Source of the DNA: a virus
Reading direction: 5' to 3' (one strand)
Virus record (IMG/VR): IMGVR_UViG_3300006921_000010
Coordinates: 7,768 to 71,767 of that record
Length of the DNA stretch: 64,000 nt
The number at the start of each line of letters is the position of its first letter. The stretch's first letter is position 1. Below, one piece after another: positions 1 through 64,000 of the stretch. A program made the position numbers and the translations under genes. The notes below the pieces were generated by a model that worked only from the letters and a program-made list of their open reading frames with translations, was not told where the DNA came from and searched no databases.

Positions 1-44
1 ATCAAGCATCGGACTATTAGATTTACTAAGTATATCAACCCAAC

Positions 45-1511
45 TCATTTTTTATCCCTCTTTTCTTGAAGTGCTTTAACTCTAGCCCTAAGTGTTTCTA
101 TGTCTGAAGTGACGCTCAAAGGAGGTTCCTTATCAGGCTTTCTAATACTAGCAGTTTCACTCTTATCTTCTTCTGGTGTTAAATTACCTTTTGCTCTTTC
201 AGCATCCATTCTTTCTTCTGCCGCCCTTTCTCTATTTTTAAGATTCTCTAACTTCTGTCTTTCGTTTTTCTTATCTTGGTTGATTTGACCTGTATATTTA
301 TTATAGTGTTGTATTGTTTCTTTAATTTGTTTATAGTCTTCTTTAATTCTTTCTTCTCTACCAGTATCAACTTCAATATTTAATTGTTTATCTGATAACA
401 TTTCTGCAAGTTTATTGTAAGCGATAAACATAGACCTTAATCTTTTGTAGTCGCTTTCTATCTCTTTAACAATTTTCTTGTATTCTTGACCTGCTAATTT
501 TTCTCTACTAATGTCTTCTCTTTCACTAGCAGAAAGTGCATTCCATGAAACATCTATTTTACTTTCCATGCCTTTACTACTCCATTCACTTATCCTGTTC
601 GTTTTATCATTAGCCTCATCATATTCTTCAAATGTATCTTTAAAATCAATCATTATTTCATCCCAAGTATCAATCATATCTGAAATACTTTCTGATAAAT
701 AATTTATATCCGACTTGCTTTTTGCACCTTGAAATCTATACCTATCTTGATTAATTAATTTGATTAGGTTCTCCAATGAGTTTTTCTTTCCATCAGATAT
801 TAATTTATATTCTCTAACTAATGCCTTTCTATCAGGTCTTTGATTACCGCTAAGTATTTCTATTCTCTTCATTACCTTTTCATATAAATCAGTTGGTTTA
901 TATGTGCCATCCTCTTTCTGCTCAATTAATTTATTATATATATCAGGGTGCATTAGTCTAAGTCCGGTGTTAGCCATACGCTCAAATATTAATAATTGTT
1001 TAGTAGTTAATATTTTTTTATCATATAATGAGTTTTGTAATGAAACAGATATTTTACTTCCTTCTTCTACTCTTTTTATTAAAGTTAATAGAGTGCTTTC
1101 ATTAGAAGTTAGATTCCTTCTTATTTCTTTTTCAGAAGTATCTTCTTCATCAAAAAAAGATTGTAGGTTTCTAAATAAATCTTCTGGGATGTTTGGTTTT
1201 ATTTGCCAAAGAGATGACATAATTACTGAATTATTTGCTTTACCTTTTCGATTTCTACCGCTAGGGGTAATTAGTGTCTCCTTATCGAACCCATATGTAT
1301 TATCCTCACCTAAAGTATGTTCTTTTAAATCTAACATTACTCTACCTTGAACTTTAGGTTTTGCTTTACTGAAAAACTCTCTAACTTGTTCTGTGGTATA
1401 TGGTCTAATAACAGATTGGTTACGTTCAAGTCTATCAAAAATCTTATCTTCAACAGAAGTAGATTTTAAGATATTACTATCTCTTATTAAAAAACCATCT
1501 AAAAATGACAT
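45..1511 (-). CDS. Hypothetical coiled-coil-rich protein in the virion morphogenesis cluster
   Basis: 488 aa ORF with a GGTGA SD motif upstream; lies downstream of the portal in the same operon; no recognisable motif. Confidence 0.6.
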   Translation of the reverse strand: MSFLDGFLIRDSNILKSTSVEDKIFDRLERNQSVIRPYTTEQVREFFSKAKPKVQGRVMLDLKEHTLGEDNTYGFDKETLITPSGRNRKGKANNSVIMSSLWQIKPNIPEDLFRNLQSFFDEEDTSEKEIRRNLTSNESTLLTLIKRVEEGSKISVSLQNSLYDKKILTTKQLLIFERMANTGLRLMHPDIYNKLIEQKEDGTYKPTDLYEKVMKRIEILSGNQRPDRKALVREYKLISDGKKNSLENLIKLINQDRYRFQGAKSKSDINYLSESISDMIDTWDEIMIDFKDTFEEYDEANDKTNRISEWSSKGMESKIDVSWNALSASEREDISREKLAGQEYKKIVKEIESDYKRLRSMFIAYNKLAEMLSDKQLNIEVDTGREERIKEDYKQIKETIQHYNKYTGQINQDKKNERQKLENLKNRERAAEERMDAERAKGNLTPEEDKSETASIRKPDKEPPLSVTSDIETLRARVKALQEKRDKK

Positions 1512-1520
1512 TTATATCAC

Positions 1521-1739
1521 CTAAAAGGGTAAACTTCCCATCTTATTACTTCTTTTCTTCTTTGGCTTTCCAATATAGTCAGGCACTTCTGCACTATCTG
1601 GTCTTGTTATACTCTTTGCTTCAGGGTCTACCCCAATAAAGTCAAAGTTTCTATTCTCTGGTTTTTCAACAGAGTTTCTTTCTTCATTTCTTTTTTTAGT
1701 TAATTCTTCTCTTAACTGTCTTGTTGTTTTTTCTGTCAT
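1521..1739 (-). CDS. Small hypothetical protein (likely start MTEKTTRQ)
   Basis: 3' part of track ORF 1521..1949; ATG at 1739 abuts the stop of the upstream gene, so the longer overlapping start is unlikely. Confidence 0.5.
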   Translation of the reverse strand: MTEKTTRQLREELTKKRNEERNSVEKPENRNFDFIGVDPEAKSITRPDSAEVPDYIGKPKKKRSNKMGSLPF

Positions 1740-1740
1740 T

Positions 1741-2256
1741 TTAATATCTCCCGATTTTACCTGGTCTACTATAGTTTGGGTTGTTAACTTTTTTAATTGA
1801 ACGCTCAAGCATGTCCCAACCTCTTTGTAGTTTAAAATCATGCGGTGCATCCTTGTGGGCGTATCTGTATCTATGAATATGTTTATCCTTATTACTTTCA
1901 ATAGAGTTAGCAATATGTTCATCTCTACCTTTAAGATGTTCAGCGTCATTAAACTCTATATGAACTTCATCGTCATTTTTATCAAAACTATGTATTGTAA
2001 TTCCAGGTATTGGTTTATCCGTAGTAGTAGCCCCGTGAGGGTTCCATACATACGTCCCGTCTATTATATTTGTAATCGCTTCATACACTCTGTCTCTATC
2101 GGAGGGATAATCAAACTCATTCCATAAAATATATGTCTTTTTGAATTGCTCAGTATGTGAGTCTGCAAAATATCTTTTTAAAAACATATACATTTTAGTT
2201 ACATGTATACCATGTGGGTTACGTGGATTAACCTTCAATATTTCTTCCCACATCAT
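1741..2256 (-). CDS. Hypothetical protein with N-terminal WxxILK motif
   Basis: 171 aa, begins MMWEEILK, overlaps the portal stop codon. Confidence 0.6.
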   Translation of the reverse strand: MMWEEILKVNPRNPHGIHVTKMYMFLKRYFADSHTEQFKKTYILWNEFDYPSDRDRVYEAITNIIDGTYVWNPHGATTTDKPIPGITIHSFDKNDDEVHIEFNDAEHLKGRDEHIANSIESNKDKHIHRYRYAHKDAPHDFKLQRGWDMLERSIKKVNNPNYSRPGKIGRY

Positions 2257-3914
2257 GGTACTCTCCTTTCTGTTCTTGAATCTACGTTCTGATTACCTGC
2301 TTCTTTAGGTAGACCACTAAATCTTTTATCTGGCCCCGTTTCCATAGAAGGCTTATTTCTTGTTTTTGGTGGTTCAGATTTAACCTTTTCTGCTTGACCC
2401 GCTTCTGCCAAACTAGGTTTATTACCTGCTTCCATCATTTGTCCTAATTGACTAGCATCTATATCAGTACCGGCATAAGGGTCTACTTGAAACTCTTCAC
2501 CTTTACCTTTTTCTCCACCTTTCATTTCTGGTTTTTCTTTAGAATATTTGAACCTACCCTTATCATCCATAGAGACTTCAAAACCTAAGTTTTTAATTGA
2601 ACCTGCTATATTTACTTCCATTTCTCTAAGTCTAAGTCTAGCGATTTCATCTTCTTCTTCTGATGGTGGTAGTTTAAGTTCCCAATCAGTTATACCAAAC
2701 TCTTTGATGATAAAAGGAAACACATAGTTATTCCATATAGTTTGAGCCATTTCTACCGCACGATTAGTAACAAGTATTTGCATACCTTCATTATTCAATC
2801 CACCACTTGCAGAATTATCAGACATAAACACTTTACTTACACCATAGAACCCAGATACCCTATCTCTTAAATCATCTTTAACAGATATATAATCCATTTC
2901 TTTTAGACTGTCCATAAACTTAATCCATTCAATAGAACCCTTGCCATTTTCTGCTTCTATTCCCATTACAGGAATAAAGTGTGGGTCTTGTTCCATCTTC
3001 TCTTTGACCCCTCTCCAAAATGATTTCATTGAGTCAATGTTTCTAGTTTGAACAGCAAGTAATCCTCTAGGCATTCTTTGTTTTGAGTAGGATGAATTGA
3101 CATAATTTTCCATAGCCAATAAAGTAGTGATATGATTCCATAAAGTCAAAACAGGAGACAAACCATACAATCTACTTGGGTTGTATTTACTAAAATGCAA
3201 CACTTCACCTTCGATGAAATGTTGTTCTTCACCATTACATCTATTCACATAATATACAGGGTGCATTGGTGAACCACATTCATCGCACATTGCAGTAGGG
3301 TCTTCTATTATTTGGTCTCTATGATTTAGACAAGTAAATCCATGATTACCCTTCTCGCCATTTTCATCACTATAAATAGCCATAGTTACAGGGTCTCCTC
3401 TATACATTTCTTTAATTTTATGCATTCTAATTTTACCATTATTGTCTAAATAATATTCTTTCTTTAAAACAATATAAGCATCATCCATAATGTTCAAATC
3501 ATCTTCTAATTCTTTTAATATATCTATGAACATTTGGTCTGAGTTATTGACATATCCATCTAAATATTCTTTAGCATACTCTAATTGTTTTTTATTAGGT
3601 TTAGCCAAACTTACAGAACCACATTCTGAACATTTTTCTACGGGTTCATCATGCTCATGTCCACAGTCTCGGCATTTGTAGGCAAACTTTTCTTCCCACT
3701 TATACCCTCTTCTAAATATTTCATTTTTTAATTGAGTAGTGCATGTTCTAACAATAACAGACTGTTGCGCTACATGATAGATTACAGGAGTAGTAATCAT
3801 ATAGTCCGTGGCTTTCTCTTGAATGCCTGGATTAAATGCTCTAGGGTCTTTAGGGGTTGGAGTCCTTCTTCTGAAAAGATTAGTTATACTAAATCTTCTT
3901 TTCTCTTCTACCAT
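2253..3914 (-). CDS. Portal protein with Zn-ribbon insertions
   Basis: Portal-like motifs (EVLHFSKYNPSRLYGLSPV, PRGLL, DMDYI..RDRVSGFYGV); position downstream of terminase; CxxC pairs at YKCRDC, KCSEC and MCDEC. Confidence 0.85.
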   Translation of the reverse strand: MVEEKRRFSITNLFRRRTPTPKDPRAFNPGIQEKATDYMITTPVIYHVAQQSVIVRTCTTQLKNEIFRRGYKWEEKFAYKCRDCGHEHDEPVEKCSECGSVSLAKPNKKQLEYAKEYLDGYVNNSDQMFIDILKELEDDLNIMDDAYIVLKKEYYLDNNGKIRMHKIKEMYRGDPVTMAIYSDENGEKGNHGFTCLNHRDQIIEDPTAMCDECGSPMHPVYYVNRCNGEEQHFIEGEVLHFSKYNPSRLYGLSPVLTLWNHITTLLAMENYVNSSYSKQRMPRGLLAVQTRNIDSMKSFWRGVKEKMEQDPHFIPVMGIEAENGKGSIEWIKFMDSLKEMDYISVKDDLRDRVSGFYGVSKVFMSDNSASGGLNNEGMQILVTNRAVEMAQTIWNNYVFPFIIKEFGITDWELKLPPSEEEDEIARLRLREMEVNIAGSIKNLGFEVSMDDKGRFKYSKEKPEMKGGEKGKGEEFQVDPYAGTDIDASQLGQMMEAGNKPSLAEAGQAEKVKSEPPKTRNKPSMETGPDKRFSGLPKEAGNQNVDSRTERRVP

Positions 3915-3916
3915 AT

Positions 3917-5218
3917 TTAGAACTCCATTTTACTATTCTCTTCTAGTTTAGTTATACCGTCAATATCAATATCCCATGCTTTCCAATCAAATCTGGTATT
4001 ATCACTATGATTATAATATTTCATTAATTTGAATAATTCATCCTTTCTATCTTTATACCAATCTTCTTTTTTATTTTCTTTCTTTATTTTAATTAACTCT
4101 AATAATGCGTTAGCGTTATTTTTCTTTAATTTAAAGTGAGGTAAACACTTGGTTAATAATTTCTTAATGTCTCCTCCAGAATAAAAGTTGAGTCTATTAA
4201 TTAACCTAGTATCTTGTGGAGATTTCTGGTCTAGGTGTAATCTACCCATACCTAATGATTTGTGCATCTCTAACATAAACGCCTTGCCTCTATTACCTGT
4301 TGCTACTAATCCTACTCTTGGGTTATGGTTTTTATCCATTGTAATATATCCGTCTGAATCTATGAATGCGGCTGTATAAGCCCAAATGTTTTTCTTAATA
4401 TCGTCATTTATTTTATAGTGCGCCCCATCTACGTTTGTAATATTCTGTTCTACTGCAAGTTTTGCTATTATTTGGGGGGAACTTCTATCGTATAAGTTTC
4501 TAGGTAATGAATCATGTATCTCTCTTGAGGATATTCCAGGGTTATTACAGACAGAATCTAATATCGCTTTCCTTATACTATCCTTTGGTGATATACTTAT
4601 AGGGGTTTCTTTTATTATTTTCGTGAAGTTTTTCTTTAGAGTTTTCATCTCTTTAGTTAATTCACAATATTTTTCACCATAATTCAAATGTTTTCTTTCT
4701 TGGTCTGCTTCCCAATATTTACACAGAACGTCAATGACTTCTCTCTTCTGGTCTTCAGAAGTTATAGAGTTTAATTTAATTAATTTATCTTCATTATAAT
4801 TCATCTGTCTCAAAGGAGTTTCATACTTTCTTATCCAATAAATACTGCGAATACATTTAGTTAAGTAATCAGAATAATCCTCAATCAAATTATCTATGGA
4901 TTTGGTGAATGCTATTTTAGTTTCACCCTTTAGAGTTCTTCTATATTTTCTCATTGACTTAATTAATGAAGGTATATCTTTACCTTCTATTTCATATTTC
5001 TTAGGATATTCAAAAAGTGTATTTCTAGCCTCAGTAAGATTTATTTTAGCAAAACTAGCATAATCTTTAGCAATATCATCATGGCTTCTAATTGGTTGAG
5101 ATTCTAACCACTTTTGTTCCATGCTTTCTTTAATTCTAGTCATTTCTTCTTTGACTTCTTCTATATTATCTTCTTCATCTGCTAGTTTACGATATGCTTC
5201 TGCTCTTTCACTCATCAT
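3917..5218 (-). CDS. Protein with C-terminal LAGLIDADG endonuclease-like domain, central winged-helix-like segment and helical N-terminus
   Basis: YTAAFIDSDGYI motif and LLTKCLPHFKLKK typical of LAGLIDADG; ILDSVCNNPGISSREI is wHTH-like. Confidence 0.7.
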   Translation of the reverse strand: MMSERAEAYRKLADEEDNIEEVKEEMTRIKESMEQKWLESQPIRSHDDIAKDYASFAKINLTEARNTLFEYPKKYEIEGKDIPSLIKSMRKYRRTLKGETKIAFTKSIDNLIEDYSDYLTKCIRSIYWIRKYETPLRQMNYNEDKLIKLNSITSEDQKREVIDVLCKYWEADQERKHLNYGEKYCELTKEMKTLKKNFTKIIKETPISISPKDSIRKAILDSVCNNPGISSREIHDSLPRNLYDRSSPQIIAKLAVEQNITNVDGAHYKINDDIKKNIWAYTAAFIDSDGYITMDKNHNPRVGLVATGNRGKAFMLEMHKSLGMGRLHLDQKSPQDTRLINRLNFYSGGDIKKLLTKCLPHFKLKKNNANALLELIKIKKENKKEDWYKDRKDELFKLMKYYNHSDNTRFDWKAWDIDIDGITKLEENSKMEF

Positions 5219-5227
5219 ATCACCTAT

Positions 5228-6673
5228 TCAAAAATTAAGTCCCATTATTCCTCTATTTATTCCATAATTAGGTTTAATTGGGCTGTCAAATATCTCCATA
5301 TCATCTAATAATACAAATGAGTCCGTTGAAGTTTGTGCCGCGCTATTAGCCAATGCTAAGGCCATAACTAGGTCATCGTGTGCGCCTACGCCTTCAAACC
5401 TTCCGCTATCAGTAATAGAAAACATAGATAATTCTTCAATTAACATATTAGTTACTGCTCTACTGTTATTATCACCATAAGGTAAGTTGATTTTCTTGTT
5501 TTCAAAGTTCATTTGTAGGTTTAGTATAATCTCTTGTTTCTTTTTTCTAGTTGTATCGAAATCTCTAACATTTAAGTCCGATACTGCTCTTAATTCTTGA
5601 GTAAATGCTTTGGCGAATGTATTTGTTTCATAAAGTATGTTATCCGGCTGAAAAACTTGACCTATTATACGCAATTTGTCTATATTTTCTCTAAAACTCA
5701 CATTTTTGGCTCTATCTACATGGACAATTGTTTTATTCCCTTCATCATCTACCTCTAAAACCATAATTACGTTATAATCTCCATCGGTTGATATAGCAGG
5801 GTCTACACCAACACAATATCTGTATCCTTTATCTCTTCTTTGTCCTAATTTTAGTATATACTCTTTATTTTTAGCATCCTCTAAGTGTTCTATGCCAAAT
5901 AGTGCAGTTCCTGTAGATACAGGAATACATAGATACTCTCTCGTAAACTTTAATGACCCAATTTCAGCCCTTCTTTGCATAAGTGAATCATAGTCCCATC
6001 TCTCAGGCCATAATGGTTCTTCTAATGAATTAAAACAAGGATATTTTCTAACAAAATATGCAGGGTTTTCTTCTAATTGTGAAAATATATCAGTATAAGT
6101 AAAAGGAGTTCCAATCATTCTTAATTTAGCAGTATGATGTAGTGTTGGTATCATGTCTCCAAAGAACCAATCTGTAACTCTAGTAATACCTGCTACACTA
6201 AACTCTTTCAAAGGGTCGTCAATAATAATTTCTTGAGGATGAAGTCCTCTAATCTGAGAACCTACTGACCTTTCTAATACAGAATTACCATTAGTCAAAG
6301 TAATATTACCAATAGCCCATCCCCTAGTAGGTTTATACTGTTTCAATGCAGGGATGTTAAAATATCTATCTATTTCTCTCATGTGAACCATTGTCTGCTT
6401 TTGGTTAGATGAAATATATAGCATTTGAAACGGAGGTTCTTGAAATATAAGATTCCATACTACCCAACTATGCATAAAGACAGATTTACCGTGGTCTCTT
6501 GAGCAAATAATAACTGTTCTATCCGTTGTCTCCATTGATTGTAGCCACTCTTCCATATACTTAGGATACATCATACCCAATACATTTTGAAAGAAGTAAG
6601 GAAAAGAATGTTTAGATAATTCCATGTCCATTCTATGAGTAAAATCTAATTCATTAATTTCCAGAATATTCAC
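5228..6673 (-). CDS. terL: Terminase large subunit
   Basis: Walker A SRDHGKS, Walker B IIIDD, GTP coupling motif, nuclease motifs VGVDPA and HDDLVMALALA. Confidence 0.93.
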   Translation of the reverse strand: MNILEINELDFTHRMDMELSKHSFPYFFQNVLGMMYPKYMEEWLQSMETTDRTVIICSRDHGKSVFMHSWVVWNLIFQEPPFQMLYISSNQKQTMVHMREIDRYFNIPALKQYKPTRGWAIGNITLTNGNSVLERSVGSQIRGLHPQEIIIDDPLKEFSVAGITRVTDWFFGDMIPTLHHTAKLRMIGTPFTYTDIFSQLEENPAYFVRKYPCFNSLEEPLWPERWDYDSLMQRRAEIGSLKFTREYLCIPVSTGTALFGIEHLEDAKNKEYILKLGQRRDKGYRYCVGVDPAISTDGDYNVIMVLEVDDEGNKTIVHVDRAKNVSFRENIDKLRIIGQVFQPDNILYETNTFAKAFTQELRAVSDLNVRDFDTTRKKKQEIILNLQMNFENKKINLPYGDNNSRAVTNMLIEELSMFSITDSGRFEGVGAHDDLVMALALANSAAQTSTDSFVLLDDMEIFDSPIKPNYGINRGIMGLNF

Positions 6674-6942
6674 CTACTTGATTTATTGCCGTGACACTTC
6701 CATTTTCTACGGCTTAAGTTATTAGGGCTATTAGGGTCTTTTCTCCAATCTCCTTTTATCTTATTTGACCTTGCACAATAAGCATCACCCTTACTTGTAT
6801 TGGGTCTAATTCTATCTCCACCATCCTTTGCTTTACCTGCTTGACCGTAAGAGACAGTTCTGTTTCCGACCTTTTTAGAAAACCTTTTTCCTTTAGCCTT
6901 CTTTTTCTTCTTCTTCTTCTTTAAGACATCTTCCCAATACAT
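6670..6942 (-). CDS. Small basic virus protein (YCARS...RKWKC family)
   Basis: Motif SYGQAG...KGDAYCARS...SRRKWKC resembles a widespread phage family; starts MYWEDVLK. Confidence 0.6.
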   Translation of the reverse strand: MYWEDVLKKKKKKKKAKGKRFSKKVGNRTVSYGQAGKAKDGGDRIRPNTSKGDAYCARSNKIKGDWRKDPNSPNNLSRRKWKCHGNKSSR

Positions 6943-7634
6943 TATGGTCTACCCCAAAATCTATTCTTCCATTCGCTTTGTGTAAGTCCCATTGCTTCTT
7001 TTTTGCTAGGTGGATAAGGTGGAGTTTCATATCCCAATGACCTAAGATATCTATGTATCATTCCACCATTAAGTAATGATTTACTGCTCATTTTAGCCTT
7101 AATGTGATTAGTAATATTTCTTAAAGCAATGGCGTTTTCACCCGTATCCTTACTAAGATTTTCTGCATATTTTTCTCTTAGAGTATCCCAAAATTGGCCT
7201 TGAGGCAATAACTCAAAAATGCCTAAATCATTCATGTAAATAGATATTGTATCTTCTAATGCCTGTTTAAACTCTCTTCCTTGTATCTTTTTACTTTTAC
7301 CTCCGGCTCTTTTATACATCATTGATTCTTGACTATGTTCTGATGAAATAGGAGGTGCGTTAGGGTTTCTATGTGATTGAACAAGACACATATCCCAATC
7401 TCTTAACATTTGTTTAAACATTGGTCTTTGACTTTCCATAGCAGTTGTAGAAAACTCTTCAATCATACCTCTAAGTTCATCACTATCTAAATCTTTAAAA
7501 CTATGTAATAAATCATTATTCGCACCCATTTTTTCTAATACACGATAGAGTCTTTCTTTTGCTTCTAACGTGCAAGGGTCTGCCTTTAATATCTCAATCC
7601 AATTCATTTTATTCTTCCTCCCAAAACTGCACAA
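6942..7634 (-). CDS. Hypothetical protein (likely start MNWIEILK)
   Basis: ORF in operon; internal ATG gives the WxxILK N-terminus. Confidence 0.55.
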   Translation of the reverse strand: MCSFGRKNKMNWIEILKADPCTLEAKERLYRVLEKMGANNDLLHSFKDLDSDELRGMIEEFSTTAMESQRPMFKQMLRDWDMCLVQSHRNPNAPPISSEHSQESMMYKRAGGKSKKIQGREFKQALEDTISIYMNDLGIFELLPQGQFWDTLREKYAENLSKDTGENAIALRNITNHIKAKMSSKSLLNGGMIHRYLRSLGYETPPYPPSKKEAMGLTQSEWKNRFWGRP

Positions 7635-7910
7635 ATAACCTATCTAATCTAACTTTCTTTTTCTCTCTAAACACTTCTTCATATCCCTTTATTTGCGCTT
7701 CCCAATATTCCGTGTTCATCTCATACCTATAATATTATTTCTTACATTCCTTTTCTAAATGGACAGCACATAGTTTCTTTTCACATTTTATACATTCTAT
7801 ATGAGCAGGTCGCCAACAATAATAACATGTATCTCCAACAATTTCATCATTGATTGGAACATGTGTTTTTCTATTAATCATAGCCTCCCATCTTGATATA
7901 ACCATACTAA

Positions 7911-10475
7911 TTACCTAAACATTGCTTTAACATGATATACTGCATTACTATTAACCCCATATCTTTTGGCTATAGTTTCCATACTATCTATTTCATTAAC
8001 TATCCCTGTTATATCTGAGCCGGTTAATTCCACCTTATATTGTTCTTTAATTATATCAATAGTATCACTTATGTGATTAAAACTTTCAAGTTCACATGTG
8101 TTATAATAAATAGGCTTGCCTAACATCTTTCTAATTTCATCATGCGCTTCTAAAATCTTTGTATGAACAGAAGCCAATTTGGTTTCGGTTTGGTTTTTGT
8201 ATGCTGTCTTAAACTTATCATATTCTTTTCTTGTATAGTGATTCTTTTCAAATTGTCCTCCAAACTTATACAGCATTGTAATTACATTATGATAAGACGT
8301 TTTATGTTTTCTTTTATCAAACATCATATCTTCTATTTTTCTATTCTGTAATGTAATACCTGTTATATCAAAACTAGAATCTCTTTTTGCCTGTTGTTTA
8401 AACTCATTAGCAAACCAATTTATATCATTTTCTATATTGCCAGGGAACATTTTCTTTAATACATCTAATACTCTATCCGCTTTTTGTTCCATATCTTCTG
8501 CATCTTTACGTGCAGAGTTACTAGTTACTAAGTAGTCTGTTAATATTGAAATGGTTCTAGGTGTAACTGATGAATGATAATACTCTCTATATAACCCTAA
8601 AGTTATCTGTGCTACATTTTCTGGGCCATGATTAATTAGAGCATTTAATGTATCTGAATCTAAGTATTTAGGAACTGTCTTATATGGTATCATTAATTCT
8701 CTAATTGGGTCTCCATAATATCTATCTGCTATATCAAATAACTCAGTAAGACTTTCTGAAAACTTAGCATATTTTTTAACATCTCTTTTTTTACCTTTCT
8801 TACCTAACTTTAATGAATGTATTAAATTGAATTGCGTTTTAAATCTATCTTGCTCTTTCTTATCCGCAGGTATTCTTTTTTCTCCTTTACCTTCTAGCCC
8901 AGGTGCGAAATCAGAAGGCTGATGGTGTATTGGGATTGTAGACTTTTCTAATGGGTCTTCTAATAAATCACTTATTAGAGTAACTAATTTTATATGAAAA
9001 TCTTCTATTTTATCTAAAGGCAACTCTATATCATCAATATGTTGTAAAGCACTTACAACACTTTCACTAATAGGAAAATAGAAGTTTGTCCTATCACCAG
9101 CATCAAACGCTTGTTCTTGGTATTCTTCGTGTTCTGCTAATGCTGTTCTATAAATAGATATTGCACCTGGATTATTTTTAGTTGTATCTTTTAATCTATT
9201 ATTTAATTCAGTCTTAGTTTTCTCCCAAGAACTAATACTATATTTATTTTTAATAATACCTCCATGTGCGGCAACAATAAATAGTGGGTCTACTTGTTCT
9301 ATTACATTGAATTGATTTAAATCATCCATTAAATCATCATACTCTTGTTCTTGTCTAACTTCTTCTTCTGTTTTCTCTCTAAAATTAACTTGTGCCGCTT
9401 GAGGTTTGTTTTCGCCTTGTTTCTCACCTATCGTTGCTATTTGATTTTGTTGTGATTGATAATAATCATCATCATCTTCAAAATCTTCTTCGTGTGCTTG
9501 TATTTCTTCTTTACCTAAAAGGTCGGTTAATGCTCTTAACAACGTAGTTTGCACACTTGCACTAATACTTCTATCTCTATTAGTAATTATAGAATAATCT
9601 AATAGTCCTGTTTTTATTATGTAGTTTTTATCAGCATCCATTTGATTATATAATTCTTGCATTCTTTTAAACTCAGAATCTAACTCTTCTACCTTATCTG
9701 ACACTTGGTTTTTAGTATTGTATCGGCCTGTTGGTTTCTGTGTAATTTGACCTGCCTCATCCATAGCATCTTCCATTTCTTCTTCAACGTCATCCCATAG
9801 TTCTAACACTTCTTTCATAGCGTTTTTTAAATCATCATATAGTGAATATCTTTCTTGATAAAAATTATATATATCTTCTCTGTCATTTTTGTTTGCAGGG
9901 CTTATTCTAGTAACTGAACTAACTGACCTACTTAATGGAGTATATTCTACTTCTGTCTTTAGCGTTTCTAATTCATTTAATAACATCATTAGACCATCTT
10001 CATAAGAAGGTAATTGACTAATAAGAAGTTTAATCTGTGCTGATAATGCAGATTTACTTGTTTCATCTACACCCATAGTAGTTATGTCTTGTAGTGTTAA
10101 ATCTTCTCTTAAATCTTTTAGAGTCATTTGTCTATCTCTATATCTAAAAGAAGTTAATATTTCATTTTTGACTGTTCTTAATGCTATATCATCAGGTTTT
10201 AATTTGCCTACCTCTTTAGTATATGAAGAAATATAGTTTTCTTCAAAACCTCGTTCTATTAAATCACTTCTAATAGAACTAAGAACCCCTGCTTTATTAT
10301 CAGTCTCATGTATAGATGTGCTATGTCTAACTGCTATGTGAGATTCATCAAACTCTTCTTCGGTTACATTATTTAAGAAAGTAGACATATCTAACTTAGT
10401 ATATTTAGTAGCAAAATCAGGCCAACTAAGATTAATATAATCTCCAACCTGTTTCTTGGTAATCTTTTTTGACAT
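7911..10475 (-). CDS. Large hypothetical protein, possibly virion-internal
   Basis: 854 aa acidic, helical ORF; GGAGG SD; in the structural-side operon. Confidence 0.6.
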   Translation of the reverse strand: MSKKITKKQVGDYINLSWPDFATKYTKLDMSTFLNNVTEEEFDESHIAVRHSTSIHETDNKAGVLSSIRSDLIERGFEENYISSYTKEVGKLKPDDIALRTVKNEILTSFRYRDRQMTLKDLREDLTLQDITTMGVDETSKSALSAQIKLLISQLPSYEDGLMMLLNELETLKTEVEYTPLSRSVSSVTRISPANKNDREDIYNFYQERYSLYDDLKNAMKEVLELWDDVEEEMEDAMDEAGQITQKPTGRYNTKNQVSDKVEELDSEFKRMQELYNQMDADKNYIIKTGLLDYSIITNRDRSISASVQTTLLRALTDLLGKEEIQAHEEDFEDDDDYYQSQQNQIATIGEKQGENKPQAAQVNFREKTEEEVRQEQEYDDLMDDLNQFNVIEQVDPLFIVAAHGGIIKNKYSISSWEKTKTELNNRLKDTTKNNPGAISIYRTALAEHEEYQEQAFDAGDRTNFYFPISESVVSALQHIDDIELPLDKIEDFHIKLVTLISDLLEDPLEKSTIPIHHQPSDFAPGLEGKGEKRIPADKKEQDRFKTQFNLIHSLKLGKKGKKRDVKKYAKFSESLTELFDIADRYYGDPIRELMIPYKTVPKYLDSDTLNALINHGPENVAQITLGLYREYYHSSVTPRTISILTDYLVTSNSARKDAEDMEQKADRVLDVLKKMFPGNIENDINWFANEFKQQAKRDSSFDITGITLQNRKIEDMMFDKRKHKTSYHNVITMLYKFGGQFEKNHYTRKEYDKFKTAYKNQTETKLASVHTKILEAHDEIRKMLGKPIYYNTCELESFNHISDTIDIIKEQYKVELTGSDITGIVNEIDSMETIAKRYGVNSNAVYHVKAMFR

Positions 10476-12383
10476 CTAATTTCCTCCAATTAGTCCCTTC
10501 TCACTTAATTTATCAAAGAGAAGATATGCTTTAGAATCATTACTAAGAGACAGTGAGTCTTGGTAATCTTCTTTATTCTCTAGTATATCATCAACTTTAA
10601 TCTTTACGCTATCCACAAATGAATTAATTATATTGGTAAAGTTTTCTTTAGCAGATTTTACTAACTCTTCGGATGATATTTCCCCTCTTTTAAACTTAGC
10701 CGCAACTGACCTAAAAGGTGTTCTTGCATAATAAAAATCTAAAACAAATAAATAGTGAATCATACCAGAGGGTGTAGGAGTTCCACTAATTGGTGGTTTA
10801 TATCCAGTAGTATAATTTTGTAATGTTTGTTCTAAAGATGTTGAAACACCTTGAACCTCATCTGCTTGTCTAAGTATTTTAAGACCGTGAACCAAATCTC
10901 TCATATCTTGATTTTTCATTCCGGCAGGGGTCATAAACTTATATCCCCCTTCTATTGATTTAAACGGACTACTTGTTCGTAGCACTCCTTCTAATAATAC
11001 AGGCAATCTATCATCAACAGTTTCAGCATTATAATATTCCATTAGTTTATTTGGAATTGCTCTTGGATTTATGCCACTAAGCCCTTCCATAAATGTTTTT
11101 TCTTCTTCTGAAAATAGGTTAGGTATTGATTGTATCAATGCATTATTTAATTTAGCAAAATCATTTTGGTTTTTACCCTTTAATTTCTTAATAAAAGACG
11201 TAAGATTGCGATTAGTATTGTTGTATATCTCCTGTAATTCTAGTATTTCGTCTTTACCTACACCACCGATAGAAACAGGGTCTTTCGCTTCTAATACTTC
11301 CATTAGTTTAGGACTATTATATCTAATATTAGATTCGACAGACCCTTGTTGCATTAGATTAGTTAAATTAAAAGTAGAAGTTTTAAATAAACTTCTAAGT
11401 GAACTAGATAGGCTAGGGGTTTCTCCACCTAATAATAACTTATTAGCATTTTTAGTTACTTTAGGACTACCCTTTTGTATTTTAGGTTTAGGAGTAAACT
11501 TTATTCCCTTTTTATATCCTCTTGAGGTTATAATTTCCAAATAGGCTAAAGCATGTTCTGGACTACTTACAGTATTAGTGTAGTTTTTCTTTTCAGCATT
11601 CTTTACTTTAGTTTTTACTTGTAATGATACATTATCATCATACAACTCTAACAAAGGAGATTTAGTAAACTTACCTGTTTTTTTGAATATAATTAAATCC
11701 TTTTTCTTTTTAGCCTGACCTTTAATTTGGGATACTTCTAATGCTAATTTCATATCAGAAGCAGAAGTTTTATCTGGGAATGTTAATTTAATTCCATTTG
11801 TAGTATCTATTTTAATATCTGTGTCGGATAATTGACTTCGTATAGTAGATACTTTATCATCCCAATCATCATCAGAAATAGGTTTACTTGCTACTAATGA
11901 AAACTCGTTAGTAACATAATAGAATAAGTCTTTATCATTCATATCAATGAAGTTTAATATAGCACTTTTGTTTTTCTTTAATAATGAAACCTTTTCTGTT
12001 CTAGTTTTACTAGGCATGTTTCTATATTGTGTATTGCCTACTAATTTAATTAACCCTTTCTTATCTTCATTTTCAATAATAGTATTTAGTTTATCTTCTA
12101 GCGTTTCTTTCTTAGGTTGAGTTTTAGAATTACTATCTTTTATTATCTCTTCAAGAGCAATCACTAATTTTTCAGCGTTAGATTGTATAGTTTCCTCATC
12201 TAAGCCTTCTGTGATTCCTTTACCTGTTGCTAATTCTTTGGCTTTATTTTTGACTCCTATAATGTTCTTTTTATTGGCCCCATTTGCTTGACTTACCAGT
12301 AGTTGTAGTCCCGCATCTTGCGAAAGCATACCAACTATCGCATCAGGTTTAGGTAAACCCTTCAATATTGAGACCCATGACAT
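10476..12383 (-). CDS. Large hypothetical protein with WxxILK N-terminus
   Basis: 635 aa, starts MSWVSILK. Confidence 0.6.
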   Translation of the reverse strand: MSWVSILKGLPKPDAIVGMLSQDAGLQLLVSQANGANKKNIIGVKNKAKELATGKGITEGLDEETIQSNAEKLVIALEEIIKDSNSKTQPKKETLEDKLNTIIENEDKKGLIKLVGNTQYRNMPSKTRTEKVSLLKKNKSAILNFIDMNDKDLFYYVTNEFSLVASKPISDDDWDDKVSTIRSQLSDTDIKIDTTNGIKLTFPDKTSASDMKLALEVSQIKGQAKKKKDLIIFKKTGKFTKSPLLELYDDNVSLQVKTKVKNAEKKNYTNTVSSPEHALAYLEIITSRGYKKGIKFTPKPKIQKGSPKVTKNANKLLLGGETPSLSSSLRSLFKTSTFNLTNLMQQGSVESNIRYNSPKLMEVLEAKDPVSIGGVGKDEILELQEIYNNTNRNLTSFIKKLKGKNQNDFAKLNNALIQSIPNLFSEEEKTFMEGLSGINPRAIPNKLMEYYNAETVDDRLPVLLEGVLRTSSPFKSIEGGYKFMTPAGMKNQDMRDLVHGLKILRQADEVQGVSTSLEQTLQNYTTGYKPPISGTPTPSGMIHYLFVLDFYYARTPFRSVAAKFKRGEISSEELVKSAKENFTNIINSFVDSVKIKVDDILENKEDYQDSLSLSNDSKAYLLFDKLSEKGLIGGN

Positions 12384-12391
12384 TTAATCCC

Positions 12392-13378
12392 TCAAGCCAT
12401 TTCTTCATTGAAACTTGATTTGCTTCCATCCGGCTTTTCATAAAACATAGTAAACTCTTCATCACGCTTATTTCTAACAACATCCATAAACTCAGTTCTG
12501 AAAGTTTTATGATGCATTTCAAATCTATTAGATGCCGCCATACCTCTTGGTGTAATTTTAGGATAGCCTCTCATATTAGGTGTTCTTTTATCTAGGTTCA
12601 TATCAACAAATCCTCTATCTGCTAAAGTCTTAATGTATTTGCTTTTAGTATTTCTAGCAAGTGGCCCTATTCCTAATTCCATAAACAATTTTTGCTGTTG
12701 TAGGTATTGTTTTGGAGGGCCATCTGGCTTTATCTGTGATAATATTAACAATGCCGCTACTTCACCATTATTCAAATCATAGTCTTGGTCTCCTGTTCCT
12801 TCAGTCATTTTAGGATTTACATATTGTTGGAAGTTAGATTTTTCACCATAGTAAACATTTATCATTAATGATGGCTTACCAAAAGTGGTTCTACCTCCTC
12901 TTTTCTTAGGTTTCAAATCGTATATTACAGTAACTCCTATTTCATCTTCTTCTAACTCAAATGACCTTTGACCTGCCGCTATTTTAGCAGATTCTGTAAC
13001 TTGTGTTAGTTGGTCTTGTATTTGGACATTTCTTAACGAACCTGTTTCCCACGGGAAAGTCGGTGTTTTAGATTGAAGATTAAAAACAGTAACAAACATA
13101 ATAGCATTTTGCCTATTGCTTATACTAGGTCTCCAAGAATTACCTAATTTTCCGCCTATCATAATAGGATGTGATTTAACAGTTGTTCTAGGTGCGGCAC
13201 TAAGTTCCTGACTTAATGGGAAACCTGCACCAAATAAAACATCAAACCCTGGAATATCAGAAAACTGATGAATATCATATTTGTTTTTATTAGCATAAAA
13301 AGGAGGGGGTGCCTTTCTTATTATTTCTGTCCATCTCTTTAGTATTACATCTTCTCTAATTGTTTCGTTCCATTTCAT
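12392..13378 (-). CDS. Hypothetical protein, possible C-terminal winged helix
   Basis: 328 aa; two W-motifs at the N-terminus (KWNETIR, RWTEIIRK); LADRGFV...ITPRG is wHTH-like. Confidence 0.55.
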   Translation of the reverse strand: MKWNETIREDVILKRWTEIIRKAPPPFYANKNKYDIHQFSDIPGFDVLFGAGFPLSQELSAAPRTTVKSHPIMIGGKLGNSWRPSISNRQNAIMFVTVFNLQSKTPTFPWETGSLRNVQIQDQLTQVTESAKIAAGQRSFELEEDEIGVTVIYDLKPKKRGGRTTFGKPSLMINVYYGEKSNFQQYVNPKMTEGTGDQDYDLNNGEVAALLILSQIKPDGPPKQYLQQQKLFMELGIGPLARNTKSKYIKTLADRGFVDMNLDKRTPNMRGYPKITPRGMAASNRFEMHHKTFRTEFMDVVRNKRDEEFTMFYEKPDGSKSSFNEEMA

Positions 13379-13950
13379 TATAAGTCCTCCCTATATTGAT
13401 AGTATTCATCTGATTCACAGTCCCACGGTCTATAGCCATGATTACCGCCAAGACTTCTAACTACTTCAGCAAAATGCTCATCACATAATTGACTATTATG
13501 TTGTTCATTTTTATAGACAGCATGAGCATCACAATTTACTTCATCACACTCACACTCATCTTCTCCATCATCATTAAATGATTCTAATTCTGTATCATCA
13601 TCAAATCTAGTTTCTGGTTCTTGTGGTCTAGCCATTAATTTTGGTGCTTTTAACGCATTAAACCATTCACCATCATCTCTATTTCTTAACATTAATCTTA
13701 AATTAGAATGAGGCCTAACAGAATCCATTTCTGCTAATTTTAATGGAGGGGATACATACGCACCAAAATCATCATTCGCATTAGTTTTAGCGGCAATTAA
13801 AGCATCTACTAAATCACCACTATACATTGTTCCTTTAGTCTTTAAAGGAGGATTTTGTTCTAAATACTGCACCATAGCCATGTATCCATCTTCTTGTAAT
13901 TCAGCAAGAATAAGGTCATAGGTTCTGGAATAGTCTTTCTTAAGAATCAT
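13378..13950 (-). CDS. Hypothetical protein with Cys/His-rich C-terminus
   Basis: 190 aa; CEC..C..H...LCDEH. Confidence 0.55.
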   Translation of the reverse strand: MILKKDYSRTYDLILAELQEDGYMAMVQYLEQNPPLKTKGTMYSGDLVDALIAAKTNANDDFGAYVSPPLKLAEMDSVRPHSNLRLMLRNRDDGEWFNALKAPKLMARPQEPETRFDDDTELESFNDDGEDECECDEVNCDAHAVYKNEQHNSQLCDEHFAEVVRSLGGNHGYRPWDCESDEYYQYREDL

Positions 13951-14119
13951 AACTAAATCTCCTATTTAATTTGTTTTTTCTAGCCTTACAACCACAATCT
14001 TTACCTGTCGCTTTGGCTACTTTATCAACAACAGTTTTGATGCCTGTCGCCTTAGTAACCCTCTCAACAGTATCGCCAAGTCCGGTGTCCTCTTTTAATA
14101 GTTTATCTTTCCAACCCAT
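13940..14119 (-). CDS. Small protein not in ORF track (MGWKDKLLK...GLGDTVERVTKATGIK...DCGCKARKNKLN)
   Basis: Translated by hand, 59 aa; GLGDT...CGC..R...LN resembles a common small phage protein; fills the operon gap. Confidence 0.6.
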   Translation of the reverse strand: MGWKDKLLKEDTGLGDTVERVTKATGIKTVVDKVAKATGKDCGCKARKNKLNRRFSYDS

Positions 14120-14120
14120 T

Positions 14121-14666
14121 TCACCAATCTCCTATGAATACATTCTGCCTTTCTAATGCTCTTTTCACGTTCTGCCTCATATGCGCTTCTATCTTTCTAA
14201 CTACTGCGCCTCTAGCACCTGTTGTTATAATAAACTTAGTAGGTTTATCTGTAGGATTATGTTCACCATCATAAGTGCAACGTATTTTCATATGTTGAGT
14301 TTTTCTACTTACTTCAGGAGGCCACTCATCAATAGTAACTCCTGGGATTCCTTCTAATGCTGATTTAATTTTTTTCATTACTTTAGATGAAATAAACTTT
14401 CCCTTAATTATAGTAGATGCTTGACTTAATTTTTTTAACGCCTTTTCATCTAATTCATATAAATGATACAATTTTTTACTTTTACCTTCAACATGTTCTT
14501 TACCATTCATTAGAGTCCCATCAGGATGTTTATGAGTTTCACCAACATACTGTGTTCCATCTTCAAAGAAATGTCTTTCACCCATTCCTTTCTTTACTTC
14601 ACCGTATGTTTCGCAAGGGTCTTTACCGCACCCACAGTTTCGTTTAATTATTTTTTCCCACTTCAT
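14121..14666 (-). CDS. Hypothetical protein with WxxIIK N-terminus
   Basis: 181 aa, starts MKWEKIIK; CGCG..PC and HKHPDGTLMNGKEH motifs. Confidence 0.6.
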   Translation of the reverse strand: MKWEKIIKRNCGCGKDPCETYGEVKKGMGERHFFEDGTQYVGETHKHPDGTLMNGKEHVEGKSKKLYHLYELDEKALKKLSQASTIIKGKFISSKVMKKIKSALEGIPGVTIDEWPPEVSRKTQHMKIRCTYDGEHNPTDKPTKFIITTGARGAVVRKIEAHMRQNVKRALERQNVFIGDW

Positions 14667-14941
14667 TTAGACTCATTCCTCAACATTTCGGCTAACCTTT
14701 TTTTAACTTCTTCCATCTCAAACTCAGTATATCTTGGCATATTTCTATCAAGCCCTGGTAAGATGACTGCATCTCCCACTTCTTTCAACCTCATCCAAAA
14801 CATGTTAATTTTGTAAAGTAAACTGCTTTTTATATACTTACTACTATCCATACTTTTAACAGACATAGCCGCTTCATCGAAAACCGCTTTCATTTCATTA
14901 TACGAATATTTTCTTTCTTTTAGTATCTCTTCCCAACTCAT
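14663..14941 (-). CDS. Hypothetical protein with WxxILK N-terminus
   Basis: 92 aa, MSWEEILK; ATGA-type overlaps with neighbours. Confidence 0.6.
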   Translation of the reverse strand: MSWEEILKERKYSYNEMKAVFDEAAMSVKSMDSSKYIKSSLLYKINMFWMRLKEVGDAVILPGLDRNMPRYTEFEMEEVKKRLAEMLRNESK

Positions 14942-15636
14942 TGTAGTCTTTCCTCCATTTTTGATTTAACATCTAACCATACTTGTGGGTGGTTCTGTGC
15001 TAATACTTCTTGCACTACTTGCATTTGTGCGACTATAATTGTGTCTTGTCTCTTGTGGACAAGTTTACCTTTGAACTCCATTAAGTATCTCAAACTTTCT
15101 CTAATCTCTTTTGCTAACTTAGTTAGACTGTCTACATACTTAGGATGTATTTCATCTTGGTCGAATAGAATATCTATTTTTTGTTCTAATCTATATATGG
15201 TTTTAGTCAATGACTCTATTTCATCTACTTCTTTAACCGCAATAATACTTGCCGCAGATTTTTGAACCAAAGGTTGTAAGTGTTTTCTCATATGGCGTTT
15301 AACTTGTTCTTCTGAACAATCAGCAATTTGAGCAACTACGGCAGGAGTTATCTCACCTTCTTTCAATTGTTGTTCTATTAATCCTCTAATCTCATGTGTG
15401 CAAATATTACATTGAGGATTAGAAGAATCAAAATAATCTCCCATATGATTTCTTTGGTGTCTAGCAGTAGTTCCACTAGGCCAATTATATTGTTTATCTA
15501 AAGCATCAGGAGATATAGACATAGTTTCTAGTTGTGTCTCAATCTCTTCTCTATTATCGAGATTACAAACTTTACATCTTTTTCTTGTTACCATAGTATC
15601 AATAATCCTTGAATATAAAACTCTCTGCAACACCAA
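14938..15636 (-). CDS. Duplicated CxxC/HTH/HxxxH domain DNA-binding protein; possible terminase small subunit
   Basis: RCKVC...RHQRNHM and QCNIC...RHMRKHL tandem domains followed by a coiled coil; the TerS role is inference. Confidence 0.45.
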   Translation of the reverse strand: MVLQRVLYSRIIDTMVTRKRCKVCNLDNREEIETQLETMSISPDALDKQYNWPSGTTARHQRNHMGDYFDSSNPQCNICTHEIRGLIEQQLKEGEITPAVVAQIADCSEEQVKRHMRKHLQPLVQKSAASIIAVKEVDEIESLTKTIYRLEQKIDILFDQDEIHPKYVDSLTKLAKEIRESLRYLMEFKGKLVHKRQDTIIVAQMQVVQEVLAQNHPQVWLDVKSKMEERLQ

Positions 15637-15829
15637 CTAAAGTGTTCATAATATCTGGTGTGTTTTTGTTCTTTCTAATAAAGTTAAGTATAATAGAATC
15701 TAATGTCGCAACTTCATTATTGCCTGGAAGTTGTTGTGCCTCATTCCAGAAATGAGGATTTCTTCTTTTAAACTCAGAATAGATTTGTATTTCATTCTTC
15801 ATGATGACCTGCCAATTATTTCCATCCAT
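15599..15829 (-). CDS. Small hypothetical protein
   Basis: 76 aa in operon; NWQVIMK motif near the N-terminus. Confidence 0.5.
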   Translation of the reverse strand: MDGNNWQVIMKNEIQIYSEFKRRNPHFWNEAQQLPGNNEVATLDSIILNFIRKNKNTPDIMNTLVGVAESFIFKDY

Positions 15830-16962
15830 TTCTTAACCTCCTTTTTAGTTTTTTTAGATTTTTTAGCGTCTTTACTTACATGATAAACTACATCTCTACC
15901 CTTATATTTTTTACATACTCCTGTTAAAGTTGCTAGTTTCCTAGTTTGTCTTCTTGAAATGTCTAATTGAAATGTAGTTATTGTTCCGGCATATTTATTA
16001 AAATTAGCCGCACGTTTAATGAACCTACTTTGTGCTAATCCTTGCACATCAAACTTTTCAGAAGATATTTGAGAATGCATTGGTCTATCTTTCCAATGTA
16101 ATGTTTTTGGATTTATACCATCACCTGGGCTAGTGCTAGAACCGACCTTACTTGCTAACCAACTTTTTACTGCGGGTAATTTATACACATCTTCGGCTAG
16201 TAGCCCATCACCAGAATCATGAACCTTTAAAATAACATTGTGTATTTCAGTTTCTTTAATTAATTTCTTTGCTTCTTGACAAACACCTAACAAACCTAAT
16301 GATACCATATCACCATTTGTAGCAAACAATGCTTGCCACATCGGGGGTTCTGCTGTGTTTTTTCCATCTGTGCCTTCAGCATACCAACTAGAATCAACTG
16401 CTTCAATACTTTCTGGATTGATTTTACTGTTAGGAAGGTCTGCTAGTATTTTTCTAAAAGCAATATAATCAGGTGTTCTATAATGACCGTAAACTTCTGT
16501 AACGTCATCTTCATCATAATCTCCATTATCTGGGTTTACTTCACTTAATATAGGCACTGTAAATCTAATGTTTCTTGGGTCATTTTCTGAATCAGCCATA
16601 GCATTAAGTTTTTCAATTACTTCATCTAATGCAATTAAATCTACTGTTTCTAATACAGCAATATCATTTTCCCATTCTTCCATTAATTCAATTATAGTCC
16701 CTGCACCTTTATCTTTACTAACAGGACTTTTAGTGTAAGGTCTCGCCACAACTCCATGTGCGCTAACTATTTCTAATAATGTAGCACTAGAAGTTAATCC
16801 TAATTTAGAACCACTTGCTTTACAGTCATTTTTCCATTTATCAAAAATAACTTTAAACTTATCATAGTCAAAGTCCTGAGTTGCAGAACTGCCTTTTTCT
16901 TTAATTGGTCTTGAGGATTTTTTAGTTTTCTTTGGCATCTTCTTCTTCCTCCACTTCTCCAA
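15799..16962 (-). CDS. Hypothetical protein (likely start MPKKTKK at 16938)
   Basis: ~380 aa ORF in operon. Confidence 0.55.
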   Translation of the reverse strand: MEKWRKKKMPKKTKKSSRPIKEKGSSATQDFDYDKFKVIFDKWKNDCKASGSKLGLTSSATLLEIVSAHGVVARPYTKSPVSKDKGAGTIIELMEEWENDIAVLETVDLIALDEVIEKLNAMADSENDPRNIRFTVPILSEVNPDNGDYDEDDVTEVYGHYRTPDYIAFRKILADLPNSKINPESIEAVDSSWYAEGTDGKNTAEPPMWQALFATNGDMVSLGLLGVCQEAKKLIKETEIHNVILKVHDSGDGLLAEDVYKLPAVKSWLASKVGSSTSPGDGINPKTLHWKDRPMHSQISSEKFDVQGLAQSRFIKRAANFNKYAGTITTFQLDISRRQTRKLATLTGVCKKYKGRDVVYHVSKDAKKSKKTKKEVKKWMEIIGRSS

Positions 16963-17071
16963 ACTTTAAATTAAATAATGCATCTGTTGCGGGATTCGCT
17001 TCTCCACCATATGTAGAACCTGTTGTTACGGCAGTAGCAACTTTAAGTAAATCAAACCATTTGTGCGTCAT
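16922..17071 (-). CDS. Small protein not in ORF track (MTHKWFDLLK...)
   Basis: Translated by hand, 49 aa; carries the W-motif and fills the gap between two large ORFs. Confidence 0.5.
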   Translation of the reverse strand: MTHKWFDLLKVATAVTTGSTYGGEANPATDALFNLKFGEVEEEEDAKEN

Positions 17072-19307
17072 CATTACCATCTTCTTCATCCTCATCTTTT
17101 TTCTTTGGAGGTTCTGGGTATCTTGGTAATGGGTTGGCGTTTCTTTTCCTTTGCCTCTCTTCTTGATTTACCTCATTACCTCTCATTTCATCTATATAAT
17201 CCCAAAGCCTTTCTCTAGCAAGGTCTTGTGAGTTCATTTCATTTTCTGTTTGGAACCCTGTTCCTTTACCAGAGTCTGGAGATATTTGACTTGCTCTTTG
17301 CCATCTAGTCCACAAATCTGGGTATTTTTGCATCTCTGCCGGATTAAACTGACCTCCTGGCCCTACATATCCACCTCTTTGTTTGAAAGCATCTAATATA
17401 TCTATTTTCAATTTCATTTGTTTATCAGTAGATACACCAACATCTGCATAAAACTCTTCATTTTCTAAATTATCGCTTATTTCAGTTAATTTACTTTGAA
17501 CATGGTCTTGTATGCATATATGATAAGCCATAGCCAAAGTCATTCCTAAACCTCCAACCTGCACTCTTCTGCCATTTATTATCTTTTTACTAGGTCTATC
17601 TGGTTTTGCATCCCAATACTCTTTTGGTAAGAAAGATAACTTACCTGCAACGTTAGAGAAAAAGTTCATTTCGTTTGCAGGTATTCTTATTTCTTTATTA
17701 CCAGATACTTCACCACTATCTTCATCAAACTCTAAAGGTATAGTAAATCCTTTATCTCCTCCTACATCAGATTTTATATCATCTCGACTTGCGTTGTGTA
17801 AGTCTGCTATTGTAGGGTTATTGTTCACGTTTCCATAACTGTCTACTACTGATATTCTAACAGCCATAGCCTTCTCAATGTCTGAACAAGTAATGTTTTC
17901 ATCTATCCATTCCTCCATCATTCTTAATTGATAGTCATCTGTAAATGATGTTAGTTCTACATAATCTTTTAGGTATTGTCTAATTTTACCACAACAGAAA
18001 GTATCTGTTCCTACTGTTTCTCTTCCTTCTGCTAGTTTACTTGCCTTTCTTCTTTTTCCTGTGATTGGGTCTATGTTGTTATCTTTTTTCCAATCATCTT
18101 TCCATCTCTTCGGGGATTCTCTTTCTCTAATAGTATTATCATCTTCTGGATTTTTAGGCTTTTTAGAAGGGCCACCACCTGCGGGTAAAGCCATATCATC
18201 ATCATCTTTATCATCCCAACGTCCTTTAAACTTTAATAAATCAAACCAATGTGTAGTTTTGCCTTTCTTTATTTTGTCAAACATATTATCGCCTCGTAAA
18301 GTTTTAGCCCACGCGGATTTACTTAGTGGGTTTATTGGGTCTCCTCTAGGTGTTCTAATAAAGTATTCGCTATTCTTTCCGGTTAATCTTCCATCTTTAC
18401 TTTTAATGCGTTCTATTGCCGTTTTAATATAATCTGAAACACTACCGCTTTTATCAGATAATAACTCTTCCATATATTCTGGGGTTAAAGGCTTAAATCC
18501 TGTCTTCATTAATGGAGATTTTAATCTTTCATTAGCGGCCACAGTAATGTGCCACTTATCTTTATTCATTTGTCTGGCTTCTTCTAAGATTTCTTTAACA
18601 AGACCAGGATATTGTTTTCTAATTAAATCATTAACAACCGCTACAAAATCTGCTTGAGTTTTAGAAACTTGTAATTCTTGTAAAATACCTTCTCCCTCGA
18701 TAGGTTTGTGTAAATACTCTACTAAATAATTATTGTATTCTGGAAAATTGTCCTCTAAATAATTAACTTGCGAATCAAGAGTTTTATAATTATCAATCCA
18801 ACCTTTAGGGGGTTTAGGAATAGAAGCAAAACCTTTATCGCTCTTTTTATCTACATCTAATAATTGAGATGCTCTAACCATTTTTGATGCTCTACCAGAT
18901 TTTCTATCTATTGTGGTTTTTAACGGGTCATCAGTAGGCACTCTATTACCTGCTACATCTTTCATTCCTATTAATCCACCACGTATTATTAAATTACCAG
19001 AAGTCTCACCTTCTGTTCTAGTGTAAAGAGGAATGCCAGAATCTAAATCATAGTAAGTATGAGTAACCCATTTAGGTTCAAATAAATGATTTAATACAGT
19101 TGTTGTTCTACCAATAGAAGCATCTCCAGAGTTTCTATTTGTTCCTAAAGTCATATTATCAGGAAATGCTTGTTGTGGTTTAAAACCAAAAGGCTGTAAA
19201 AAATCCATCCAAAACTTTTGAGCAGTTTTTTCTGTCCCTACTTCTCTTCCTACTCCTAGTTTTTTTAGGATGTCATCATAGGCCTTTATTATACTGTCAT
19301 TATCCAT
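17052..19307 (-). CDS. Large hypothetical protein, possible multi-module polyprotein
   Basis: 751 aa; GGTGTG SD-like motif; internal W-motifs (AWAKTLR, HWFDLLK). Confidence 0.6.
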   Translation of the reverse strand: MDNDSIIKAYDDILKKLGVGREVGTEKTAQKFWMDFLQPFGFKPQQAFPDNMTLGTNRNSGDASIGRTTTVLNHLFEPKWVTHTYYDLDSGIPLYTRTEGETSGNLIIRGGLIGMKDVAGNRVPTDDPLKTTIDRKSGRASKMVRASQLLDVDKKSDKGFASIPKPPKGWIDNYKTLDSQVNYLEDNFPEYNNYLVEYLHKPIEGEGILQELQVSKTQADFVAVVNDLIRKQYPGLVKEILEEARQMNKDKWHITVAANERLKSPLMKTGFKPLTPEYMEELLSDKSGSVSDYIKTAIERIKSKDGRLTGKNSEYFIRTPRGDPINPLSKSAWAKTLRGDNMFDKIKKGKTTHWFDLLKFKGRWDDKDDDDMALPAGGGPSKKPKNPEDDNTIRERESPKRWKDDWKKDNNIDPITGKRRKASKLAEGRETVGTDTFCCGKIRQYLKDYVELTSFTDDYQLRMMEEWIDENITCSDIEKAMAVRISVVDSYGNVNNNPTIADLHNASRDDIKSDVGGDKGFTIPLEFDEDSGEVSGNKEIRIPANEMNFFSNVAGKLSFLPKEYWDAKPDRPSKKIINGRRVQVGGLGMTLAMAYHICIQDHVQSKLTEISDNLENEEFYADVGVSTDKQMKLKIDILDAFKQRGGYVGPGGQFNPAEMQKYPDLWTRWQRASQISPDSGKGTGFQTENEMNSQDLARERLWDYIDEMRGNEVNQEERQRKRNANPLPRYPEPPKKKDEDEEDGNDDAQMV

Positions 19308-19311
19308 TTAA

Positions 19312-19665
19312 TCACACCTTGTAATATGTTTTCTTTCCTGTTCTTCCCGCAGCAGGTTCTTGGAATGTTTTTACATCCATGTTATCTAACCTTTTTCTCA
19401 AAAATGATATTAAGTTTTCATCTGCATCTTTTAATCCTGGGTTTTTATCTCTTAGTGATTTAGCAATATCTTGTAAACTAGACCAATTATCATCTATTGT
19501 TTCAATAATTTGTTTATTTAATATATCATAGAACTCTTTGCTTTTCTTACCATGTTTCTTTCTAAGATAATCTAAATGGGTTAAGTCGGTAGGTTCTGCA
19601 TATTTTTGTGCTAGAACCTCAAACTCTTTTAGTTCGCCAGATTTAATTAATTCAAACCAAGTCAT
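19312..19665 (-). CDS. Hypothetical protein (MTWFELIK)
   Basis: 117 aa ORF in operon. Confidence 0.6.
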   Translation of the reverse strand: MTWFELIKSGELKEFEVLAQKYAEPTDLTHLDYLRKKHGKKSKEFYDILNKQIIETIDDNWSSLQDIAKSLRDKNPGLKDADENLISFLRKRLDNMDVKTFQEPAAGRTGKKTYYKV

Positions 19666-20210
19666 TATTCTCTACCCCAAAACCTTGCATTCTCTTGCCT
19701 CAATCCTTCTTCTTTGCCTTCTTCAAAGAAACGAGTACCATGATAAAAGTAATCCCATCTCCAAATAGCAGTCGCATATATTTCTGCATTTTCATCTGCC
19801 ATTTTTTCTACTAATTCCTGTTCTTGAGGAAGTAATTGACGAGAGTTTTCCCATATCTTACTGTATTTATTTAAGTCTCTTTTATTCTTTTTATATGTAA
19901 TATATTCTGCATCAGTAACAAAATATGGAATATAAGTCCTAAGAAAAGAATGCCAATTAGTAGTAGTTTGACCGCGACTAGTTTTTGATGCTTTAGGTGC
20001 AAACCGATAATCGTTTATTCTAGGAAGTTGTTCAGGGGGAACATAATATTTTGTTTTATCTGCTTGGTTAGCACGTTTTATCCCTTCTTCTTTTTCTTCT
20101 CTATCTAATTTTTCTTGTTCTCTTATCATTTCAGGCGCAAATCTTTTTGCATCACTGATAGCATCCCTAGTGGATATTTTTAGAACATTAAACCAAATTA
20201 TAGTAATCAC
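19665..20210 (-). CDS. Hypothetical protein (IWFNVLK)
   Basis: 181 aa ORF in operon. Confidence 0.55.
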   Translation of the reverse strand: MITIIWFNVLKISTRDAISDAKRFAPEMIREQEKLDREEKEEGIKRANQADKTKYYVPPEQLPRINDYRFAPKASKTSRGQTTTNWHSFLRTYIPYFVTDAEYITYKKNKRDLNKYSKIWENSRQLLPQEQELVEKMADENAEIYATAIWRWDYFYHGTRFFEEGKEEGLRQENARFWGRE

Positions 20211-20362
20211 TCCTTATTAACTCGCATTCTACCTTTACCACTTCTTCTAACACAAGTGGCACATATTTTTTTTCCTTTAGACTTTGCAGTAGGAGACATT
20301 CGGTTATAACACCCAGGATTTTCACACATCTTTCTATGCTTTATCATTGTAAACCACTTCAT
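20207..20362 (-). CDS. Small Zn-finger protein not in ORF track (MKWFTMIK...CENPGC...CATC)
   Basis: Translated by hand, 51 aa; GGAGG SD; overlaps both neighbours. Confidence 0.55.
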   Translation of the reverse strand: MKWFTMIKHRKMCENPGCYNRMSPTAKSKGKKICATCVRRSGKGRMRVNKE

Positions 20363-21282
20363 TATCCTCTCCTCCTACTAAAACCAATTTCTTCAAGCAC
20401 TTTATCGTTTAAATCTTCACCATTAATATATCTTTGAATATCCTCATAACCTGCGTTGTCTATGTATCTACTAATCATAACTGTCATTTCTCCTATGGTA
20501 GTGTTTTCTCTTTCAGGTAGTGTGCCTAAGTAAAACCTCTTTTGTTGAACATCCAGCATCCGTTTATAAATAAAGTCTACAGTTTCAGACCAAGCACGTT
20601 CCATTAACTGCGTAATTTGTCCCATGTATTCTACTACATTAGGGAATCTTATGTCTATAATTAACTTTTCCATGTGAGAAAACTCTTCACTTTCTCCTAT
20701 TGCCTCTTGTAGTCTATTAATTACACTAGATTTTGTTCTCCGAAGAGTATTATTAAAATCGTCTCGCCAATAATCTTTGTATTTATCTATTATTATTCTG
20801 CTTATTCCTTCAACACTTTTACCTGCATACCCTGCATATAATTCATCAAGTATAATTGTTGCTGCATGTTTTTTACACGCCGCTAATAACTTGCTAGTTT
20901 TTTCATCTAAATCAAACAGATTCTTGTCATCAATCTCTAATAGTAATCCAAGCATTATATCTGACATAACTCCACCTATTTCAGATTTTAAACCAGTATA
21001 CCCAGAAAGTTTATGGAATAACACATGTGCATATTCATGACTCAATGTATTGCTCATTTCTCTTATTACTTGTTCTTCATTTTCTTGTTCGTAATTACCG
21101 TCTTTATCATACAACATATTTTTCCATGCATTAGCACTTAAATTAATACTTGCTATGTTTCCGCGTGAAAACCCTGCCGCTTCTTTAGGCACTCCTCGAT
21201 AACCTTGTAAACCTTGTGAATCAACATCGGCATATTTACCATGAGAATACTTAAAGTCTTTAATTATGTTAAACCACTTCAT
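20362..21282 (-). CDS. Putative zincin metallopeptidase
   Basis: TLSHEYAHVLF (HExxH) with downstream DELYA; starts MKWFNIIK. Confidence 0.55.
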   Translation of the reverse strand: MKWFNIIKDFKYSHGKYADVDSQGLQGYRGVPKEAAGFSRGNIASINLSANAWKNMLYDKDGNYEQENEEQVIREMSNTLSHEYAHVLFHKLSGYTGLKSEIGGVMSDIMLGLLLEIDDKNLFDLDEKTSKLLAACKKHAATIILDELYAGYAGKSVEGISRIIIDKYKDYWRDDFNNTLRRTKSSVINRLQEAIGESEEFSHMEKLIIDIRFPNVVEYMGQITQLMERAWSETVDFIYKRMLDVQQKRFYLGTLPERENTTIGEMTVMISRYIDNAGYEDIQRYINGEDLNDKVLEEIGFSRRRG

Positions 21283-21614
21283 CTCATGTCCTCTCCCATT
21301 GATAGTAAATCCTCATTACAATCTAAATATTTAGCATACATGTCTTTTATTACTTGATATATTTCGCCTTCATCAGCAACAGAAAGTATCTGTGAATCAA
21401 TTATATATTTTCTTTTGAAATACGACATACCTTCACCCAATATTCTTTCTACTTCAGGAACTAATACCTCACAATTATTTTTATTCTTTTTAATAAAACT
21501 CACAAAGTCATTAAAAATAAGATTTTCAAATAGTAGTTCTAAATCTGTAGCCAGTGCTTCACAGCAATTGTCTTCATCTAAATCAACATTTTTTAAAATA
21601 GCCATCCAACTCAT
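21279..21614 (-). CDS. Hypothetical protein (MSWMAILK)
   Basis: 111 aa ORF in operon. Confidence 0.6.
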   Translation of the reverse strand: MSWMAILKNVDLDEDNCCEALATDLELLFENLIFNDFVSFIKKNKNNCEVLVPEVERILGEGMSYFKRKYIIDSQILSVADEGEIYQVIKDMYAKYLDCNEDLLSMGEDMR

Positions 21615-21751
21615 TAAAAGACTTCCTTATGACCGCATTCGGGACAAAGATATATTGCTCTATTTCTTGCATATTTAGTTTTAGAAGGTTGCTTTTCTAA
21701 TTTAGCACCACACATCATGCATTTCATTTTAATTATGTCTTCCCAACTCAT
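21614..21751 (-). CDS. Small Zn-ribbon protein not in ORF track (MSWEDIIKMKCMMCG...CPECG)
   Basis: Translated by hand, 45 aa; two CxxC motifs. Confidence 0.6.
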   Translation of the reverse strand: MSWEDIIKMKCMMCGAKLEKQPSKTKYARNRAIYLCPECGHKEVF

Positions 21752-21761
21752 TCTAAATCCC

Positions 21762-22007
21762 TCAATATCCAAACGCAATTCCTTCTATTATATCTCTTAG
21801 GCCTTCTTCGCCTACCTCTTTTCTTATAATATCGTGAATATCCCCAAAGAAACCATCGGTGAATTGACCTAATAATCTCATAGCCAAATCAAGAGCATTT
21901 GAGGTATCTCCTTCTTCCAACAAAGCCCTAATCTTATCCATTGTTTCAATGTGCTTTTGTTCTTCTATGCTACCTTCATATTCCTTAATTACTTCTTTCC
22001 AACTCAT
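21762..22007 (-). CDS. Hypothetical protein (MSWKEVIK)
   Basis: 81 aa ORF in operon. Confidence 0.6.
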   Translation of the reverse strand: MSWKEVIKEYEGSIEEQKHIETMDKIRALLEEGDTSNALDLAMRLLGQFTDGFFGDIHDIIRKEVGEEGLRDIIEGIAFGY

Positions 22008-22498
22008 TACAATCGCCTCTTTTTATATGGCCTTTTATTAGCATTATCAAGTGGTATAATCTGACCTTTAGCATTAGTTCTACGCGAAGCAACAGGTTTT
22101 CCTTCAATAGTTCTAGCACAAGCAGCACAATAATTTAAATCTGCGGCATTGTTTAATGTTTTAGTTTGCTGATTATTAGTCAATTTAATTCCACACATTG
22201 CACACCTAGATGCCGGATTAAGATTAGCACCTTCTGGTGCCAACTCATATCTCGACTTACGCCTATTCGTGTGGGGATGGACTTTATTGCCACCACCACG
22301 TTGTATAGATATTCTTGCTCTAGGAACTTTCTTAAAACTTTCAGCAACCTTTGCTTCTCTTTCTTTGGTCTTTTCATCCCTTGCTTTCATTCTATCTTCT
22401 ATGTTTACAGGCTTATCGCCTTCTCCAGTAAATGGATTATACGGCACACGCTTACGCCTATTACCGCGTTTACGTTTAATAACATCTAACCAATTCAT
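22007..22498 (-). CDS. Basic Zn-finger protein (MNWLDVIK)
   Basis: 163 aa; CAMC...CAAC. Confidence 0.6.
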   Translation of the reverse strand: MNWLDVIKRKRGNRRKRVPYNPFTGEGDKPVNIEDRMKARDEKTKEREAKVAESFKKVPRARISIQRGGGNKVHPHTNRRKSRYELAPEGANLNPASRCAMCGIKLTNNQQTKTLNNAADLNYCAACARTIEGKPVASRRTNAKGQIIPLDNANKRPYKKRRL

Positions 22499-22502
22499 TA
22501 TA

Positions 22503-22616
22503 TCACTTCTTTATTGGTACGCAATTTGGAACTTGTTTTCCATTTTTGTCTTTCATACCTATTTGTTCATAACCATCCCAACAAGGATTTTTCTTAACAA
22601 CATTAAACCAATTCAT
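22503..22616 (-). CDS. Small protein not in ORF track (MNWFNVVKKNPCWDGYEQIGMK...VPNCVP)
   Basis: Translated by hand, 37 aa; CW.GY...G.K.K.GK.VPNCVP is a recurrent phage peptide motif. Confidence 0.6.
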   Translation of the reverse strand: MNWFNVVKKNPCWDGYEQIGMKDKNGKQVPNCVPIKK

Positions 22617-22776
22617 TTTAACCAACCTATTTTTTTACCAATCCAAGTCCAAAAAGAATTGTAGCCTTCAATAGTAATATCTGATTGTCTATTCTCTACT
22701 ATATCTTCTTCAAACAAAGAATCCATTATTTTATCATGATTATGACACTCTAACATTGATTGCATATTATCGCCTC

Positions 22777-23235
22777 CTATCTTTTATCCTGATTGTATCC
22801 CCATTCGTCATCATGTGAGAACTCTTCAATAGGAACCCATGCATGTCCACTATTGTTTCTATTAGCATAAGTTTTATGGCCTTCAGGATATCTATCATCA
22901 GCAAAATCGCTATTTGCACCACATACTTGAACACCATCAAATCTATCACCTTCATATCTACAACCACCATGTTTACCATTAGTGCATTTCCATTCTGCAT
23001 CTTCATCACAATAAAAACATTTTACTCCTTCATGATACCGTTCCGTTCTTTCTTGTATTTCATCTTCTCCAAAACCTTCGTAATCTGAACCATACTGACT
23101 TTCATTATGTGTTTGTCTTGTTCCATAGCCTTGTCCTGGGCTTCTGTTTCCCCAATTTTTTTCTACTTCATCTTCTTTGAGTATTTCTTTCCAATCTTCT
23201 GATTTTTTGACTTCATCATCACAATTACTGCACAT
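22777..23235 (-). CDS. Cys-rich acidic hypothetical protein
   Basis: 152 aa; contains DWKEILK. Confidence 0.5.
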   Translation of the reverse strand: MCSNCDDEVKKSEDWKEILKEDEVEKNWGNRSPGQGYGTRQTHNESQYGSDYEGFGEDEIQERTERYHEGVKCFYCDEDAEWKCTNGKHGGCRYEGDRFDGVQVCGANSDFADDRYPEGHKTYANRNNSGHAWVPIEEFSHDDEWGYNQDKR

Positions 23236-23490
23236 TTATATCAACTCCTGTATATTGTTTGTTTCACATTCTTCCCAAATAACCATTAAATCTTTCATAA
23301 TCTTGATTACTCGATTAACATGTCCTTTAGGTATATTTTTCATAGAGGGATTATCAGTAGTTAGGTGTTGATTATCATCTAACCATTGGTATAAAGTGGA
23401 ACGGTCATTTACTATATGTGCATTATTCACATACCACGCTTCATTATCTGTCTTAATAAGATTTTGAATATGTTTAAAACAATCAGTCAT
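23236..23490 (-). CDS. Hypothetical protein, first gene of the leftward operon
   Basis: 84 aa; AGGGGG SD-like motif upstream. Confidence 0.5.
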   Translation of the reverse strand: MTDCFKHIQNLIKTDNEAWYVNNAHIVNDRSTLYQWLDDNQHLTTDNPSMKNIPKGHVNRVIKIMKDLMVIWEECETNNIQELI

Positions 23491-25299
23491 TGTAAAACCC
23501 CCTTTACAGGATGGTACATACTACCTTGATTATAGAACATATTCGGCATTCTCATTTTCTCACCATTTTTTTGGGGCATATTTTTTAGACCTTTTTTATC
23601 CTATTTTTGGGGTGTTATTTTTCTGGCACTTGCGTTTATTTTTTTGCTCTTTTTTGTCCATTCCCAGAATAAGAATTAATTCATTACCTGTAGTGAGGGT
23701 TTATTTGAGCATTGGTGGTTAATGTGTATTCTTTTATTGATTCATTTGTATCCTTGATGCACCGCGAATTAATTATTAATAGCGATTCATACATTGATGC
23801 TCAACAGCCTTCTATTAGACCCACATGAGTAACACTATATTAATTTAGGGTTTCTAAAGACAAAATCTTATGTCAATTAAAATAAAAAAAAATCGAAAGA
23901 CAAAGCATATGGTGGGAGAAACGTAAAGCGTTAACCACTGATGATGGTCTTACTCTCCCTCGGAATAACGTATAGTTGCGTTAAGCAATAGTAGAGAGGA
24001 GGGGAGACCAGAAGAAGGAGGTTAAAGCAGTGTGAATGAATCACACCTTAAGGGTCGGGTTTAATCACATAAAATATCAGTAGTTGGGTGTGATATCTAC
24101 CAAGCATTCTCCGTGCGTAGTTTCAATAGACGTTTCACTGATGCTTAATGCATCACCTTTCACCACTGCACACGAATGCTGGAGATACACTCCCATCTAT
24201 CTGCATCTTTTATGCAACCATATGGGTGTAGCGTAGCGTTAAGCAGCCTTAAGGATATGAAACGCTTCGCTGTTACATCATCCTGCTATTTCTAGTTAAA
24301 AGCATTGAAACGCTTCACTTTTACTGAATGTTTCATCACAACACTTTTACCACTACGTTACTAAAAATATTGAAGGATGTAATTTAATACCATATGATTG
24401 TGCATTAAGCACACTGTTGTAAGGGAGGTCGGTAATGAAGCAACGTGAAACGGCCTGAGTGGACGTTGACCGAACAAAAGGTGAGTCCCAATCTATTAGA
24501 TTGAACTCGCTACGCTCAAACAAATACAATCATATGGTATCATAAACGTAGTTTAGATTATCCCCAATGCGGTCACAATTCTTAGCGACACACCAACCAC
24601 TCCCGTTGTTTATTGCTAAACGCATATCTACTAAGAATGCGAACCATATGGTAGTGTTAAGTTATATCTGAGTTTACTCTGTTTAGGCAATGGAGGAACG
24701 AGGTGAACTGGTAAGTATTATCACGCAAACATACATAAAACGAATAGTGCATTAAGCACAGTTGTATGTGGCGGCTTAAGTAATACTTACCGTGCAACCA
24801 TGTTCCGCAATTTGCCTAAACGGAGTAAAGTCAGGGGAACTATTATCAATACCACAAATGTGGTTATTATTGACTCTATATAGGAAGAAGACGATATCAT
24901 CATGCTTAATGCATGGTTCTAGTGAGTGCGAGGCGCACTCCAAGAACATCTGATATTCAACCGTCTTCTCCTATATCTCCCCGAATATAACCATATGGTA
25001 GTGTTAAAGTGTAGGTTACTTTACCTAAGTCTTCGGAAACTTTCAAGGCTAGGAGAATATTTAACAGCATACATACGCGCTGAACCTAAACTGGTTCAGG
25101 TAAGTAATGTATTGGCATTAAGCCAATGTTTATTTGGACTAGCCTTACAGTTGGAAGAGACATTAGAGTTACAGTATACTAAACAATAACATCTACCCCA
25201 TGTCGTCTCCTCCCCAGGTGTCTCCCCTTCTGGTTGTTAGCATAGTATCCATAGAACGGCTTAATGCCTTATAGTTCTATTACCTAGATACTATTACAA

Positions 25300-25360
25300 C
25301 CATATGGTGTTATACTTTGTGGTATAACACCTTAAATACTAATCAATATCTATTATAATG
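25300..25360 (+). promoter_or_regulatory. Cassette promoter A (archaeal TATA-type)
   Basis: CCATATGG-N6-ACTTTGT-N9-CCTTAAATACTAA-N-ATTATAATG; TATA-like TTAAATA at 25332-25338, ~26 nt before the inferred start; layout conserved in four copies. Confidence 0.7.
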
Positions 25361-25767
25361 TCGAGGAAACGTAACTCGACATGAGTGTGCCAGAATAAGT
25401 CCGTTATCTAGGGCTAATGGAATGCCATGTTCTGTGGTGGAACAACGAGGCCGATAATAATAAGTCGGTCAGTGAAAGGAAGGTAACTCTTCTATGGTAA
25501 GTTTTCTGGGGTGAATGCTACATGCGAATATAGATACCCATTCAGAATTGGTGGACGGTAGAAATATCAACCCACTCACTCCCCTGTTTTTCTAGTTTCA
25601 AGGATTGAGCCAAACGATAGTTTAATGGACTCATAAAATAAAAAACTAGACCACATAAACGAGTGGGAAATAGAAGTGGAAATCCCGTAAGTTATTCCAG
25701 TGCATCCAACCGAAAGGCTAGCCATTAGTGCGTTAGTAGGTTGCAGGTGTTATAAACAACGCTCGAC
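25359..25767 (+). ncRNA. Putative ~410 nt structured non-coding RNA
   Basis: Follows promoter A; no ORF of 60 aa or more; several nested complementary segments and a CCGAAAGG GNRA hairpin. Confidence 0.45.
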
Positions 25768-26604
25768 CTTGTGGGTTTATTAACAAAGTATACACCCATA
25801 TGGGTGTAGCCCTTAAGGAGACTTTTTCGTTATTATTTCATGGCTTCACGCTTTTTCACATTAATTGTAATCAAGTGCTAAATGCACTATACCATGTTAA
25901 AAAACCTTCACCATTTCAAAAATCACAAAAAACCATTTCATTGTTCCATATGGTAGGAGTCTAGTCTCAGGCATTATGCCTAGAACCGTGGTGGGAAGAC
26001 TTAGGCCGACCCCAAACGTATTGGGGACTATCTATACTACGTTATGACACCATATGGTAGTGTAAAGAAAGGAACAGGATAAATATATTTATGCGGGTAT
26101 GGTGTGTGCGATTACGGTGCTTTTCTAGTATTATGAATAATACAGTATAGGGCATTTAGCCCTTGTATTCATAATGCGTATAGGGAAAGCACGTATACGC
26201 TACACAAATGTCCCGCATAAATATTATTTATTCTAGTGATTCTTATCATCTACCCGTCTTGAGGGCGGGAGACTTCAGGTTATCTGGTGTTAGACTTGGC
26301 TTAACGCCACTTCTTAGTTTCTATGAACTAATAAGAATAGTTCTTCCTAACACCATATGGATGGGGGGCATTAGTCATACAAAGGACATTAAGTCTGCTA
26401 CGAAGTAGATTTGACAATGCTCTCTCTCCACATAAAGTTTAAGACCTGGGGCAAACTATGTATTTGTATCGTTAGATAAACTACTGCCGTTGGCCGTGTT
26501 TATCACGAACTGCAACCATATGGTGGGAGTGGTAATACTTTGTTAAAAGAACGTGAACCTGAAAAAAGGGACAAAAAGAAGGGTGAAGGTGGCCTATCAC
26601 CTAA

Positions 26605-27144
26605 TCACTCTTCTTCTTGTCCCCCATTATCTACTACATTAGGATAACCTTCTAGTGTGAAAGTCCCATCCCAGAAATAACGCTTTGATACGTCATTCTT
26701 AGCATACGCATTGTAGCATTGACTCAAAAATAAGGACATAACCTTAGTTTGATTGTCAGCGTATTCTGTGCGGCCATCATCCATATCTCTATAGAGGACA
26801 CCGCCGGATTTACCGTGTGTTTTAGCAAAACCGCGTTCTTGATTGTATGCTACGTCATATTGATACTGCCAATAATCTGCTTTGTATGTATCAAAATCCG
26901 ATTTAATAGCGGTTGTCATCAATGACCTTCTACCGCCGCCAATAGGGGAATTGCTCAAATCAGCAAATATCCCACTAATGCTAGACCAATGCTTCTTACG
27001 AAGGTCGCTTTGCATGTCACCTATCGCAAATAGTCCATCAGCAATGACTCGTCTACCCTCATGTTGAGGGTTCGCATCGAACCATTCTGCAATCAATTCT
27101 TTCTTCGCATTCCATGTGTTATCTTCCATACTGTAATCTACCAT
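26605..27144 (-). CDS. Cassette-encoded orphan protein, paralogue of 29338..29847
   Basis: 179 aa; own promoter, GGAGG SD; shares N-terminal ME..W and HGKS.G, YA, WDGT and terminal QEEE motifs with the paralogue. Confidence 0.8.
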   Translation of the reverse strand: MVDYSMEDNTWNAKKELIAEWFDANPQHEGRRVIADGLFAIGDMQSDLRKKHWSSISGIFADLSNSPIGGGRRSLMTTAIKSDFDTYKADYWQYQYDVAYNQERGFAKTHGKSGGVLYRDMDDGRTEYADNQTKVMSLFLSQCYNAYAKNDVSKRYFWDGTFTLEGYPNVVDNGGQEEE

Positions 27145-27191
27145 AATTTATTCCTCCAAGTTATATAAATAACTAGGTGTTAGGCCACCTT

Positions 27192-27252
27192 CATTACAGT
27201 CATTTTAACTTACTATTTAAGGTGTTCATCCACAAAGTATCACACCATATGG
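27192..27252 (-). promoter_or_regulatory. Cassette promoter B
   Basis: Minus strand CCATATGGTGTGATACTTTGTGGATGAACACCTTAAATAGTAA...TAATG, nearly identical to promoter A. Confidence 0.7.
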
Positions 27253-28472
27253 AACAACGAAGTGGTAATTGGTAATTGCTTGTAGCGAAGAGTAATTATA
27301 TATTAGTAAGGACATTAAGTCCTAGCAATACGTTGAATATATAATTGTGATTGAGCGAAAGAATTAGCCATTCGTGCCTTAAGGGTTACACCCATATGGT
27401 AGTGTAAAACGATAGACGTTATGGGTTGTAAGGAGACTTGTCATCGTCTAGTCGTAGAGTAACGATGAGAAGCATCCGTCAAGACATGTTGTCGGCTTAG
27501 TTGGTACAATATCCGATATCTTGGGATTGTAAACTGTCCTCAAGATGTGGCTTAATGCCACTTACATACGTTTATCAACCATATGGTTGGTCATAATTGA
27601 AATACAGTTTGATGTGAACATTTAGGTATCAATAAGGTAGCGCAGTAATAGTGCTACATTACTTATACCGTGAACATTGTAAACTGTGTAATGTATAGAC
27701 CATGCCCCATTTTTGAATGGGGTCAAGCCCTAAACCACGTTATTTACGCTTAATGCGTATTTTCTCTTGTCCATATGGTTGTTAATAGACTGGTCTATAA
27801 CTTACCCCATTGTGGAAACCGCTAACGTTGTCCTTGCCTAGCAAGTGTTCTTAATGACACATTACAACAACGCTACTTCCATATGGGTGTGCATTAAGCA
27901 CAGGGTAAAACATAAACCCCCAAATGAGGATTATACATGGCGTTCCGAGAGGAAACCTCCTCCACTAACAATGTATAACCATATGGTTGCATTAAGCAAG
28001 GAACGTAGTATAGAGGTCTAGGGCGGCTCTGACCGATTAATACTACGAGACATTTCCCGATTGCCAAAAATGGGATTGACTTCCGCTAACCGCTTAACTA
28101 AACTACGCAAATGTTTCCATTTTCGTAGATTATGTAAAATCAACCATATGGTAGTGTAAAGATGGAACTGAAGAAAAATATATTTTTCTGAGAGTGCAAA
28201 GAGTGGGGTTTTGCAGATTCAGATGATATTAATTTAGCATTTAGTGGCATTAAGCCACTGCGTAATATTATCGGTTAAAACTCTGTAAAGCCCCCTTTTG
28301 CACCTTGTAAAAATATATTTTGTCTTTGAGTGTATTCTTATCATCTACCCGTCCTAACATCCGCCCCTCTGGTGCTAGACTTGGCCTAATGCCAACTGAC
28401 TAGATTATAATCTACACAGTATCGTTTTATCTAACACCATATGGTTCTAAACTTTGTCTATAGAACCTGAAG

Positions 28473-28688
28473 TTAATCTTCAGATTCCCCCGTTATAGAC
28501 ATATATTCGTCTAAAGCCTGTCTTAATTCGGACATAACCATAGAAAGGTCATCACCAGATACCTTCAATTCCTCAATAGAGAGGACAATGTTCTGTCCTG
28601 ATTTCATATGCTTTAATTTGATAGCATATTTAGGGGCATTTACTTGTTGTATAATAGTAGTAGTTTCGTTATTCATTAAAATCACCAA
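28473..28688 (-). CDS. Cassette-encoded small protein
   Basis: 71 aa (likely start MNNETT after GGTGA SD); downstream of promoter C and a structured leader. Confidence 0.6.
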   Translation of the reverse strand: MVILMNNETTTIIQQVNAPKYAIKLKHMKSGQNIVLSIEELKVSGDDLSMVMSELRQALDEYMSITGESED

Positions 28689-28798
28689 AGGGTGAGACAG
28701 CCCTTAACCAAGTGGCTATACTTCCAATAAATACGTTTAGATTGTCTCATGGCATCATCACGTTGTTGGATAGCGGTCAAGCATTGGTGGGCTGTCTA

Positions 28799-28860
28799 CA
28801 TTATAATAGATATTAGTTAGTATTTAAGGTAGTCCTTAACAAAGTTGTCCTACCATATGG
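28799..28860 (-). promoter_or_regulatory. Cassette promoter C
   Basis: Minus strand CCATATGG-N7-ACTTTGT...CCTTAAATACTAACTAATATCTATTATAATG. Confidence 0.7.
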
Positions 28861-29231
28861 TTCATCGTAGATTGGACAGAACCAGATTTTAGGGCTTACA
28901 CTTGGTATTGTAATCATTGCATCTGCGCTTCGTTGGCTGAATACGCCTGATAAAGAAATATCAGAAGAGTATATGTATTCATCCTTTGAAGACTTGATGG
29001 AATGAAACAATCCCTTCGCTACAACCATATGGAGGGTCATGAAGTGATAAAAGGTAATGTATGAACATAACAGTATGAATAAGGTAGCGCAATAATAGTG
29101 CTACCTTAGTAATACCGTGAAATACATTATTTGTTCATGATAGATTTCTCCACACAAATGAGGTATCCCCACTTACGTTTTGCAGAGGAGATGGCTTAAT
29201 GCCATATATCTCTAATTTCTCAGCAAGCCTA

Positions 29232-29289
29232 CCATATGGTTCGACTTTGTCAAGAACCCCTTATATACTAACTATGTTAGATTATAATG
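29232..29289 (+). promoter_or_regulatory. Cassette promoter D
   Basis: CCATATGG-N4-ACTTTGT...CCTTATATACTAAC...ATTATAATG. Confidence 0.7.
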
Positions 29290-29337
29290 TCGCTGACCTA
29301 ACTAAAGGGAAGAAAGGATTATTGGAAGGTAATTAAA

Positions 29338-29847
29338 ATGGAAGAAAGTAATTGGAATAATGTAAAGAATAAAGTAGCCTCATGCTTAGATGGGGATATT
29401 GATAGTGAAATACCTATTGATGTGAAAACATTAGTAAGCATGCTAATGGAGACAGGAGATAATAATGTCGCAAACCGAACCGCACTAGCGGCATCAGTAA
29501 AAGCGATGTTGAAAGATTTCCCATCAGGTCAAGTAGTCTGGAGAAGAGGTAATCAAGGACTATTGTCTATTGAGGCAAGTATGGTTGTTGAAACTGCTTG
29601 TGCAGAAATTAGAGAAGCGGCTCATCTGTTTTTCACCACTACTCAGACTTATTCACAACCCCTGTTACGAAAGCATGGTAAATCTAAAGGCGCACCTGTG
29701 TTTTTAGATGCCGATGACTACGCAAATACTCTAGTGGCTAAAGCCAAGCAAACTGCTAGAGAATTATTCAAATCCAAAGAATGGGATGGTACTACTGACG
29801 GCTTAGATGCATGTGCATCTTATACCGAAGTTCAGGAGGAGGAATAA
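29338..29847 (+). CDS. Cassette-encoded orphan protein, paralogue of 26605..27144
   Basis: 169 aa; GGAAGGT SD; shared motifs as above. Confidence 0.8.
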   Translation: MEESNWNNVKNKVASCLDGDIDSEIPIDVKTLVSMLMETGDNNVANRTALAASVKAMLKDFPSGQVVWRRGNQGLLSIEASMVVETACAEIREAAHLFFTTTQTYSQPLLRKHGKSKGAPVFLDADDYANTLVAKAKQTARELFKSKEWDGTTDGLDACASYTEVQEEE

Positions 29848-30475
29848 TCGCCTTCTGAACTTTAGTTTTGGTCGGCGACAACGGTAGGCAAGGATAGGTT
29901 GAAATATACCTATTCTTGTCTCCAAAACTTCTGGTTCTATGGACAAAGTTTAGAACCATATGGTCACACTAAAGATGTGCCTCAATTTGTGGATACGCAG
30001 ATATTCTTATTCTTTGTCGTTCATAACATATCATCTCCTGAATATCTGCTACCATATGGTAGTCCATAATGAATGGAATGAAAAGGTTTAGGACTTACCC
30101 GAGGGGTTTTTTAGGGTATGCACAAGGACGATTCTCTTGTGCTTAATGCACACTCTCTGCCACCATATGGTTGTAGAGTAATAAAAAAAGAATAGCGTGT
30201 TGTAGAGCGAGGGCATCGAGGTGGTGCCGCGCAGTATATATACTAACTCGATTTGATTGTAATGTCGGCGGCAATTAAAATCTAATGGCCTGTTAAACAC
30301 GCATTCCGCCAATGGCCTATTTATACCTATTACATTTAATGGCTTAATTTATTATACAGTGAATAAGCATAGTTTAGGATTAATGAACCGAGAAGGCTAT
30401 CTATGTATAATATATCTCTTATCTTATACACATATCAATATGGCATATCCTATATGATATGATAGTTTATCGAAT

Positions 30476-30755
30476 ACGTTTCTAATTTCTAATTTGGATT
30501 GGAAATGAGTTTGCTCAAAATGAGTGGGTTAGGGTATAGTAAGTATGTTAAAATTATATATTTATAATATTATAATATTTCTAACTAATATATATAACAA
30601 CTACCTACCTACCTACCTACCTACCTACCCTGATGGGGGGTTAGAAACGTTAGAAATTAGAAATGACAGTCAAAACAAGTTAAATTGTATCAGTTATCAT
30701 AGAGTATCTGGTGCAAAATGTGTTTCCAATGGGATTAGAATAAGGTTAGAAATGC
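30476..30755. other. Candidate replication origin: AT-rich core, inverted TTAGAAA repeats, (CTAC)7 tract and G-string
   Basis: TTTCTAA at 30479, 30486 and 30578; TTAGAAA at 30641, 30650, 30657 and 30746; nearly pure AT at 30548-30600; CTAC x7 at 30601-30628; G6 at 30635-30640. Confidence 0.45.
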
Positions 30756-30834
30756 TTCTTGCCCTACTGCTGTATTATTCTGTCCAAGAAGACATTGCGC
30801 GCTTGCTTTTAACACAAAAAGGAGAATAAAAGAA

Positions 30835-31392
30835 ATGGTATTAACCAAGAAAGAAGAAAAGAAAATAATTAAACGATATAAAGAAGGTATGAAAACAAAG
30901 GACATAGCATTAGAGTTAAATGTTAATCAAAGTAAAGTAACTTCTAAGATTTACCACCTACAAGGGTTAGGTATTTTACCTAAGAGATATGGTAAAGATA
31001 AAGTGTCTAGGAAACATATTATGATGAATAATTTAAACTATACACCAAAGACAGTAACAACACAAAAGAAGTTGAAACAAGGTGCTTTACCAAACACACA
31101 AACAAAGGCTATAAAAGACAGGCAAGTGCTTGGTGAGAACCAGGTCAAAATAGCAGGACTTATGGATGAAATTAAGACAATGCTTTTGGCTAAAAATGTT
31201 CAGTATGGCGACTCCGCTTTACAGCCAGTTAGAGTCTTTTCTACGGCTGACACAACTGAACAAATCAAGGTAAGAATTGATGATAAAATTAATAGAATTG
31301 TGCAAGGTAATGATAGTATGGAATCAGATGAAGATGTGATTAAAGACTTGATAGGTTATCTTGTATTATTACTCATAAATATGAGAGAGTAA
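30835..31392 (+). CDS. HTH fused to a DUF1599/Nmad1-like nucleotide-modification-associated domain
   Basis: N-terminal EGMKTKDIALELNV HTH; C-terminal KNVQYGDS...RIDDKINRI...DLIGYLVLL. Confidence 0.7.
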   Translation: MVLTKKEEKKIIKRYKEGMKTKDIALELNVNQSKVTSKIYHLQGLGILPKRYGKDKVSRKHIMMNNLNYTPKTVTTQKKLKQGALPNTQTKAIKDRQVLGENQVKIAGLMDEIKTMLLAKNVQYGDSALQPVRVFSTADTTEQIKVRIDDKINRIVQGNDSMESDEDVIKDLIGYLVLLLINMRE

Positions 31393-31402
31393 AACTCACA
31401 CG

Positions 31403-31552
31403 TTGAGTTAGGTTTGTCCGTTAAAAAGATGAATAATGTTGGTATATCAAATGGTTATTTGAAGTCTCATAGGTTGTATCAAAATGCAACTAGGACTAGG
31501 CGACACTGACAACTTCACACTGCAATGTGAAGGTCTTATCTTCCTAACTCAA
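31403..31552 (+). ncRNA. Putative ~150 nt structured RNA or leader
   Basis: TTGAGTTAGG (31403-31412) pairs with CCTAACTCAA (31543-31552), enclosing three hairpins; intergenic. Confidence 0.4.
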
Positions 31553-31573
31553 TAATATAACAGAGGAATTAAA

Positions 31574-31762
31574 ATGGATATAATAGATGAAATAAATAAT
31601 GGAACACAAATACTAATCTTGCGAGACCCTGTACCCAAAGGTAAATTGGGAATATCGTTTATCTTCGATGACGACAAAAGGTTTAACGGAACATTAGATA
31701 TGTTAAAACACAAGCAATTGATACTCGATATTGCTGAAGCATTTGGAGATGAAGAGGAATGA
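31574..31762 (+). CDS. Hypothetical protein
   Basis: 62 aa, GAGG SD. Confidence 0.5.
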   Translation: MDIIDEINNGTQILILRDPVPKGKLGISFIFDDDKRFNGTLDMLKHKQLILDIAEAFGDEEE

Positions 31763-32013
31763 AATTAGAAAACATGACAAGAAAACAATTGCTTGAACAT
31801 ATTGAAGAATTAAGTAAAGAATGTAATGCATTATGGAGTATTACAGATTGTTGGACTATGTGTAGGGATGACTATACCATGCACGACCAATACGAAAACC
31901 TCGATGATAAATACGCCTATGATGACTTCAATGGCGTTATCATCCTCAAAGAGTTGTATGATTACACAGAAGAAGATGGCTACCAATTAAAAGAAATAGA
32001 GGTGGAAGAATGA
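31759..32013 (+). CDS. Hypothetical protein
   Basis: 84 aa, ATGA overlap. Confidence 0.5.
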   Translation: MKLENMTRKQLLEHIEELSKECNALWSITDCWTMCRDDYTMHDQYENLDDKYAYDDFNGVIILKELYDYTEEDGYQLKEIEVEE

Positions 32014-32127
32014 AATGTGGAGAATGCGTAAAAGGTATAATAATGAAACAGATAGCGATATCTGAATGGAGTGCGGAACCATGCACTTGCACAATAAATA
32101 ATTGGTTCAATGAATTAAAACAAAGGA

Positions 32128-32526
32128 ATGATTAAAATGACGAAAAGTTGGAAGAAAGAAAACACACAAAGAATGAGAGTAACTTATACTTATGACAAGT
32201 ATAAGGAAGCGGAAGAGTATAAAGATACTTTCCGTGTAATAGAAGGAACATTAGCATATGTAAATATGCCAATGGCTAACTCCTTCTTGAATATAGTAGA
32301 CGAAAATACAGGCAAAGTAGTAAGTATTGCATTCGGATTAATATTGAAAATTGAATGGGATACCATGCCAAAGTGGACTCAACTATCAGAATCACAAGTA
32401 GTAGATTCTGCTACAATGAGATTGAAGAACCTAGATAATGAACTAGAGATTCAAAGAAATAACATGGCTCAACAGGAAGCATTGTCAGAAATGCTTGACA
32501 AAAGCGGCGTATCGGAGAGTAATTAA
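32128..32526 (+). CDS. Hypothetical protein
   Basis: 132 aa in early operon. Confidence 0.5.
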   Translation: MIKMTKSWKKENTQRMRVTYTYDKYKEAEEYKDTFRVIEGTLAYVNMPMANSFLNIVDENTGKVVSIAFGLILKIEWDTMPKWTQLSESQVVDSATMRLKNLDNELEIQRNNMAQQEALSEMLDKSGVSESN

Positions 32527-32773
32527 TATGGCTATGACACAAGAAAGAAAAGTAGTAGAGTTTACCTATATCGAGAATGAGGAGATGCCTCCCATCATTA
32601 TAACGATGGATGAGGATGATAAACCAAAGGTAGTAATTAACAGATGTCATACAATTTGGCTGTCTTTGAATAGAAAACTTATAGGTGGCATCTCAGAGGA
32701 GTTATTCGGTAAGATAGATGACTTGCTTTCAGGTCATTTGAAAGAACAAAGAATGTATGAAACAATGGAGTAG
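32495..32773 (+). CDS. Hypothetical protein (likely start MAMTQERK)
   Basis: ORF in operon. Confidence 0.5.
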   Translation: MTKAAYRRVINMAMTQERKVVEFTYIENEEMPPIIITMDEDDKPKVVINRCHTIWLSLNRKLIGGISEELFGKIDDLLSGHLKEQRMYETME

Positions 32774-32799
32774 AATATGTCAGGTATAATAAAAATAAA

Positions 32800-33096
32800 G
32801 TGTCCAGAATGCGACAAATGGATGAGACAGGCCGTGGATTTATGTCCAGATTGTCGAGTCTTTTTAATATCAGTAAAGGAGGAAGAGGAATGAATAATAA
32901 GTTTAAAACAGCAAGAGGCCATACGGTAATACATCACGGTGCAATCTGTGCGTATACAGAAGTAGTAGAAAGAACACCACGTAAAGTAATGGGTAGTTAT
33001 GAAACTACTTATATTGACGTTCACTTACATAGTGGAACGGTGTTTACAATTCAACCAGAAGATGTCGAAAGATTTCTTGAATGGATGAAAGAATAA
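32800..33096 (+). CDS. Hypothetical protein (likely start MNNKFK)
   Basis: GGAGG SD before the internal ATG. Confidence 0.45.
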   Translation: MSRMRQMDETGRGFMSRLSSLFNISKGGRGMNNKFKTARGHTVIHHGAICAYTEVVERTPRKVMGSYETTYIDVHLHSGTVFTIQPEDVERFLEWMKE

Positions 33097-33257
33097 GGAG
33101 GAAATAAAAATGCAAATAAATCAATGCGAATGCGGAAAAATAATAAGTATGAATAAAACAAAATGCAAGTCTTGTAATGTTAAGGTGATGGCGTGATATG
33201 CCCTTGCTGTAATAGAATATTACCAGACTACAAGTATTACGATATAGAATTGAAGAA

Positions 33258-34415
33258 GTGTCGAGTAACGGTGATGAAATGAGAAGAGAATTAGGAACAG
33301 GAAGATGGGACAAGAAACTAATCCAGAATATGGTTGAGTTATCTGTATCAGACAACTACGAAGAGGCTAAACATGAATGGATAGCAACCGGAGAAGTTTG
33401 GTGGAATCAATTAAGTGCAGTACCAGATTGGGCGGCTAAACATCAGAACAATTGTCTATGCGGTCATGATATAGTATATCATTTTGAGATTCTTAATACT
33501 GAGAATGGAACAAGAGAGTGTGTTGGTTCAGACCACATCAATTCATATCTAATCTTTAGAGCAATCAAGGAAGATAATCCTTCATTGTCTGACGACATGA
33601 TAACTGATGACATGATTGAAGAGTGGATTAATGTTAGAGTCGAAGCACTAAAACAGAAAGTTTGGTGGAGAGAAAACGGTGAACAATTCACACTAATGTT
33701 TGATAGAGTTAAAGACCTAGACTTACGAGTTAATGTAAGAAAGAAAGGTAGACACTATGACTCTGACTTACAATTATATAGAGATACTACCTTCATTAGA
33801 AAGGTATCTAAATATGATTTTGGGGACTTAGATTATCAAATGGCTAGTATAGTTTGGAGGTGGAATCACCCAGATAACCCTAAAGCACAGATAAATAGAA
33901 AGGGTTTTCCTAACCAAAAACTATGGAATGACCTATTAATGTTCTACTTTAATGTAGAGAAAGCAGAAGCAATTGTCAAAAAAGAAGACGATTTTGTTGA
34001 ACGTAGAACATTTACTCTAAAGAAACACAAGGAAAATCAGATTAACATCAGAAATGAACAAAGAAAAAGGCGAATTAAAGTAGCAAATAAAGTGCATGAG
34101 ATTACATTTGAACCATTTTTTGTAGAATGTTGTGATTTCTATGGAGTAAAACCATTCATTAAAGAGCAAGGAAGAAACACTTGGGAAGAAAACTTCTTAA
34201 ATAATGCTAAGAAGTTAATAGTATCAGGACATACCCTGACGGAAGGACAAGTCTCTACACTATGGAATATATTAGATGGTGATAGTAGACAACAACAAGC
34301 AACTCAAAAGCAGAAGGAGTATTTAGTTAGGCTAGGTTATGAAGGCGATGTAGACGAACTAACGAAACATGAAGCAAGCGAGCAAATTAAAAGACTAAAA
34401 GGAAATTGGAGTTGA
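33258..34415 (+). CDS. Hypothetical protein with Zn-binding N-terminal domain
   Basis: CLCGH.I...I.N..NG....VGSDHI motif; C-terminal ATQKQKEYL...LTKHEASEQI. Confidence 0.6.
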   Translation: MSSNGDEMRRELGTGRWDKKLIQNMVELSVSDNYEEAKHEWIATGEVWWNQLSAVPDWAAKHQNNCLCGHDIVYHFEILNTENGTRECVGSDHINSYLIFRAIKEDNPSLSDDMITDDMIEEWINVRVEALKQKVWWRENGEQFTLMFDRVKDLDLRVNVRKKGRHYDSDLQLYRDTTFIRKVSKYDFGDLDYQMASIVWRWNHPDNPKAQINRKGFPNQKLWNDLLMFYFNVEKAEAIVKKEDDFVERRTFTLKKHKENQINIRNEQRKRRIKVANKVHEITFEPFFVECCDFYGVKPFIKEQGRNTWEENFLNNAKKLIVSGHTLTEGQVSTLWNILDGDSRQQQATQKQKEYLVRLGYEGDVDELTKHEASEQIKRLKGNWS

Positions 34416-34419
34416 AAAA

Positions 34420-34665
34420 ATGGAAAAGAAAGATAAAGGTAAAAGTAAGAAAGAGTTAGAATTAGAATTGGATATGTTAATTGAATCGAATGTTGAACAA
34501 CAGAATCAACTTCAACAATTGAGTCAAGCATACCAGACTATTCTAAATGCGAACACAAACTTAAGTGTTCTAGTAGATAAATATGAAGAAACAATCAACT
34601 TGCTAACTGCAAGATTGATAGAAACAAAACGCGATGTAAGAGTAGCATCTGAGGAGTCGAGGTAA
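34420..34665 (+). CDS. Coiled-coil hypothetical protein
   Basis: 81 aa heptad-rich. Confidence 0.5.
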   Translation: MEKKDKGKSKKELELELDMLIESNVEQQNQLQQLSQAYQTILNANTNLSVLVDKYEETINLLTARLIETKRDVRVASEESR

Positions 34666-34705
34666 GGTTAATAGACCTACCTTAATAAGAGAAAAATAAG
34701 AGGAA

Positions 34706-34918
34706 ATGAAAATGTTATTAACAATAATTAATGAAACAGGACATACAGAATTAGTGAGCCAAACGGCATCACAAGTAATAGACCAGATAAACGACCACCC
34801 ATCTCATTGGGTGATTATTGATGGTGATTTGACATCAAGAGAAATGATTTCAGAAGTAAGTTGGGATACTGTAACATCAGTAGACCTTATTCCGGCAATA
34901 GTCGGCGGAACACAGTAA
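34706..34918 (+). CDS. Ubiquitin-like beta-grasp protein (ThiS/MoaD/SAMP-like)
   Basis: 70 aa ending VDLIPAIVGG-TQ, the ThiS/MoaD-type C-terminal di-glycine followed by two extra residues. Confidence 0.7.
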   Translation: MKMLLTIINETGHTELVSQTASQVIDQINDHPSHWVIIDGDLTSREMISEVSWDTVTSVDLIPAIVGGTQ

Positions 34919-34927
34919 GCGTTCCAT

Positions 34928-34976
34928 CTTGAGGGTTGGGTAGTAGATGCCTTCACTACCCACCCTCCTACCAAGA
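34928..34976 (+). other. Strong hairpin immediately after the Ubl gene
   Basis: AGGGT-TGGGTAGT...ACTACCCA-CCCT stem, closed by TCTTG/CAAGA. Confidence 0.5.
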
Positions 34977-35369
34977 GGCATTATCATGCTTAAAGACAAT
35001 ATTAATTTTATAGATAAAGACGTATTCCCTACGCTGATGGAAATATTCGGTTGGAATGCAAAAGAAGATTTCTTGACTTACAAGGACATGGCTGTTGTTA
35101 GAGCAGACTTTTATCCTACGGGTCATGTATTCGCTTTCAGTCATAAGGCTGTTATCGTTTGTGATGGTAAGATGAGTATCACCTACAAAGGTGAAACTTA
35201 TACAGACTTTTCAGAATTAGAGAAAAGATATGGAACCAAAGCAATATCCACATTTCCAAAGTGGGAGATTAAAATGGAAAAACAATGGACTGTTAAAAAG
35301 AACGGTCAATGGGTGGCGGCATTCACCAATCTAGCAGAAATGCCATATAGACAAGCATTGAGGTGCTAA
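34947..35369 (+). CDS. Hypothetical protein (likely start MLKDNINF)
   Basis: ORF in operon. Confidence 0.5.
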   Translation: MPSLPTLLPRGIIMLKDNINFIDKDVFPTLMEIFGWNAKEDFLTYKDMAVVRADFYPTGHVFAFSHKAVIVCDGKMSITYKGETYTDFSELEKRYGTKAISTFPKWEIKMEKQWTVKKNGQWVAAFTNLAEMPYRQALRC

Positions 35370-35370
35370 T

Positions 35371-37302
35371 ATGAGTAAACAAATAAATACAATCAAAAAA
35401 CCAAATGATGACGACAAGGCAAGTAAGATAATGAGCGACATTACAGTATATATGAAATATGCTAAATGGCTTCCATCTGACTTTAGGAAAGAAACATGGA
35501 AAGAGATTTGTGATAGAAATATGCAAATGCATCTAAGAAAAATTGATTCTTTACCTGCTACCGGCGAAGATATGAGAGAGTTAATGAGAAAAGAAATCAT
35601 AAACATTTATGATAACTTTGTAGTTACTCACAAAATACTTCCATCAATGCGTTCAATGCAATATGCAGGTAAGGCAATAGAAGTATCACCTAATTCAATT
35701 TACAACTGTGCTTATATGCCAGTAGATTCAGCAGAATGCTTTCATGAATGTATGTTCTTATTGATGAATGGGACAGGAGTAGGATACTCTGTTCAAAGAC
35801 ACCATGTAGAACAACTACCTGAGATACAATTACCAAATGTTAATAGAACAAGAAAGATAGTAATTCAAGACTCTATCATTGGTTGGGCTGATGCAGTTAA
35901 AGAATTGTTTAGGTCATATACAGGTGAGTTAAGTCAAACTCCTAGATTCATTTATGATGATATTAGACCTAAAGGGACACGACTCAAAACTAGAGGAGGT
36001 CAAGCACCTGGCCCACAACCATTGAAAGAATGTATGCTTAAAGTAGAACATATACTTCAAAGCAAAACTAATGGTGATAAACTTACAACATTAGAATGTC
36101 ATGATATTATGTGTCATATTGCTGATGCAGTTACAGCAGGTGGTAATAGACGAGCCGCATTAATTAGTTTATTTAGTGCTGACGACCAACACATGATTAA
36201 CTGTAAAGCAGGTGATTTCTATGTTGATAATGCACAAAGATTTAGAGCAAATAATTCTGCTGTATTATTAAGACATAGAGTAACTAAACCATTCTTTGAT
36301 GGATTGTGGAAACGTGTGCAAGCAGGTGGTTCTGGAGAGCCAGGAATATACCTAACTAATGACAAAGATTGGGGAACAAATCCTTGTTGTGAAATAGCAC
36401 TTAGACCATATCAATTCTGTAATCTTACAGAAGTTAATTCATCAACAGTAGAAAGCCAAGAGGACTTAGAAGAGAGAGTAAAAGCGGCAACTATTTTAGG
36501 CACAATGCAAGCAACATATACTGACTTCCATTACCTTAGAGATATATGGAGGACTACTACTGAAAAAGACGCACTGCTAGGTGTTTCTATGACAGGATTA
36601 GCGTCTAATAGGTTGAAGGGATTAGACGTTACAGGAATGGCTGTAATGGCTAAAGAAGTGAATAGACATTGGGCTACAATGTTGCGTATTAATCCGGCGG
36701 CAAGAGTAACTTGTGTTAAGCCATCTGGGACTGCTTCTATGGTATTAGGTTCCTCATCAGGAATACATGCTTGGCATGATGAATATTATATTAGAAGAAT
36801 TAGAGTTGGTAAGACAGAAGCAATCTGCACATATCTAACTAACAACCATCCTGAACTTATTGTAGATGATGAGTTTAACCCTGATGGTAGAATAATAGAG
36901 ATACCGCAGAAAGCACCAGAAGGTGCATTAATCAAAAGGAATGAAAGCACCTTTGATTTCTTAGAGAGAGTGAAGGAGACTTCAGTAGGTTGGGTTAAAC
37001 ACGGTCATAGTAACGGCCAGAATACTCACAATGTATCTGCAACAGTTTACATTGACAAAGACCAATGGGATGACGTAGGAACATGGATGTGGAATAACAG
37101 ACATTTCTACAATGGACTATCATGCTTTCCAAATGATGATAGTGTATATGTTCAAGCACCTTTTGAATCATGTGATAAAGATACATATGATAGAATGTTT
37201 GAATATCTTAAAGAAGTAGATTTAACAAAAATAATAGAGTATGAAGATGATAGTAATTTTGGCGTAGACCCTGCTTGTGCGGGTGGTGTGTGTGAGATAT
37301 AA
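35371..37302 (+). CDS. nrdJ: Class II (B12-dependent) ribonucleotide reductase
   Basis: PSMR, NCAY, GTGVG, TNPCCEI, CNL, KPSGT and C-terminal CAGGVC; no beta subunit seen. Confidence 0.9.
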   Translation: MSKQINTIKKPNDDDKASKIMSDITVYMKYAKWLPSDFRKETWKEICDRNMQMHLRKIDSLPATGEDMRELMRKEIINIYDNFVVTHKILPSMRSMQYAGKAIEVSPNSIYNCAYMPVDSAECFHECMFLLMNGTGVGYSVQRHHVEQLPEIQLPNVNRTRKIVIQDSIIGWADAVKELFRSYTGELSQTPRFIYDDIRPKGTRLKTRGGQAPGPQPLKECMLKVEHILQSKTNGDKLTTLECHDIMCHIADAVTAGGNRRAALISLFSADDQHMINCKAGDFYVDNAQRFRANNSAVLLRHRVTKPFFDGLWKRVQAGGSGEPGIYLTNDKDWGTNPCCEIALRPYQFCNLTEVNSSTVESQEDLEERVKAATILGTMQATYTDFHYLRDIWRTTTEKDALLGVSMTGLASNRLKGLDVTGMAVMAKEVNRHWATMLRINPAARVTCVKPSGTASMVLGSSSGIHAWHDEYYIRRIRVGKTEAICTYLTNNHPELIVDDEFNPDGRIIEIPQKAPEGALIKRNESTFDFLERVKETSVGWVKHGHSNGQNTHNVSATVYIDKDQWDDVGTWMWNNRHFYNGLSCFPNDDSVYVQAPFESCDKDTYDRMFEYLKEVDLTKIIEYEDDSNFGVDPACAGGVCEI

Positions 37303-37639
37303 TCATCATTACAAATACAAAGGTTTCACATCTACTGATGTTAAAATGATATACCCTTTTCTACTAGAGAAGGTAATGACTGTTGAGCATATTCTACCCT
37401 CATCAAGAGACCGTGTGGGTAAATATGCTTACAGGAATAAAGACCAGATGGTTGATTCTTTTATACAAGCATCAACTGATGTGATAGATGGTAATTGTGG
37501 TGCTGAATATTATCTTAACTTTGTTAGAAGAATATTTATAGCATCATCATTATCACCAAGTAATAGCAAGTTTTACTTGGAGATAGCAGAATTGAAACAA
37601 CTTGCAGAATATATAGAGGCGAATAAAAATGAAGTTTAG
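37277..37639 (+). CDS. Hypothetical protein
   Basis: 120 aa in operon. Confidence 0.45.
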   Translation: MRVVCVRYNHHYKYKGFTSTDVKMIYPFLLEKVMTVEHILPSSRDRVGKYAYRNKDQMVDSFIQASTDVIDGNCGAEYYLNFVRRIFIASSLSPSNSKFYLEIAELKQLAEYIEANKNEV

Positions 37640-38108
37640 TGATTGTAAATGTGGATGTAATAAGTTCAATTTAGATATGAAAGGAAAAATGATATGTCAA
37701 GCGTGTGGTGCTGAGTTTAAACCATTTGAAGCAGAAATGCATAAGGTGATTAAAGACGATGGCTTCCATTATTTTTGGGCTGTGTTTACACCCCATTTTA
37801 TGGAACGATTAACTGAGAGAATCCCAGGTGCTGAAGTAGAAGATGTGTTAGAGATTGCATCGGCAATAGAGAAGAAAGCAAAGAGAAAGAAGTTTCAATG
37901 CACCAGATGGAAAGACAGACATATCATATGGAAATATAGATATAACGAGAAGCGTAAAAGACTTGAGTTAGAGTTTATCAGCGTAATACCTGTAAATAAG
38001 TTTACCACTAGATTAGACAATGGATACTTTGTTAAAGATATACAATATGTCGAAATAGAAACTAAGGAGGAATCTAAATGCAAAACAATAAAAATGAACA
38101 AGAAATAA
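37629..38108 (+). CDS. Zn-ribbon plus DUF4258/RelE-like domain protein
   Basis: CKCGC...CQACG, then FTPHFMERLTER...EFISVI. Confidence 0.45.
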   Translation: MKFSDCKCGCNKFNLDMKGKMICQACGAEFKPFEAEMHKVIKDDGFHYFWAVFTPHFMERLTERIPGAEVEDVLEIASAIEKKAKRKKFQCTRWKDRHIIWKYRYNEKRKRLELEFISVIPVNKFTTRLDNGYFVKDIQYVEIETKEESKCKTIKMNKK

Positions 38109-38500
38109 AACAACAAGAAGAATTACAAGCGAAGTATGATTCATTTATGAAATCAGACTTACTTAAAGGACTTAAGAAATATCTAAAAGATAACAACAGA
38201 ATCAGAAATAAATCTGATGGTTTTGGTAGAAGGAAAGGTAATGGATTAGAAAGACCATGTATTAATGGTAAATATTATTCATGGAACTCCTTTACTAAAC
38301 TCCCTAAAGATGCAGTATTAGTTTATTGTCTGATGACAGGTTGTGATTTAGATTACTTACTAGCCCTACAAAAGAGAGGTTGGTTTGATGTGAATAAGAA
38401 ACTTAGAGCGCAAGCCCGTAAAGATGGTAAAGAGATTATAGGCGTATCTGGAGGATTTCTAATCAAACCTAAAGGTTGGAAAGGTGAAACTAATGTTTAG
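38078..38500 (+). CDS. Basic hypothetical protein
   Basis: 140 aa, GGAGG SD. Confidence 0.5.
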   Translation: MQNNKNEQEIKQQEELQAKYDSFMKSDLLKGLKKYLKDNNRIRNKSDGFGRRKGNGLERPCINGKYYSWNSFTKLPKDAVLVYCLMTGCDLDYLLALQKRGWFDVNKKLRAQARKDGKEIIGVSGGFLIKPKGWKGETNV

Positions 38501-39827
38501 TCATTATGGTAATGAATATAAGTTTAAACTAAAAATATTCGGTGCTAGTGATTCTGCTACAGATTTCCAAACTACTAATGTGTGTGTTTATTCTACATAT
38601 GAAATAGAGACTTTAATGTTAGAAGTAGCGAGAACATGGAATCCACATTTTGCTCAAGGTAGACGACACTCCGGCCACATGATTGAGCATTCATATGGAG
38701 GTGATTCAGTTGTTTCCGTATCTGTTCAAAATCAATCAGGCGGATATGCTAAAGGTGAACCTCTTATTCAAGAGATTCAGAAAACATTACAGTTTCTTTT
38801 CGGTTGGGGAAATAGAAGATACAGCAGGCGTTTTGGAACACCTGATGAGTTTAAGATTGCTATTGTTTTACCAGATGCAGGTAATATGGCTATAATGATA
38901 GAGAAGGGTAAAACCTACTATAAGTTAATGAATCAAAGGATTAAGAAGAAGAATCTAATGTTTGCTATGTCAAGATATTTGTATCGTTCTACATCAGACA
39001 ACGATGGAGTTAGCCTATTAACATACTTAATGAAGATGATGACATTGCCTGAAAATGTATCCTATGTTTTAGAAAATCGAATCCCATTTTGGTTCTTTGA
39101 TATGGAAACCAGACAGAAGGTTCATTGTAGACTTAATGCTGAATTAATAGGCACTTCAGAAGTAGCAATAGAAGTATCGGATGGTATTTGGGGTTCACTA
39201 TCAGTCGAAGATTTAGATACTATGGTAAATTATTTCTATCTAGGACATACTCGTTCTAAAACATGGAGGAATGCTTCACCTAAAAGATTGTGGACTATGA
39301 CTATGGGTGAAGAACCCACTAATTCACAGTTAGATTTGATGAAAGAGTTTCTTGTTCAGAATAGGACTAAGGATTTAATAGAGAATCGAGCAAAAGAATT
39401 GATGGCTAGTTTAGTTGTTAAGTATCCAGATAGAATTAATATCATAGAGGTAGAAAATAAAACCATTATGTTTGTTGCAGGTAAGTTAGGTGATTGGGCT
39501 ATAACAGCAACAGGATTAGGTAGAGGTAGTGCCACGCAGAAAGTATCAGTATACTTTTATGATACTATGTCCTCTGATGAAGGGGTTTTTAAAGGCCCAA
39601 TTTGCATTGATAACATACATTCTAATTCAAGTTTAGGAGACCAATTTGCTTCAAGAGCATTGGCTTTATTAAACGATAAATTAACTGTTAAATTAATACA
39701 TACTATTGATAGATATATACCAGATGGTTGCACTGAAGAAAATGATGAGTGTAGGATATATAAAACAACTAACATACCATTAGCAGAATTAGATGCAAAG
39801 ACATTGAATTGGAGTGAATTGCTATGA
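38484..39827 (+). CDS. Hypothetical protein with C-terminal GPICID...GDQ...ALAL.ND motif
   Basis: 447 aa ORF immediately upstream of TFB and E1. Confidence 0.55.
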   Translation: MKLMFSHYGNEYKFKLKIFGASDSATDFQTTNVCVYSTYEIETLMLEVARTWNPHFAQGRRHSGHMIEHSYGGDSVVSVSVQNQSGGYAKGEPLIQEIQKTLQFLFGWGNRRYSRRFGTPDEFKIAIVLPDAGNMAIMIEKGKTYYKLMNQRIKKKNLMFAMSRYLYRSTSDNDGVSLLTYLMKMMTLPENVSYVLENRIPFWFFDMETRQKVHCRLNAELIGTSEVAIEVSDGIWGSLSVEDLDTMVNYFYLGHTRSKTWRNASPKRLWTMTMGEEPTNSQLDLMKEFLVQNRTKDLIENRAKELMASLVVKYPDRINIIEVENKTIMFVAGKLGDWAITATGLGRGSATQKVSVYFYDTMSSDEGVFKGPICIDNIHSNSSLGDQFASRALALLNDKLTVKLIHTIDRYIPDGCTEENDECRIYKTTNIPLAELDAKTLNWSELL

Positions 39828-40756
39828 GTAGCATTTGTATAGAGTGTGAAGGTAATGAGTTTATGTTTGATGATAGGTTAGGTGAACGAATATGTGTATC
39901 ATGTGGCTTTGTTCAGGTTACTCATATCTTTGAGGACACTAATAGAACAATAGTATCAACAGACCATCACTATAATTTAGGTGCAGGTATTTTTATTAAA
40001 GGTGCAGATAGAGCATTGGGTTCATTCATTGGGGAAGAACGCACCAATAATACAGACTTAATTAGTTCTTTGAAAAGAACCCAAAGAAGGTTTAGGAACA
40101 AGAAAGATATTTCAATCAACCGAGGACTTATGGAATGTAATATGGTTTTATCCCCATATCTACCTAACATTAGATTGAAAGAGAATGTTCATTCTTATTA
40201 TCGAAGATTATACTTCGACCATAAGTTTACAGGTATTCCATTAACTCTAAGAGCATGTGCTGTAGTAGTTATATGTCTTAGAGAATATGGACTACCTATA
40301 AGCATTAATGAGTTAGCAACTGCAAATAATGAAAACCCACATAAGGTGTCTAAATATGCTAGACATCTTGCTAGGTTCTTAGGTAAATCTAGTGTATTAC
40401 AAAGTATGCCTATCTCTCCGTGGATTGATAGAGTATGTAATGACTTAAATGCAAGTAGAGAGTTTACAAGTGATTGTAGAATAGTAGTAGAGTATTTGCA
40501 TCAGTTAGTATTAGAACATGACATACACTTCTCAAGAAGTTATATGGCTACAGGAATATGGATAACATCTCTACTAAGAGCGCAGGGTAAACCAGAATAT
40601 ACCCAAGAAGTAATATGTAATGCTTGTAATTGTTCAGCAGTTGCACAGCGTTTAATTGCGAAGAAATTATTTCCCATGTTAAACTTACAGAAAGATAAAC
40701 TGAAAGTATTAACTGTGGAAGAGTTTGTATCTGGTATAAGAATAGGAGGACAATAA
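39824..40756 (+). CDS. tfb: Transcription initiation factor B (TFIIB/TFB) homologue
   Basis: N-terminal Zn ribbon CIECEG...DDRLGERICVSCG followed by two cyclin-like repeats (ACAVVVICLREYGLPISINEL; ATGIWITS...TQEVICNAC). Confidence 0.85.
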   Translation: MSSICIECEGNEFMFDDRLGERICVSCGFVQVTHIFEDTNRTIVSTDHHYNLGAGIFIKGADRALGSFIGEERTNNTDLISSLKRTQRRFRNKKDISINRGLMECNMVLSPYLPNIRLKENVHSYYRRLYFDHKFTGIPLTLRACAVVVICLREYGLPISINELATANNENPHKVSKYARHLARFLGKSSVLQSMPISPWIDRVCNDLNASREFTSDCRIVVEYLHQLVLEHDIHFSRSYMATGIWITSLLRAQGKPEYTQEVICNACNCSAVAQRLIAKKLFPMLNLQKDKLKVLTVEEFVSGIRIGGQ

Positions 40757-40758
40757 TA

Positions 40759-41379
40759 ATGAAAACAAAAACAAAAAGAAAGGTGCTAGTGATTGGAGTA
40801 GGCGGGATAGGTAGTTTCCTAACCCCTCTACTTCATAGGACAGGGTTGTATGATATTTACATGCATGACCCTGATACTGTTGATTTGAAAAACATCAGTT
40901 ATCAAAACTTTAATCATGGTGATATTGGATTGAATAAAGTAACTGCAATGCGTATCAATACTACTTGTATGAATCACTTGGCTGATGTTGGGTTGAGTCA
41001 AGGTAAAGCATATCCGATATTAACTAAGAAACAATTAGAAGGTTTTGATTTAATAATATGTTGTGCTGATAATCTAGCAGTAAGAAAACTCTTGTATGCT
41101 CAAGGGTTCAAAGATGATTGTAAAACACATTGGTTAGACCTTAGAGCGCAAGGTAGAAATGGTGCTTTGATTAGTTATCTTACAGAGGGCAATTTTAGTG
41201 AAACATTACTAAATGGGCCAGAAGGTTCTTTCTCTTGTCAAGGAGAGAACTTTAATGAATCCTTAAATACAGAGGATTTACACTTCACTCACGTAGCAAT
41301 TGCGGGTTATGGCGCACAATGGATGCAACGATGGTTCGCAGGTGATGAAGTAAAGGACAAATATATAATAAACGTATGA
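40759..41379 (+). CDS. ThiF/E1-like ubiquitin-activating enzyme
   Basis: VLVIGVGGIGS, DPDTVDLKNISYQNF, K, IICCADNLAVR; candidate catalytic Cys in FSCQ. Confidence 0.85.
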   Translation: MKTKTKRKVLVIGVGGIGSFLTPLLHRTGLYDIYMHDPDTVDLKNISYQNFNHGDIGLNKVTAMRINTTCMNHLADVGLSQGKAYPILTKKQLEGFDLIICCADNLAVRKLLYAQGFKDDCKTHWLDLRAQGRNGALISYLTEGNFSETLLNGPEGSFSCQGENFNESLNTEDLHFTHVAIAGYGAQWMQRWFAGDEVKDKYIINV

Positions 41380-41388
41380 GTTGATAAT

Positions 41389-41868
41389 ATGGTAAAATGG
41401 ACAAAAGATGAAGAAGAACAAATACTACAAGGTTGGCCTGTTAAAGAGCATAGAGATGCGATAGCAGAAGAATTAGGTAGAAGTAAAGCGGCTTGCGCTA
41501 CACGTTATCGTAAGTTGATTAAAGAAACACCTGCAAAAGATTTGACAGGGGATGCTTATGTTGAGAAGGTTCAACAAATGAAAGAAGAAGTAGTAGAAGA
41601 AATCAAAGAAACTATTACCCCAACAAAAGCGGCACAAGAAATTAGTGAAAAGATAACTGAAATCATAGAACAAAATGAAGCGGAGTTAGCGGCAACTAAT
41701 GGTAAACTAAAAGAAGTAAAAGAAGAATTGAAAGAAGAACAAGTGAATAATGTTGCAGAAACAGTAGAAATACTTTCTACAAAGAAAGACTACAAGTATA
41801 CAGTTAGGATTGTAGCACTATTAACAATACTTGGATGTTCATACTTAGGATGGTATTTGTATGCTTAA
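41389..41868 (+). CDS. Myb/SANT-like HTH, coiled coil and C-terminal transmembrane helix
   Basis: WTKDEEEQI...IAEELGRSKAACATRY; C-terminal IVALLTILGCSYLGWYLYA. Confidence 0.65.
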   Translation: MVKWTKDEEEQILQGWPVKEHRDAIAEELGRSKAACATRYRKLIKETPAKDLTGDAYVEKVQQMKEEVVEEIKETITPTKAAQEISEKITEIIEQNEAELAATNGKLKEVKEELKEEQVNNVAETVEILSTKKDYKYTVRIVALLTILGCSYLGWYLYA

Positions 41869-42409
41869 TGGTAAAGAAATAGATTACACAGGAAGAAGGA
41901 CTAATCTTGTAGATTATAGAGGAGATGACTTTCAGGAATTAATTCCCGATTGGAAAAGAATAATAGAATCAAAATACGAAGATGTATGCCTAATACACAG
42001 GTCTCAACTTAAGAAAACAATAGATGATTTCCATAAAGCAATTTGGGAAATGTCTACAAATGCTTTCGATAAACCTAGAGAGATTCAGATAGTAATTGAT
42101 GGTAACGATAAGTGCCATATTAGTGCTGGAAATCCAGGCTATGTTACATTTGGTGGACAAGAAGAAGGAATCGCAGGTATGAAGTTTCCATTAAAAGAAT
42201 GGATTCATACTCATCCTTTCGGACAAGCGTTTTGGAGTGGCACAGATATGAATACTATTAATATGTACCATAGATTTTTAAACTCCGCTACTGTTATAGG
42301 TAATGGTGAGAAGCAAACATCGTACTTCAGGTATGACGCTGATGGTAATGATTATCATGAATGGACACAGTTTGCATGGGGACAGATAGGTGGAGGTGAA
42401 GAAGAATGA
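41861..42409 (+). CDS. JAB/MPN (JAMM) metalloprotease
   Basis: E (PREIQ) plus WIHTHPFGQAFWSGTD, matching HxH-x7-S-x2-D. Confidence 0.85.
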   Translation: MLNGKEIDYTGRRTNLVDYRGDDFQELIPDWKRIIESKYEDVCLIHRSQLKKTIDDFHKAIWEMSTNAFDKPREIQIVIDGNDKCHISAGNPGYVTFGGQEEGIAGMKFPLKEWIHTHPFGQAFWSGTDMNTINMYHRFLNSATVIGNGEKQTSYFRYDADGNDYHEWTQFAWGQIGGGEEE

Positions 42410-42870
42410 AGGCTCAAATGATGATTTTGTTAATATTGTCTACATTATTAGCAGGGTGTGCAGATGCAATACCTGACCCTGATGATGTGTATAGTGAAGA
42501 TGATACTATCCAGAAGGATTGGGTTATACTATCAGGTAATTTTACTCTAGTGTTTGATAACACTACTGATAACCTAACCTTACTAGAAGCACCTACTATA
42601 TTGTTAGAAACTAACAGGACGTATGGTTTATTAGAAGTTAAAAGGTTTAACTATACAGCAGAACATCTTAGTTTTGAAGTAATTAATAATACCGTTAGGT
42701 TCTACAATTATTCATTTAACATGAATGGTTACTTAGAACAAGATGGCTTACACTTTAACGAAGGACTAGCACCTGATTGGGGTGATGCTACACTTAAGTT
42801 TGCCTCATTCCCTTTTGATATAACTGTTCACTATGAAGTAGAGTATCGAGTTTGGGATGGAAGAGAATGA
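42406..42870 (+). CDS. Putative lipoprotein
   Basis: Signal peptide with LLAGC lipobox; several NxT/S sequons. Confidence 0.65.
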   Translation: MKAQMMILLILSTLLAGCADAIPDPDDVYSEDDTIQKDWVILSGNFTLVFDNTTDNLTLLEAPTILLETNRTYGLLEVKRFNYTAEHLSFEVINNTVRFYNYSFNMNGYLEQDGLHFNEGLAPDWGDATLKFASFPFDITVHYEVEYRVWDGRE

Positions 42871-43286
42871 AGACTAATGCTGTAACTATACGTTTTCCCG
42901 CACCTTTACCTGCTGAAGTGCCATGTCCTATATGTTCCTTAGAAGAAGGAAAGAAAGGACTTGGTTGTAAAGTATGTGAGTTTGAAGGAAAACTGTTGAT
43001 AACAGTAGATGCTAAAATACCTATACAAAGGGGACATATCATAAAGTATGTTTCAGATAATCTAAGTGTTATAGCATCTGAATTAACAAGAGTTACAGGG
43101 TTAGTTCCAGAAGTTAATACTCTGGAAATAATAGATAAATCAGAAGATGGTGGCGTTGGACAATATGAGATTGTTCAGGTTAGTAGTCTAGGTGGGGCAG
43201 TTTGGATAGCCAATAGGTTAGATGAGTTTGCTTCACCTAGATACTTCTACACCAATAAAGAATTAAAAGATTTTAAAGGTAGTTAA
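42852..43286 (+). CDS. Zn-finger hypothetical protein
   Basis: CPIC...GCKVCEFEG. Confidence 0.55.
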   Translation: MGWKRMKTNAVTIRFPAPLPAEVPCPICSLEEGKKGLGCKVCEFEGKLLITVDAKIPIQRGHIIKYVSDNLSVIASELTRVTGLVPEVNTLEIIDKSEDGGVGQYEIVQVSSLGGAVWIANRLDEFASPRYFYTNKELKDFKGS

Positions 43287-43287
43287 T

Positions 43288-43524
43288 ATGAATAATGAAA
43301 AGATAATAGCAAGAATACCTAGAAGTGCTACACAAGAATTAGTAGTAAGGACAGGAGAGTATTGGAATATAGAAATCGTTGATATGCGTTGGTATAACAA
43401 CGGCTCAGTTACCCGTAAAGGGTTAAGAGTAAATATGGAAGAAGCCATAACATTAGTTAGGGCATTAGAAAAGATAGTTGGTAAAAATGATAATAAGTCA
43501 AAGGAAATTGAAAGAGAAAATTAA
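43288..43524 (+). CDS. PC4-like ssDNA-binding protein / transcriptional coactivator
   Basis: ELVV..GEY.....VDMRWY.....TRKGLRV...EA..L. Confidence 0.75.
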   Translation: MNNEKIIARIPRSATQELVVRTGEYWNIEIVDMRWYNNGSVTRKGLRVNMEEAITLVRALEKIVGKNDNKSKEIEREN

Positions 43525-43753
43525 AGAAAAACTACCACCAAAGACTCATGTTCGTGAAGGTGTTTACGAATTGATGAGTGAAATAATGGAAGTAGAATTA
43601 GATTCGCTGTTAGAAGCAATACTAATTGATTATAGTAATGGTGGCGATAAAGCCATAAGAAAGTCCCACGTTTATACAGCATGGGCGAAGCAAATAATAA
43701 AATTAAATAGAGGTAATAAAAATGACATTGAGCATATTTTCAAGAATGAATGA
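43478..43753 (+). CDS. Histone-fold protein
   Basis: LKEKIKEKLPPKTHVREGVYELMSEIME...DKAIRKSHVYTA fits the a1-L1-a2-L2-a3 histone pattern. Confidence 0.5.
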   Translation: MVKMIISQRKLKEKIKEKLPPKTHVREGVYELMSEIMEVELDSLLEAILIDYSNGGDKAIRKSHVYTAWAKQIIKLNRGNKNDIEHIFKNE

Positions 43754-45263
43754 GAGATTAGAAGGAATCACACCAAAGGAACAAGTAGAAGAGTTAAGTA
43801 ATTCTTTAAGTGCTTTTATTGGTGATGATAAGGCGTTAGTAATACAGATACTTGCACTAGAGTATGATGTGAATAACATAGGTGAAACTAGGGCAAAGGC
43901 ATGGGTTGCTAAAGCACTAGGTATATTTGATGAGGAATTAGATTCATACATCCATACATGGGGCGACATAGGAGAAGCAGTCTATGAATTAGATACAGGT
44001 AATGAGAACGATTCTAAACTATCAATTAAACAACTACATCGTTTGTTAAGTTTAGATTGTTCAAGAATCAATAGTCATTCATATGATTTATTTTCCGAAG
44101 CGTTGTCTTTTATGAGTGCTAGAGAGAAGAAGTGGTTTCTACGTTATTGGCTACACAAGCCAAGAAACGGAGTGCATACTACAATTCCAAAGAAGGCAAT
44201 GGCTAGGTATTATGGTAAAGGTGTAAGAGAGATTAATAAATACGCGCAATACAATTCATTATATGAGATATGTTTAGATTTAGAAGCAGGTAATGTTCCT
44301 GAATGTAAACTAAAACACGGGCAGTTTGTAACTCCTATGCTAGCAAAGGCTAGAAAAGGTGCTGAAAAACCAGATAAGTATATTATTGATATTAAGTATG
44401 ATGGTAATAGGTATATTATACATAAGAAGGATAAACACATAATTATCTTTAATCGTAAAGGCAATATAGCAACAGACCAATACCCAGATATTGTTGAGAT
44501 AGTCAAAGAGTTTAATGGAGATATGATATTAGATAGTGAAATATATCCTATCAATAGAGATGGTTCACCTGCTGAACACAAGATGTTAGGTAAGAGAGTC
44601 CACAAGAAAGACAAAGCGGAGGCAGTGCGAGAATGTCCTGTTAATCTTGCTGTGTTTGATGTATTATCTTTCAATGGAATCTCATTGTTGGTAGAAACAC
44701 AAGAAGTAAGAATGAAGAAACTATTAGAAGTAGTGCCTAAAGAATATCAAACACATATCTTTGAGGATGACACTATCAAATCAGCATATAACAAAGCAAT
44801 TGATTGGGGCTATGAAGGTATAATGATTAAAGATGCATCTATGATTTATGAGGCAGGTAAAAGAAGTAAAGGTTGGTTGAAATATAAACCACCACGCATT
44901 GAATTAGATGTAGTAATAACTTCTGGCACATATGGTAAAGGAACAAGAACAGGGTTGTTTGGTTCATTTGGTATATCAGTTAAAGAAGGTAGTAATTATG
45001 TCAATGTAGGTAAAGTAGGTACAGGGTTTTCTGATGAAGAATTAGTATGGCTAACTAATGAACTTAGAAAGAGCATTGATAGAATGGATAATGGTGTGTA
45101 TTATTTCCTACCTAGAATTGTATTACAAGTAACAAGTGATTTAGTTACGAATGATGCAGATGGTAATATAGGATTAAGATTTCCTAGAAGCATGAGAGTA
45201 AGACATGATAAGTTTGCTAGTGATGTGGACACCATACAAACAGTTAGGGAGATGATGTTATGA
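43722..45263 (+). CDS. lig: ATP-dependent DNA ligase
   Basis: PMLA, KYDGNR, LDSE, FDVL, EGIMIK, WLKYK, KVGTGFSDE, LRFPR. Confidence 0.95.
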   Translation: MTLSIFSRMNERLEGITPKEQVEELSNSLSAFIGDDKALVIQILALEYDVNNIGETRAKAWVAKALGIFDEELDSYIHTWGDIGEAVYELDTGNENDSKLSIKQLHRLLSLDCSRINSHSYDLFSEALSFMSAREKKWFLRYWLHKPRNGVHTTIPKKAMARYYGKGVREINKYAQYNSLYEICLDLEAGNVPECKLKHGQFVTPMLAKARKGAEKPDKYIIDIKYDGNRYIIHKKDKHIIIFNRKGNIATDQYPDIVEIVKEFNGDMILDSEIYPINRDGSPAEHKMLGKRVHKKDKAEAVRECPVNLAVFDVLSFNGISLLVETQEVRMKKLLEVVPKEYQTHIFEDDTIKSAYNKAIDWGYEGIMIKDASMIYEAGKRSKGWLKYKPPRIELDVVITSGTYGKGTRTGLFGSFGISVKEGSNYVNVGKVGTGFSDEELVWLTNELRKSIDRMDNGVYYFLPRIVLQVTSDLVTNDADGNIGLRFPRSMRVRHDKFASDVDTIQTVREMML

Positions 45264-45739
45264 TAGATATCGGGTCTATGACATTAATCGAAGCAATACC
45301 TTATACTTGTGTAAAAATCGAAGGTAGCGTGGCGTTTTTACAAAGAGTCGGTGAAGACAAGCGGGGTAGATTGAAAAAAATGGATGTTAAATTGGTTCCC
45401 TATGTTGATGAAAATAATCAACTAGTAATTCCAAAACCGCCACCTATGAACAGGAAGAAAATGACACGTTTTCATTATATGAAAGCAATTAAAGATGAGA
45501 TAGATTTACCCGTTTCACATGACTTGGCTTATTTTATTGCTGAACAATTAGACACTTTAATTAGAGACTTAGCCGTGAAAGCACAACAGAATGCACAGTA
45601 TAGAAATGATGATAGGATAACTCCCAATCATTGGTATAACCTACAATTGGGTATGCATCAAGGTGATGGTTATTGGCCTTCACATAAAGGAATAGCAAAA
45701 GAATATAAAGAATATTTGAGGGGAAATGATGTCATTTAA
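45260..45739 (+). CDS. Protein with C-terminal histone fold
   Basis: KAIKDEIDLPVSHDLAYFIAEQLDTLIRDLAVKAQQNAQYRNDDRITPNH. Confidence 0.55.
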   Translation: MIDIGSMTLIEAIPYTCVKIEGSVAFLQRVGEDKRGRLKKMDVKLVPYVDENNQLVIPKPPPMNRKKMTRFHYMKAIKDEIDLPVSHDLAYFIAEQLDTLIRDLAVKAQQNAQYRNDDRITPNHWYNLQLGMHQGDGYWPSHKGIAKEYKEYLRGNDVI

Positions 45740-46130
45740 TACTGATGAATTGCGAGGTATTTTAGTATCAATCGCTAAACCAGAAATACATATTGGTCGC
45801 TCAGATAGTATTCAAATAGGATATAGAGTTAGAGTTAGAGTAAACATAAGAGGCTCTGATAATTTTCTAATATGGATAGAGCGAGCATTATTAATGAAAG
45901 GTATTGAATCTAAATATAAAAAGATAGAACATAAAAGTAGACCTAGACCCATACTAACAATTAGCGGTTTAGTAAATCTTTGGAAACTATCGGAATTAAT
46001 TCCTAAAAATATGCCCGATGCTAAGAATGCGTGGGGTGATTTTAGAGAAGTAATTACTCTTATGGACGAAGGTAAACATCATACCTTAGAAGGTTTAGAA
46101 AGAATCTTACAAATAAAAGGAGAGTTATGA
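45726..46130 (+). CDS. Degenerate single LAGLIDADG-like domain protein
   Basis: IGYRVR and C-terminal F.EVI.LM..GKHHTLEGLERILQIK typical of LAGLIDADG; canonical motif degenerate (LRGILVSIA). Confidence 0.55.
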   Translation: MMSFNTDELRGILVSIAKPEIHIGRSDSIQIGYRVRVRVNIRGSDNFLIWIERALLMKGIESKYKKIEHKSRPRPILTISGLVNLWKLSELIPKNMPDAKNAWGDFREVITLMDEGKHHTLEGLERILQIKGEL

Positions 46131-46348
46131 TGAAGGACTTTACTTCTGATGACATTGTGCTTTTAGAAAAGTCTGTCAAGCAAACGCTTGAACATGGCTG
46201 TAAAGAATGTAATTTTAGATACATTGCATTCTCTACAAACGTATCACTAGAACCTAACGGAACCAAGTGTTTTTTTCTGGAAGTAGAATGTCCTAACTGT
46301 GGTGCTGAATATACAGACATTATGGCAATGAGGGATAAAAATGATTAA
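46127..46348 (+). CDS. Zn-ribbon protein
   Basis: CKEC...CPNCG. Confidence 0.6.
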   Translation: MMKDFTSDDIVLLEKSVKQTLEHGCKECNFRYIAFSTNVSLEPNGTKCFFLEVECPNCGAEYTDIMAMRDKND

Positions 46349-47183
46349 TATAAATACAAATAGAGCAATAATAATAGTAGGAAAAACAGGCACAGGTAAA
46401 ACAACTAAAGCATTAGAGATGTTGCCTGTTAATCCTATTATTAAATATGCAGATGAATATGACATAGATGATAATTTTAGTATACCTAGAGATAGAGGCA
46501 TACTAATCGAAGAGGTTCACTTTAAACCTAACATAGAGTTGATAACTAAAACTCTATTAGAATATAAAGGACAAATAGTTTTGACATCACTAAATCAAAA
46601 AGATGTCCCTAAATCTATATTTACAATGTGTAAATTAAAGAGAGCAGGTAGCACAAATCATGTGAATAAAGAATTACTAGAGAAGGGTTGTTTGCATAGA
46701 ACGATTGACACTTATCAATTGGATAAGAGCATATTTGATTTAACATATGACTTCGCTAAGAATAAAGATAGAGAGTTAGTGATAAAACATTTAAAGCACA
46801 ACAAGCCTTTTGATGAGCAGATATTATCTTGGTTACAAGATGTAGTAGGTATTTCTAAAATATCATATCTTGATGCTAAGGTCAAGCGCAAGTGGTCTTC
46901 AAATTACTTGTTTGAATTATTGGGCTATTCCCATGATGGGAAATATACGGGGAAAATTACATTCCCTTCAAGAAGGACTTATGATAAACGCCCCCTTCTT
47001 TGTAGAAAACTAGGTCTTAGAAAAATAGATTATGGCTTAATTGATTTATTAAAACAAGACCCTGAGTTTCAAAACTACATTTATTCTAAACTAACCAAAG
47101 TAGATAGAGTAAAGGTTGGCGTTACCAAGAAAGTAAAAGTAGAGAAGACAGATGCTTCACAATTAACATTAGGTGATTTTTAA
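46341..47183 (+). CDS. Divergent P-loop ATPase, probable RFC large-subunit-like
   Basis: GKTGTGKT and ILIEE; C-terminal QLTLGDF is a PIP-box-like motif. Confidence 0.55.
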   Translation: MININTNRAIIIVGKTGTGKTTKALEMLPVNPIIKYADEYDIDDNFSIPRDRGILIEEVHFKPNIELITKTLLEYKGQIVLTSLNQKDVPKSIFTMCKLKRAGSTNHVNKELLEKGCLHRTIDTYQLDKSIFDLTYDFAKNKDRELVIKHLKHNKPFDEQILSWLQDVVGISKISYLDAKVKRKWSSNYLFELLGYSHDGKYTGKITFPSRRTYDKRPLLCRKLGLRKIDYGLIDLLKQDPEFQNYIYSKLTKVDRVKVGVTKKVKVEKTDASQLTLGDF

Positions 47184-47452
47184 TGGCAGGACATAATAAG
47201 AATACATATCGCATGATAGCAATACATGAGTTTGCTGATACCTTGAAAGAACGTGAACAGTTTCACATTACTCAATGTGTAGAGTTTCTTAATACTAGAA
47301 AGGCAATAGGGACTAATAGACCACATAAGCAAACTCAAACTGATAGTAGACAACTACCAATGTTATTAAGAAATACAGGTATGTTTACAAGTCTTGGCTA
47401 CGGTAAATGGAGATTTATTGGTGTGCCAATTAGTAGGAGGAAAAAACAATGA
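47183..47452 (+). CDS. Hypothetical protein
   Basis: 89 aa in operon. Confidence 0.5.
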   Translation: MAGHNKNTYRMIAIHEFADTLKEREQFHITQCVEFLNTRKAIGTNRPHKQTQTDSRQLPMLLRNTGMFTSLGYGKWRFIGVPISRRKKQ

Positions 47453-48021
47453 ATATATTTATTTTAGACAATGACCCAACAGAATGTGCTAAACTTATGA
47501 TAAACAAGCACGTAGTAAAAATGCCAACTGAAAGTATGCAAATGCTTTCAACTAATGCAAACCATTTAGGTTTCAATAGTCCGTATAAACCTGTGATGTT
47601 AAACCATCCCTGCACTATATGGGCTAGAAAAAGTAAAGATAACTTTCAATTTTTGTTAGACCACACAGATGCATTATGTAAAGAATATACTATACGTTAT
47701 GGTAAGAAACATAAAGTAGAAACTACGTTATTAGAGTATCAAGATACATGGCAATCTGTATTAGATGTATTGCCCGATATTGGTTTAACTCCATTTGCTG
47801 TGGCTATAAGCCCAAATATGAATTGTAGAAAATTAGATGGGTTTGACGATATGTCAGTAGCAGATAAATATCGCAACTACTACATAGAAGATAAGTGGTG
47901 GTTTGCAGAATGGAAAACACAAGAGCCAGAATGGTGGCCTAAAAACCATTACAATATAAAAATGAATGAAATAGAAATGAGGAGGAATAAGAATGTTATG
48001 GACAGAAAAATACAGGCCTAA
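47449..48021 (+). CDS. Pyrimidine-dimer DNA glycosylase (DenV/Pyr_excise-like)
   Basis: MNIFILD...CA....KHVVKMP.ES.QML, NHPCTIWAR, EY..RYGK.H, YR.YY. Confidence 0.75.
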   Translation: MNIFILDNDPTECAKLMINKHVVKMPTESMQMLSTNANHLGFNSPYKPVMLNHPCTIWARKSKDNFQFLLDHTDALCKEYTIRYGKKHKVETTLLEYQDTWQSVLDVLPDIGLTPFAVAISPNMNCRKLDGFDDMSVADKYRNYYIEDKWWFAEWKTQEPEWWPKNHYNIKMNEIEMRRNKNVMDRKIQA

Positions 48022-48922
48022 GATATTAGATGAAATTATAGGACAAGATAAGTTTGTTGCTGATGCAACACATTGGGGAACCGATTATTATGGTGTTATT
48101 ACAACCATGCCTAATGTTATACTATACGGTGTAGCAGGTGTAGGTAAAACTGCGGCGGCTCATGTGATTGCTAATAAATTACTAGGCGACAATAAGAAAT
48201 CAAACTTCTTTGAGATTAACGCATCAGATGATAGAAAGTTAGAGACAGTAAGAACAACAATAAAAGATATAGCCATGTCTATGAAAATAGGTGATGTGCC
48301 TCACAAGATAATACTGCTAGATGAAATGGATGGTATGACTCCTGATGCTCAGAATGCACTAAAGCGTGTGATGGAAAGATACAGCCACAATTGTAGATTC
48401 ATAATTACTTGTAATCGTAGACATAAGATAATACCGCCGCTACAATCTAGGTGTGCTAATTATCATTTTACCCGTTTATCCGATGCCGATGTGAAAGAAG
48501 TTTTGGTATCTGTCTTGGAAAGAGAAGGGAAACCCACGCCAGATTCTTCAGATTTCGACACCTTTATTAGTAGCCTTCAAGGTGATATTCGTAGGGGACT
48601 AACTGAACTTCAAGCCTCAGTTAATAGTGATACCCCGATAACAATACTAATAGAAAGAACACATGCACCTTACAAAGAAATAATGTCATTGGTTCTAAAT
48701 AAAGATTATAATAAGGCTCTCAATCAAATGCATAAATTAGTATACTTATCGGTAGATATGAAAGTAATATGTCAAAGTTTACATGATACGGTGATTGATA
48801 TGAATGATTTAGATAACGGCCAGAAGTTTAAGTATCTTAGAGTTATAGGTGAAGCCGAATGGAGAAGTAATAATATGACACCAAAGATACTATCTTCTTG
48901 GATGATAGGACAGATGATATAA
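47993..48922 (+). CDS. rfcS: Replication factor C small subunit (clamp loader)
   Basis: WTEKYRP, GVAGVGKT, EINASDDR, LDEMD, AQNAL, SRC. Confidence 0.93.
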   Translation: MLWTEKYRPKILDEIIGQDKFVADATHWGTDYYGVITTMPNVILYGVAGVGKTAAAHVIANKLLGDNKKSNFFEINASDDRKLETVRTTIKDIAMSMKIGDVPHKIILLDEMDGMTPDAQNALKRVMERYSHNCRFIITCNRRHKIIPPLQSRCANYHFTRLSDADVKEVLVSVLEREGKPTPDSSDFDTFISSLQGDIRRGLTELQASVNSDTPITILIERTHAPYKEIMSLVLNKDYNKALNQMHKLVYLSVDMKVICQSLHDTVIDMNDLDNGQKFKYLRVIGEAEWRSNNMTPKILSSWMIGQMI

Positions 48923-49007
48923 TGGATGTTGGAGTATTACTTATATTTACGTTTATATTATATTGGTGGATGACAAAGGATAGACAATATTATTAGGAGG
49001 AAAAAGA

Positions 49008-49244
49008 ATGAAGAAATTATTTGACTTTAACAATGATGGTAAAGTAGACAAAGAAGATTTCAAACACCTTATGTTAAGGTATGAAATAATTCTATTGGGA
49101 GGTATGGCATTAATTATATTGCCTATACTAAACTCAATGGGAGTAATAGAAGTAGATTCTGATACGTTCTGGGTTTTGGCAGGTATTGTCATTAGCGCAG
49201 AAGCAGTATTAGAAATCATACACGAAAGGAGGAAAAAAGAATGA
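49008..49244 (+). CDS. Small membrane protein with EF-hand-like loop
   Basis: DFNNDGKVDKEDF followed by two hydrophobic helices. Confidence 0.55.
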   Translation: MKKLFDFNNDGKVDKEDFKHLMLRYEIILLGGMALIILPILNSMGVIEVDSDTFWVLAGIVISAEAVLEIIHERRKKE

Positions 49245-49495
49245 TTGAAAATGACATGGATGCTGATGCATTCTATGCTGATGAAATGATGAAAACAGAA
49301 AAACCTGTATATGCAGGTAGTAAAGACTATGCTACAAACAGCATACGTTGTGAAGACATTCGGATAAATAATGCTGATGGTGATACATTAGTTAGACTTT
49401 ATTTAGATGATAGTAAACATGCATTCGCACACTTAACGGTGTCCGTAAAGGATAATAGTATTGTAATGCGAATACTAAACGAGGAAGAAAGATGA
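49241..49495 (+). CDS. Hypothetical protein
   Basis: 84 aa, GGAGG SD. Confidence 0.5.
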   Translation: MIENDMDADAFYADEMMKTEKPVYAGSKDYATNSIRCEDIRINNADGDTLVRLYLDDSKHAFAHLTVSVKDNSIVMRILNEEER

Positions 49496-49564
49496 GCCAA
49501 TCTTGGGAATCGTATAAAAAAGCAAAAAAGAAATGGCTAGAAAGAAAAAAAGGAAGTAATAAAA

Positions 49565-50782
49565 ATGGAAGAACAAATAGTAAATGAAGTAAACAAGGCA
49601 GCAGAAATGTTGCAGATGGAAGTAAGTGAGGTAGAAGCAAAGTATATGGAAATATGCCAAGCAAATAACCTCGACCCTGTTGGTGATGTGTTATTAGCAC
49701 GTTCATTATTCAGGCAATGGTTTAGCGGTGCTTACCAATATAAAGATGCACCACAGCAAGAAACACGACAAAGCAATAGTTTGATTAAAGATGCAGTAGG
49801 ATATTTTATCTCAGTTAGCGAACCTATGGATATGGGTGCTAGAAGAAATGAACAGATTCTTGGCGAATATAAGAGAGACCAACATGGCACATTTAGCACA
49901 GGAAAAGTTGCTACTGCTAGGAAAGAAGGTGAGAGTTATGTTATCTCAAGAATGCACAATGGTGAACAACAAGATAAAACTCTATCAGCATTACCTGATA
50001 ATAGCCACGAAGTAGAGTTTGGACAGTGGGTAATACCATTGGATAACATACCTGCTTATGGTGAAAGAAAGAACAAGGCATACGGTAAACCTTTACCTGC
50101 TAGTCAAAGCAGAATGCAAGGGGTATTCTTGGGTGAAGTTGATGGTGAAAGTAATCTATATTACTTCTCTTACAAGGGAACATCTGCTAAGACATTTACA
50201 CCAAGAACCTTTAAACTTCTAAGTATGGAAGTAATTAAAGATAGTAATAACCCAAACCGTATATATGGTTTCAAGGATGGCACAGCAAACAGTTTGAAGT
50301 ATAATGCTGATTTAGAAGAAGGTAGTAAATTACCAGAACCAAGTGTTTCTGATATGCAGAATTATACAATGGAACATGCTATGAATAATTATAGCCCATT
50401 GATTGATGTTGGTATGTATCATACTAATGTTGCTGATAGAAACTATGCTGAGAAGTTTGTAATAACAGACGGAACAGTTACTAGCATGAACATGACACCT
50501 AATAGGTTAGGTAGTCGAAGAATAACAATTACCGATGTAAACTCGGATTATAGTTATGACGGTTCATGGGCGGGAACAACTTGTTGGATACCTGCACACT
50601 TAGACTTAGACTTTGGAATTAATTCAAATGTTTTAGTTGTGGGTAGGACTTCACAAGGAAGAAACGATGATGGTAGTTTTAGAGAAGTTTCTTTGAACCT
50701 TAGTGGAATACTTTGCATTAACAACATGGGGGTTGTAGCAGAACCATTTGAGGCAGAAGAAGAAGACCTAGATTGGTTCTGA
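49565..50782 (+). CDS. ssDNA-binding protein (RPA-like OB folds)
   Basis: C-terminal OB-like segment (VITDGTV...ITITD...VLVVGRTSQ) and acidic tail EEEDLDWF; replication cluster context. Confidence 0.6.
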   Translation: MEEQIVNEVNKAAEMLQMEVSEVEAKYMEICQANNLDPVGDVLLARSLFRQWFSGAYQYKDAPQQETRQSNSLIKDAVGYFISVSEPMDMGARRNEQILGEYKRDQHGTFSTGKVATARKEGESYVISRMHNGEQQDKTLSALPDNSHEVEFGQWVIPLDNIPAYGERKNKAYGKPLPASQSRMQGVFLGEVDGESNLYYFSYKGTSAKTFTPRTFKLLSMEVIKDSNNPNRIYGFKDGTANSLKYNADLEEGSKLPEPSVSDMQNYTMEHAMNNYSPLIDVGMYHTNVADRNYAEKFVITDGTVTSMNMTPNRLGSRRITITDVNSDYSYDGSWAGTTCWIPAHLDLDFGINSNVLVVGRTSQGRNDDGSFREVSLNLSGILCINNMGVVAEPFEAEEEDLDWF

Positions 50783-50798
50783 AACCAATTGTATCTTA

Positions 50799-51110
50799 TT
50801 GGTAGTAGCGACCAACGAGGGGGTGCAAAGCCCCCAACCAAATAAAGGAAGAAAAAATATGTATGAAATAACAGATAGAATAATACATGGTTCAAGTTTC
50901 GCAGTGGAACTTGATACCATAGAGTTTCTAACTATGAGATTGAATGAAGAAACCAATGAATATTGGCTTAAGATGCATTTACCCTCAAGTAAAGAAATAA
51001 GATTGAAAGTCAGCGAGACTGATGTAAGAAACATTGTAGAACAATGGACACAAAATGGAAATATTGATTTAAATATAGGTGATGAAAATTATGGATTGGA
51101 CAAAAGATAG
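50799..51110 (+). CDS. Hypothetical protein (likely start MYEITDR)
   Basis: ORF in operon. Confidence 0.5.
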   Translation: MVVATNEGVQSPQPNKGRKNMYEITDRIIHGSSFAVELDTIEFLTMRLNEETNEYWLKMHLPSSKEIRLKVSETDVRNIVEQWTQNGNIDLNIGDENYGLDKR

Positions 51111-51990
51111 AAAAGGAGAAGCACATAAAGAAGATGAAGACGATTTCTTTGCACTACAGAAGGCAAAGATACTCGCACAAATACAGGCAAGATTGGATAG
51201 AGATAGAAGTCATCTTCTATGTTCTATTACAGGCAACCCAAAGACAGGTAAGACAGGTCTAGTATTAGACTCTAGGACTGAAGAACAAATAGCAGAAGGT
51301 AAGAAAATATACATCTTAGATTTTGATAGAGGCGCAGAACCTACATGGGATTCTTGTTGGGATAGAGATGAGAATATAGTTATCTTTGACCCTATTGAGA
51401 TGAGAGCAGATGGTTCTACTAATTGGGAAATTACGTTTAAGAATGCAAGTAGTTTCTGTCAATTGGCTAAGGAAGCATTAACAGAAGAACCTGGAAGTAT
51501 ATGCACTTTTGTTTTAGATGGTGTAGACAAAGCCTTTGAAGGTTCTAGTGATGTATTAAGAGAGTTGCTAGTTAAACAACAGACAAGAGAAGGAACAGTT
51601 GTTCATGCTACTGATTCAGTTAAGGTATCTACTCTTGATTGGAAAATTAGAAATAGAGTATACAATAGACTATTGGATTTAGTTTGTAATCTACAATGTG
51701 ATAGATTTTTAATTACACACATGAAACCATTGTATGATAATATCAACGTGCCTACACCGATAGGTCATACACCTGATTGGCATAAATCAACACCTGCAAG
51801 GTTCGTTCAAATGATTCATATTAGAAAGGAATTAAGAAGAAATGGTGATAGTGAGCAGACTAACTACATTGCTAGGTTAGATGCAAGTAAAACAAACCCA
51901 ACTCTTGTAGGAAACGAATGGACTATCTTTACAACAAATGGTGAGAACAAATGGAACGGAATAACAGAACTACGAGAGGGAACTCTTTGA
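51079..51990 (+). CDS. RecA-superfamily (Sak4/AAA_24-like) ATPase
   Basis: GNPKTGKT, ILDFDRG, VLDGVD, LITH. Confidence 0.7.
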   Translation: MMKIMDWTKDRKGEAHKEDEDDFFALQKAKILAQIQARLDRDRSHLLCSITGNPKTGKTGLVLDSRTEEQIAEGKKIYILDFDRGAEPTWDSCWDRDENIVIFDPIEMRADGSTNWEITFKNASSFCQLAKEALTEEPGSICTFVLDGVDKAFEGSSDVLRELLVKQQTREGTVVHATDSVKVSTLDWKIRNRVYNRLLDLVCNLQCDRFLITHMKPLYDNINVPTPIGHTPDWHKSTPARFVQMIHIRKELRRNGDSEQTNYIARLDASKTNPTLVGNEWTIFTTNGENKWNGITELREGTL

Positions 51991-52760
51991 ATAGTATTCA
52001 AGTGAATACTAAATCATTTATAGAAGCAATAGAGGCAATTTGGCTTAAAGGTAAATATAAGTCCTCTACTACTTCTAAGACTGATGTTATCAGTAATACC
52101 TGTGTAGCAATTGTTAGAAGTGAAGAGTTAGAGTTATTGAACGGTAATGATAAAACAGCATTGAGTGTTATAATACCAATTGAAGAACAAATCTCAGTAG
52201 TAGAAGAGATGCTTATATTTGATATAGAGAAACTAATGAAATACGTTAAGAATATGAAATGTGTAAATCTTACATTAAGATTTAATCAATCTACGTTAGA
52301 AGTTAAAGGATTAGTTAAAACAGTTAAATTACCAAGACTGTTAGAGCATACTAATATGAATCTAATTACTATGATTATGTCATTTGACTATGAGCATGGT
52401 GGTAAGGCTATATTCGGCAAGACAGAATTACCTTGTCAATTATCATTTAATGGTAATGAATTGAAAGAAGCAGTTAAGTTTTGTTCTGTATCTGGCACAG
52501 CAACATATACTATTGTGCATTGGGGTGGGAATAATGAGTTTAAACTTATGTCATCAAGCAGTAGTGGCACAGATACTAGTGAAGTAAACGTATCATTACT
52601 ATCAGAAAATGATTATGATGCAACAGTTTCATTTTCTGCACCATTAGATAAGTTTTGTATAGATAGTGAGATGACAATATTAACAGGTGATAACTTACCT
52701 GTTATGTTAATTGGGGAAAGTAGAAAGATGGTGGTAGCACCATACGTTAGAAGTGATTGA
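51951..52760 (+). CDS. pcna: DNA sliding clamp (PCNA-like)
   Basis: Size, two-domain beta/alpha pattern ending LPVMLI...VVAP; located between ATPase and PolB. Confidence 0.65.
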   Translation: MERNNRTTRGNSLNSIQVNTKSFIEAIEAIWLKGKYKSSTTSKTDVISNTCVAIVRSEELELLNGNDKTALSVIIPIEEQISVVEEMLIFDIEKLMKYVKNMKCVNLTLRFNQSTLEVKGLVKTVKLPRLLEHTNMNLITMIMSFDYEHGGKAIFGKTELPCQLSFNGNELKEAVKFCSVSGTATYTIVHWGGNNEFKLMSSSSSGTDTSEVNVSLLSENDYDATVSFSAPLDKFCIDSEMTILTGDNLPVMLIGESRKMVVAPYVRSD

Positions 52761-54426
52761 AATGATAATAAGCACTGTAGATAAGAATAATATGATTGGC
52801 CTTAGATGGCGAGATGAAAATAATAAAAGAGTAGTGGAGGAGGTTTCTTACGAAGAAGCCCCTCCCTATTTCTTTGTAGAGCAAAGTGCTAATAGAATAA
52901 AAAGAATGTCTGTTAAAGAATACGGACAAAGTTTCACTATCAATGTTAGTTATGAAGAAGGTGATTATGTTTCTTTAGAGAAGAAGAAACTAACTAAAGT
53001 TACGTGGACTCCTCCTAAACCGTGGTATGGTAAAACATTAAAGAATCAATTTAATAAAACGTATGAAGCAGATGTAGCATACTCATACAGATATGCTGTT
53101 GATAACATACATGATATGCCAGAGTATGACCTTAGAAAAATCTATTGGGATATGGAGTGGCAACAAGGTGGTGAACATGATAATGCAGTTACTTGTATTT
53201 CCTACTATGATAGTTATACAGGTGTATCTAATGTATTATGGTGGACACCATTAGGTGCTGTTCGTGATATTATAGACCATTGTAAGCCAAATGAAAGTGA
53301 GCATGATATGTTAGAATGTTTTCTTACGGTTATAGAAAGTCATGACCCAGATATGCTAGTTGCATGGTTTGGTTCTAAGTTCGATTTACCTAAGTTAATT
53401 GAAAGACTACATGCTAATGGTATAGACCCTAGACGTTTATCTCCTTATCATGATGTTAAAGGTGTATTCTTTGAACCAAGTAAAGGGATTAAACTCACAA
53501 AGGCAGTAAATAACTACTCACCAATAGAACAACCTATTCGTGGAAGACTTGTTCTAAACCTAGACTTAGCATTTGAAAGGCAATGGAATGATTCACAAAG
53601 AGGAACATTACCTTCTATGGCTTTGGATTATGTATCTGAATTGGTATTAGGGACTAAGAAACTTGTTAGTGAAAAGTTTCCTGATAAGAATGATTTCTTT
53701 CAAAGAGGATGGCTTGAAGATACTCAAAGATATTTAGATTATGCTAGGGTTGATGTAGACCTTCTGGTTCAAATTGATGACAATATGAACACATCAGAAT
53801 CTGTAATAGCATTACAGCGATTGCTAAAAGCACCCTTTGAAGCATGTTTCTATGCAAGCAATATGGGTGGGATATACTTCATGCGTAATGCATGGTGGAA
53901 AGCCCCTACGGGTGAGAAAGGTGAACGTATAAATTATGAAGGTGCCATGATTTATGACCCTTTAACTGAAGGCACAAATGGACTACATTTAGGTGTAGCC
54001 GCATTTGATTTTGCACAACTGTATCCATCAATGATGATAGCAAGAAATATTTCTTGGGAAACTAAATCAAATGAACCAACGGAGTTTGCAGTTAATATAT
54101 TAACTCCAAGAGATTTCAGTGATGTTACAAAAGAAGATATGCGTTATTTCAAAACAGATAAACTTGGTTTATTACCAAAAGCAGTTTTGGAACTTAAAGA
54201 ACTAAGAGATGAATATAAAGCAAAGATGCGACAAGCAGAAACTAAAGACGAACAAATTAAATGGAACAGTAATCAATTGGCAGTTAAACGACTGATGGCT
54301 TCATTCTATGGTATTACCGCATATCAAGGCTTTGGTTGGGCTGACGTAGATATAGCGGCTTCAATAACTGCTAGTGCTAGAGAAGCAATTAGATGTGCAG
54401 CATTAAAAGTGGAGGGATTAGAATGA
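52753..54426 (+). CDS. polB: Family B DNA polymerase, N-terminal part (3'-5' exonuclease, motifs A and B)
   Basis: WDME, FDLPKL, YARVD, FDFAQLYPS, KRLMASFYG. Confidence 0.92.
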   Translation: MIEMIISTVDKNNMIGLRWRDENNKRVVEEVSYEEAPPYFFVEQSANRIKRMSVKEYGQSFTINVSYEEGDYVSLEKKKLTKVTWTPPKPWYGKTLKNQFNKTYEADVAYSYRYAVDNIHDMPEYDLRKIYWDMEWQQGGEHDNAVTCISYYDSYTGVSNVLWWTPLGAVRDIIDHCKPNESEHDMLECFLTVIESHDPDMLVAWFGSKFDLPKLIERLHANGIDPRRLSPYHDVKGVFFEPSKGIKLTKAVNNYSPIEQPIRGRLVLNLDLAFERQWNDSQRGTLPSMALDYVSELVLGTKKLVSEKFPDKNDFFQRGWLEDTQRYLDYARVDVDLLVQIDDNMNTSESVIALQRLLKAPFEACFYASNMGGIYFMRNAWWKAPTGEKGERINYEGAMIYDPLTEGTNGLHLGVAAFDFAQLYPSMMIARNISWETKSNEPTEFAVNILTPRDFSDVTKEDMRYFKTDKLGLLPKAVLELKELRDEYKAKMRQAETKDEQIKWNSNQLAVKRLMASFYGITAYQGFGWADVDIAASITASAREAIRCAALKVEGLE

Positions 54427-54499
54427 AAAGTAAAATGTTAATACGAATAATATATGTAATAGGTAAAATATCTACCATAATCGGTAGATTTAACAGTAG

Positions 54500-55414
54500 G
54501 TGGAGAAAATGAGAGTAGTTTATGGACATACAGATTCAATATACGTTCAGATGCCTATGGAACGGGCAGAAGAAACATTAGCATTACTAAATAATCATGT
54601 TAGAAGTCATTTCCCAAACCTGTTGGGTCTAAAGGAACACCCTGTAACTTTAGAGTTTGAGAAATACTACAAGACTTTAGGAGTAGGTATTACTAAGAAC
54701 AGAAATGCAGGTCTAATAACATGGAAAGATGGTAAAACATTAGAAGAACCGGAGTTTGTTATGACAGGTTTTTCTGCTAAAAGAGTAGCAGTAACTACAT
54801 TAGCAAAGACAATTCAATTAGAAGTGCTTAATCGTTGGGTCAATGAAGAGAGTGAAGAGAGTATTACTTCATATCTTAAGACTCAATACAATAGAGTATT
54901 AAACGGTCAAATTGAAATTGATGAGATAACAAACAGAAGTAGATATAGACCCGAAAGATTCGTCTATAAGTGTAATGATTGTAATAAAGAATACACCGTA
55001 GATGATGCAATTAAAAGACACAAGGAGTTTACTACTTCTTTTTGTGGTAAGTGCGGCACCGAGTTAGACTTAAAAACTCTTGAAGGTAAACAACCAAGTA
55101 TAGGTAGTGGAGTAGAAGGAGTAATTTGGTGGAACCAAACATATCCTACACCTATTAGTGAATCGTATTTTTATGTTAGAGTCCAAGATGACCCGTTAAG
55201 GCTTAAATATATTAATCCAATAACAGGAATGCACAAAAGACCAACCTACTTAGCGGCACCAAGTAAAGAACAGATGCCGAATCATATCCCAGATTATAGA
55301 CACTATTCAGATTCTATAATCAAAAAAGCAGAACCGATTTACAATGCTATGGGATGGGATTTAAAACCAATTAAAAACGATGTGAATCAAACAAACCTAG
55401 AAGAATGGTGGTAA
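54500..55414 (+). CDS. polB: Family B DNA polymerase, C-terminal part (motif C, thumb; likely start 54509)
   Basis: YGHTDS, LEFEK, KNRNAG; CNDC...CGKCG insertion; C-terminal QTNLEEWW PIP box. Confidence 0.9.
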   Translation: MEKMRVVYGHTDSIYVQMPMERAEETLALLNNHVRSHFPNLLGLKEHPVTLEFEKYYKTLGVGITKNRNAGLITWKDGKTLEEPEFVMTGFSAKRVAVTTLAKTIQLEVLNRWVNEESEESITSYLKTQYNRVLNGQIEIDEITNRSRYRPERFVYKCNDCNKEYTVDDAIKRHKEFTTSFCGKCGTELDLKTLEGKQPSIGSGVEGVIWWNQTYPTPISESYFYVRVQDDPLRLKYINPITGMHKRPTYLAAPSKEQMPNHIPDYRHYSDSIIKKAEPIYNAMGWDLKPIKNDVNQTNLEEWW

Positions 55415-55418
55415 TAAA

Positions 55419-56297
55419 ATGACAGAAGAATTAAGAGAATATACATATAAATGGAATGCAGATAATTATGATGATGATACACAACCCATATTGAAGATAA
55501 CAAAATCTTCATTTGGTTCATTTCAATGGTGTCCTAAGAAGTATGAGTTTAACTACATACACAGGCTACCTCAATCTACATCAGAAGCAATGATAAAAGG
55601 AACAGTAGTTCACAATAGCAGAGAAGAGTTCTTTAACGTGTTTGACGTTAAGAAAGCAGAAGACCTAAGTTACCATGAATTGGTAGAATATAATATGAGT
55701 CTATACCCAATAGATGGATATAGTGATATGTATAAAATCATATCAACCTTTGAAGCAGATAGGTTTCTTAAATCTAAAGAAGATAATACAATACATGAAT
55801 ACCTACCTGTTGTAAATGAAGCAACGTTAGATGCTGAGATAACTATACCTCATGCCTTTAATCCTAAATACGTTTTACAACGTGATTATGTTGTTCACTT
55901 ACAAGGAATAATAGATAGAATGTTTGTTCAAGATAACAAATATATTCCTTTAGAGTTGAAGACAGGCGCATGGAAGGACTATAAAACAACAAGTATGAGA
56001 AAAGAAATGGCCTTCTATAAGATGTTAGTAGAGAATGCTACTGATGAAAGCCTAGCAAATGCAGGTATTAGTAGAGATATACCAATAACTAATTGGGGTT
56101 GGTATTACCCTGCATCTAATTACATACATGTAGAACCTGTTAAGACTAGCAGTTACAAAGCAGTAATGAATGGCATATGTCAATTACTACATGCTTATGA
56201 GCAGAAAGAGTTTAATGCTAAGTATTTTTACAATACTTGTCAGCATTGTAGTTTTTACAGTATATGTCCATCAGCACAGGAGAGTGAATGGCTATGA
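55419..56297 (+). CDS. Cas4-like PD-(D/E)xK exonuclease
   Basis: WCPKK, GIIDR, ELKTG, C-terminal CQHCSFYSIC (Fe-S cysteines). Confidence 0.85.
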   Translation: MTEELREYTYKWNADNYDDDTQPILKITKSSFGSFQWCPKKYEFNYIHRLPQSTSEAMIKGTVVHNSREEFFNVFDVKKAEDLSYHELVEYNMSLYPIDGYSDMYKIISTFEADRFLKSKEDNTIHEYLPVVNEATLDAEITIPHAFNPKYVLQRDYVVHLQGIIDRMFVQDNKYIPLELKTGAWKDYKTTSMRKEMAFYKMLVENATDESLANAGISRDIPITNWGWYYPASNYIHVEPVKTSSYKAVMNGICQLLHAYEQKEFNAKYFYNTCQHCSFYSICPSAQESEWL

Positions 56298-56677
56298 TAG
56301 AAAAAATAGTTAGAGATGAATTAAACACAAGAGTTTGGACATTTACAGAAATAGCAAACGTATCAACTACTGTTGAGTTATTAACTCAAATGGTCTATGA
56401 TAAAATGCCTACAAAGGATAAATTAAAATTAGTATGGGATGTAGAAGTTTTTTCTGGAAGTATGGAAGAAAGGATTTATTTTGGTGAATTATACACAAAA
56501 ACAATAATGTCAGAGTTAAGAGTAATGGTTGCTGATATTGTTAAGGATGAATTATCATCAGCAAAAATAGTATTTAATAAAAATGAGGTAGATAAAAATG
56601 AAGTTTCCGAGAGAAGTTTGGGCGGGCAGTCATCTAAAAGACGCACCCCAGATGAAGCGAGTGATAGTGAAGAGTAA
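56288..56677 (+). CDS. Hypothetical protein
   Basis: 129 aa in operon. Confidence 0.5.
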   Translation: MAMIEKIVRDELNTRVWTFTEIANVSTTVELLTQMVYDKMPTKDKLKLVWDVEVFSGSMEERIYFGELYTKTIMSELRVMVADIVKDELSSAKIVFNKNEVDKNEVSERSLGGQSSKRRTPDEASDSEE

Positions 56678-57596
56678 GCAAGAGTTTACTGAATGGGTCA
56701 ATGCCTTTAATGGTAAGATGAATTGCTATACAACAGTATATGATTTTGAAGAGTATGCTGAAACAGCAAAGGTAGATTCTACTTGTGTTAAGGACAGAAT
56801 GTTTTTAGATTTTGACGCACACGGAGAACCGTTAATTAATGCATGGAAGGACTTTAATCATATAGTAGTAAACATATTAATGACTAAAGACATAGTATTC
56901 AAAATGTATTTTAGTGGTAAAGGATTTCATATAATAGTAATGGGGAATAGAACAGATGATATTAGAAGCATTCAAAGTAGTTTTTCCAGATTGGCTATTG
57001 ATAGCCCTACGTTGGATAGAACGGGCGTTCAAACTAATAGGCTTAGGCGTATTCCTAATACTGTCAATCTTAGTAGTGAAGGGCCATATTATTGTATTCC
57101 TTTAACTTATGACGATTTATTAGAAGGTTTAGACTATGTTCTAAATAAAGCAAAGACGGGTAATTATCCTACTATAACTTATGGAACTAAACCTATGTTA
57201 TGGGACAGCGTTAAACCTATAGAAACTTCTGATGTAGAAGTTGTAGCACCTAAACCACCAGGAGAATTACCTATACTACCATGTTTGTATAATTCAATCA
57301 TGGTAGAAAATCCAGGCCATTATGCTAGAGTATATTTAGTCCAATGGTATAGAGATATATTAGCGATAGGTGAAAGAGAATTAACTCCTGATAAACAAGA
57401 GGTTATCATTCAGATTATAATGAATGAGATTAAATCTATTGTAGCACATGATGGTGTTTGGTTAGATTGGGATGAAAACGTAACCCTAAAAAATGTAAGG
57501 TGGATGGTATCAAAAGGTTATCATGCACCTAGTTGTGAAGCAATACTTGTGCCTCAAGGATATTGTATAGGTAAATGTTGGAGGTATCCAAAATGA
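56598..57596 (+). CDS. Archaeo-eukaryotic primase, PriS fused to a PriL-like C-terminal domain
   Basis: FLDFD, FSGKGFH, RLRRIPNT; then LPC...HYAR...Y.APSC.....GYC...C. Confidence 0.85.
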   Translation: MKFPREVWAGSHLKDAPQMKRVIVKSKQEFTEWVNAFNGKMNCYTTVYDFEEYAETAKVDSTCVKDRMFLDFDAHGEPLINAWKDFNHIVVNILMTKDIVFKMYFSGKGFHIIVMGNRTDDIRSIQSSFSRLAIDSPTLDRTGVQTNRLRRIPNTVNLSSEGPYYCIPLTYDDLLEGLDYVLNKAKTGNYPTITYGTKPMLWDSVKPIETSDVEVVAPKPPGELPILPCLYNSIMVENPGHYARVYLVQWYRDILAIGERELTPDKQEVIIQIIMNEIKSIVAHDGVWLDWDENVTLKNVRWMVSKGYHAPSCEAILVPQGYCIGKCWRYPK

Positions 57597-58273
57597 ATAA
57601 ACTAATAATAGACAGTAGGGAAAACTCAGAGTTGTATAGTGCAGTTAGGGATGAAAGTATTAAACTTAATTTGATGACTGAAAAACAATGGCTAGAAATA
57701 GGAGATTATGTTTTTCAAGATGTTTGTTTTGAGGCTAAGTCTACTATTGATTTCTTACAGTCTGTAATAAACAAAAGATTGTGGAATCAATTAGACAATA
57801 TGGATAGACATTACGAACATTGTTTTCTGATAATACATGGCTCATTACATGAGGCCATGAAATACCCTAAGTATGTAAACATCAATATGACAGAACAACT
57901 AATAACAAACAAGTTTTATGGTGCTATTGGTAAGATTAGTTTAGATACAGATGTAAAAGTATTCTGGGTAGAAGGGCCGAGAAAAGCCGCTAAGATAATG
58001 ACTACCATATGTAAGATGAGACCAATCAATAGAACAGTAATTAAACCAAGTTTACTTAAAAGAATAACAACAGATGATTTAAGAATAAACCTACTAGCAA
58101 GTATTAAAGGAGTTAGTGAAATGAAGGCTCAACAATTAATTGATGAGTTTGGTTCACTAATGGAAGTAGGCGAAGCAAATATAGAAGAAATAACAAAGAT
58201 AGAAGGAATAGGAACAAAAACAGCAGAGCGCATCGTAGATGTAATGAATAGCGAAGATAGAGTGATAATATGA
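57575..58273 (+). CDS. ERCC4/XPF-family nuclease with HhH motifs
   Basis: IDSRE, GDY, EAKS..DF..S, IKGVS and IEGIGTKTA. Confidence 0.88.
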   Translation: MLEVSKMNKLIIDSRENSELYSAVRDESIKLNLMTEKQWLEIGDYVFQDVCFEAKSTIDFLQSVINKRLWNQLDNMDRHYEHCFLIIHGSLHEAMKYPKYVNINMTEQLITNKFYGAIGKISLDTDVKVFWVEGPRKAAKIMTTICKMRPINRTVIKPSLLKRITTDDLRINLLASIKGVSEMKAQQLIDEFGSLMEVGEANIEEITKIEGIGTKTAERIVDVMNSEDRVII

Positions 58274-59727
58274 TTAATAGAAGAATAATGGATGAAGATG
58301 AACTATACTATAATTTTATAGATAATGGAATGCAAGAAGAAATTACGAAAGTAACCTTACCTGCTGTTGCGGTTAGTTATACCGCAGATGCTGTTAAAGC
58401 GTCAAACTATAACTATACACCTGCAACCTTGTCATTTTTTACAATGGTAGGACAGTTGGTTAAAGACATGATAGCAATACCTAGTGGTGCAAACATTGAT
58501 GATACTAGGTTGCAGTTTCTTTGGTTACAAACTTCTGGGACGGGTAAATCAACCTTAACTAATTGGTATCTGCCTATTGTTAAAGAAGCATTTAGACTAG
58601 TAAATGAAAAACATGGAACTGAGTTTGATTTGTTTGACATAACAGACTATACTGATGCCGCATTAATTGGTTCTTTTGAACAACAAAAGGAAGAAGTAGA
58701 AGATGAAGAAGGGCGAACCAGAACAGTTGATGTTGTAGTGCAAGTACCAGGCCAATTAGATGGTGAAGGTTTAGCGGTATGGGATGAGTTTGAGTATTCG
58801 GGTATATTCAAACAGTCGCAACACAAAGAGAATGCGATTGTATATTTGAATACATTTATGAATACCTTACATGGTGAGACTTGGATTATTTCTAAGAAGT
58901 TGAAACAAGGTGATGAGCCTATTGAATGTAAATGTAAGCGTTCAATTTATGCTACATCGTATATACCAAAAAGTCTTACTACTGTGATAACAGAAAAGGG
59001 TGTTCTTCAAAGGTTATTGACCTTTATTTGGGAAGTCCCTCAAGACATACAGAAGAAGATGAGAAGGCAACTGATAAGCGATTTTGGTGTAATTCGTGAG
59101 AACGAAGCACCTAAACTAAAATACGCTAGTGCATTAGCAAAAATATACGATGCTGTAAAAGAAAGATATGACGAAGTAGAACAAGACCCTTTGAAAGTTA
59201 TTCGTATTGCACCAGATGCAAAGGATGCTTTACTTAGAGAATGTATTCTTATGGAACAATATATTACGCATAGTAGGCCTGAAGTTTTCAGTGCAGTAGA
59301 GACTTTCATTAATAGGATATTGAAGCACATACAAAAACTAGCAGTATTATGTTGCGTGGCTGAAGCACCTAGTATAAGTGATAAGAGTAAAAGGTTTATT
59401 GTTACTGCAAAAAACGTAGAACAAGCGGCTTATTTGGTTCGACAATGTTATAAGAGCCTCGTATCATGGCTTGATGAAGCACTTAGAGTCGAAAGACAGG
59501 CGGTAGCAGACCAAGCCAATTTAGGAGTATTTAAAGCAATATTCAATAAAATGGAGAAGAACAATGGTTGGGTGCATAAGGCTAGATTACTACAAGAGGT
59601 TAGAAAACACACAAAGAAAAGTCAAGCGACTATTTACAATTGGTGGAAGAAAGAAGTAGAAACATACTTTGAAGAGAATAGAATAGATAAAAGAGCATAC
59701 GTTAAATTAAAGGAGGAAAGCAAATGA
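58270..59727 (+). CDS. MCM-like AAA+ replicative helicase
   Basis: QTSGTGKS, TDAALIGS, WDEF, GVLQR arginine finger; C-terminal wHTH. Confidence 0.7.
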   Translation: MINRRIMDEDELYYNFIDNGMQEEITKVTLPAVAVSYTADAVKASNYNYTPATLSFFTMVGQLVKDMIAIPSGANIDDTRLQFLWLQTSGTGKSTLTNWYLPIVKEAFRLVNEKHGTEFDLFDITDYTDAALIGSFEQQKEEVEDEEGRTRTVDVVVQVPGQLDGEGLAVWDEFEYSGIFKQSQHKENAIVYLNTFMNTLHGETWIISKKLKQGDEPIECKCKRSIYATSYIPKSLTTVITEKGVLQRLLTFIWEVPQDIQKKMRRQLISDFGVIRENEAPKLKYASALAKIYDAVKERYDEVEQDPLKVIRIAPDAKDALLRECILMEQYITHSRPEVFSAVETFINRILKHIQKLAVLCCVAEAPSISDKSKRFIVTAKNVEQAAYLVRQCYKSLVSWLDEALRVERQAVADQANLGVFKAIFNKMEKNNGWVHKARLLQEVRKHTKKSQATIYNWWKKEVETYFEENRIDKRAYVKLKEESK

Positions 59728-59966
59728 GTTATGAAGGAGATAAATACGAATATAAGTTTCTTGTATTCAGTATATTAAATGGGCCAAAAAATATGATAGA
59801 TAATCTGAATGCAGAAGGTGATGAAGGTTGGACAGCATATGATAACCTTTCTATTAGTGATGATAGAATAGTTACATTCTTAATGAGAAAGAAGATTGTT
59901 AAGGTTATTGAACCTAAAGAAGAAAGAGAAAGAGCGTTAAGTTCATTATGGGGTGGAAGCGAATGA
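59724..59966 (+). CDS. DUF4177-like small protein
   Basis: YEYK......LNAEGDEGW......FLMRK. Confidence 0.55.
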   Translation: MSYEGDKYEYKFLVFSILNGPKNMIDNLNAEGDEGWTAYDNLSISDDRIVTFLMRKKIVKVIEPKEERERALSSLWGGSE

Positions 59967-60130
59967 TTGGTGATTTAATTAAAGGTAGTTGTGCTGTGAT
60001 AATTGGTATTTTAGGGGCGTTAATAGGATGAGTAAATGTAAATGTTGGACTGATATGGGTGTTGAGCCTATCACATGGATTTGTTCATATTGTGATGAGT
60101 TAGAACAAACATACAATAAGGGTGATTTAA

Positions 60131-60739
60131 ATGAGTAAAGTAGTAGCGATTGATATTGAAACAAAAAACTTCGCCAATGATATAGGCGGTTGGGCTAATA
60201 CACATATGTTTCAGCCATCTGTTGTTTGCACTTGGGATGGTAGCGTAGGGACTGTGTATGTAGAACAGGACTTAATGAAATCATTAGATGGTTTACAAAA
60301 GAGTGGTACTGTCATTAAGACATTAAGACAACTTAAGTTTGATTTAGATGACTTACATAAAGAAGGTGGTATATTGTTAGGACATAACATAGCCGCATTT
60401 GACTTACCTGTATTACGAGATTCAATGGATATATATTGTATCAACAAGTATTTCAATACTAAACAGTATTTTGATACAAGTAGGATGATAAGTTCTATAA
60501 CGAAACAAAGGTATAGTCTAAATAATTTAGTGCAACATACTTTAGGTTCTGAAAAGATTATGGATAGTGCAGACGCACCTGTTGTATGGAAAGCAGGTGG
60601 CTATGAAGAAGTAGCAAAGTATTGTATAAAAGATTGTCAATTAGTCTATGATTTATGGAAACATGGTAAAGATAATGGTTTCATTAAAGGATATTCTATT
60701 GATGAAGTAGAAGAAAAAACAATGGAGGTGGAGTGGTAA
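60131..60739 (+). CDS. DEDD/RNase H-like 3'-5' exonuclease
   Basis: DIET, GHNIAAFD, YCIKD. Confidence 0.8.
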   Translation: MSKVVAIDIETKNFANDIGGWANTHMFQPSVVCTWDGSVGTVYVEQDLMKSLDGLQKSGTVIKTLRQLKFDLDDLHKEGGILLGHNIAAFDLPVLRDSMDIYCINKYFNTKQYFDTSRMISSITKQRYSLNNLVQHTLGSEKIMDSADAPVVWKAGGYEEVAKYCIKDCQLVYDLWKHGKDNGFIKGYSIDEVEEKTMEVEW

Positions 60740-60894
60740 TGGTAAGCACTATAGAAATAATATTGTGGTTCGTTTTTATCCTTGTGATAAGTTTACTATT
60801 CTTTGCGGCTTTTGGTTCAGATAAAGTATCTAACCAAACCATAGAAGAATATATGGATAATCTAATCAATGAGGAACAACAACGTGGCACTTAA
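60739..60894 (+). CDS. Small membrane protein not in ORF track
   Basis: Translated by hand, 51 aa with an N-terminal hydrophobic helix. Confidence 0.5.
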   Translation: MVSTIEIILWFVFILVISLLFFAAFGSDKVSNQTIEEYMDNLINEEQQRGT

Positions 60895-61036
60895 AGAACA
60901 GTGTAGCAATTGTGGTGAAGAAACAATCCCTAGAAGAATACAAGGGTTTTATGTAGGTTCTACACAGAGAATTAAGATTTGGGAATGCCGAGAGTGTAAT
61001 GCTCTATGGTCTGAAAAAGTCTTAGACTCTGTGTAG
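60884..61036 (+). CDS. Small Zn-ribbon protein not in ORF track
   Basis: GTG start; CSNC...CREC, 50 aa. Confidence 0.5.
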   Translation: MALKEQCSNCGEETIPRRIQGFYVGSTQRIKIWECRECNALWSEKVLDSV

Positions 61037-61041
61037 GCCTA

Positions 61042-61070
61042 CGCTTTTTTTATGCAAAAATTAAAAAACG
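61042..61070. terminator. Bidirectional oligo-T terminator between convergent operons
   Basis: T8 on the plus strand and A5/A6 tracts (T on the minus strand) exactly at the convergence point. Confidence 0.55.
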
Positions 61071-61099
61071 CATATTTCAGTGGGAACTATCGGCTATTC

Positions 61100-61429
61100 T
61101 CAATGCCACGGCCCATAATGTCCAGAACTTAATGATGCACGTAACATTTCATCTAAAGTATATAGTTTAACATCCTTTACTTTTCCTACTCTATAATACT
61201 CGTCTTTAGGAAAGCCTGTTCCTGTTGTTACGTCTATAACAAAACTATTGTTAATTAAAATAAAGGCATGTCCATATTCAACTCCTTCTACACCGCCACC
61301 TGTGCCTGTAACTGTTGCGTGTGCTAACATAGCACCACTATCACCATGATTGTATTCGTTCTCTATCATCCAATTATAAGCATCAGGATAACAAGTGCCG
61401 TCATTCTTTAGAAGGTTATACCAAGACAT
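61100..61429 (-). CDS. Transglutaminase/papain-like Cys-His-Asp protein (MSWYNLLK)
   Basis: GTCY..A, GHAFI, VIDVT; start chosen at the W-motif ATG. Confidence 0.5.
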   Translation of the reverse strand: MSWYNLLKNDGTCYPDAYNWMIENEYNHGDSGAMLAHATVTGTGGGVEGVEYGHAFILINNSFVIDVTTGTGFPKDEYYRVGKVKDVKLYTLDEMLRASLSSGHYGPWH

Positions 61430-61430
61430 A

Positions 61431-61730
61431 TTAACTATCAATTGCCCCAGTAAACCCATCTTGTTCTTTCAAATGAAGATAACATTGTTTGAGTAAATTA
61501 TGCTGTGTTTTAGAATTACCAATATTTAATGTGGTTGTAAAATGCTCACCACCAAATGGTAGTTCTTCATTTTCTTTTGCTTCTTCATTCTTATAAAATC
61601 TAACTGTGTATTGCACAAGAATCCCTTCATCATTATCCATATTTTCAAAAGATACTCTAGCAATTTTTGCATACATACTAGGTATTGTTACCCCTATTCT
61701 ATTATCTTCGTAATCTAATTCTAAAGCCAT
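61431..61730 (-). CDS. Hypothetical tail-associated protein
   Basis: 99 aa ending CYLHLK...F.GAIDS, downstream of the tail fibre genes. Confidence 0.5.
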   Translation of the reverse strand: MALELDYEDNRIGVTIPSMYAKIARVSFENMDNDEGILVQYTVRFYKNEEAKENEELPFGGEHFTTTLNIGNSKTQHNLLKQCYLHLKEQDGFTGAIDS

Positions 61731-61731
61731 C

Positions 61732-61941
61732 TTAATTCATCCATGTTGGTTTTGTCGGTATGTTAGCATATGCTAATTCCGGTGTTGTGTAGTCCTGTGG
61801 TAGTGTTAATAAATCTTGCCTATACTGTTCTAGTTCAGTTTTTTGTGTTTCTGTTAGATTACTATATGGAATCGCCAATTGGTAAATATCCATTTCCTTT
61901 AGTAGCCCTTGTCTTATTCCTCTTAATTCATCCCATTCCAT
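61732..61941 (-). CDS. Tail fibre assembly chaperone
   Basis: W.ELR..R..LL...D...YRQ.L..LPQ...P.KP.W. Confidence 0.75.
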   Translation of the reverse strand: MEWDELRGIRQGLLKEMDIYQLAIPYSNLTETQKTELEQYRQDLLTLPQDYTTPELAYANIPTKPTWMN

Positions 61942-61950
61942 TTAATCACC

Positions 61951-64000
61951 TCAGAAGTTATATCTCACCCATAACATAGCCTGTGAATTATTAAGGTCAG
62001 TTGAACCACTTTGTCTCTTTACTTGTAAAACATCACCTGCTGCAAATGTAAACAATACATCACTACCCGATTTAACAAGAGAATATTGATTTCCATTAGT
62101 ATTATTCAAATCGCTTTCTGTAAAAGTAAAGTCTTTAATATCGCTACCACTAGTGCCACCATTCTTTCTTATTCGTAATGTATTAGTATTTCCACTAGTG
62201 CTTATAGCCGAACCCGCAAAGAGGAAAGATGCTGCCATTACTTTACCTGCAAATGGCATTGGATAACCGTTAGGATTAGCAGTAGAACTTTGAACTGTTG
62301 GAACTCTAAAATCAACAGCATTTGTATCTAATCCTGCCCTTTCATAGAATAGTGGTGTTAATGCACCTAATACAATTCCATCTTCATTACCTTGAATCCA
62401 TGTAGTTCCGCCATCACCATCTGATATTGATAATTGACTATCTGCGGTTGCACTTGGAACATCAGCCCCACCAATTACTACGTTAAAATCTCCTGAAGAA
62501 ATACTATCACCGGCTTGATAACCAATTCCAATATTTTTAGTACCTTCTCTAACATTATCTAATGCCTCATAACCAAATCCAGTATTACCTGTTCCTGAAC
62601 TTACTAAATATCCTGCTTTATAACCTGTAAAAGTATTGTTAGCACCAGTGATAGCACCAACACCACCATACATTGATTGTGTTCCTATTGCTGTATTACC
62701 TGAACCACTACCTGCACCCATAGTTGAGCGTAATGCTTGATAACCTACTGCAACAGAATAAGCACCTGTTTGATTATAAGCAGTTACAGAACCAACATAA
62801 GTTGAATAACTTCCACCTTTGTAACCTGCTTGATAACCAACTGCTGTTGTGTAATCATGAACAGTAGGAGTATGACCCCACCAAAACCCTGCTTCAGCAC
62901 CTACTGCGGTTGTAAAATCCATATCACCACCAAACCATGCAGTATTTCTTCCAACTCCTACATTGTAATTACCAGTAATACTCTTACCTGCTTGCATACC
63001 TACACCTGTATTATGTGTGCCTGTTGCACCATTACCAGATTGATAACCAACATAAGTGCATTCTATTTGAGTCGTTATAGCATTGGCTGATTGATAACCT
63101 ATTGCAGTTAAGTTACTAGCACTTGTTACTGCTGTTCCCGCTTGATGTCCTACTGCGACTATATTGCTTAATGTTGTTATAGCATCTAAAGTCTGTGTTC
63201 CAATTGCTACGTTTCTGCTACCTGTTGTAATTTGACTTAGTGAGTTATACCCTACTGTTGTGTTGTGAGTCCCTGTTGTAATAGTTTGACTGCTTCCTGA
63301 ACCTACTGCTGTATTATAAGAAGCACCAGTAGTATTCTGCCAATGACCCGATAACGCATTATTTCCAATCCCAACATTGTCTTGTGAACTTTTAGCACCT
63401 CTCATCCCTGCGTTACTACCAATCATGGTATTATTACTTGAAGCGGTTGCGTATCTCCCTGCGTGATTACCGACCATAGTGTTATTGCTAGTATCGGTTG
63501 CCGCTTCACCTGCGGCATACCCTATCATAGTATTATAATCACCTGTATTTATTGCTGTTCCAGAATCTATTCCAAGCGCAGTATTATAATTACCACCTGA
63601 TGCTAAAGAATCTAAAGCACCACTACCTAATCCTATGTTGTCAGTAGCAGTTGTAATTGCATCTGATAATTCACCAATAGCAGAAGCACCGCCACCCCCT
63701 GCTTCTTCTAAACTAATTTGAGTATTAGCATGGTCGTAAGTTAATACATAATTATCTTGACCTGAACCTACTGTTTGGTCAACATCAAATTGGAAGTTAC
63801 CTAAGTTTACTTGACCTGTTCCATTTGGTGTAATACTAATATCACTATTAGCACCATCAGTAATAGTAATCGAACCTGAATTAGTTCCATCATTTGTTCT
63901 GAGAATTAAATCTTGAGTTCCCTTAGCATTGACATAACCTGCTGAGTTTCCATCTCCAACAGTTATTCCATATGGGTCAACTGTTAATTTTAATTGACCC
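61951..64000 (-). CDS. Tail fibre/adhesin with G/N/T-rich beta-helical repeats (5'-truncated by window)
   Basis: ~14-residue NTAVGxxA repeats; the frame appears to stay open upstream of the track start at 63528. Confidence 0.8.
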   Translation of the reverse strand, partial: GQLKLTVDPYGITVGDGNSAGYVNAKGTQDLILRTNDGTNSGSITITDGANSDISITPNGTGQVNLGNFQFDVDQTVGSGQDNYVLTYDHANTQISLEEAGGGGASAIGELSDAITTATDNIGLGSGALDSLASGGNYNTALGIDSGTAINTGDYNTMIGYAAGEAATDTSNNTMVGNHAGRYATASSNNTMIGSNAGMRGAKSSQDNVGIGNNALSGHWQNTTGASYNTAVGSGSSQTITTGTHNTTVGYNSLSQITTGSRNVAIGTQTLDAITTLSNIVAVGHQAGTAVTSASNLTAIGYQSANAITTQIECTYVGYQSGNGATGTHNTGVGMQAGKSITGNYNVGVGRNTAWFGGDMDFTTAVGAEAGFWWGHTPTVHDYTTAVGYQAGYKGGSYSTYVGSVTAYNQTGAYSVAVGYQALRSTMGAGSGSGNTAIGTQSMYGGVGAITGANNTFTGYKAGYLVSSGTGNTGFGYEALDNVREGTKNIGIGYQAGDSISSGDFNVVIGGADVPSATADSQLSISDGDGGTTWIQGNEDGIVLGALTPLFYERAGLDTNAVDFRVPTVQSSTANPNGYPMPFAGKVMAASFLFAGSAISTSGNTNTLRIRKNGGTSGSDIKDFTFTESDLNNTNGNQYSLVKSGSDVLFTFAAGDVLQVKRQSGSTDLNNSQAMLWVRYNF

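What the first reader, a model, noticed from the sequence alone, without database searches (positions are those of the whole stretch)
23905..30170. Cassette array of about 26 CCATATGG-delimited structured units at the genome's divergence point
Seen: 23 exact and 3 one-mismatch copies of the palindrome CCATATGG (mostly ACCATATGGT) within 6.3 kb, against one copy noticed elsewhere in the window (63968). Units are 100-730 bp. Many fold into long imperfect rods or branched hairpins; for example TTTACTCTGTTTAGGCAA pairs with TTGCCTAAACGGAGTAAA and GGTAAGTATTA with TAATACTTACC in 24650-24853. Half-palindromes (TGG...CCA) can close each unit's stem. This is not CRISPR: the repeat is too short and the spacers are long, structured and partly paralogous. 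Inference: an undescribed viral system. It could be (a) a recombination or shuffling cassette array resembling an integron or shufflon, with CCATATGG as the crossover core; (b) a polycistronic structured-ncRNA array cut at CCAUAUGG; or (c) a ssDNA/cruciform platform used in genome entry, replication or packaging. No recombinase gene is recognisable in this window.
Basis: partly seen in the sequence, partly recalled or inferred. Interest (0 to 1): 0.93.

Follow-up and report, generated by a model that had tools for sequence, protein, structure and literature searches.

The report
Palindrome-joined shuffling cassette array, archaeal virus
Between its two gene arms this ocean virus (probably of archaea) carries about 25 small DNA modules joined end to end by one eight-letter palindrome, and related viruses hold the same modules in a different order and orientation, broken at that palindrome, with no known recombination enzyme in sight.

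Summary
There are 23 exact CCATATGG copies at 24218-30170, against 0.9 expected per window, plus three one-mismatch copies. They split a 6.3 kb, mostly non-coding, strand-switch region into 25 units of 96-729 bp.

The recombination reading is supported by comparison. A relative 92-95% identical in its collinear flanks (L065/L071) holds the same units, full length from site centre to site centre, in another order and orientation. Two further relatives (L084, L086) and at least four other lineages show the same. Of 47 array pairs sharing three or more unit families, 22 are rearranged. One 614 bp cassette is inverted in place.

Four units are self-contained expression cassettes: three ORFs and one manA-like RNA. 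The rest are gene-less folded units.

No tyrosine, serine, Y1, DDE_3 or rve enzyme was found.

The junction occurs in 100 listed stretches of viral contigs but only twice, at about chance level by my own estimate, in 596 Gb of prokaryote genomes.

The closest known things are the PeSL cassettes of T4-type phages. I found no published description. This scan had already noted the same system in at least 9 other genomes. The mechanism remains inferred.

The parts
23905..30170 (.). The whole array: 26 junction sites and 25 units (U01-U25, cut between CCAT and ATGG)
   Evidence: Exact sites start at 24218, 24644, 24991, 25300, 25796, 25946, 26050, 26353, 26516, 27245, 27392, 27579, 27771, 27879, 27979, 28144, 28437, 28853, 29025, 29232, 29956, 30052, 30163. 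One-mismatch sites start at 23905, 24390, 24530. Unit table. GC 0.38-0.40 against about 0.33 in the flanks, and the skew changes sign here.
23905..23912 (.). Left boundary site GCATATGG: fixed flank half plus unit half
   Evidence: The same GCATATGG is the leftmost site of the relative L065/L071. The left flank 23553-23913 is 95% identical and collinear.
30163..30170 (.). Right boundary site; from here the right flank is collinear with relatives
   Evidence: L071 7736-18959 matches window 30163-41504 at 92-93% without rearrangement.
25304..25799 (+). Cassette U07: end hairpin (25304-25331), TATA-like box 25332-25338, TATAAT 25354-25359, non-coding RNA gene, end with CTTTG motif (25771-25799)
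   Evidence: Sequence; end hairpins. RNA-library contig at 25444-25769. Orthologues full length in L071 (93%) and L084.
25359..25582 (+). manA-like structured RNA (Rfam RF01745), cargo of U07
   Evidence: 54.3 bits against a gathering score of 55.2. E 5e-12 over the 7.3 kb searched. Model positions 1-192 of 192. Begins at the start point predicted from the promoter.
26520..27248 (-). Cassette U12: ORF 26605-27144 (179 aa, P0121), promoter-side hairpin 27221-27248, TTAAATA at 27214-27220
   Evidence: No Pfam or PHROG match. RNA-library contig 26604-27128. Present in L071, L084 and L086.
28441..28856 (-). Cassette U20: ORF 28473-28688 (71 aa, P0123), end hairpins 28441-28467 and 28828-28856, TTAAATA at 28821-28827
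   Evidence: Inverted in L084 relative to the P0001 anchor.
29236..29959 (+). Cassette U23: end hairpin 29236-29258, TTATATA 29261-29267, TATAAT 29283-29288, ORF 29338-29847 (169 aa, P0122), T-rich run about 29862-29872, end hairpin 29933-29959
   Evidence: RNA-library contig 29307-29879, so the end hairpins lie outside it. Inverted in L086.
24648..25303 (+). U05 and U06, gene-less long rod units of the 'ATGGTAGTGT...' family
   Evidence: z -14.3 and -4.1. Family alignment A3. U06 is inverted and moved in L071.
26054..26356 (+). U10, gene-less two-hairpin unit
   Evidence: z -9.3; A3. The L071 orthologue is 71% identical and sits elsewhere in the array.
27396..27582 (+). U14, shorter gene-less unit with the same ATGGTAGTGT start
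   Evidence: z -3.8.
28148..28440 (+). U19, gene-less two-hairpin unit
   Evidence: z -6.8; A3. Inverted in L084.
24139..30157 (.). 17 small hairpins with loop ATTAA or TTAAT (consensus GC-ATTAA-GC) inside the units
   Evidence: Loop starts at 24145, 24404, 24751, 24906, 25117, 25261, 25861, 26388, 27314, 27552, 27750, 27893, 27991, 28249, 28473, 29196, 30143. That is 17 in the array against 6 in the other 57.7 kb, 4 of the 6 with A/T-only stems. Stems covary. Orientation is mirrored about the nearer site in 32 of 38 cases over all arrays.
30235..30268 (+). Same promoter type just right of the array, facing the right arm
   Evidence: Sequence: TATATATACTAAC ... TGTAATGTCGG, like the promoters of U07, U20 and U23.
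30835..31392 (+). P0001, a helix-turn-helix protein whose gene follows the array in every relative examined; candidate reader of the sites (inference only)
   Evidence: N-terminal HTH resembling the GcrA DNA-binding domain. Helical model, pLDDT 62.6. In 10 viral and 40 metagenome loci found with it, all CCATATGG copies lie upstream and none downstream.

Best explanation
This is a hyperplastic accessory-module array of a magrovirus-like tailed virus. Its modules are joined head to tail by an invariant short palindrome, (A)CCATATGG(T). Each module carries half of the palindrome at each end (ATGG...CCAT). In gene cassettes each end is also a small hairpin whose stem starts at the GG and whose loop holds CTTTG, so a junction reads hairpin-ATAT-hairpin. 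DNA breakage and rejoining inside the palindrome moves, flips, adds and removes whole modules. Because the core is symmetric the reaction is blind to orientation, and because gene cassettes bring their own promoter and T-rich terminator they work in either orientation and any position. Shown: the anatomy, conservation of the junction in 97 non-redundant arrays, rearrangement at the sites between relatives, and base-pair conservation in the units. Inferred: that a sequence-specific enzyme, not yet recognisable and either viral or host, makes the cut and join, rather than general recombination. Also inferred: that the benefit is rapid exchange of accessory genes and RNAs among co-infecting relatives.
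For: Rearrangement at the sites:
- Against L065/L071, 16 window units match from first to last base but in the order -U06, -U22, U05, U01 (part), U21, U02, U07, -U08, U12-U14, U19, U20, -U15, U10, U23.
- 11 kb of right flank and 1.2 kb of left flank are collinear at 92-95%.
- L084 has -U19, -U20 and U13 before U12. L086 has -U23.
- Other lineages are rearranged too: L009/L027, L013/L068, L074-76/L075-77, L088.
- Over 97 non-redundant arrays, 22 of 47 comparable pairs are rearranged. 198 of 308 homologous unit pairs fit within 3 nt at all four ends.
- A 614 bp cassette is inverted in place: 594 of 614 identical as reverse complement, 305 of 614 as forward, with the flanks unchanged.
- A contig of run X8, with 1 differing letter over the 395 bases laid on U20-U21, continues after the site at 29025 into a U13-like unit instead of U22. 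Run X6 holds both the window's first junction and another continuation after 23912 (single contigs).

The site is specific:
- All 36 copies in four 94-98 kb relatives lie in their single array.
- 596 of 733 sites are ACCATATGGT. CTTTG lies within 30 nt inward of 827 of 1258 unit ends, against 19 for CAAAG.
- Perfect stems of 5 bp or more from the GG occur at 79 of 456 ends, against 0.25 in shuffles, with 27 different stems.

Homology is short: pairs of window junctions share a median of 11 identical bases (90th percentile 14, maximum 23).

Orientation is random: 25 cassettes on the same strand as the anchor gene and 27 on the opposite strand.

Pairing is conserved: in 21 orthologue pairs, double changes keep the pair in 47 of 69 cases, against 13 of 37 with slid partners.
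Against: - No recombinase or transposase was found. Phage_integrase and Resolvase gave nothing at E<=1 in the 71.8 kb record or in G001-G005. DDE_3 and rve gave nothing in G000-G004. Y1_Tnp was searched in G000 only. G001 and G002 are rated 100% complete.
- The Pfam scan of 85 ORFs showed none among the 25 families listed; 19 weaker families were not shown.
- Magroviruses encode a RadA-like ATPase, nucleases and ligases (Philosof 2017, passages), so general recombination is available.
- Some units match only in part (U01, U03, U10, U11, U16, U18, U25). Breakpoints inside units therefore exist too.
- Array pairs are not independent events.
- Many arrays were fetched with a pattern that contains the junction, so at least one junction per such locus is there by construction.
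- All of this is evolutionary comparison plus assembled contigs. No reaction has been observed.
Confidence: 0.55

Rival explanations
1. PeSL-like regulatory junctions with passive shuffling. The palindrome and its hairpins are first of all transcription signals: an operator for the adjacent HTH protein P0001, or insulators between autonomous cassettes. Rearrangements are a by-product of the virus's general recombination, or of template switching at these repeated, hairpin-prone sequences.
For: - In four window cassettes the end hairpin abuts a TATA-like box.
- The P0001 gene follows the array in all 50 loci found with it, and no site lies downstream of it.
- T4-type PeSLs, which combine a promoter and a stem-loop terminator, mediate just such modular shuffling without a dedicated enzyme (abstract and section 14 of PMC2839356).
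- A TATA-box-plus-inverted-repeat motif is reported before ORFs of the haloarchaeal virus HGTV-1 (passage in PMC3950731).
- Magroviruses encode a RadA-like ATPase and nucleases.
- No recombinase was found.
Against: - Identity shared between junctions is only about 8-14 bp.
- Sites also join the many units that have no promoter of the type seen in the four cassettes.
- Both ends of a cassette carry the hairpin, including the end without a promoter.
Confidence: 0.28
2. The units are selfish TIR elements: MITE-like, and cargo-carrying for the ORF cassettes. Each inserts into the TA or ATAT at the centre of an existing junction and duplicates it. The transposase is encoded elsewhere, for instance by the host.
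For: - Every unit has inverted ends (ATGGT...ACCAT).
- ORF cassettes have 23-29 bp hairpin ends in inverted orientation.
- Gene-less units fold as rods.
- Insertion with a TA, ATAT or 8 bp duplication would regenerate a full site on both sides. This last point is inference.
Against: - No DDE_3, rve or Y1 transposase was found in the viruses.
- The full junction is essentially absent from 596 Gb of prokaryote genomes: 2 hits, in a Halanaerobiales and a Stigonema assembly, against about 4 by my own estimate of chance.
- No copies lie outside the single array.
- Window small units have no blastn match to 365 larger cassettes, so a derivation by internal deletion is not visible.
Confidence: 0.1
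3. The array is a structured single-strand or cruciform platform at the replication origin, used for priming, initiation or packaging, and module turnover is secondary. Alternatively, it is one long transcript processed at CCAUAUGG into structured RNAs.
For: - It sits at the GC-skew turning point and the strand switch.
- Units are strongly structured on both strands, with conserved pairing and no clear strand bias: 75 and 58 one-sided kept pairs on + and -.
- Loops are conserved: ATTAA, and CTTTG.
Against: - 6.3 kb with 26 sites is far larger than usual origins (general knowledge).
- In relatives the array consists mostly of ORF cassettes of 400-1300 bp.
- The ATTAA hairpin is confined to this lineage: 17 and 14 copies here and in L071, 0-2 in 20 other arrays.
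- Units lie in both orientations, which a single processed transcript does not explain.
Confidence: 0.07

Closest known systems
PeSL (promoter-early stem-loop) mobile regulatory cassettes of T4-type phages (Arbiol et al. 2010, PMC2839356: abstract and section 14 read; Comeau et al. 2014, PMC4122927: search listing only)
   Same: A hyperplastic region of small, mostly orphan genes in a tailed virus. Repeated composite motifs with a promoter and a stem-loop lie between modules. Close relatives differ by insertion, deletion and replacement of modules at these motifs. No dedicated recombinase is known.
   Different: - PeSLs are promoter-length sigma-70 motifs; here the shared core is an invariant 8-10 bp palindrome, and junction pairs share a median of 11 bp.
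- Both ends of a module carry a mirrored hairpin.
- Modules are flipped as well as moved.
- About four fifths of this window's units have no gene.
- All sites sit in one array.
- The host is probably archaeal, with TATA-type promoters.
PeSL-like TATA-box-plus-inverted-repeat motif of haloarchaeal virus HGTV-1 (Sencilo et al. 2013, as cited in a passage of PMC3950731; the original was not seen)
   Same: An archaeal tailed virus in which a conserved motif with a TATA-like box and an inverted repeat precedes many ORFs. The authors suggested it serves transcription control and genome shuffling.
   Different: I have only the one-passage description. No invariant palindrome, end-to-end array, inversion of modules or gene-less units are mentioned there.
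Integrons (IntI, attI, attC gene cassettes); features recalled from general knowledge
   Same: An array of mobile cassettes, each bounded by a recombination site with a structure-conserved, sequence-variable hairpin part. There is a large pool of mostly orphan cassettes: 196 small-unit and 256 large-unit families among 633 units. Some cassettes carry no gene.
   Different: - No integrase.
- The core is a perfect palindrome, not GTTRRRY.
- Cassettes carry their own promoters and lie in both orientations at 25:27.
- The carrier is a virus.
Shufflons and other multiple-inversion systems (R64 Rci/sfx); recalled
   Same: Several segments are inverted singly or in groups by crossover at short repeated sites, giving many arrangements.
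   Different: Shufflons need an adjacent tyrosine recombinase and asymmetric 19 bp sites. They only invert, and they switch the end of one gene. Here no recombinase was found, units are also gained, lost and moved, and units are autonomous.
MITEs, REPINs and TA-targeting TIR elements (IS630/Tc1); recalled
   Same: Short gene-less units with inverted ends that fold as rods. The junction can be read as CCA-TA-TGG.
   Different: There are no dispersed copies, no transposase, and no copies in cellular genomes.

Membership tests
Integron | Adjacent IntI-type tyrosine recombinase gene | tested here: not met
   PF00589 gave no match at E<=1 in the six frames of G000 or of five related records, two of them rated 100% complete.
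Integron | Cassettes promoterless, co-oriented, expressed from a common promoter | tested here: not met
   Four window cassettes carry their own TATA-like promoter, two on each strand. In 17 anchored arrays ORF cassettes lie 25 on the same strand and 27 on the opposite strand.
Integron | Cassettes gained, lost and reordered at the boundary sites | tested here: met
Shufflon / multiple inversion system | Dedicated site-specific recombinase next to the invertible segments | tested here: not met
   No PF00589 or PF00239 match.
Shufflon / multiple inversion system | Inversion of segments between short repeated sites | tested here: met
   In-place inversion of a 614 bp cassette. U06, U08, U15 and U22 are inverted in L071; U19 and U20 in L084; U23 in L086.
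PeSL-type mobile regulatory cassettes | Repeated composite motif of promoter plus stem-loop between small genes of a hyperplastic region | tested here: met
   For the four promoter cassettes, the end hairpin is followed directly by TTAAATA or TTATATA and then TATAATGT. It is not met for the gene-less units, which lack that promoter.
PeSL-type mobile regulatory cassettes | Stem-loop acts as terminator and promoter is active | not testable with these tools
   Only contigs of one RNA library could be laid. They cover U07, U12 and U23.
PeSL-type mobile regulatory cassettes | Differences between close relatives map to the motifs | tested here: met
PeSL-type mobile regulatory cassettes | Mini-circles made by exchange between neighbouring motifs | not tested
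   No raw reads were available. The one joint (27252 to 29668, shorter side 20 letters) is too weak to count.
TIR transposon / MITE | Transposase in the element, the virus or the host, and dispersed copies with target duplications | tested here: not met
   No PF13358, PF00665 or PF01797 match. All 36 sites of four relatives lie in their single array. The junction pattern gave 2 hits in 596 Gb of prokaryote genomes.
manA RNA (Rfam RF01745), for the cargo of U07 only | Score at or above the curated gathering score over the full model | tested here: inconclusive
   54.3 bits against 55.2. Full model 1-192, E 5e-12 and 4e-13. It was not listed in the gathering-threshold scan of the window.
Magrovirus (Philosof et al. 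2017) | Tailed-virus structural module plus an archaeal-type replication module (family B polymerase, split in group B; clamp loader; one or two ATP-dependent ligases) | tested here: met
   Portal, SU10-type capsid protein, prohead protease, two ORFs with DNA_pol_B, two with DNA_ligase_A_M, Rep_fac_C. The best GenBank polymerase matches are haloarchaeal viruses at 25% identity. Features taken from passages of PMC5434244. No tree was built.

The most novel reading that the evidence does not exclude
The junction is the substrate of a new kind of site-specific recombination. An enzyme of no recognised recombinase family reads two small hairpins with conserved loops on folded single strands, as integron integrases read attC. 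It cuts and rejoins in the 4-nt ATAT linker between them. This gives an orientation-blind, integron-like cassette exchange system that abundant ocean viruses of archaea use to trade accessory genes and structured RNAs.
Probability: 0.3. Interest if true: 0.9.

Novelty: new variant of a known kind. Interest (0 to 1): 0.7.

Why it matters
Magroviruses are described as among the most abundant viruses of the surface ocean (Philosof 2017, abstract), and how they trade accessory genes is not known. This array shows a simple, readable rule: one invariant palindrome joins all modules. That makes module exchange directly countable in metagenomes. It also gives a defined DNA substrate with which to fish for the responsible enzyme. 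If that enzyme is new, it would be a compact recombination tool that ignores orientation. The array also delivers a stand-alone, promoter-driven manA-like RNA. That family has so far been treated as a bacterial and cyanophage 5' UTR element, and was recently reported to self-assemble into cages (bioRxiv 10.64898/2026.07.01.735769, passages). It further holds dozens of gene-less folded units whose function is open.

Tried and rejected
- **CRISPR, tRNA, known RNA families.** No tRNA was found. No Rfam family reached its gathering score in the window. With the E-value threshold only manA stood out; the four other matches had E 0.5-3.2.
- **Similar DNA in GenBank phages.** None.
- **Left-flank protein 20362-21282 as an anchor.** It gave no relatives in viral contigs.
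- **ORF-less units in RNA.** In the one RNA library laid (X21, contigs only) no contig lay on the gene-less units. The single joint 27252 to 29668 (shorter side 20 letters) was set aside.
- **Cassette proteins.** P0121, P0122 and P0123 have no Pfam or PHROG family. The Atlas look-alikes of P0121 are viral hypothetical proteins, some with portal-family labels on a minority of members, which I do not trust. P0121 and P0122 are weak paralogues: 21% identity, E 1e-4.
- **P0001 as the enzyme.** The model is all-helical and of low confidence (pLDDT 62.6), so I ran no fold search. It looks like a DNA binder, not a catalyst.
- **Methylation-reader idea** (GcrA-like domain plus CATATG methylation). No N6_N4_Mtase or Dam family match in five records.
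- **Restriction-and-religation at CATATG.** CATATG is not avoided outside the array: 21 observed against 29.5 expected. This gives no sign of a nuclease that cuts that hexamer.
- **Decay of ORF cassettes into small units.** Blastn of 17 window units under 400 bp against 365 larger cassettes gave no hits.
- **Two apparent precise single-unit insertions** (L109 217 bp, L077 199 bp). These proved to be artefacts of my counting one-mismatch sites inside a cassette and are dropped. The 98 bp extra unit of L074, which lies between exact sites, stands.
- **Generalising the promoter.** A loose TATA pattern did not track the upstream end of ORFs in other lineages. The promoter claim is therefore made for this window only.
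- **RNAalifold on the 10-member paralogue family.** It kept only the closing stem and the two small hairpins, because MAFFT could not align the variable long stems.
- **Rows left out of counts.** In one search, U12, U23 and U26 were omitted. In one search, arrays with 90% or more shared 25-mers were merged (111 to 97), only exact sites were used, and units over 3000 bp were skipped.
- **Literature.** Searches for magrovirus plus repeats, CCATATGG, and magrovirus / Marine Group II / intergenic / palindromic / hypervariable found nothing on this array. Word searches inside PMC11706807 and PMC5434244 also found nothing. Supplements were closed, so the supplementary figures and tables of Philosof 2017 may bear on this and were not seen.

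Full report
**What is there.** The window is part of a 71,767-base IMG/VR virus record rated 75% complete.

- Genes left of about 23.5 kb run on the minus strand: portal, SU10-type capsid protein, prohead protease.
- Genes right of about 30.5 kb run on the plus strand: ribonucleotide reductase, ATP-dependent ligase, clamp-loader-like ATPases, and a family B polymerase in two ORFs.
- GC skew changes sign between the two arms, and GC rises from about 0.33 to 0.38-0.40.
- The polymerase's best GenBank matches are haloarchaeal tailed viruses at 25% identity.
- This gene set fits the published description of magroviruses, including the split polymerase of group B and two ligases (passages of PMC5434244). 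I built no tree.

**The observation.** It holds.

- CCATATGG occurs 23 times at 24218-30170 and once more at 63968. Shuffles give 0.9 per window.
- Three one-mismatch copies (23905, 24390, 24530) lie in the span.
- 13 of the 23 are ACCATATGGT.
- Cutting at the site centres gives 25 units of 96-729 bp.
- Only three sizeable ORFs lie inside, of 179, 169 and 71 aa.
- Of the 24 units folded (the two ORF cassettes over 520 nt were skipped), the mean z was -3.5 and -3.0 on the two strands, and U05 reached -14. Coding controls of 190 nt gave -1.2 (my own shuffler, 30 shuffles, so the figures are rough).

**Anatomy of the units.** There are two kinds of unit.

*Expression cassettes.* Four units (U07, U12, U20, U23) have this layout:
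- At the upstream end, ATGG opens a small hairpin whose loop holds CTTTG.
- Directly after it come TTAAATA or TTATATA, about 15 bases, TATAATGT, and then the gene.
- After the gene of U23 comes a T-rich run, then a mirrored hairpin, then CCAT.

A junction therefore reads hairpin, ATAT, hairpin, and the CC and GG of the palindrome are the last and first stem bases.

U07 has no ORF. From the predicted start at 25359 it matches the full Rfam manA model at 54.3 bits, just under the gathering score of 55.2, with E 5e-12.

Contigs of one marine RNA library, about 95% identical to the window, lie on U07 (25444-25769), U12 (26604-27128) and U23 (29307-29879), while most of the laid stretch has no such contig. 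These are contigs, so they show presence in an RNA library and nothing about levels. The U23 contig starts after the promoter and ends after the T-run, leaving the end hairpins outside it.

*Gene-less units.* The other units have no gene.
- Five (U05, U06, U10, U14, U19) begin ATGGTAGTGT. Four of them form a family with a conserved scaffold and variable long stems.
- 17 small hairpins with loop ATTAA or TTAAT (GC-ATTAA-GC) lie in the array, against 6 in the other 57.7 kb, 4 of the 6 with A/T-only stems.
- Their orientation is mirrored about the nearer site in 32 of 38 cases.
- They are a feature of this lineage only: 17 here, 14 in L071, and 0-2 in 20 other arrays.

**Relatives.**
- A 15-mer from the window found 64 viral-contig stretches, several with many sites.
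- The protein encoded just right of the array (P0001, 30835-31392) found 10 viral and 40 metagenome loci. Wherever enough upstream DNA is held there are CCATATGG copies upstream, and there are none downstream.
- In four related records of 94-98 kb, all 36 copies lie in one array each.
- The full junction pattern (CAAAGT, gap, ACCATATGGT, gap, ACTTTG) is in 100 listed stretches of viral contigs.
- The same pattern occurs only twice in 596 Gb of prokaryote genomes, which is about what I estimate for chance. I saw no sign of a cellular copy.
- After merging near-identical ones there are 97 arrays with 633 units. The median is 7 sites and the maximum 23. The median unit is 497 bp.
- 827 of 1258 unit ends have CTTTG within 30 nt inward, against 19 with CAAAG.
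- Caveat: many of these loci were fetched with a pattern that contains one such junction.

**The test of shuffling.** L065/L071 is 92-95% identical to the window in both flanks and collinear over 11 kb to the right and 1.2 kb to the left. Inside the array its units match the window's from first to last base but stand in another order and orientation:

-U06, ?, -U22, ?, ?, U05, U01 (part), U21, U02, U07, -U08, U12, U13, U14, U19, U20, ?, ?, a unit shared with L084, -U15, U10, U23, U16 (part)

- L084 has -U19, U07, U13, ., U12, -U08 ... -U20 ... U23.
- L086 has U15 ... -U23 ... U12. All three are anchored on the same right flank.
- Other lineages show the same: L009 against L027, L013/L021 against L068, L074/L076 against L075/L077, and L088 against L072/L090/L107.
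- Of 47 array pairs that share at least three single-copy unit families, 22 are rearranged and 25 collinear. These pairs are not independent events.
- 198 of 308 homologous unit pairs fit within 3 nt at all four ends.
- The cleanest case is a 614 bp cassette that is 594/614 identical as reverse complement and 305/614 as forward, between flanks that keep their orientation, with both switches inside the palindrome.
- One contig of run X8, with 1 differing letter over the 395 bases laid on U20-U21, continues after the site at 29025 into a U13-like unit rather than U22. Run X6 holds both the window's first junction and another continuation after 23912.
- ORF cassettes face either way with equal frequency, 25 to 27.

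**What this says about mechanism.**
- The junctions of this window share a median of only 11 identical bases (90th percentile 14, maximum 23). That is short for strand-exchange recombination, which is my judgement from general knowledge.
- The 8-mer is invariant across viruses whose P0001 is only 52-83% identical, while the stems beside it covary: 27 different perfect stems among 79 ends. Something therefore reads the sequence of the core and of the loops, and the pairing matters.
- Orthologous units keep pairs through double changes in 47 of 69 cases, against 13 of 37 with slid partners, on either strand alike. This fits DNA hairpins or cruciforms as well as RNA.
- The enzyme is not visible. 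Phage_integrase and Resolvase gave nothing in this record or in five related records. DDE_3 and rve gave nothing in this record or four related ones. Y1_Tnp gave nothing in this record. Two of the related records are rated complete.
- Among the 25 Pfam families listed for 85 ORFs there is an ERCC4/HhH nuclease, a PD-(D/E)XK nuclease, two ligases and an RNA ligase, but no recombinase (19 weaker families were not shown).
- P0001 has an N-terminal helix-turn-helix resembling the GcrA DNA-binding domain and a helical C-terminal part of unknown kind. It is a candidate reader of the sites by position only.

I therefore put 0.55 on sequence-specific cutting and rejoining at the palindrome. I put 0.28 on a PeSL-like regulatory junction that shuffles passively, 0.10 on selfish TIR elements, and 0.07 on an origin platform or processed transcript.

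**Comparison with what is known.**
- The nearest described thing is the PeSL of T4-type phages: a promoter plus a stem-loop terminator repeated between small genes of hyperplastic regions. Recombination at PeSLs accounts for much of the difference between two close phages and yields mini-circles (abstract and section 14 of PMC2839356).
- A PeSL-like motif with a TATA-like box and an inverted repeat is reported for the haloarchaeal virus HGTV-1 (passage in PMC3950731).
- This array differs in several ways: an invariant 8-10 bp palindromic core, mirrored hairpins at both ends of a module, inversion of modules, many gene-less structured units, and confinement to one array.
- It works like an integron or a shufflon in outcome but fails their defining features (see Membership tests).
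- I found no paper describing it. Supplements were closed.
- This scan had already reported the same system on at least 9 other genomes, with the same closest-known family. I read those notes after my own analysis, and they agree with it.

**Verdict.** The shuffling reading is supported by comparison. The mechanism and the role of the gene-less units are open. I class it as a new variant of a known kind, with interest 0.7.

Noticed in passing
window 25359-25770 (+): A stand-alone, promoter-driven manA-like RNA (RF01745, 54.3 bits against a gathering score of 55.2) with about 190 further non-coding bases, in a probable archaeal virus. The family is described from marine metagenomes, cyanophages and gamma-proteobacteria as a 5' UTR element (PMC2864571 passage). 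It was recently reported to form 60-mer cages (bioRxiv 10.64898/2026.07.01.735769 passages). The RNA-library contig on it has word depth 611, but it diverges from the window after 25769.
   Followed up: partly
whole record G000 (window 1-64000 plus 7.8 kb upstream): Several short palindromes are completely absent. CCATGG, CCTAGG, CCAAGG and CCTTGG (CCWWGG) total 0 against 34.6 expected. AAATTT is 0 against 15.7, GAATTC 0 against 12.8, ATCGAT 0 against 4.5, and GATATC 7 against 27.4. This looks like avoidance of host restriction sites. The array's own CCATATGG is CC-WWWW-GG, one step from the avoided CCWWGG.
   Followed up: partly
window 63968-63975: The only CCATATGG outside the array lies 25 bases from the end of the record, inside a small inverted repeat (AACAGTT...AACTGTT). 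One copy is what chance gives, so it is probably nothing. However, in G002 the record also ends 80 bases after a site.
   Followed up: no
window 30600-30626: A (CTAC/TACC)n microsatellite of about six copies between the right-flank promoter and P0001, inside the 94-aa ORF 30545-30829. Read laying reported skipped repeats at 30588-30636, where reads seemed cut.
   Followed up: no
window 23553-23905: Conserved non-coding stretch left of the array (95% identical to L071, 74% to L086), with T-runs followed by GGGG. Two low-depth RNA-library contigs lie at 23563-23802. It could hold the left-arm promoter or origin elements.
   Followed up: no
window 26801 and 29249: Contigs of three different runs (X3, X6, X8) share the same alternative continuation inside ORF179 (before 26801) and 10 bases into U23 (behind 29249). 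A variant ORF179 end and a variant cassette behind a similar end hairpin are therefore common in other samples.
   Followed up: no
window 26605-27144 (-) and 29338-29847 (+): The two larger cassette proteins are weak paralogues (21% identity, E 1e-4), and both end in an acidic tail ...QEEE. No family is known for either.
   Followed up: partly

Follow-up and report, generated by a model that had tools for sequence, protein, structure and literature searches.

The window, a stretch of 64,000 nucleotides, belongs to a magrovirus-like virus of marine archaea with a PolB/RFC/ligase set of replisome genes. Between positions 23906 and 30170 (about 23.9 to 30.2 kb) it carries approximately 22 non-coding modules, and the palindrome CCATATGG forms the joint between them. 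The palindrome occurs 24 times in the window compared to 0.90 expected, and 23 of the 24 copies are in the array; the other, at 63968, is within a tail-spike-like ORF. Gene orientation and GC skew both switch at the position of the array. In near-identical viruses, the modules differ in order and orientation (scrambled and flipped) despite a right flank that is 99% identical over 500 nt. A hairpin with a 5-nt loop is confined to the non-coding modules of the array.

Hairpins in the window (23 rows) were listed when a C-G closing pair and a complementary second pair enclosed a loop with no more than one change from ATTAA, and a stem of at least 3 bp was required unless the loop was exact. Features of the array are as follows.

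23906..30170, no strand: array of modules jointed by CCATATGG, 23 exact copies from 24218 to 30170 plus a degenerate first joint
Near 23906: degenerate first joint of the array, GCATATGG
23976..23988, plus: hairpin, loop variant GTTAA, 4-bp stem
24139..24155, minus: hairpin, ATTAA, 6-bp stem
24399..24413, plus: hairpin, ATTAA, 5-bp stem; degenerate joint CCATATGA just before
24747..24759, plus: hairpin, ATTAA, 4-bp stem; caps a helix of about 75 pairs
24901..24915, minus: hairpin, ATTAA, 5-bp stem
25111..25127, plus: hairpin, ATTAA, 6-bp stem; best covariance-model match (27.5 bits)
25258..25268, minus: hairpin, ATTAA, 3-bp stem
25300..25803, plus: manA-like structured RNA expression cassette (context), without an ATTAA hairpin and fenced by CTTTG-loop hairpins
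25874..25888, minus: hairpin, variant ATTTA, 5-bp stem
25969..25981, plus: hairpin, variant ATTAT, 4-bp stem; missing from the list in an earlier note
26149..26163, plus: hairpin, variant ATTTA, 5-bp stem; caps a helix of about 71 pairs
26297..26309, minus: hairpin, variant GTTAA, 4-bp stem
26385..26395, plus: hairpin AC-ATTAA-GT, 3-bp stem
27309..27323, plus: hairpin AC-ATTAA-GT, 5-bp stem
27547..27561, minus: hairpin, ATTAA, 5-bp stem
27745..27759, minus: hairpin, ATTAA, 5-bp stem
27849..27857, minus: imperfect copy TC-ATTAA-GA, 2-bp stem (13.6 bits)
27888..27902, plus: hairpin, ATTAA, 5-bp stem; joint 4 nt before
27987..27999, plus: hairpin, ATTAA, 4-bp stem; joint 2 nt before
28243..28259, plus: hairpin, ATTAA, 6-bp stem; caps a helix of about 69 pairs
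28381..28395, minus: hairpin, variant ATTAG, 5-bp stem
29191..29205, minus: hairpin, ATTAA, 5-bp stem
30138..30152, minus: hairpin, ATTAA, 5-bp stem; last joint 13 nt after

The earlier note on this DNA had described about 20 copies of the hairpin, and our list recovered 20 of the 21 positions it gave. Among the 20 listed copies, 13 are exact GCATTAAGC or GCTTAATGC, two are ACATTAAGT, and five have a one-letter loop variant (GTTAA at 23978, ATTTA at 26152, TAAAT at 25877, TTAAC at 26299, and CTAAT at 28384). The copy at 24236 is weak, with a stem of only 2 bp. Additional copies are present at 25971 (GC-ATTAT-GC) and, imperfectly, at 27849. Comparison with shuffled sequence and a covariance model, both suggested in that note, upheld the enrichment. 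In the array, 14 ATTAA loops are carried by perfect stems of at least 4 bp; 200 dinucleotide-preserving shuffles of 23901-30200 averaged 0.17 (sd 0.38) and never exceeded 1. Outside the array, only 2 of the 422 ATTAA sites have a stem of this length. The 71,767-base record contains 13 exact 9-mers, every one of them within the array, and no instance of a backwards control pattern. With filters off, the covariance model gave 22 matches at E<=0.51; 21 are in 23970-30157, including five absent from the training set, and one is outside at 60304. No match to the hairpins was found when 4227 Rfam covariance models were compared against 23500-30700 at E<=1, and the only matches there were a manA-like RNA (25359-25582) and a chance miRNA match. 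Predicted stability is -5.0 to -10.1 kcal/mol for every copy folded as RNA and -3.6 to -6.2 kcal/mol as ssDNA, which we describe as equally stable.

The element has a 5-nt loop closed by an invariant C-G pair, and its 5-bp Watson-Crick stem is free in sequence. Covariation was evaluated on 53 distinct 25-mers, obtained from 56 CATTAAG sites in four related arrays. Pairs 2 to 5 are complementary in 53, 49, 45, and 39 of the 53, and pair 6 in 18 of 53, no more than expected by chance. Covariation scored 0.534 versus 0.200 +/- 0.022 after shuffling (none of 500 shuffles reached it), and sliding the 3' partner gave 0.07-0.26. The previously noted flanks that vary between copies and stay complementary are therefore genuine covariation. 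One example is the AC-ATTAA-GT hairpin at 27309..27323, which is GC-ATTAA-GC in the matching module of a relative (L074 5827), a compensatory change. Wobble is almost absent from pairs 3-5 of the 5-bp stem, where 2 of 162 cells are G.T versus 21 other mismatches. Within +/-45 nt, conservation above 0.5 bit is limited to the 9-mer and the two positions next to it, which makes the hairpin a self-contained unit, and the same conservation profile contains no promoter or T-run adjoining the hairpin.

Of 68 hairpins, 11 cap long helices of at least 15 pairs and 57 are short. Three modules of the window form imperfect hairpins of about 70 pairs, each ending in the conserved loop. Scored symmetrically, the 11 long helices have 24 G.T versus 6 A.C on the ATTAA-reading strand, a difference that rests on few related families (approximately 15 versus 4 with one helix per family). 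At position 7, 15 of 54 copies have T.G and 3 have A.C. In a 300-nt module family, predicted folding energy is -44.7 kcal/mol on the ATTAA strand versus -38.2 on the other, with 19 compensated pairs among four sequences. The G.T asymmetry points to folding of a single strand rather than a cruciform, and it is equally compatible with RNA and ssDNA, between which it cannot tell. A cruciform tip with both strands folded, one of the earlier suggestions, fits this asymmetry poorly. The related idea of a dsDNA operator or cruciform, both strands of which are read by a dimeric protein, agrees with the near-palindromic site and with its mirrored arrangement in pairs on either side of a palindromic joint. 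However, a protein reading half-sites in duplex DNA would conserve their sequence, and these stems vary freely yet stay complementary; in addition, the loop is asymmetric and the wobble in long helices is strand-biased. Arms of 5 bp are too short for cruciform extrusion. We consider an operator or cruciform very improbable.

ATTAA and TTAAT represent a single motif seen from opposite directions. Of the window copies, 20 are flanked by junctions on either side, and when each is read inward from the junction closer to it, the loop is ATTAA in all 20. Across four arrays, exact C-ATTAA-G hairpins with stems of at least 4 bp are inward in 41 cases versus outward in 2, and under a looser hairpin definition 67 of 76 are inward. 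The tendency of the two forms to take opposite sides of CCATATGG, reported earlier, corresponds to this inward orientation, but their treatment as two partner forms is not supported, since they are one motif inverted and the loop variants are uncompensated. Kissing loops, in which ATTAA and TTAAT hairpins of one transcript would pair by their loops, whether they share a module or lie on either side of a joint, and thereby fold the RNA, were proposed on the basis of mutual complementarity. The two loop forms are exactly complementary in all three clades that carry the element, and two-hairpin modules have one of each; however, complementarity is the automatic outcome of inverted orientation. 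None of seven members of the two-hairpin module family has fully complementary loops (ATTAA is found with TTAAC, ATTAA with CTAAT, and ATTTA with TTAAC, none compensated), and many modules have a single hairpin. Loop-loop helices between 5-nt loops composed entirely of A and U are weak and strained. T.G at position 7 is on the ATTAA-reading strand in both genomic orientations, so the strand that folds is not the one reading TTAAT. We regard pairing between these loops as highly doubtful.

Hairpins of the attC, IS200/IS605, or HUH-nick kind could in principle move or flip modules. Scrambled and flipped modules in near-identical viruses, and hairpins near module ends in inverted orientation, agree with such a role. 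However, homology breakpoints in four arrays pile up at the joint, with 82 of 182 HSP ends near CCATATGG versus 18.7 expected, and they avoid the hairpins (4 HSP ends versus 13.9 expected). The distance from joint to hairpin is also variable, from 2 to 176 nt. No HUH/Rep, transposase, recombinase, or integrase domain was found by Pfam in the 82 window ORFs of at least 70 aa, a scan that covered the record from about 7.7 kb onward. The HUH-type nick site suggested previously has no support from either the breakpoints or the domain scan. Integron attC sites were rejected on the lack of a recombinase domain in the 82 ORFs and on breakpoints that avoid hairpins. At the two ends of an HUH or IS200/IS605 element, the hairpins share a strand. 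These elements were rejected because the motif here changes strand from one end to the other (20 of 20 window copies; 41 versus 2 in four arrays). A recombination role for the hairpins is largely refuted, and we give it very little weight.

REP/BIME/REPIN elements and attC sites resemble the array in having many imperfect palindromes, which occur in inverted pairs and are recognized in folded single-stranded form. Their conserved part is the stem sequence or extrahelical bases, whereas in the array hairpin it is the loop. In addition, no RAYT or IntI gene was found in the window (Pfam, 82 ORFs), and breakpoints avoid the hairpins. PeSL cassettes of T4-type phages are also similar, with small repeated stem-loops in a hyperplastic region and units shuffled between close relatives (PMC2839356). 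As described there, a PeSL consists of a sigma-70 promoter and a terminator hairpin, and recombination occurs between PeSLs (PMC2839356). The array hairpins differ in having no adjoining promoter or T-run, in conserving the loop, and in the location of breakpoints at CCATATGG.

Related clades have the same element with other loops: GAATA in the second clade (inward in 13 of 13) and GCTWA in the third (inward in 17 of 17). The loop is fixed within a virus clade, being (A/G)TTAA here, and each of these loops ranks first among 5-nt-loop hairpins within its own loci. All inward-read loops are purine-N-N-N-A (R-N-N-N-A) closed by C-G. No enriched pentaloop hairpin was found in 11 of 21 related arrays, and the element is therefore dispensable for the array as such. 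The earlier interpretation is right in part. Its general idea, a stem-loop selected for its structure with a loop recognized by sequence, holds and is backed by covarying stems, fixed geometry, and loops that differ by clade; its kissing, cruciform, and HUH specifics are not supported.

The manA-like RNA (RF01745) at 25359-25582 scored 54.3 bits versus a gathering score of 55.2. RNA contigs cover 25375-25769 of this cassette in four of four runs, and the array is the source of at least one abundant structured RNA. Contigs from the four runs cover only three expression cassettes, although missing cover is not evidence of absence, and those of the three expressed cassettes end short of the joints in all four runs. 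By our reading, one of four window cassettes has an inward hairpin in the next module.

Folding could also occur on DNA. In that case, the hairpin would be a signal on the strand exposed by a replication fork or by nick-primed displacement from joint into module. The lagging-strand template or displaced strand is the one running inward 5'->3' on both sides, and the hairpin would act in priming or loading, like single-strand origins (sso) of rolling-circle plasmids. This directly accounts for the mirror symmetry (same loop on opposite strands at the two ends). Near-pure Watson-Crick 5-bp stems, the strand-specific G.T excess in long helices, predicted stability as ssDNA, and location of the array at the switch in gene orientation and GC skew also fit. 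As described in PMC8860593, sso elements are hairpins with a conserved 6-nt loop sequence. The three window modules of about 70 pairs match that anatomy, a long imperfect one-strand hairpin whose terminal loop carries a short conserved sequence. On the other hand, the replisome is of the PolB/RFC/ligase type, and the Pfam scan of 82 ORFs revealed no rolling-circle Rep. Most copies are short (57 of 68), unlike sso elements, and there are many copies per genome; 20 per 6 kb would mean many priming sites. Absence of an enriched pentaloop hairpin from 11 of 21 arrays is also odd for a replication signal. We consider an ssDNA signal rather unlikely, though more probable than the other rivals.

Among the closest known systems is boxB in the nut sites of lambdoid phages. 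GNRA-like pentaloops have a looped-out base, and pentaloop or hexaloop variants of boxB bind their cognate phage N peptides specifically; the P22 boxB loop is the pentaloop GACAA (PMC12550061). Array hairpins share the features of a GNRA-like pentaloop (short stem, purine first, A last), and, as in boxB, the loop differs by lineage. Cognate N antiterminator peptides are known for boxB loops, whereas no N-like protein was identified in the archaeal virus. The array also differs in having about 20 copies in non-coding modules rather than one per early operon, in the mirror orientation of copies around joints, and in its commonest loop, which begins with A instead of G.

We tentatively favor, at somewhat less than even confidence, a boxB-like, loop-specific docking hairpin that reads inward from the junction and acts on RNA or, less likely, on ssDNA. 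In its favor are the geometry and covariation of the stems, the inward orientation, the clade-specific loops, the signs of single-strand folding, the predicted stability of each copy as RNA, and the abundant structured RNA in the array. Mirror arrangement of the hairpins requires RNA running inward from both module ends, whereas the contigs of the three expressed cassettes end short of the joints and only one of four window cassettes has an inward hairpin in the next module; this counts against docking on RNA. Some hairpins are 2-14 nt from a joint, leaving no space for their own promoter, and a selected RNA helix would not usually be so nearly free of wobble pairs; both likewise count against docking. 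No candidate for a partner protein emerged among the 179-, 169-, and 71-aa array proteins, which are in clades with and without hairpins. The 179-aa protein had no fold match (best Foldseek E-value 0.99; best VIA Z-score 6.4, to generic helices).

Under the docking interpretation, the functional form would be a hairpin folded from one strand, the strand whose 5'->3' direction leads from the nearest joint into the module. Its loop would probably be the docking site for a co-evolving protein, likely encoded by the virus. The hairpin would most likely form in the transcripts of polymerases that pass through a joint and enter a module, and it may serve in processing, control of termination, or insulation as a tag of the nut/boxB type. 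If this is correct, the tag would work in either orientation of a flipped module.

Marine Group II archaea are host to abundant, uncultured magrovirus-like viruses, and to our knowledge almost nothing has been established about the regulation of these viruses. The source record in IMG/VR has 71,767 bases and is rated 75% complete; the window (its bases 7768-71767) has a GC content of about 33%. Structural and replication genes lie on either side of a modular array, and the features to which the argument refers are as follows.

Features of the window (window coordinates, strand, description)
Up to about 23.5 kb, minus strand: structural genes, including portal, large terminase and HNH protein
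From about 30.5 kb, plus strand: replication genes
25359-25582, plus strand, in cassette 25300-25803: manA-like RNA (RF01745), 54.3 bits against a gathering score of 55.2
26605-27144, minus strand: 179-aa array protein, conserved in nearly all related arrays
26080-26092 and 26218-26232: AT-only near-palindromes of AAAAATATATTTTT type
28171-28190 and 28309-28321: AT-only near-palindromes of AAAAATATATTTTT type

The replication set includes a class II ribonucleotide reductase, an ATP-dependent ligase, RFC, a family-B DNA polymerase split in two adjoining ORFs (52753-54426 and 54500-55414, plus strand), a PD-(D/E)XK nuclease, and an ERCC4 nuclease with helix-hairpin-helix. The closest cultured relatives of the portal are haloarchaeal tailed viruses (31% identity) and a Methanomassiliicoccales virus, and the window sequence is present in marine metagenomes. 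From gene content, portal relatives and marine occurrence, we read this as probably a magrovirus-like marine archaeal virus, a name that follows gene content and not a direct match. Among phage GenBank records, neither the array nor 33-43 kb had a nucleotide match. Immediately right of the array, ahead of the first replication-side ORF, are a CTAC/CTACC microsatellite run (30595-30630) and repeated TTAGAAA-type words (30470-30670). The window has no tRNA genes; in relatives, tRNA genes adjoin the array (L075 1741-1824, L076 10342-10425, L082 12246-12329, and L087 692-2132 on the minus strand). L087 has four, one of which spans 174 nt and therefore probably has an intron.

The array is built on a palindromic joint, CCATATGG; the window contains 24 copies of it, where 0.9 would be expected. 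Twenty-three copies at 24218-30170 delimit 22 modules of 96-729 bp, and the 24th lies within a tail-spike-like gene. Four modules are expression cassettes, three with ORFs (179, 71, and 169 aa) and one with the manA-like structured RNA, and every cassette contains a promoter of TATA type, while at each of its ends a hairpin with a CTTTG loop is fused to the joint. The remaining modules have no convincing ORF. Two module classes can be told apart by their hairpins: expression cassettes are fenced by CTTTG loops, and non-coding modules have loops of purine-NNN-A type. This distinction constrains models of cassette shuffling. Four copies of CCTTAAGG were found in the window, all within the array (24250, 25810, and the 27370 region), and several sit in a shared module end of type GGGTGTAGCCCTTAAGG.

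Similar arrays, with 3-23 joints apiece, occur in 20 related IMG/VR loci found through the 179-aa protein (26-97% identity). L074, the closest relative, shares 99% identity with the window over 500 nt of right flank, but its module order differs and several modules are flipped. Comparison of window 24218-30170 with L074 3077-8945 shows at least six flipped modules, with module identities of 68-97%. Such differences suggest that the two arrays have exchanged modules with a wider pool, rather than diverged by simple descent. Of 182 homology ends between four arrays, 82 fall at CCATATGG (18.7 expected). Restriction avoidance of CATATG was rejected, because its count outside the array (20 copies) is close to the expected 19.7. 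The CCATATGG-jointed arrays are comparable to the PeSL cassettes of T4-type phages (PMC2839356). No description of the array or its hairpins was found in the literature on magroviruses or on CCATATGG with phage; among the matches listed, phage papers appear to use CCATATGG in primers, and the magrovirus papers examined mention repeats, at most, in connection with terminal repeats and assembly, and describe no array of this kind.

Short stem-loops recur through the non-coding modules. The earlier note described a conserved ATTAA or TTAAT apex in about 20 copies, and the present criteria recover 20 of its 21 positions as hairpins; the stem at 24236 is just 2 bp long. Further copies lie at 25971 and 27849. 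Fourteen ATTAA loops have perfect stems of at least 4 bp, compared with 0.17 ± 0.38 in 200 shuffled sequences, none of which contained more than one. Outside the array, stems of at least 4 bp accompany only 2 of 422 ATTAA sites, and all 13 exact 9-mers in the entire record fall within it. When a covariance model was run with filters off, 21 of 22 matches at E ≤ 0.51 lay inside 23970-30157, and five matches in the array were absent from the training set. The hairpin matches no known RNA family among 4227 Rfam covariance models. In cellular genomes the combined joint and hairpin pattern was found at 120 or more loci in unrelated bacteria and archaea, which we read as chance matches because none among the matches listed has three or more CCATATGG copies.

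Covariation defines the limits of the element. All CATTAAG sites in four related arrays (56 sites, 53 distinct 25-mers) were compared with only the closing C-G pair imposed. Pairs 2 to 5 are kept in 53, 49, 45, and 39 of the 53 copies across a wide variety of stem sequences, and pair 6 is kept in 18, which is chance level; the element is therefore a 5-bp stem with a 5-nt loop. Flank covariation, which had been noted from the window alone, scored 0.534 against 0.200 ± 0.022 in shuffled sets, with 0 of 500 shuffles reaching the observed value, and slid controls gave 0.07-0.26. A compensatory change is seen at window 27309, where AC...GT corresponds to GC...GC in the matching L074 module. Within 45 nt on either side, no sequence outside the element is clearly conserved apart from T at -7 and G at +7 (T.G in 15 of 54 copies). 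The motif belongs to the general kind of loop-specific, structure-selected stem-loop signals. Homology breakpoints avoid the hairpins (4 versus 13.9 expected), and the hairpin was rejected as a recombination site.

Hairpin orientation is tied to the joints. ATTAA and TTAAT had been described as two forms that tend to lie on opposite sides of a joint; the association with joint side holds, and the TTAAT "form" is the same ATTAA hairpin near the other end of the module. Read from the nearer joint inward (5' to 3' into the module), ATTAA is found in 20 of 20 window copies with joints on both sides. Across the four arrays, 67 of 76 copies point inward under a loose definition, and exact loops with stems of at least 4 bp are inward in 41 cases versus outward in 2.

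Related arrays carry different loops on the same plan. A second clade (L086, L087, L089) has an enriched C-GAATA-G pentaloop hairpin with stems mostly of 6-8 bp, and a third (L080, L082, L084) has C-GCT(A/T)A-G; every copy in these clades obeys the inward rule (13 of 13 and 17 of 17, respectively). The same analysis found no enriched pentaloop hairpin in 11 other loci. Read inward, the three loops have the form purine-N-N-N-A closed by C-G, and their complements share no common pattern. Most hairpin copies of the third clade are followed, about 7-10 nt on, by a short box, A-(A/G)-(C/T)-GAA, which could belong to a larger motif. GNRA-like pentaloops, that of P22 boxB among them, are described as having one looped-out base, and different boxB loop variants as binding specifically to their cognate N peptides (PMC12550061). 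The pairing of boxB with N peptide is the closest formal parallel to the clade-specific loops.

Eleven hairpins out of 68 sit at the tip of longer helices (15-75 pairs), and these helices bear on which strand folds. With arms aligned under equal scoring for all mismatches, the 11 helices contain 24 G.T versus 6 A.C on the strand with the ATTAA tip (about 15 versus 4 with one helix per family). The 5-bp stem itself is nearly free of wobble (2 G.T in 162 cells). CTTTG hairpins at expression cassettes have no wobble bias (G.T 5 versus A.C 8 in 57 hairpins), and the asymmetry of the ATTAA-capped helices is therefore not a general array property. For a 300-nt module family (26050, 28144, and relatives), the fold on the ATTAA-tip strand reaches -44.7 kcal/mol with 19 compensated pairs, versus -38.2 on the opposite strand; across seven members 18 pairs are compensated. 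Searches with a 16-mer of this family gave 56 loci in viral contigs, two of them real and both from a known relative, and 11 in metagenomes, where three new relatives (L150, L151, L157) added three members. In this family the long hairpins have the near-palindromes of AAAAATATATTTTT type at their base, and a 5' box, GGTAGTGTAAAG, is able to pair with an internal box, CTTATCATCTACC; both boxes are invariant, so covariation provides no test of this pairing.

The wobble excess and better fold on the ATTAA strand argue for a single folded strand, against the cruciform proposed earlier and against a duplex operator. Kissing loops, also proposed, are disfavored because fully complementary loops occur in none of seven members of the two-hairpin family and loop variants are uncompensated. 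An HUH-type nick site fares no better, as no such enzyme was found among 82 window ORFs and the anatomy differs; an integron or REP element was rejected on the same two grounds. The earlier observation is confirmed and sharpened, and its interpretation is partly supported.

The folding strand would be the one running 5' to 3' from the joint into the module, on both sides. It would be exposed by a polymerase crossing the joint, either as nascent RNA or as the lagging or displaced DNA strand. We tentatively propose, at somewhat below an even chance, that the hairpin is a boxB-like RNA docking site for a co-evolving viral protein, mirror-placed so that flipped modules still work. The main rival, which we consider less likely, is a single-stranded DNA signal resembling the single-strand origins (sso) of rolling-circle plasmids (PMC8860593). 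The hairpins are predicted to be stable both as RNA and as single-stranded DNA, and the strand asymmetry has no power to separate the two. Several observations count against RNA. Some hairpins lie only 2-14 nt from the joint, cassette transcripts end short of joints, and no partner was found among the array proteins examined (179, 169, and 71 aa).

RNA contigs of four marine metatranscriptomes (X19-X22) were mapped to 23500-30700 at 90% or higher likeness. Cover is limited to 25375-25769, 26604-27184, and 29303-29898, with strand unreadable from contigs, and stops before the joints at every covered cassette. The lack of any hairpin-module transcript among these contigs also weighs against RNA, though absent cover is not evidence of absent RNA. 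The manA-like cassette has its own TATA-type promoter with no ORF downstream, and its 25375-25769 segment is covered in all four metatranscriptomes; k-mer depth is 166-611, versus 4-52 for the two larger ORF cassettes, and this contrast suggests that the unit is a real RNA. Sub-threshold manA matches also occur in L075, L076, L080, and L082.

The 179-aa protein has invariant blocks, including HGKSGG and NSPI..GR; its family lacks a Pfam domain and numbers at least 219 hypothetical proteins of marine origin. The AlphaFold model of the protein is confident (pLDDT 91.8) but had no informative structural match. The 179-, 169-, and 71-aa proteins are present in clades with and without hairpins. The 179-aa protein was dropped as a hairpin partner on the grounds of this distribution and its lack of a structural match.

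A broader reading, somewhat more doubtful than the docking-site proposal, is that the non-coding modules form a shufflable library of structured RNAs, or of single-stranded DNA signals, in which every module carries the same clade-specific, GNRA-like pentaloop as an "address tag". A co-evolving viral protein would read the tag, as an archaeal-virus counterpart of N/boxB, and mirror placement would let it work in either module orientation at CCATATGG. The fixed geometry, clade-switching loop, and strict orientation provide a concrete experimental handle, and the partner protein, once identified, would reveal the purpose of the non-coding half of the array. If the address-tag reading is true, archaeal viruses that rank among the most abundant in the ocean would have a new system of RNA-protein recognition.

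Follow-up and report, generated by a model that had tools for sequence, protein, structure and literature searches.

Four putative promoter cassettes within a palindrome-jointed module array of a marine virus with a predicted archaeal host

In the window, by which is meant the whole 64,000-nucleotide stretch of viral DNA analysed, four short units (cassettes A to D) lie in both orientations, each with inverted ends that carry ACTTTGT. The locus raises the question of whether these units are invertible or mobile expression cassettes, as a sequence-only reading of the DNA had suggested, or the first genes expressed on entry. The answer given here, with moderate confidence, is that A to D are four autonomous transcription units in a 6-kb module array, the modules of which are jointed by (A)CCATATGG(T) (Table 1).

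Table 1. Positions and strands of the array, its cassettes and associated features in the window.
Feature	Position	Strand	Details
Palindrome array	24218..30170	.	22 units, 23 copies of CCATATGG; from motif count and GC-skew switch
Cassette A	25300..25803	+	ACTTTGT-type ends 25300+, 25803-; hairpin 25306-25331; ACTTTGT 25314-25320; TATA-like 25332-25339; predicted start 25358-25360; downstream inverted end 25783-25803; layout same in relatives
Cargo of A, manA-class structured RNA (RF01745)	25359..25582	+	full-length match, followed by a 3' extension of ~190 nt
Cassette B	26516..27252	-	ACTTTGT-type ends 26516+ (N13), 27252-; promoter end 27252; ACTTTGT 27232-27238; TATA-like 27213-27220; predicted start 27192-27194; ORF 26605-27144 (179 aa); downstream end 26516-26543
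Cassette C	28437..28860	-	ACTTTGT-type ends 28437+, 28860-; promoter end 28860; ACTTTGT 28839-28845; TATA-like 28820-28827; predicted start 28799-28801; ORF 28473-28688; downstream end 28437-28467
Cassette D	29232..29963	+	ACTTTGT-type ends 29232+, 29963-; ACTTTGT 29244-29250; TATA-like 29262-29269; predicted start 29287-29289; ORF 29338-29847 (169 aa); downstream end 29933-29963
Fifth promoter copy	30237..30267	+	TATATACTAA-N9-ATTGTAATG; no ACTTTGT hairpin; ahead of the first replication-module genes
HTH protein	30835..31389	+	weak HTH matches; directly right of the array in relatives
TFB/TFIIB homologue	39824..40753	+	Zn ribbon and two cyclin folds; NF001658, E 5.9e-10, residues 3-288

The array lies between structural genes on the minus strand and replication genes on the plus strand. 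The window contains 24 copies of CCATATGG, where 0.90 are expected and 100 shuffles give a maximum of 4. All but one fall inside the array and divide it into units of 104-737 bp; the remaining copy, at 63968, lies within a tail-fibre-like ORF and is compatible with chance. The usual full form of the array palindrome is ACCATATGGT. Among 379 distinct half-sites, the flanking base at +1 is T in 83%, and no conservation around the site is found beyond A-CCATATGG-T. The double junction ACAAAGT-N-CCATATGG-N-ACTTTGT occurs in 39 stretches from 35 viral contigs and in 1 stretch among 185,579 prokaryote genomes. Judged by this distribution, it is a lineage signature.

The CCATATGG-N4-13-ACTTTGT motif that had been described at both ends of each cassette is present at all eight ends (8 in the window, 0.00 expected). 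Its confinement to A to D also holds within the array, where it occurs in none of the 38 remaining half-sites and ACTTTGT is restricted to promoter-bearing units. Each of these ends can be drawn as a hairpin, its stem beginning in the palindrome's GG and its loop containing ACTTTGT. The GG-anchored stem has a mean length of 5.25 bp over 114 distinct ends of the ACTTTGT type, taken from 14 loci, whereas permuted partners give 4.33 +/- 0.10 bp with a maximum of 4.68 (1000 permutations). The hairpin arms vary from cassette to cassette while complementarity is kept, which is covariation. The cassettes share one layout: hairpin, TATA-like box, a predicted start some 28 nt downstream of it, cargo, a terminator-like hairpin or T-run, and an inverted ACTTTGT hairpin. 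The hairpins probably mark the ends of transcription units, where they may act as insulators or as the site of a regulator.

The shared promoter is found as CCTTAAATACTAA-N9-ATTATAATG in A and C and as CCCTTATATACTAA-N9-ATTATAATG in D. In B a promoter is present, but in the variant form CCTTAAATAGTAA...ACTGTAATG. Together with the copy downstream of D, the genome holds five TAWATACTAA-N9-ATTRTAATG-like promoters. In 36 aligned upstream ends, a stem ending in ACC is followed by a TATA-like box and, about 28-30 nt on, by T-G/ATG, and the spacing from TATA to start is the same in relatives. A weight matrix built from the relatives' promoters does not separate the genome from shuffles, and therefore the promoter class is sharply defined within one genome only. 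The same promoter heads the replication module, so that the cassettes are probably co-regulated with the replication genes. The cassette genes are likely early, and expression first on entry is plausible.

The view of these promoters as archaeal in type is strengthened by the TFB/TFIIB homologue, the archaeal-virus capsid protein, the conserved spacing and the manA match, of which model position 1 falls on 25359, the start predicted for A. The Zn ribbon of the TFB homologue matches 1PFT (E 0.0046). In a Foldseek search, the homologue matches 39 PDB chains at E<=0.001, those listed being TFIIB, TFB and Brf-type chains, and it aligns to 1d3u_B with a TM score of 0.80 and an rmsd of 2.7. Transcription would be initiated at the predicted starts by the host's RNA polymerase together with TBP and a TFB of host or viral origin, and the viral TFB homologue is a possible reader of the viral promoters.

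The capsid protein matches archaeal tailed viruses in 9 of 9 records. PolB is split into two ORFs (52753-54423 and 54500-55411) that are closest to haloarchaeal viruses; a split PolB is reported for group B magroviruses in the section of PMC5434244 that describes them. The replication genes include RFC, ATP-dependent ligase and ERCC4 nuclease of archaeal type, and the source datasets are marine metagenomes. On its gene content this is likely a marine tailed archaeal virus like the group B magroviruses (viruses of Marine Group II archaea), and its host is predicted to be archaeal.

Metatranscriptome contigs that are 95-99% alike to the window lie on A, B and D (two runs, two studies). On A they cover 25375-25686 and 25380-25769, on B 26611-27184 and 26732-27184, and on D 29303-29898. 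Their promoter-side ends lie 8-20 nt downstream of the predicted starts, although contigs do not show RNA ends and the starts remain predictions. Both contigs on B, which come from two studies, end at 27184, whereas contigs from DNA runs continue past this position.

Each cargo is single-copy and is found in the array and nowhere else in the genome. The description of one cargo per cassette fits B and D, with one ORF each, and A, with its structured RNA; in C, the ORF (70 aa counted from the ATG at 28676, with homologues within the relatives' cassettes) may be preceded by a second ORF of 32 aa. B and D encode helical proteins that are paralogues of each other and have acidic tails. The manA match in A (54.3 bits, E 4e-13) spans model positions 1-192 of 192 and lies 0.9 bits below the Rfam gathering score of 55.2; the relatives' copies score 32-46.5 bits. 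The RNA is present in 7 of 8 genomes tested. Among seven viral copies, 23 of the 33 pairs predicted by RNAalifold, whose own structure was used and not that of Rfam, show two-sided changes that keep the pair. No ORF of at least 50 aa is present in cassette A, including downstream of the RNA, and in one relative (G002) the entire manA cassette measures only 311 bp. In the entry on the manA motif by Weinberg et al. (2010, PMC2864571), it is a 5' UTR element, likely cis-regulatory, that occurs in T4-like cyanophages and gamma-proteobacteria and is "found almost exclusively" in the marine environment. The RNA of cassette A shares with it the long-range helix, the conserved loops and the marine origin. 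Unlike manA as described, it has its own promoter, has no downstream gene inside the cassette, belongs to an archaeal-type virus and scores below gathering.

The proposal that the cassettes are invertible or mobile holds on the evolutionary scale only. Across the relatives, orientation is not invariant: A, B and C vary in order and orientation, with breakpoints at CCATATGG. The relatives examined carry these four cargoes again, and the possibility that the cassettes draw on a variable cargo pool is rejected on the basis of this conserved set. D adjoins the replication module and is co-oriented with it in 14 of 14 loci. With D taken as (+), B is inverted in 10 of 12 loci and in the plus orientation in 2, C is inverted in 11 of 13 and plus in 2, and the manA RNA is plus in 3 of 7 and minus in 4. 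These loci include near-duplicates (L173/L176 and L172/L174/L175) and correspond to about seven independent lineages, not fourteen.

Close relatives show where the breaks fall. Between the window and locus L164, with flanks 93-95% identical, 37 of the 64 endpoints of HSPs of at least 90 bp within the array lie no more than 3 bp from CCATATGG; about 5% is expected by chance. One 158-bp unit is inverted in place, and its sole inverted repeat is the 8-bp palindrome. L166 and L167 differ by separate inversions of A, B and C, whose ends lie 0-6 bp from the sites. Unit number also differs between close strains. Non-cassette units without ACTTTGT are inverted or moved between close strains as well, with breakpoints in the palindrome. 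The ACTTTGT arms were considered as a signal for movability and rejected, because units without arms are inverted and moved with equal precision. The window's arrangement is matched by contigs of X3, a run not flagged as the window's source.

It is reasonably probable that the palindrome (ACCATATGGT) serves as the joint for recombination and that the ACTTTGT hairpins mark where transcription units end. Recombination would occur within the palindrome, through an enzyme or process that is presumed. Because the palindrome is identical on both strands, a unit could be excised, flipped and re-inserted with the joint unchanged. The orientation of a cassette would be immaterial, since it carries its own promoter and terminator, and the mixed orientations would follow from a symmetric joint and self-contained cassettes. 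A bolder form of this reading is put forward tentatively: an enzyme of unrecognised family may cut and rejoin ACCATATGGT and continually invert, excise and re-insert modules on a palindrome-guided shuffling platform. Its modules would comprise the early-gene cassettes, the gene for the manA-class RNA and numerous non-coding units rich in hairpins. If this is true, archaeal viruses have a site-specific recombination system of a new kind, and manA is recast as a stand-alone viral RNA and not a riboswitch.

Active, dedicated site-specific recombination at ACCATATGGT of the shufflon or integron kind, in which an unrecognised viral or host enzyme flips units within the infected population, possibly for adaptive diversity generation, is the strongest alternative and is rather unlikely. 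Ordinary homologous recombination would need a longer repeat than the 8-bp palindrome that alone flanks the precise inversion, many rearrangements separate strains with flanks 93-95% identical, and the site is strictly kept in viruses of 32-44% GC. The virus also encodes two ligase-domain proteins and several nucleases. Against this, Pfam, PHROGs and NCBIfam recognise no recombinase, integrase, transposase or HUH nuclease among ~95 ORFs, where no tyrosine or serine recombinase family is found at E<=0.001 and a divergent enzyme is possible. Inversion, deletion or circle joints are absent from the contigs of four runs, which drop rare variants, and the site has no conserved recombinase arms beyond its single flanking bases.

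In shufflons and other multiple-inversion systems, as in integron arrays, segments are rearranged at one short conserved shared site. In this array, too, one short conserved site delimits the units, which occur in both orientations. Unlike in those systems, the site is a perfect palindrome and no Rci- or IntI-type recombinase is recognised. Inversion here swaps no gene ends and alters neither a reading frame nor a promoter-gene link; no gene variant would change, because the cassettes are self-contained. An integron array consists of promoter-less cassettes in one orientation with one attC each, plus intI and attI. The cassettes described here differ in having their own promoters, both orientations and inverted ends on both sides, and no integrase is found.

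The next alternative, that CCATATGG and the ACTTTGT hairpins are purely regulatory repeats, is improbable. They would be operators or insulators, for example for the HTH protein beside the array, and the rearrangements would arise rarely, as a side effect of slippage during replication or of template switching where microhomology is repeated. With the palindrome on one side, the hairpin adjoins the TATA box on the other, which is the position expected of a BRE or repressor site. All 14 loci have an HTH homologue downstream of D, in some cases with PF07750 (GcrA), and the protein might be a binder of the array motifs. The restriction of ACTTTGT to promoter-bearing units also fits. However, regulatory repeats leave unexplained the inverted motif at the downstream end, the palindrome at the boundaries of 14 promoter-less units and the regular fall of breakpoints in the palindrome. 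In PMC11065993, in the part on archaeal-virus early genes, some other archaeal viruses have early promoters with a BRE that is overlapped by inverted repeats, and consensus early-gene regulatory sequences are used for predicting anti-defence genes. As outlined there, these viruses have, as here, single small and mostly hypothetical genes with a nearly identical strong promoter core and conserved flanks. They are crenarchaeal, and that part describes them without palindromic joints, a downstream inverted copy or unit-wise inversion.

Taken literally, the proposal of mobile cassettes would make them transposon- or MITE-like elements with CCATATGG-N-ACTTTGT terminal inverted repeats moved by a transposase, which is very improbable. 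The repeats are present at 8 of 8 ends, the common CCATATGG might be read as a target duplication, and cassette positions vary among relatives. Yet the single-copy cargoes have no dispersed copies and are the same four in the relatives examined, units without terminal repeats move equally, no transposase is found and the double junction is virtually absent from prokaryote genomes. A replication origin or packaging region, with palindromes as initiator or terminase sites and incidental promoters, is scarcely credible: the array has many copies of one short palindrome and lies at a GC-skew switch between divergent gene blocks, but this switch coincides with the coding-strand change, the spacing (100-730 bp) is variable and unlike that of iterons, unit number is not constant between close strains, and the array GC of 38-40% exceeds the genome's ~33%, with no AT-rich unwinding stretch noted.

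By analogy, the system works like the PeSL (promoter-early stem-loop) cassettes of T4-type phages. PeSLs join a strong promoter to a stem-loop repeat, are concentrated in a hyperplastic region where they flank small genes of unknown function, and shuffle modules between related phages by motif recombination, with mini-circles shown, according to the account of these cassettes in Arbiol et al. (2010, PMC2839356). The array resembles them in its repeated intergenic promoter motif, with five copies and a geometry kept in relatives, in a covariation-supported stem-loop joined to the promoter (a putative terminator or attenuator) and in modules shuffled between close relatives by recombination at the motifs. 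PeSL cassettes are reportedly the subject of a further paper, by Comeau et al. in 2014. Unlike PeSLs, which have a sigma-70 early promoter and belong to T4-like phages of bacteria, the cassettes have an archaeal TATA/initiator promoter and an inverted hairpin at both ends. A single exact palindrome of 8-10 bp forms all module joints, inversion of modules occurs in addition to swapping, and a structured RNA is part of the cargo.

HGTV-1, a haloarchaeal virus, contains only 4 scattered copies of CCATATGG in 143,855 bp and no array; its motif is compared here by description. In the passage on HGTV-1 in PMC3950731 (citing Sencilo et al. 2013), a TATA-box and inverted-repeat motif before ORFs is likened to PeSLs and is proposed to regulate transcription and promote shuffling. 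As described there, HGTV-1 shares with the window an archaeal tailed virus background and a repeated TATA-like box with an inverted repeat ahead of many small ORFs.

The palindrome CCATATGG (8 bp) occurs 24 times in the window, against 0.9 copies expected. Twenty-three copies lie within 24218-30170, where they delimit an array of 22 units of 104-737 bp, and neighbouring units share their boundaries. The remaining copy, at 63968, lies inside a tail-fibre-like ORF and is consistent with chance. The base adjoining the palindrome is its only conserved neighbour (T in 83% of 379 distinct half-sites), so the functional site is the 10-bp form ACCATATGGT. The motif CCATATGG-N4-13-ACTTTGT has eight matches against 0.00 expected, and these are exactly the inward-reading ends of cassettes A-D, as the sequence-only reading had described them. 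That reading saw ACTTTGT at the ends of no other units, and none of the other 38 half-sites in the array has it. The cassettes and their motifs are confirmed, and chance falls far short of explaining them. Abutting cassettes are joined by a composite of 32-36 bp, ACAAAGT-N-CCATATGG-N-ACTTTGT, which was found in 39 stretches on 35 viral contigs and in one stretch among prokaryotes (185,579 species, one genome each). Literature full texts contain CCATATGG only in unrelated uses among the matches listed, and a megablast search with 23400-30600 found nothing in 50,697 phage records. Outside the array CATATG has 21 copies and shows no depletion, so restriction avoidance is not indicated.

Coordinates of features in the window (depth is one figure per contig, by which genes cannot be ranked)
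Feature	Position	Strand	Remarks
Cassette A	25300-25803	+	
Cassette B	26516-27252	-	
Cassette C	28437-28860	-	
Cassette D	29232-29963	+	
manA RNA motif RF01745	25359-25582	+	full-length match; 54.3 bits, gathering score 55.2; E 4e-13
RNA-library contigs on A	25375-25686 and 25380-25769		word depth ~240-254, deepest of the RNA-library contigs
RNA-library contigs on B	26611-27184 and 26732-27184		depth ~10.6
RNA-library contigs on D	29303-29898		depth 6-9
Fifth promoter copy	30237-30267		without ACTTTGT hairpin; ahead of the first replication-module genes
HTH protein	30835-31389	+	N-terminal HTH; first conserved gene right of the array
TFB/TFIIB homologue	39824-40753	+	Zn ribbon and two cyclin folds
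Family-B DNA polymerase, split	52753-54423 and 54500-55411	+	break within the catalytic domain

Cassette ends were aligned for 36 cassettes, drawn from the window and from eight related loci. At the upstream end, a hairpin stem opens in the GG of CCATATGG (GGT...) and closes in ...ACC, and its loop holds (A/G)CTTTG(T/C). The sequence of the arms varies between cassettes and their complementarity is kept. Stems anchored on the GG have a mean length of 5.25 bp over 114 distinct ends, compared with 4.33 +/- 0.10 when partners are randomly exchanged, and none of 1000 permutations lies above 4.68. A TATA-like box (TTAAATA, CTATATA, TCATATA) directly follows the ACC, with a T-G step, usually ATG, ACG or TTG, ~28-30 nt beyond it. 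In some relatives the cargo ORF begins at the ATG of this step, so that the mRNA would be leaderless; leaders are present in B, C and D of the window. The downstream end of many cassettes carries a small GC hairpin (often CCCTTCGGGG) and a T-run, followed by the ACTTTGT hairpin in inverted form.

The shared promoter proposed from sequence alone is borne out, as CCTTAAATACTAA-N9-ATTATAATG in A and C, CCCTTATATACTAA-N9-ATTATAATG in D and a variant in B. The virus encodes a TFB homologue, a nearly full-length match to NCBIfam NF001658 (E 5.9e-10) whose Zn ribbon matches 1PFT and whose homologues carry PF08271. Its AlphaFold2 model (pLDDT 75) matches 39 PDB chains at E<=0.001, which are of TFIIB/TFB/Brf type among the matches listed, and superposes on Pyrococcus TFB bound to TBP and BRE/TATA DNA with a TM score of 0.80 and an rmsd of 2.7 A. 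Since this homologue implies the use of archaeal transcription, a TATA-type reading of the promoters is reasonable, and the reading of the cassette starts as archaeal promoters is well supported. The promoter of A-D also heads the replication operon, so the five units are probably co-regulated. They would plausibly be expressed early, which agrees with accounts of strong early promoters that are shared within other archaeal viruses (PMC11065993). A promoter weight matrix built from 23 upstream ends of relatives proved useless for finding more promoters, as shuffled genomes score as high as the real one.

The ACTTTGT hairpins are restricted to promoter-bearing units and occur on both of their ends. 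The upstream hairpin borders directly on the TATA box, in the place expected of a BRE or operator; the downstream hairpin follows the terminator. From this placement, they are read as putative boundary elements of transcription units (insulators or a regulator site) and not as transposon ends.

Fourteen loci with a D homologue, including the window, were oriented on D, and B, C, the flanking genes and manA were mapped. Several of these loci are near-duplicates, and the set represents about seven independent lineages. In all 14 loci, D is the rightmost cassette and is co-oriented with the replication genes. Relative to D, B is inverted ('-') in 10 of 12 loci and '+' in two, and C is '-' in 11 of 13 and '+' in two. 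The manA RNA is '+' in three of seven loci and '-' in four. The cassette order is A,B,C,D in the window; those of related loci include A,C,B,D (L166), C,A,B,D (L167), B,A,C,D (L168) and C,B,A,D (L173). Between L166 and L167, A, B and C are each inverted, and the alignments end 0-6 bp from palindromes except at one end of C, where the cassette is longer in L166. Its neighbour, the replication operon, may be the reason why D is fixed.

Rearrangement also affects units that have no promoter. In the closely related locus L164, whose flanks are 93-95% identical to those of the window, the order and orientation of A, B, C and D are unchanged and small units between the cassettes have moved and inverted. 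Of 64 endpoints in the 16 array alignments of at least 90 bp, 37 lie within 3 bp of CCATATGG, compared with ~5% expected. The 158-bp unit at 25796-25953 is inverted in place between the two genomes with otherwise the same joints, and its sole terminal inverted repeat is the 8-bp palindrome. As judged from these alignments, the palindrome appears to be the joint for exchange and flipping of every unit, whether it bears a promoter or not. The sequence-only reading proposed that the cassettes are invertible or mobile. This holds as evolutionary behaviour, in that order and orientation vary among relatives; it is a property of the palindrome-delimited array and not of the ACTTTGT ends.

Inversion as a programmed switch is a different proposition, and there is no evidence for it. 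The junctions expected of inversion within a population were not seen: assembled contigs of four runs mapped on 24000-30400 contain no inversion, deletion or circle junctions. Each cassette has its own promoter and terminator, so flipping would be neutral and mixed orientation is explained without a switch function. The palindrome is too short for ordinary homologous recombination, which points to either a cut-and-rejoin enzyme or template switching at repeated microhomology acting at the palindrome. Pfam, PHROGs and NCBIfam recognise no integrase, invertase, transposase or HUH nuclease in ~95 ORFs. The nameable candidates for recombination are a PD-(D/E)XK nuclease (55419-56294), an ERCC4 nuclease (57575-58270), a protein with an HNH-like region (3917-5215), the two proteins with ligase domains and the HTH protein conserved beside the array, which has >1100 homologues, some with PF07750 (GcrA). 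The recombination mechanism may be novel.

Several smaller features of the array were also observed. The downstream ends of C (28437-28467) and D (29933-29963) are 30/31 identical in inverted orientation and bracket a block made up of C, two small units and D. In L164, both ends have the same substitution after ACTTTGT, which suggests exchange between the C and D ends. The predicted transcript of B opens with 20 nt (GAAGGTGGCCTAACACC..., 27172-27192) that are an inverted copy of a stretch just past the stop codon (26580-26604, - strand), so the mRNA ends could pair; B cassettes of relatives have the same inverted end copies with other sequences. The hairpin apex GCATTAAGC / GCTTAATGC has 13 copies in the genome, of which 13 are in the array and none in cassettes A-D. 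Non-cassette units span 24143-30149, and those at 24644, 26050 and 28144 are long imperfect hairpins with this apex, having unrelated arm sequences and the same layout. In relatives, similar GGGGCATTA(A)GCC or GGGGCAAC hairpins lie within the 5' and 3' untranslated parts of cassette B. Folding energies of the two RNA strands and G-U counts per unit favour the + strand in several non-cassette units; coding cassettes likewise favour their sense strand, and the + strand bias may be an effect of base composition.

The description of one cargo per cassette holds roughly. B, C and D carry protein ORFs, and the cargo of A is an RNA match: this cassette contains no ORF of at least 50 aa. The manA match starts exactly at the promoter-predicted start of A. 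At the gathering threshold, Rfam yields no families in the whole window. The manA RNA is present in seven of eight genomes tested (the window and its relatives L164, G002, G006, G007, G008 and G010) and absent in one (G009), and in the seven-copy alignment 23 of 33 predicted pairs have compensatory changes. The entire manA cassette of G002 is 311 bp. As described by Weinberg et al. (2010, PMC2864571), manA is a marine, cyanophage-associated candidate riboswitch of 5' UTRs. In this virus it is served by a promoter of its own and is followed by no gene. Finding a manA-class RNA that is transcribed as a gene in its own right bears on the role of this orphan 'riboswitch candidate'.

B encodes a protein of 179 aa and D one of 169 aa; the two are distantly paralogous (E 9e-5) and fall in a single family, which is marked by an HGKSxG motif, W..DG and an acidic EEE tail. 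C encodes a 70-aa protein. Pfam, PHROGs and NCBIfam have no match to the proteins of B, C and D. The homologues of D and C are viral proteins that lack annotation, and an ESM Atlas search returned only unnamed viral clusters with scores <=0.87. The AlphaFold2 model of D is all-helical (pLDDT 82) and has no Foldseek match in the PDB at E<=0.001. At 26801, inside ORF B, contigs from two DNA runs match the window on the right side and continue on the left with ~255 unlike letters, nearly the same in both; this is a variant strain in which the C-terminal half of B differs.

The runs mapped on 24000-30400 were two of DNA and two of metatranscriptomes, and the metatranscriptomes come from two studies. 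All four are Logan contigs, from which RNA ends, strand and level are not readable. The RNA-library contigs are 95-99% like the window and cover three cassettes, A, B and D. Their blocks start 8-20 nt inside the predicted starts and none enters a promoter. Both B contigs end at 27184 without a loose end and the DNA runs continue past this position, a weak hint that 27184 is a real 5' end. No RNA-library contig of at least 90% likeness lies on C or on the non-cassette units, which says nothing on silence, as the RNA contigs belong to a related strain and all runs consist of assembled contigs. One RNA-library contig tracks A to 25769 and then has 207 letters unlike the window, so this related strain differs just ahead of the downstream hairpin. 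The DNA run X3, not flagged as a source, reproduces the window arrangement around A, B and C-D with no differences.

The cassettes are classed with PeSL-like modules of promoter and terminator, here in a lineage of archaeal viruses. In T4-type phages, PeSLs are the closest functional analogue: each combines a strong early promoter with a stem-loop, and they are repeated in hyperplastic regions, where mutual recombination shuffles ORFan modules and yields mini-circles, as described in PMC2839356. A PeSL-like motif of a TATA box and inverted repeat is reported for the haloarchaeal virus HGTV-1 (PMC3950731), which, unlike this virus, has no CCATATGG array. Shufflons and integrons also use one short joint; their defining recombinases and cassette logic are not found here. 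New compared with PeSL-type systems are the exact palindromic joint and the inverted hairpins on both ends, as well as inversion beside exchange, the many promoter-less hairpin units in the array and the RNA cargo. In three magrovirus papers, a term search met none of the words non-coding, intergenic, palindrome and promoter.

The viruses that infect Marine Group II archaea are uncultured and occur in abundance in the ocean. To our knowledge, nothing is known of their transcription, and the transcription signals of this archaeal virus lineage were previously unknown. The cassettes supply exact, testable positions of promoters, starts and terminators, with starts predicted at 25359, 27193, 28800 and 29288, and at 30263 for the fifth promoter copy; they also point to the virus-encoded TFB homologue, which may read such promoters. 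In this array the genome of an archaeal virus is shuffled module by module at a defined palindrome of 10 bp. This carries the PeSL idea over from T4 phages to viruses of archaea and gives an enzyme search a concrete site.

The virus record is a single contig of 71,767 bp, of which the window takes up 64 kb. The structural genes include a portal, large terminase, prohead protease and HK97-type capsid protein, and its replication genes include the family-B DNA polymerase in two ORFs, an RFC-like clamp loader, an ATP-dependent ligase, an ERCC4/HhH nuclease and a class II ribonucleotide reductase. ARAGORN found no tRNAs in the whole window. Matches of the capsid protein in the phage collection are to archaeal tailed viruses only (9/9 records), and the polymerase is nearest to haloarchaeal viruses at ~25% identity. 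We infer an archaeal host. The split polymerase is shared with group B magroviruses, for which it is described as a hallmark (Philosof et al. 2017, PMC5434244). All 24 sequencing runs listed with part of the array are marine metagenomes. According to a preprint (10.1101/2021.07.29.453957), TFB homologues of archaeal viruses were known before only from some rod-shaped crenarchaeal and Asgard viruses.

A host call by way of the ligase was set aside: its sole cellular match (58% identity) is L219, a 24-kb contig of a MAG labelled Maricaulis that is probably a viral contig binned with a bacterium. In the genome bases ahead of the window, at 4210-6738 (-) of L163, a gene amid the structural ones encodes a protein of 843 aa that carries an ATP-dependent DNA/RNA ligase domain, a second ligase beside that at 43722-45260. 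A ThiF-family protein is encoded directly 3' of the TFB homologue (40759-41376, +), and a 78-aa EF-hand protein at 49008-49241 (+).
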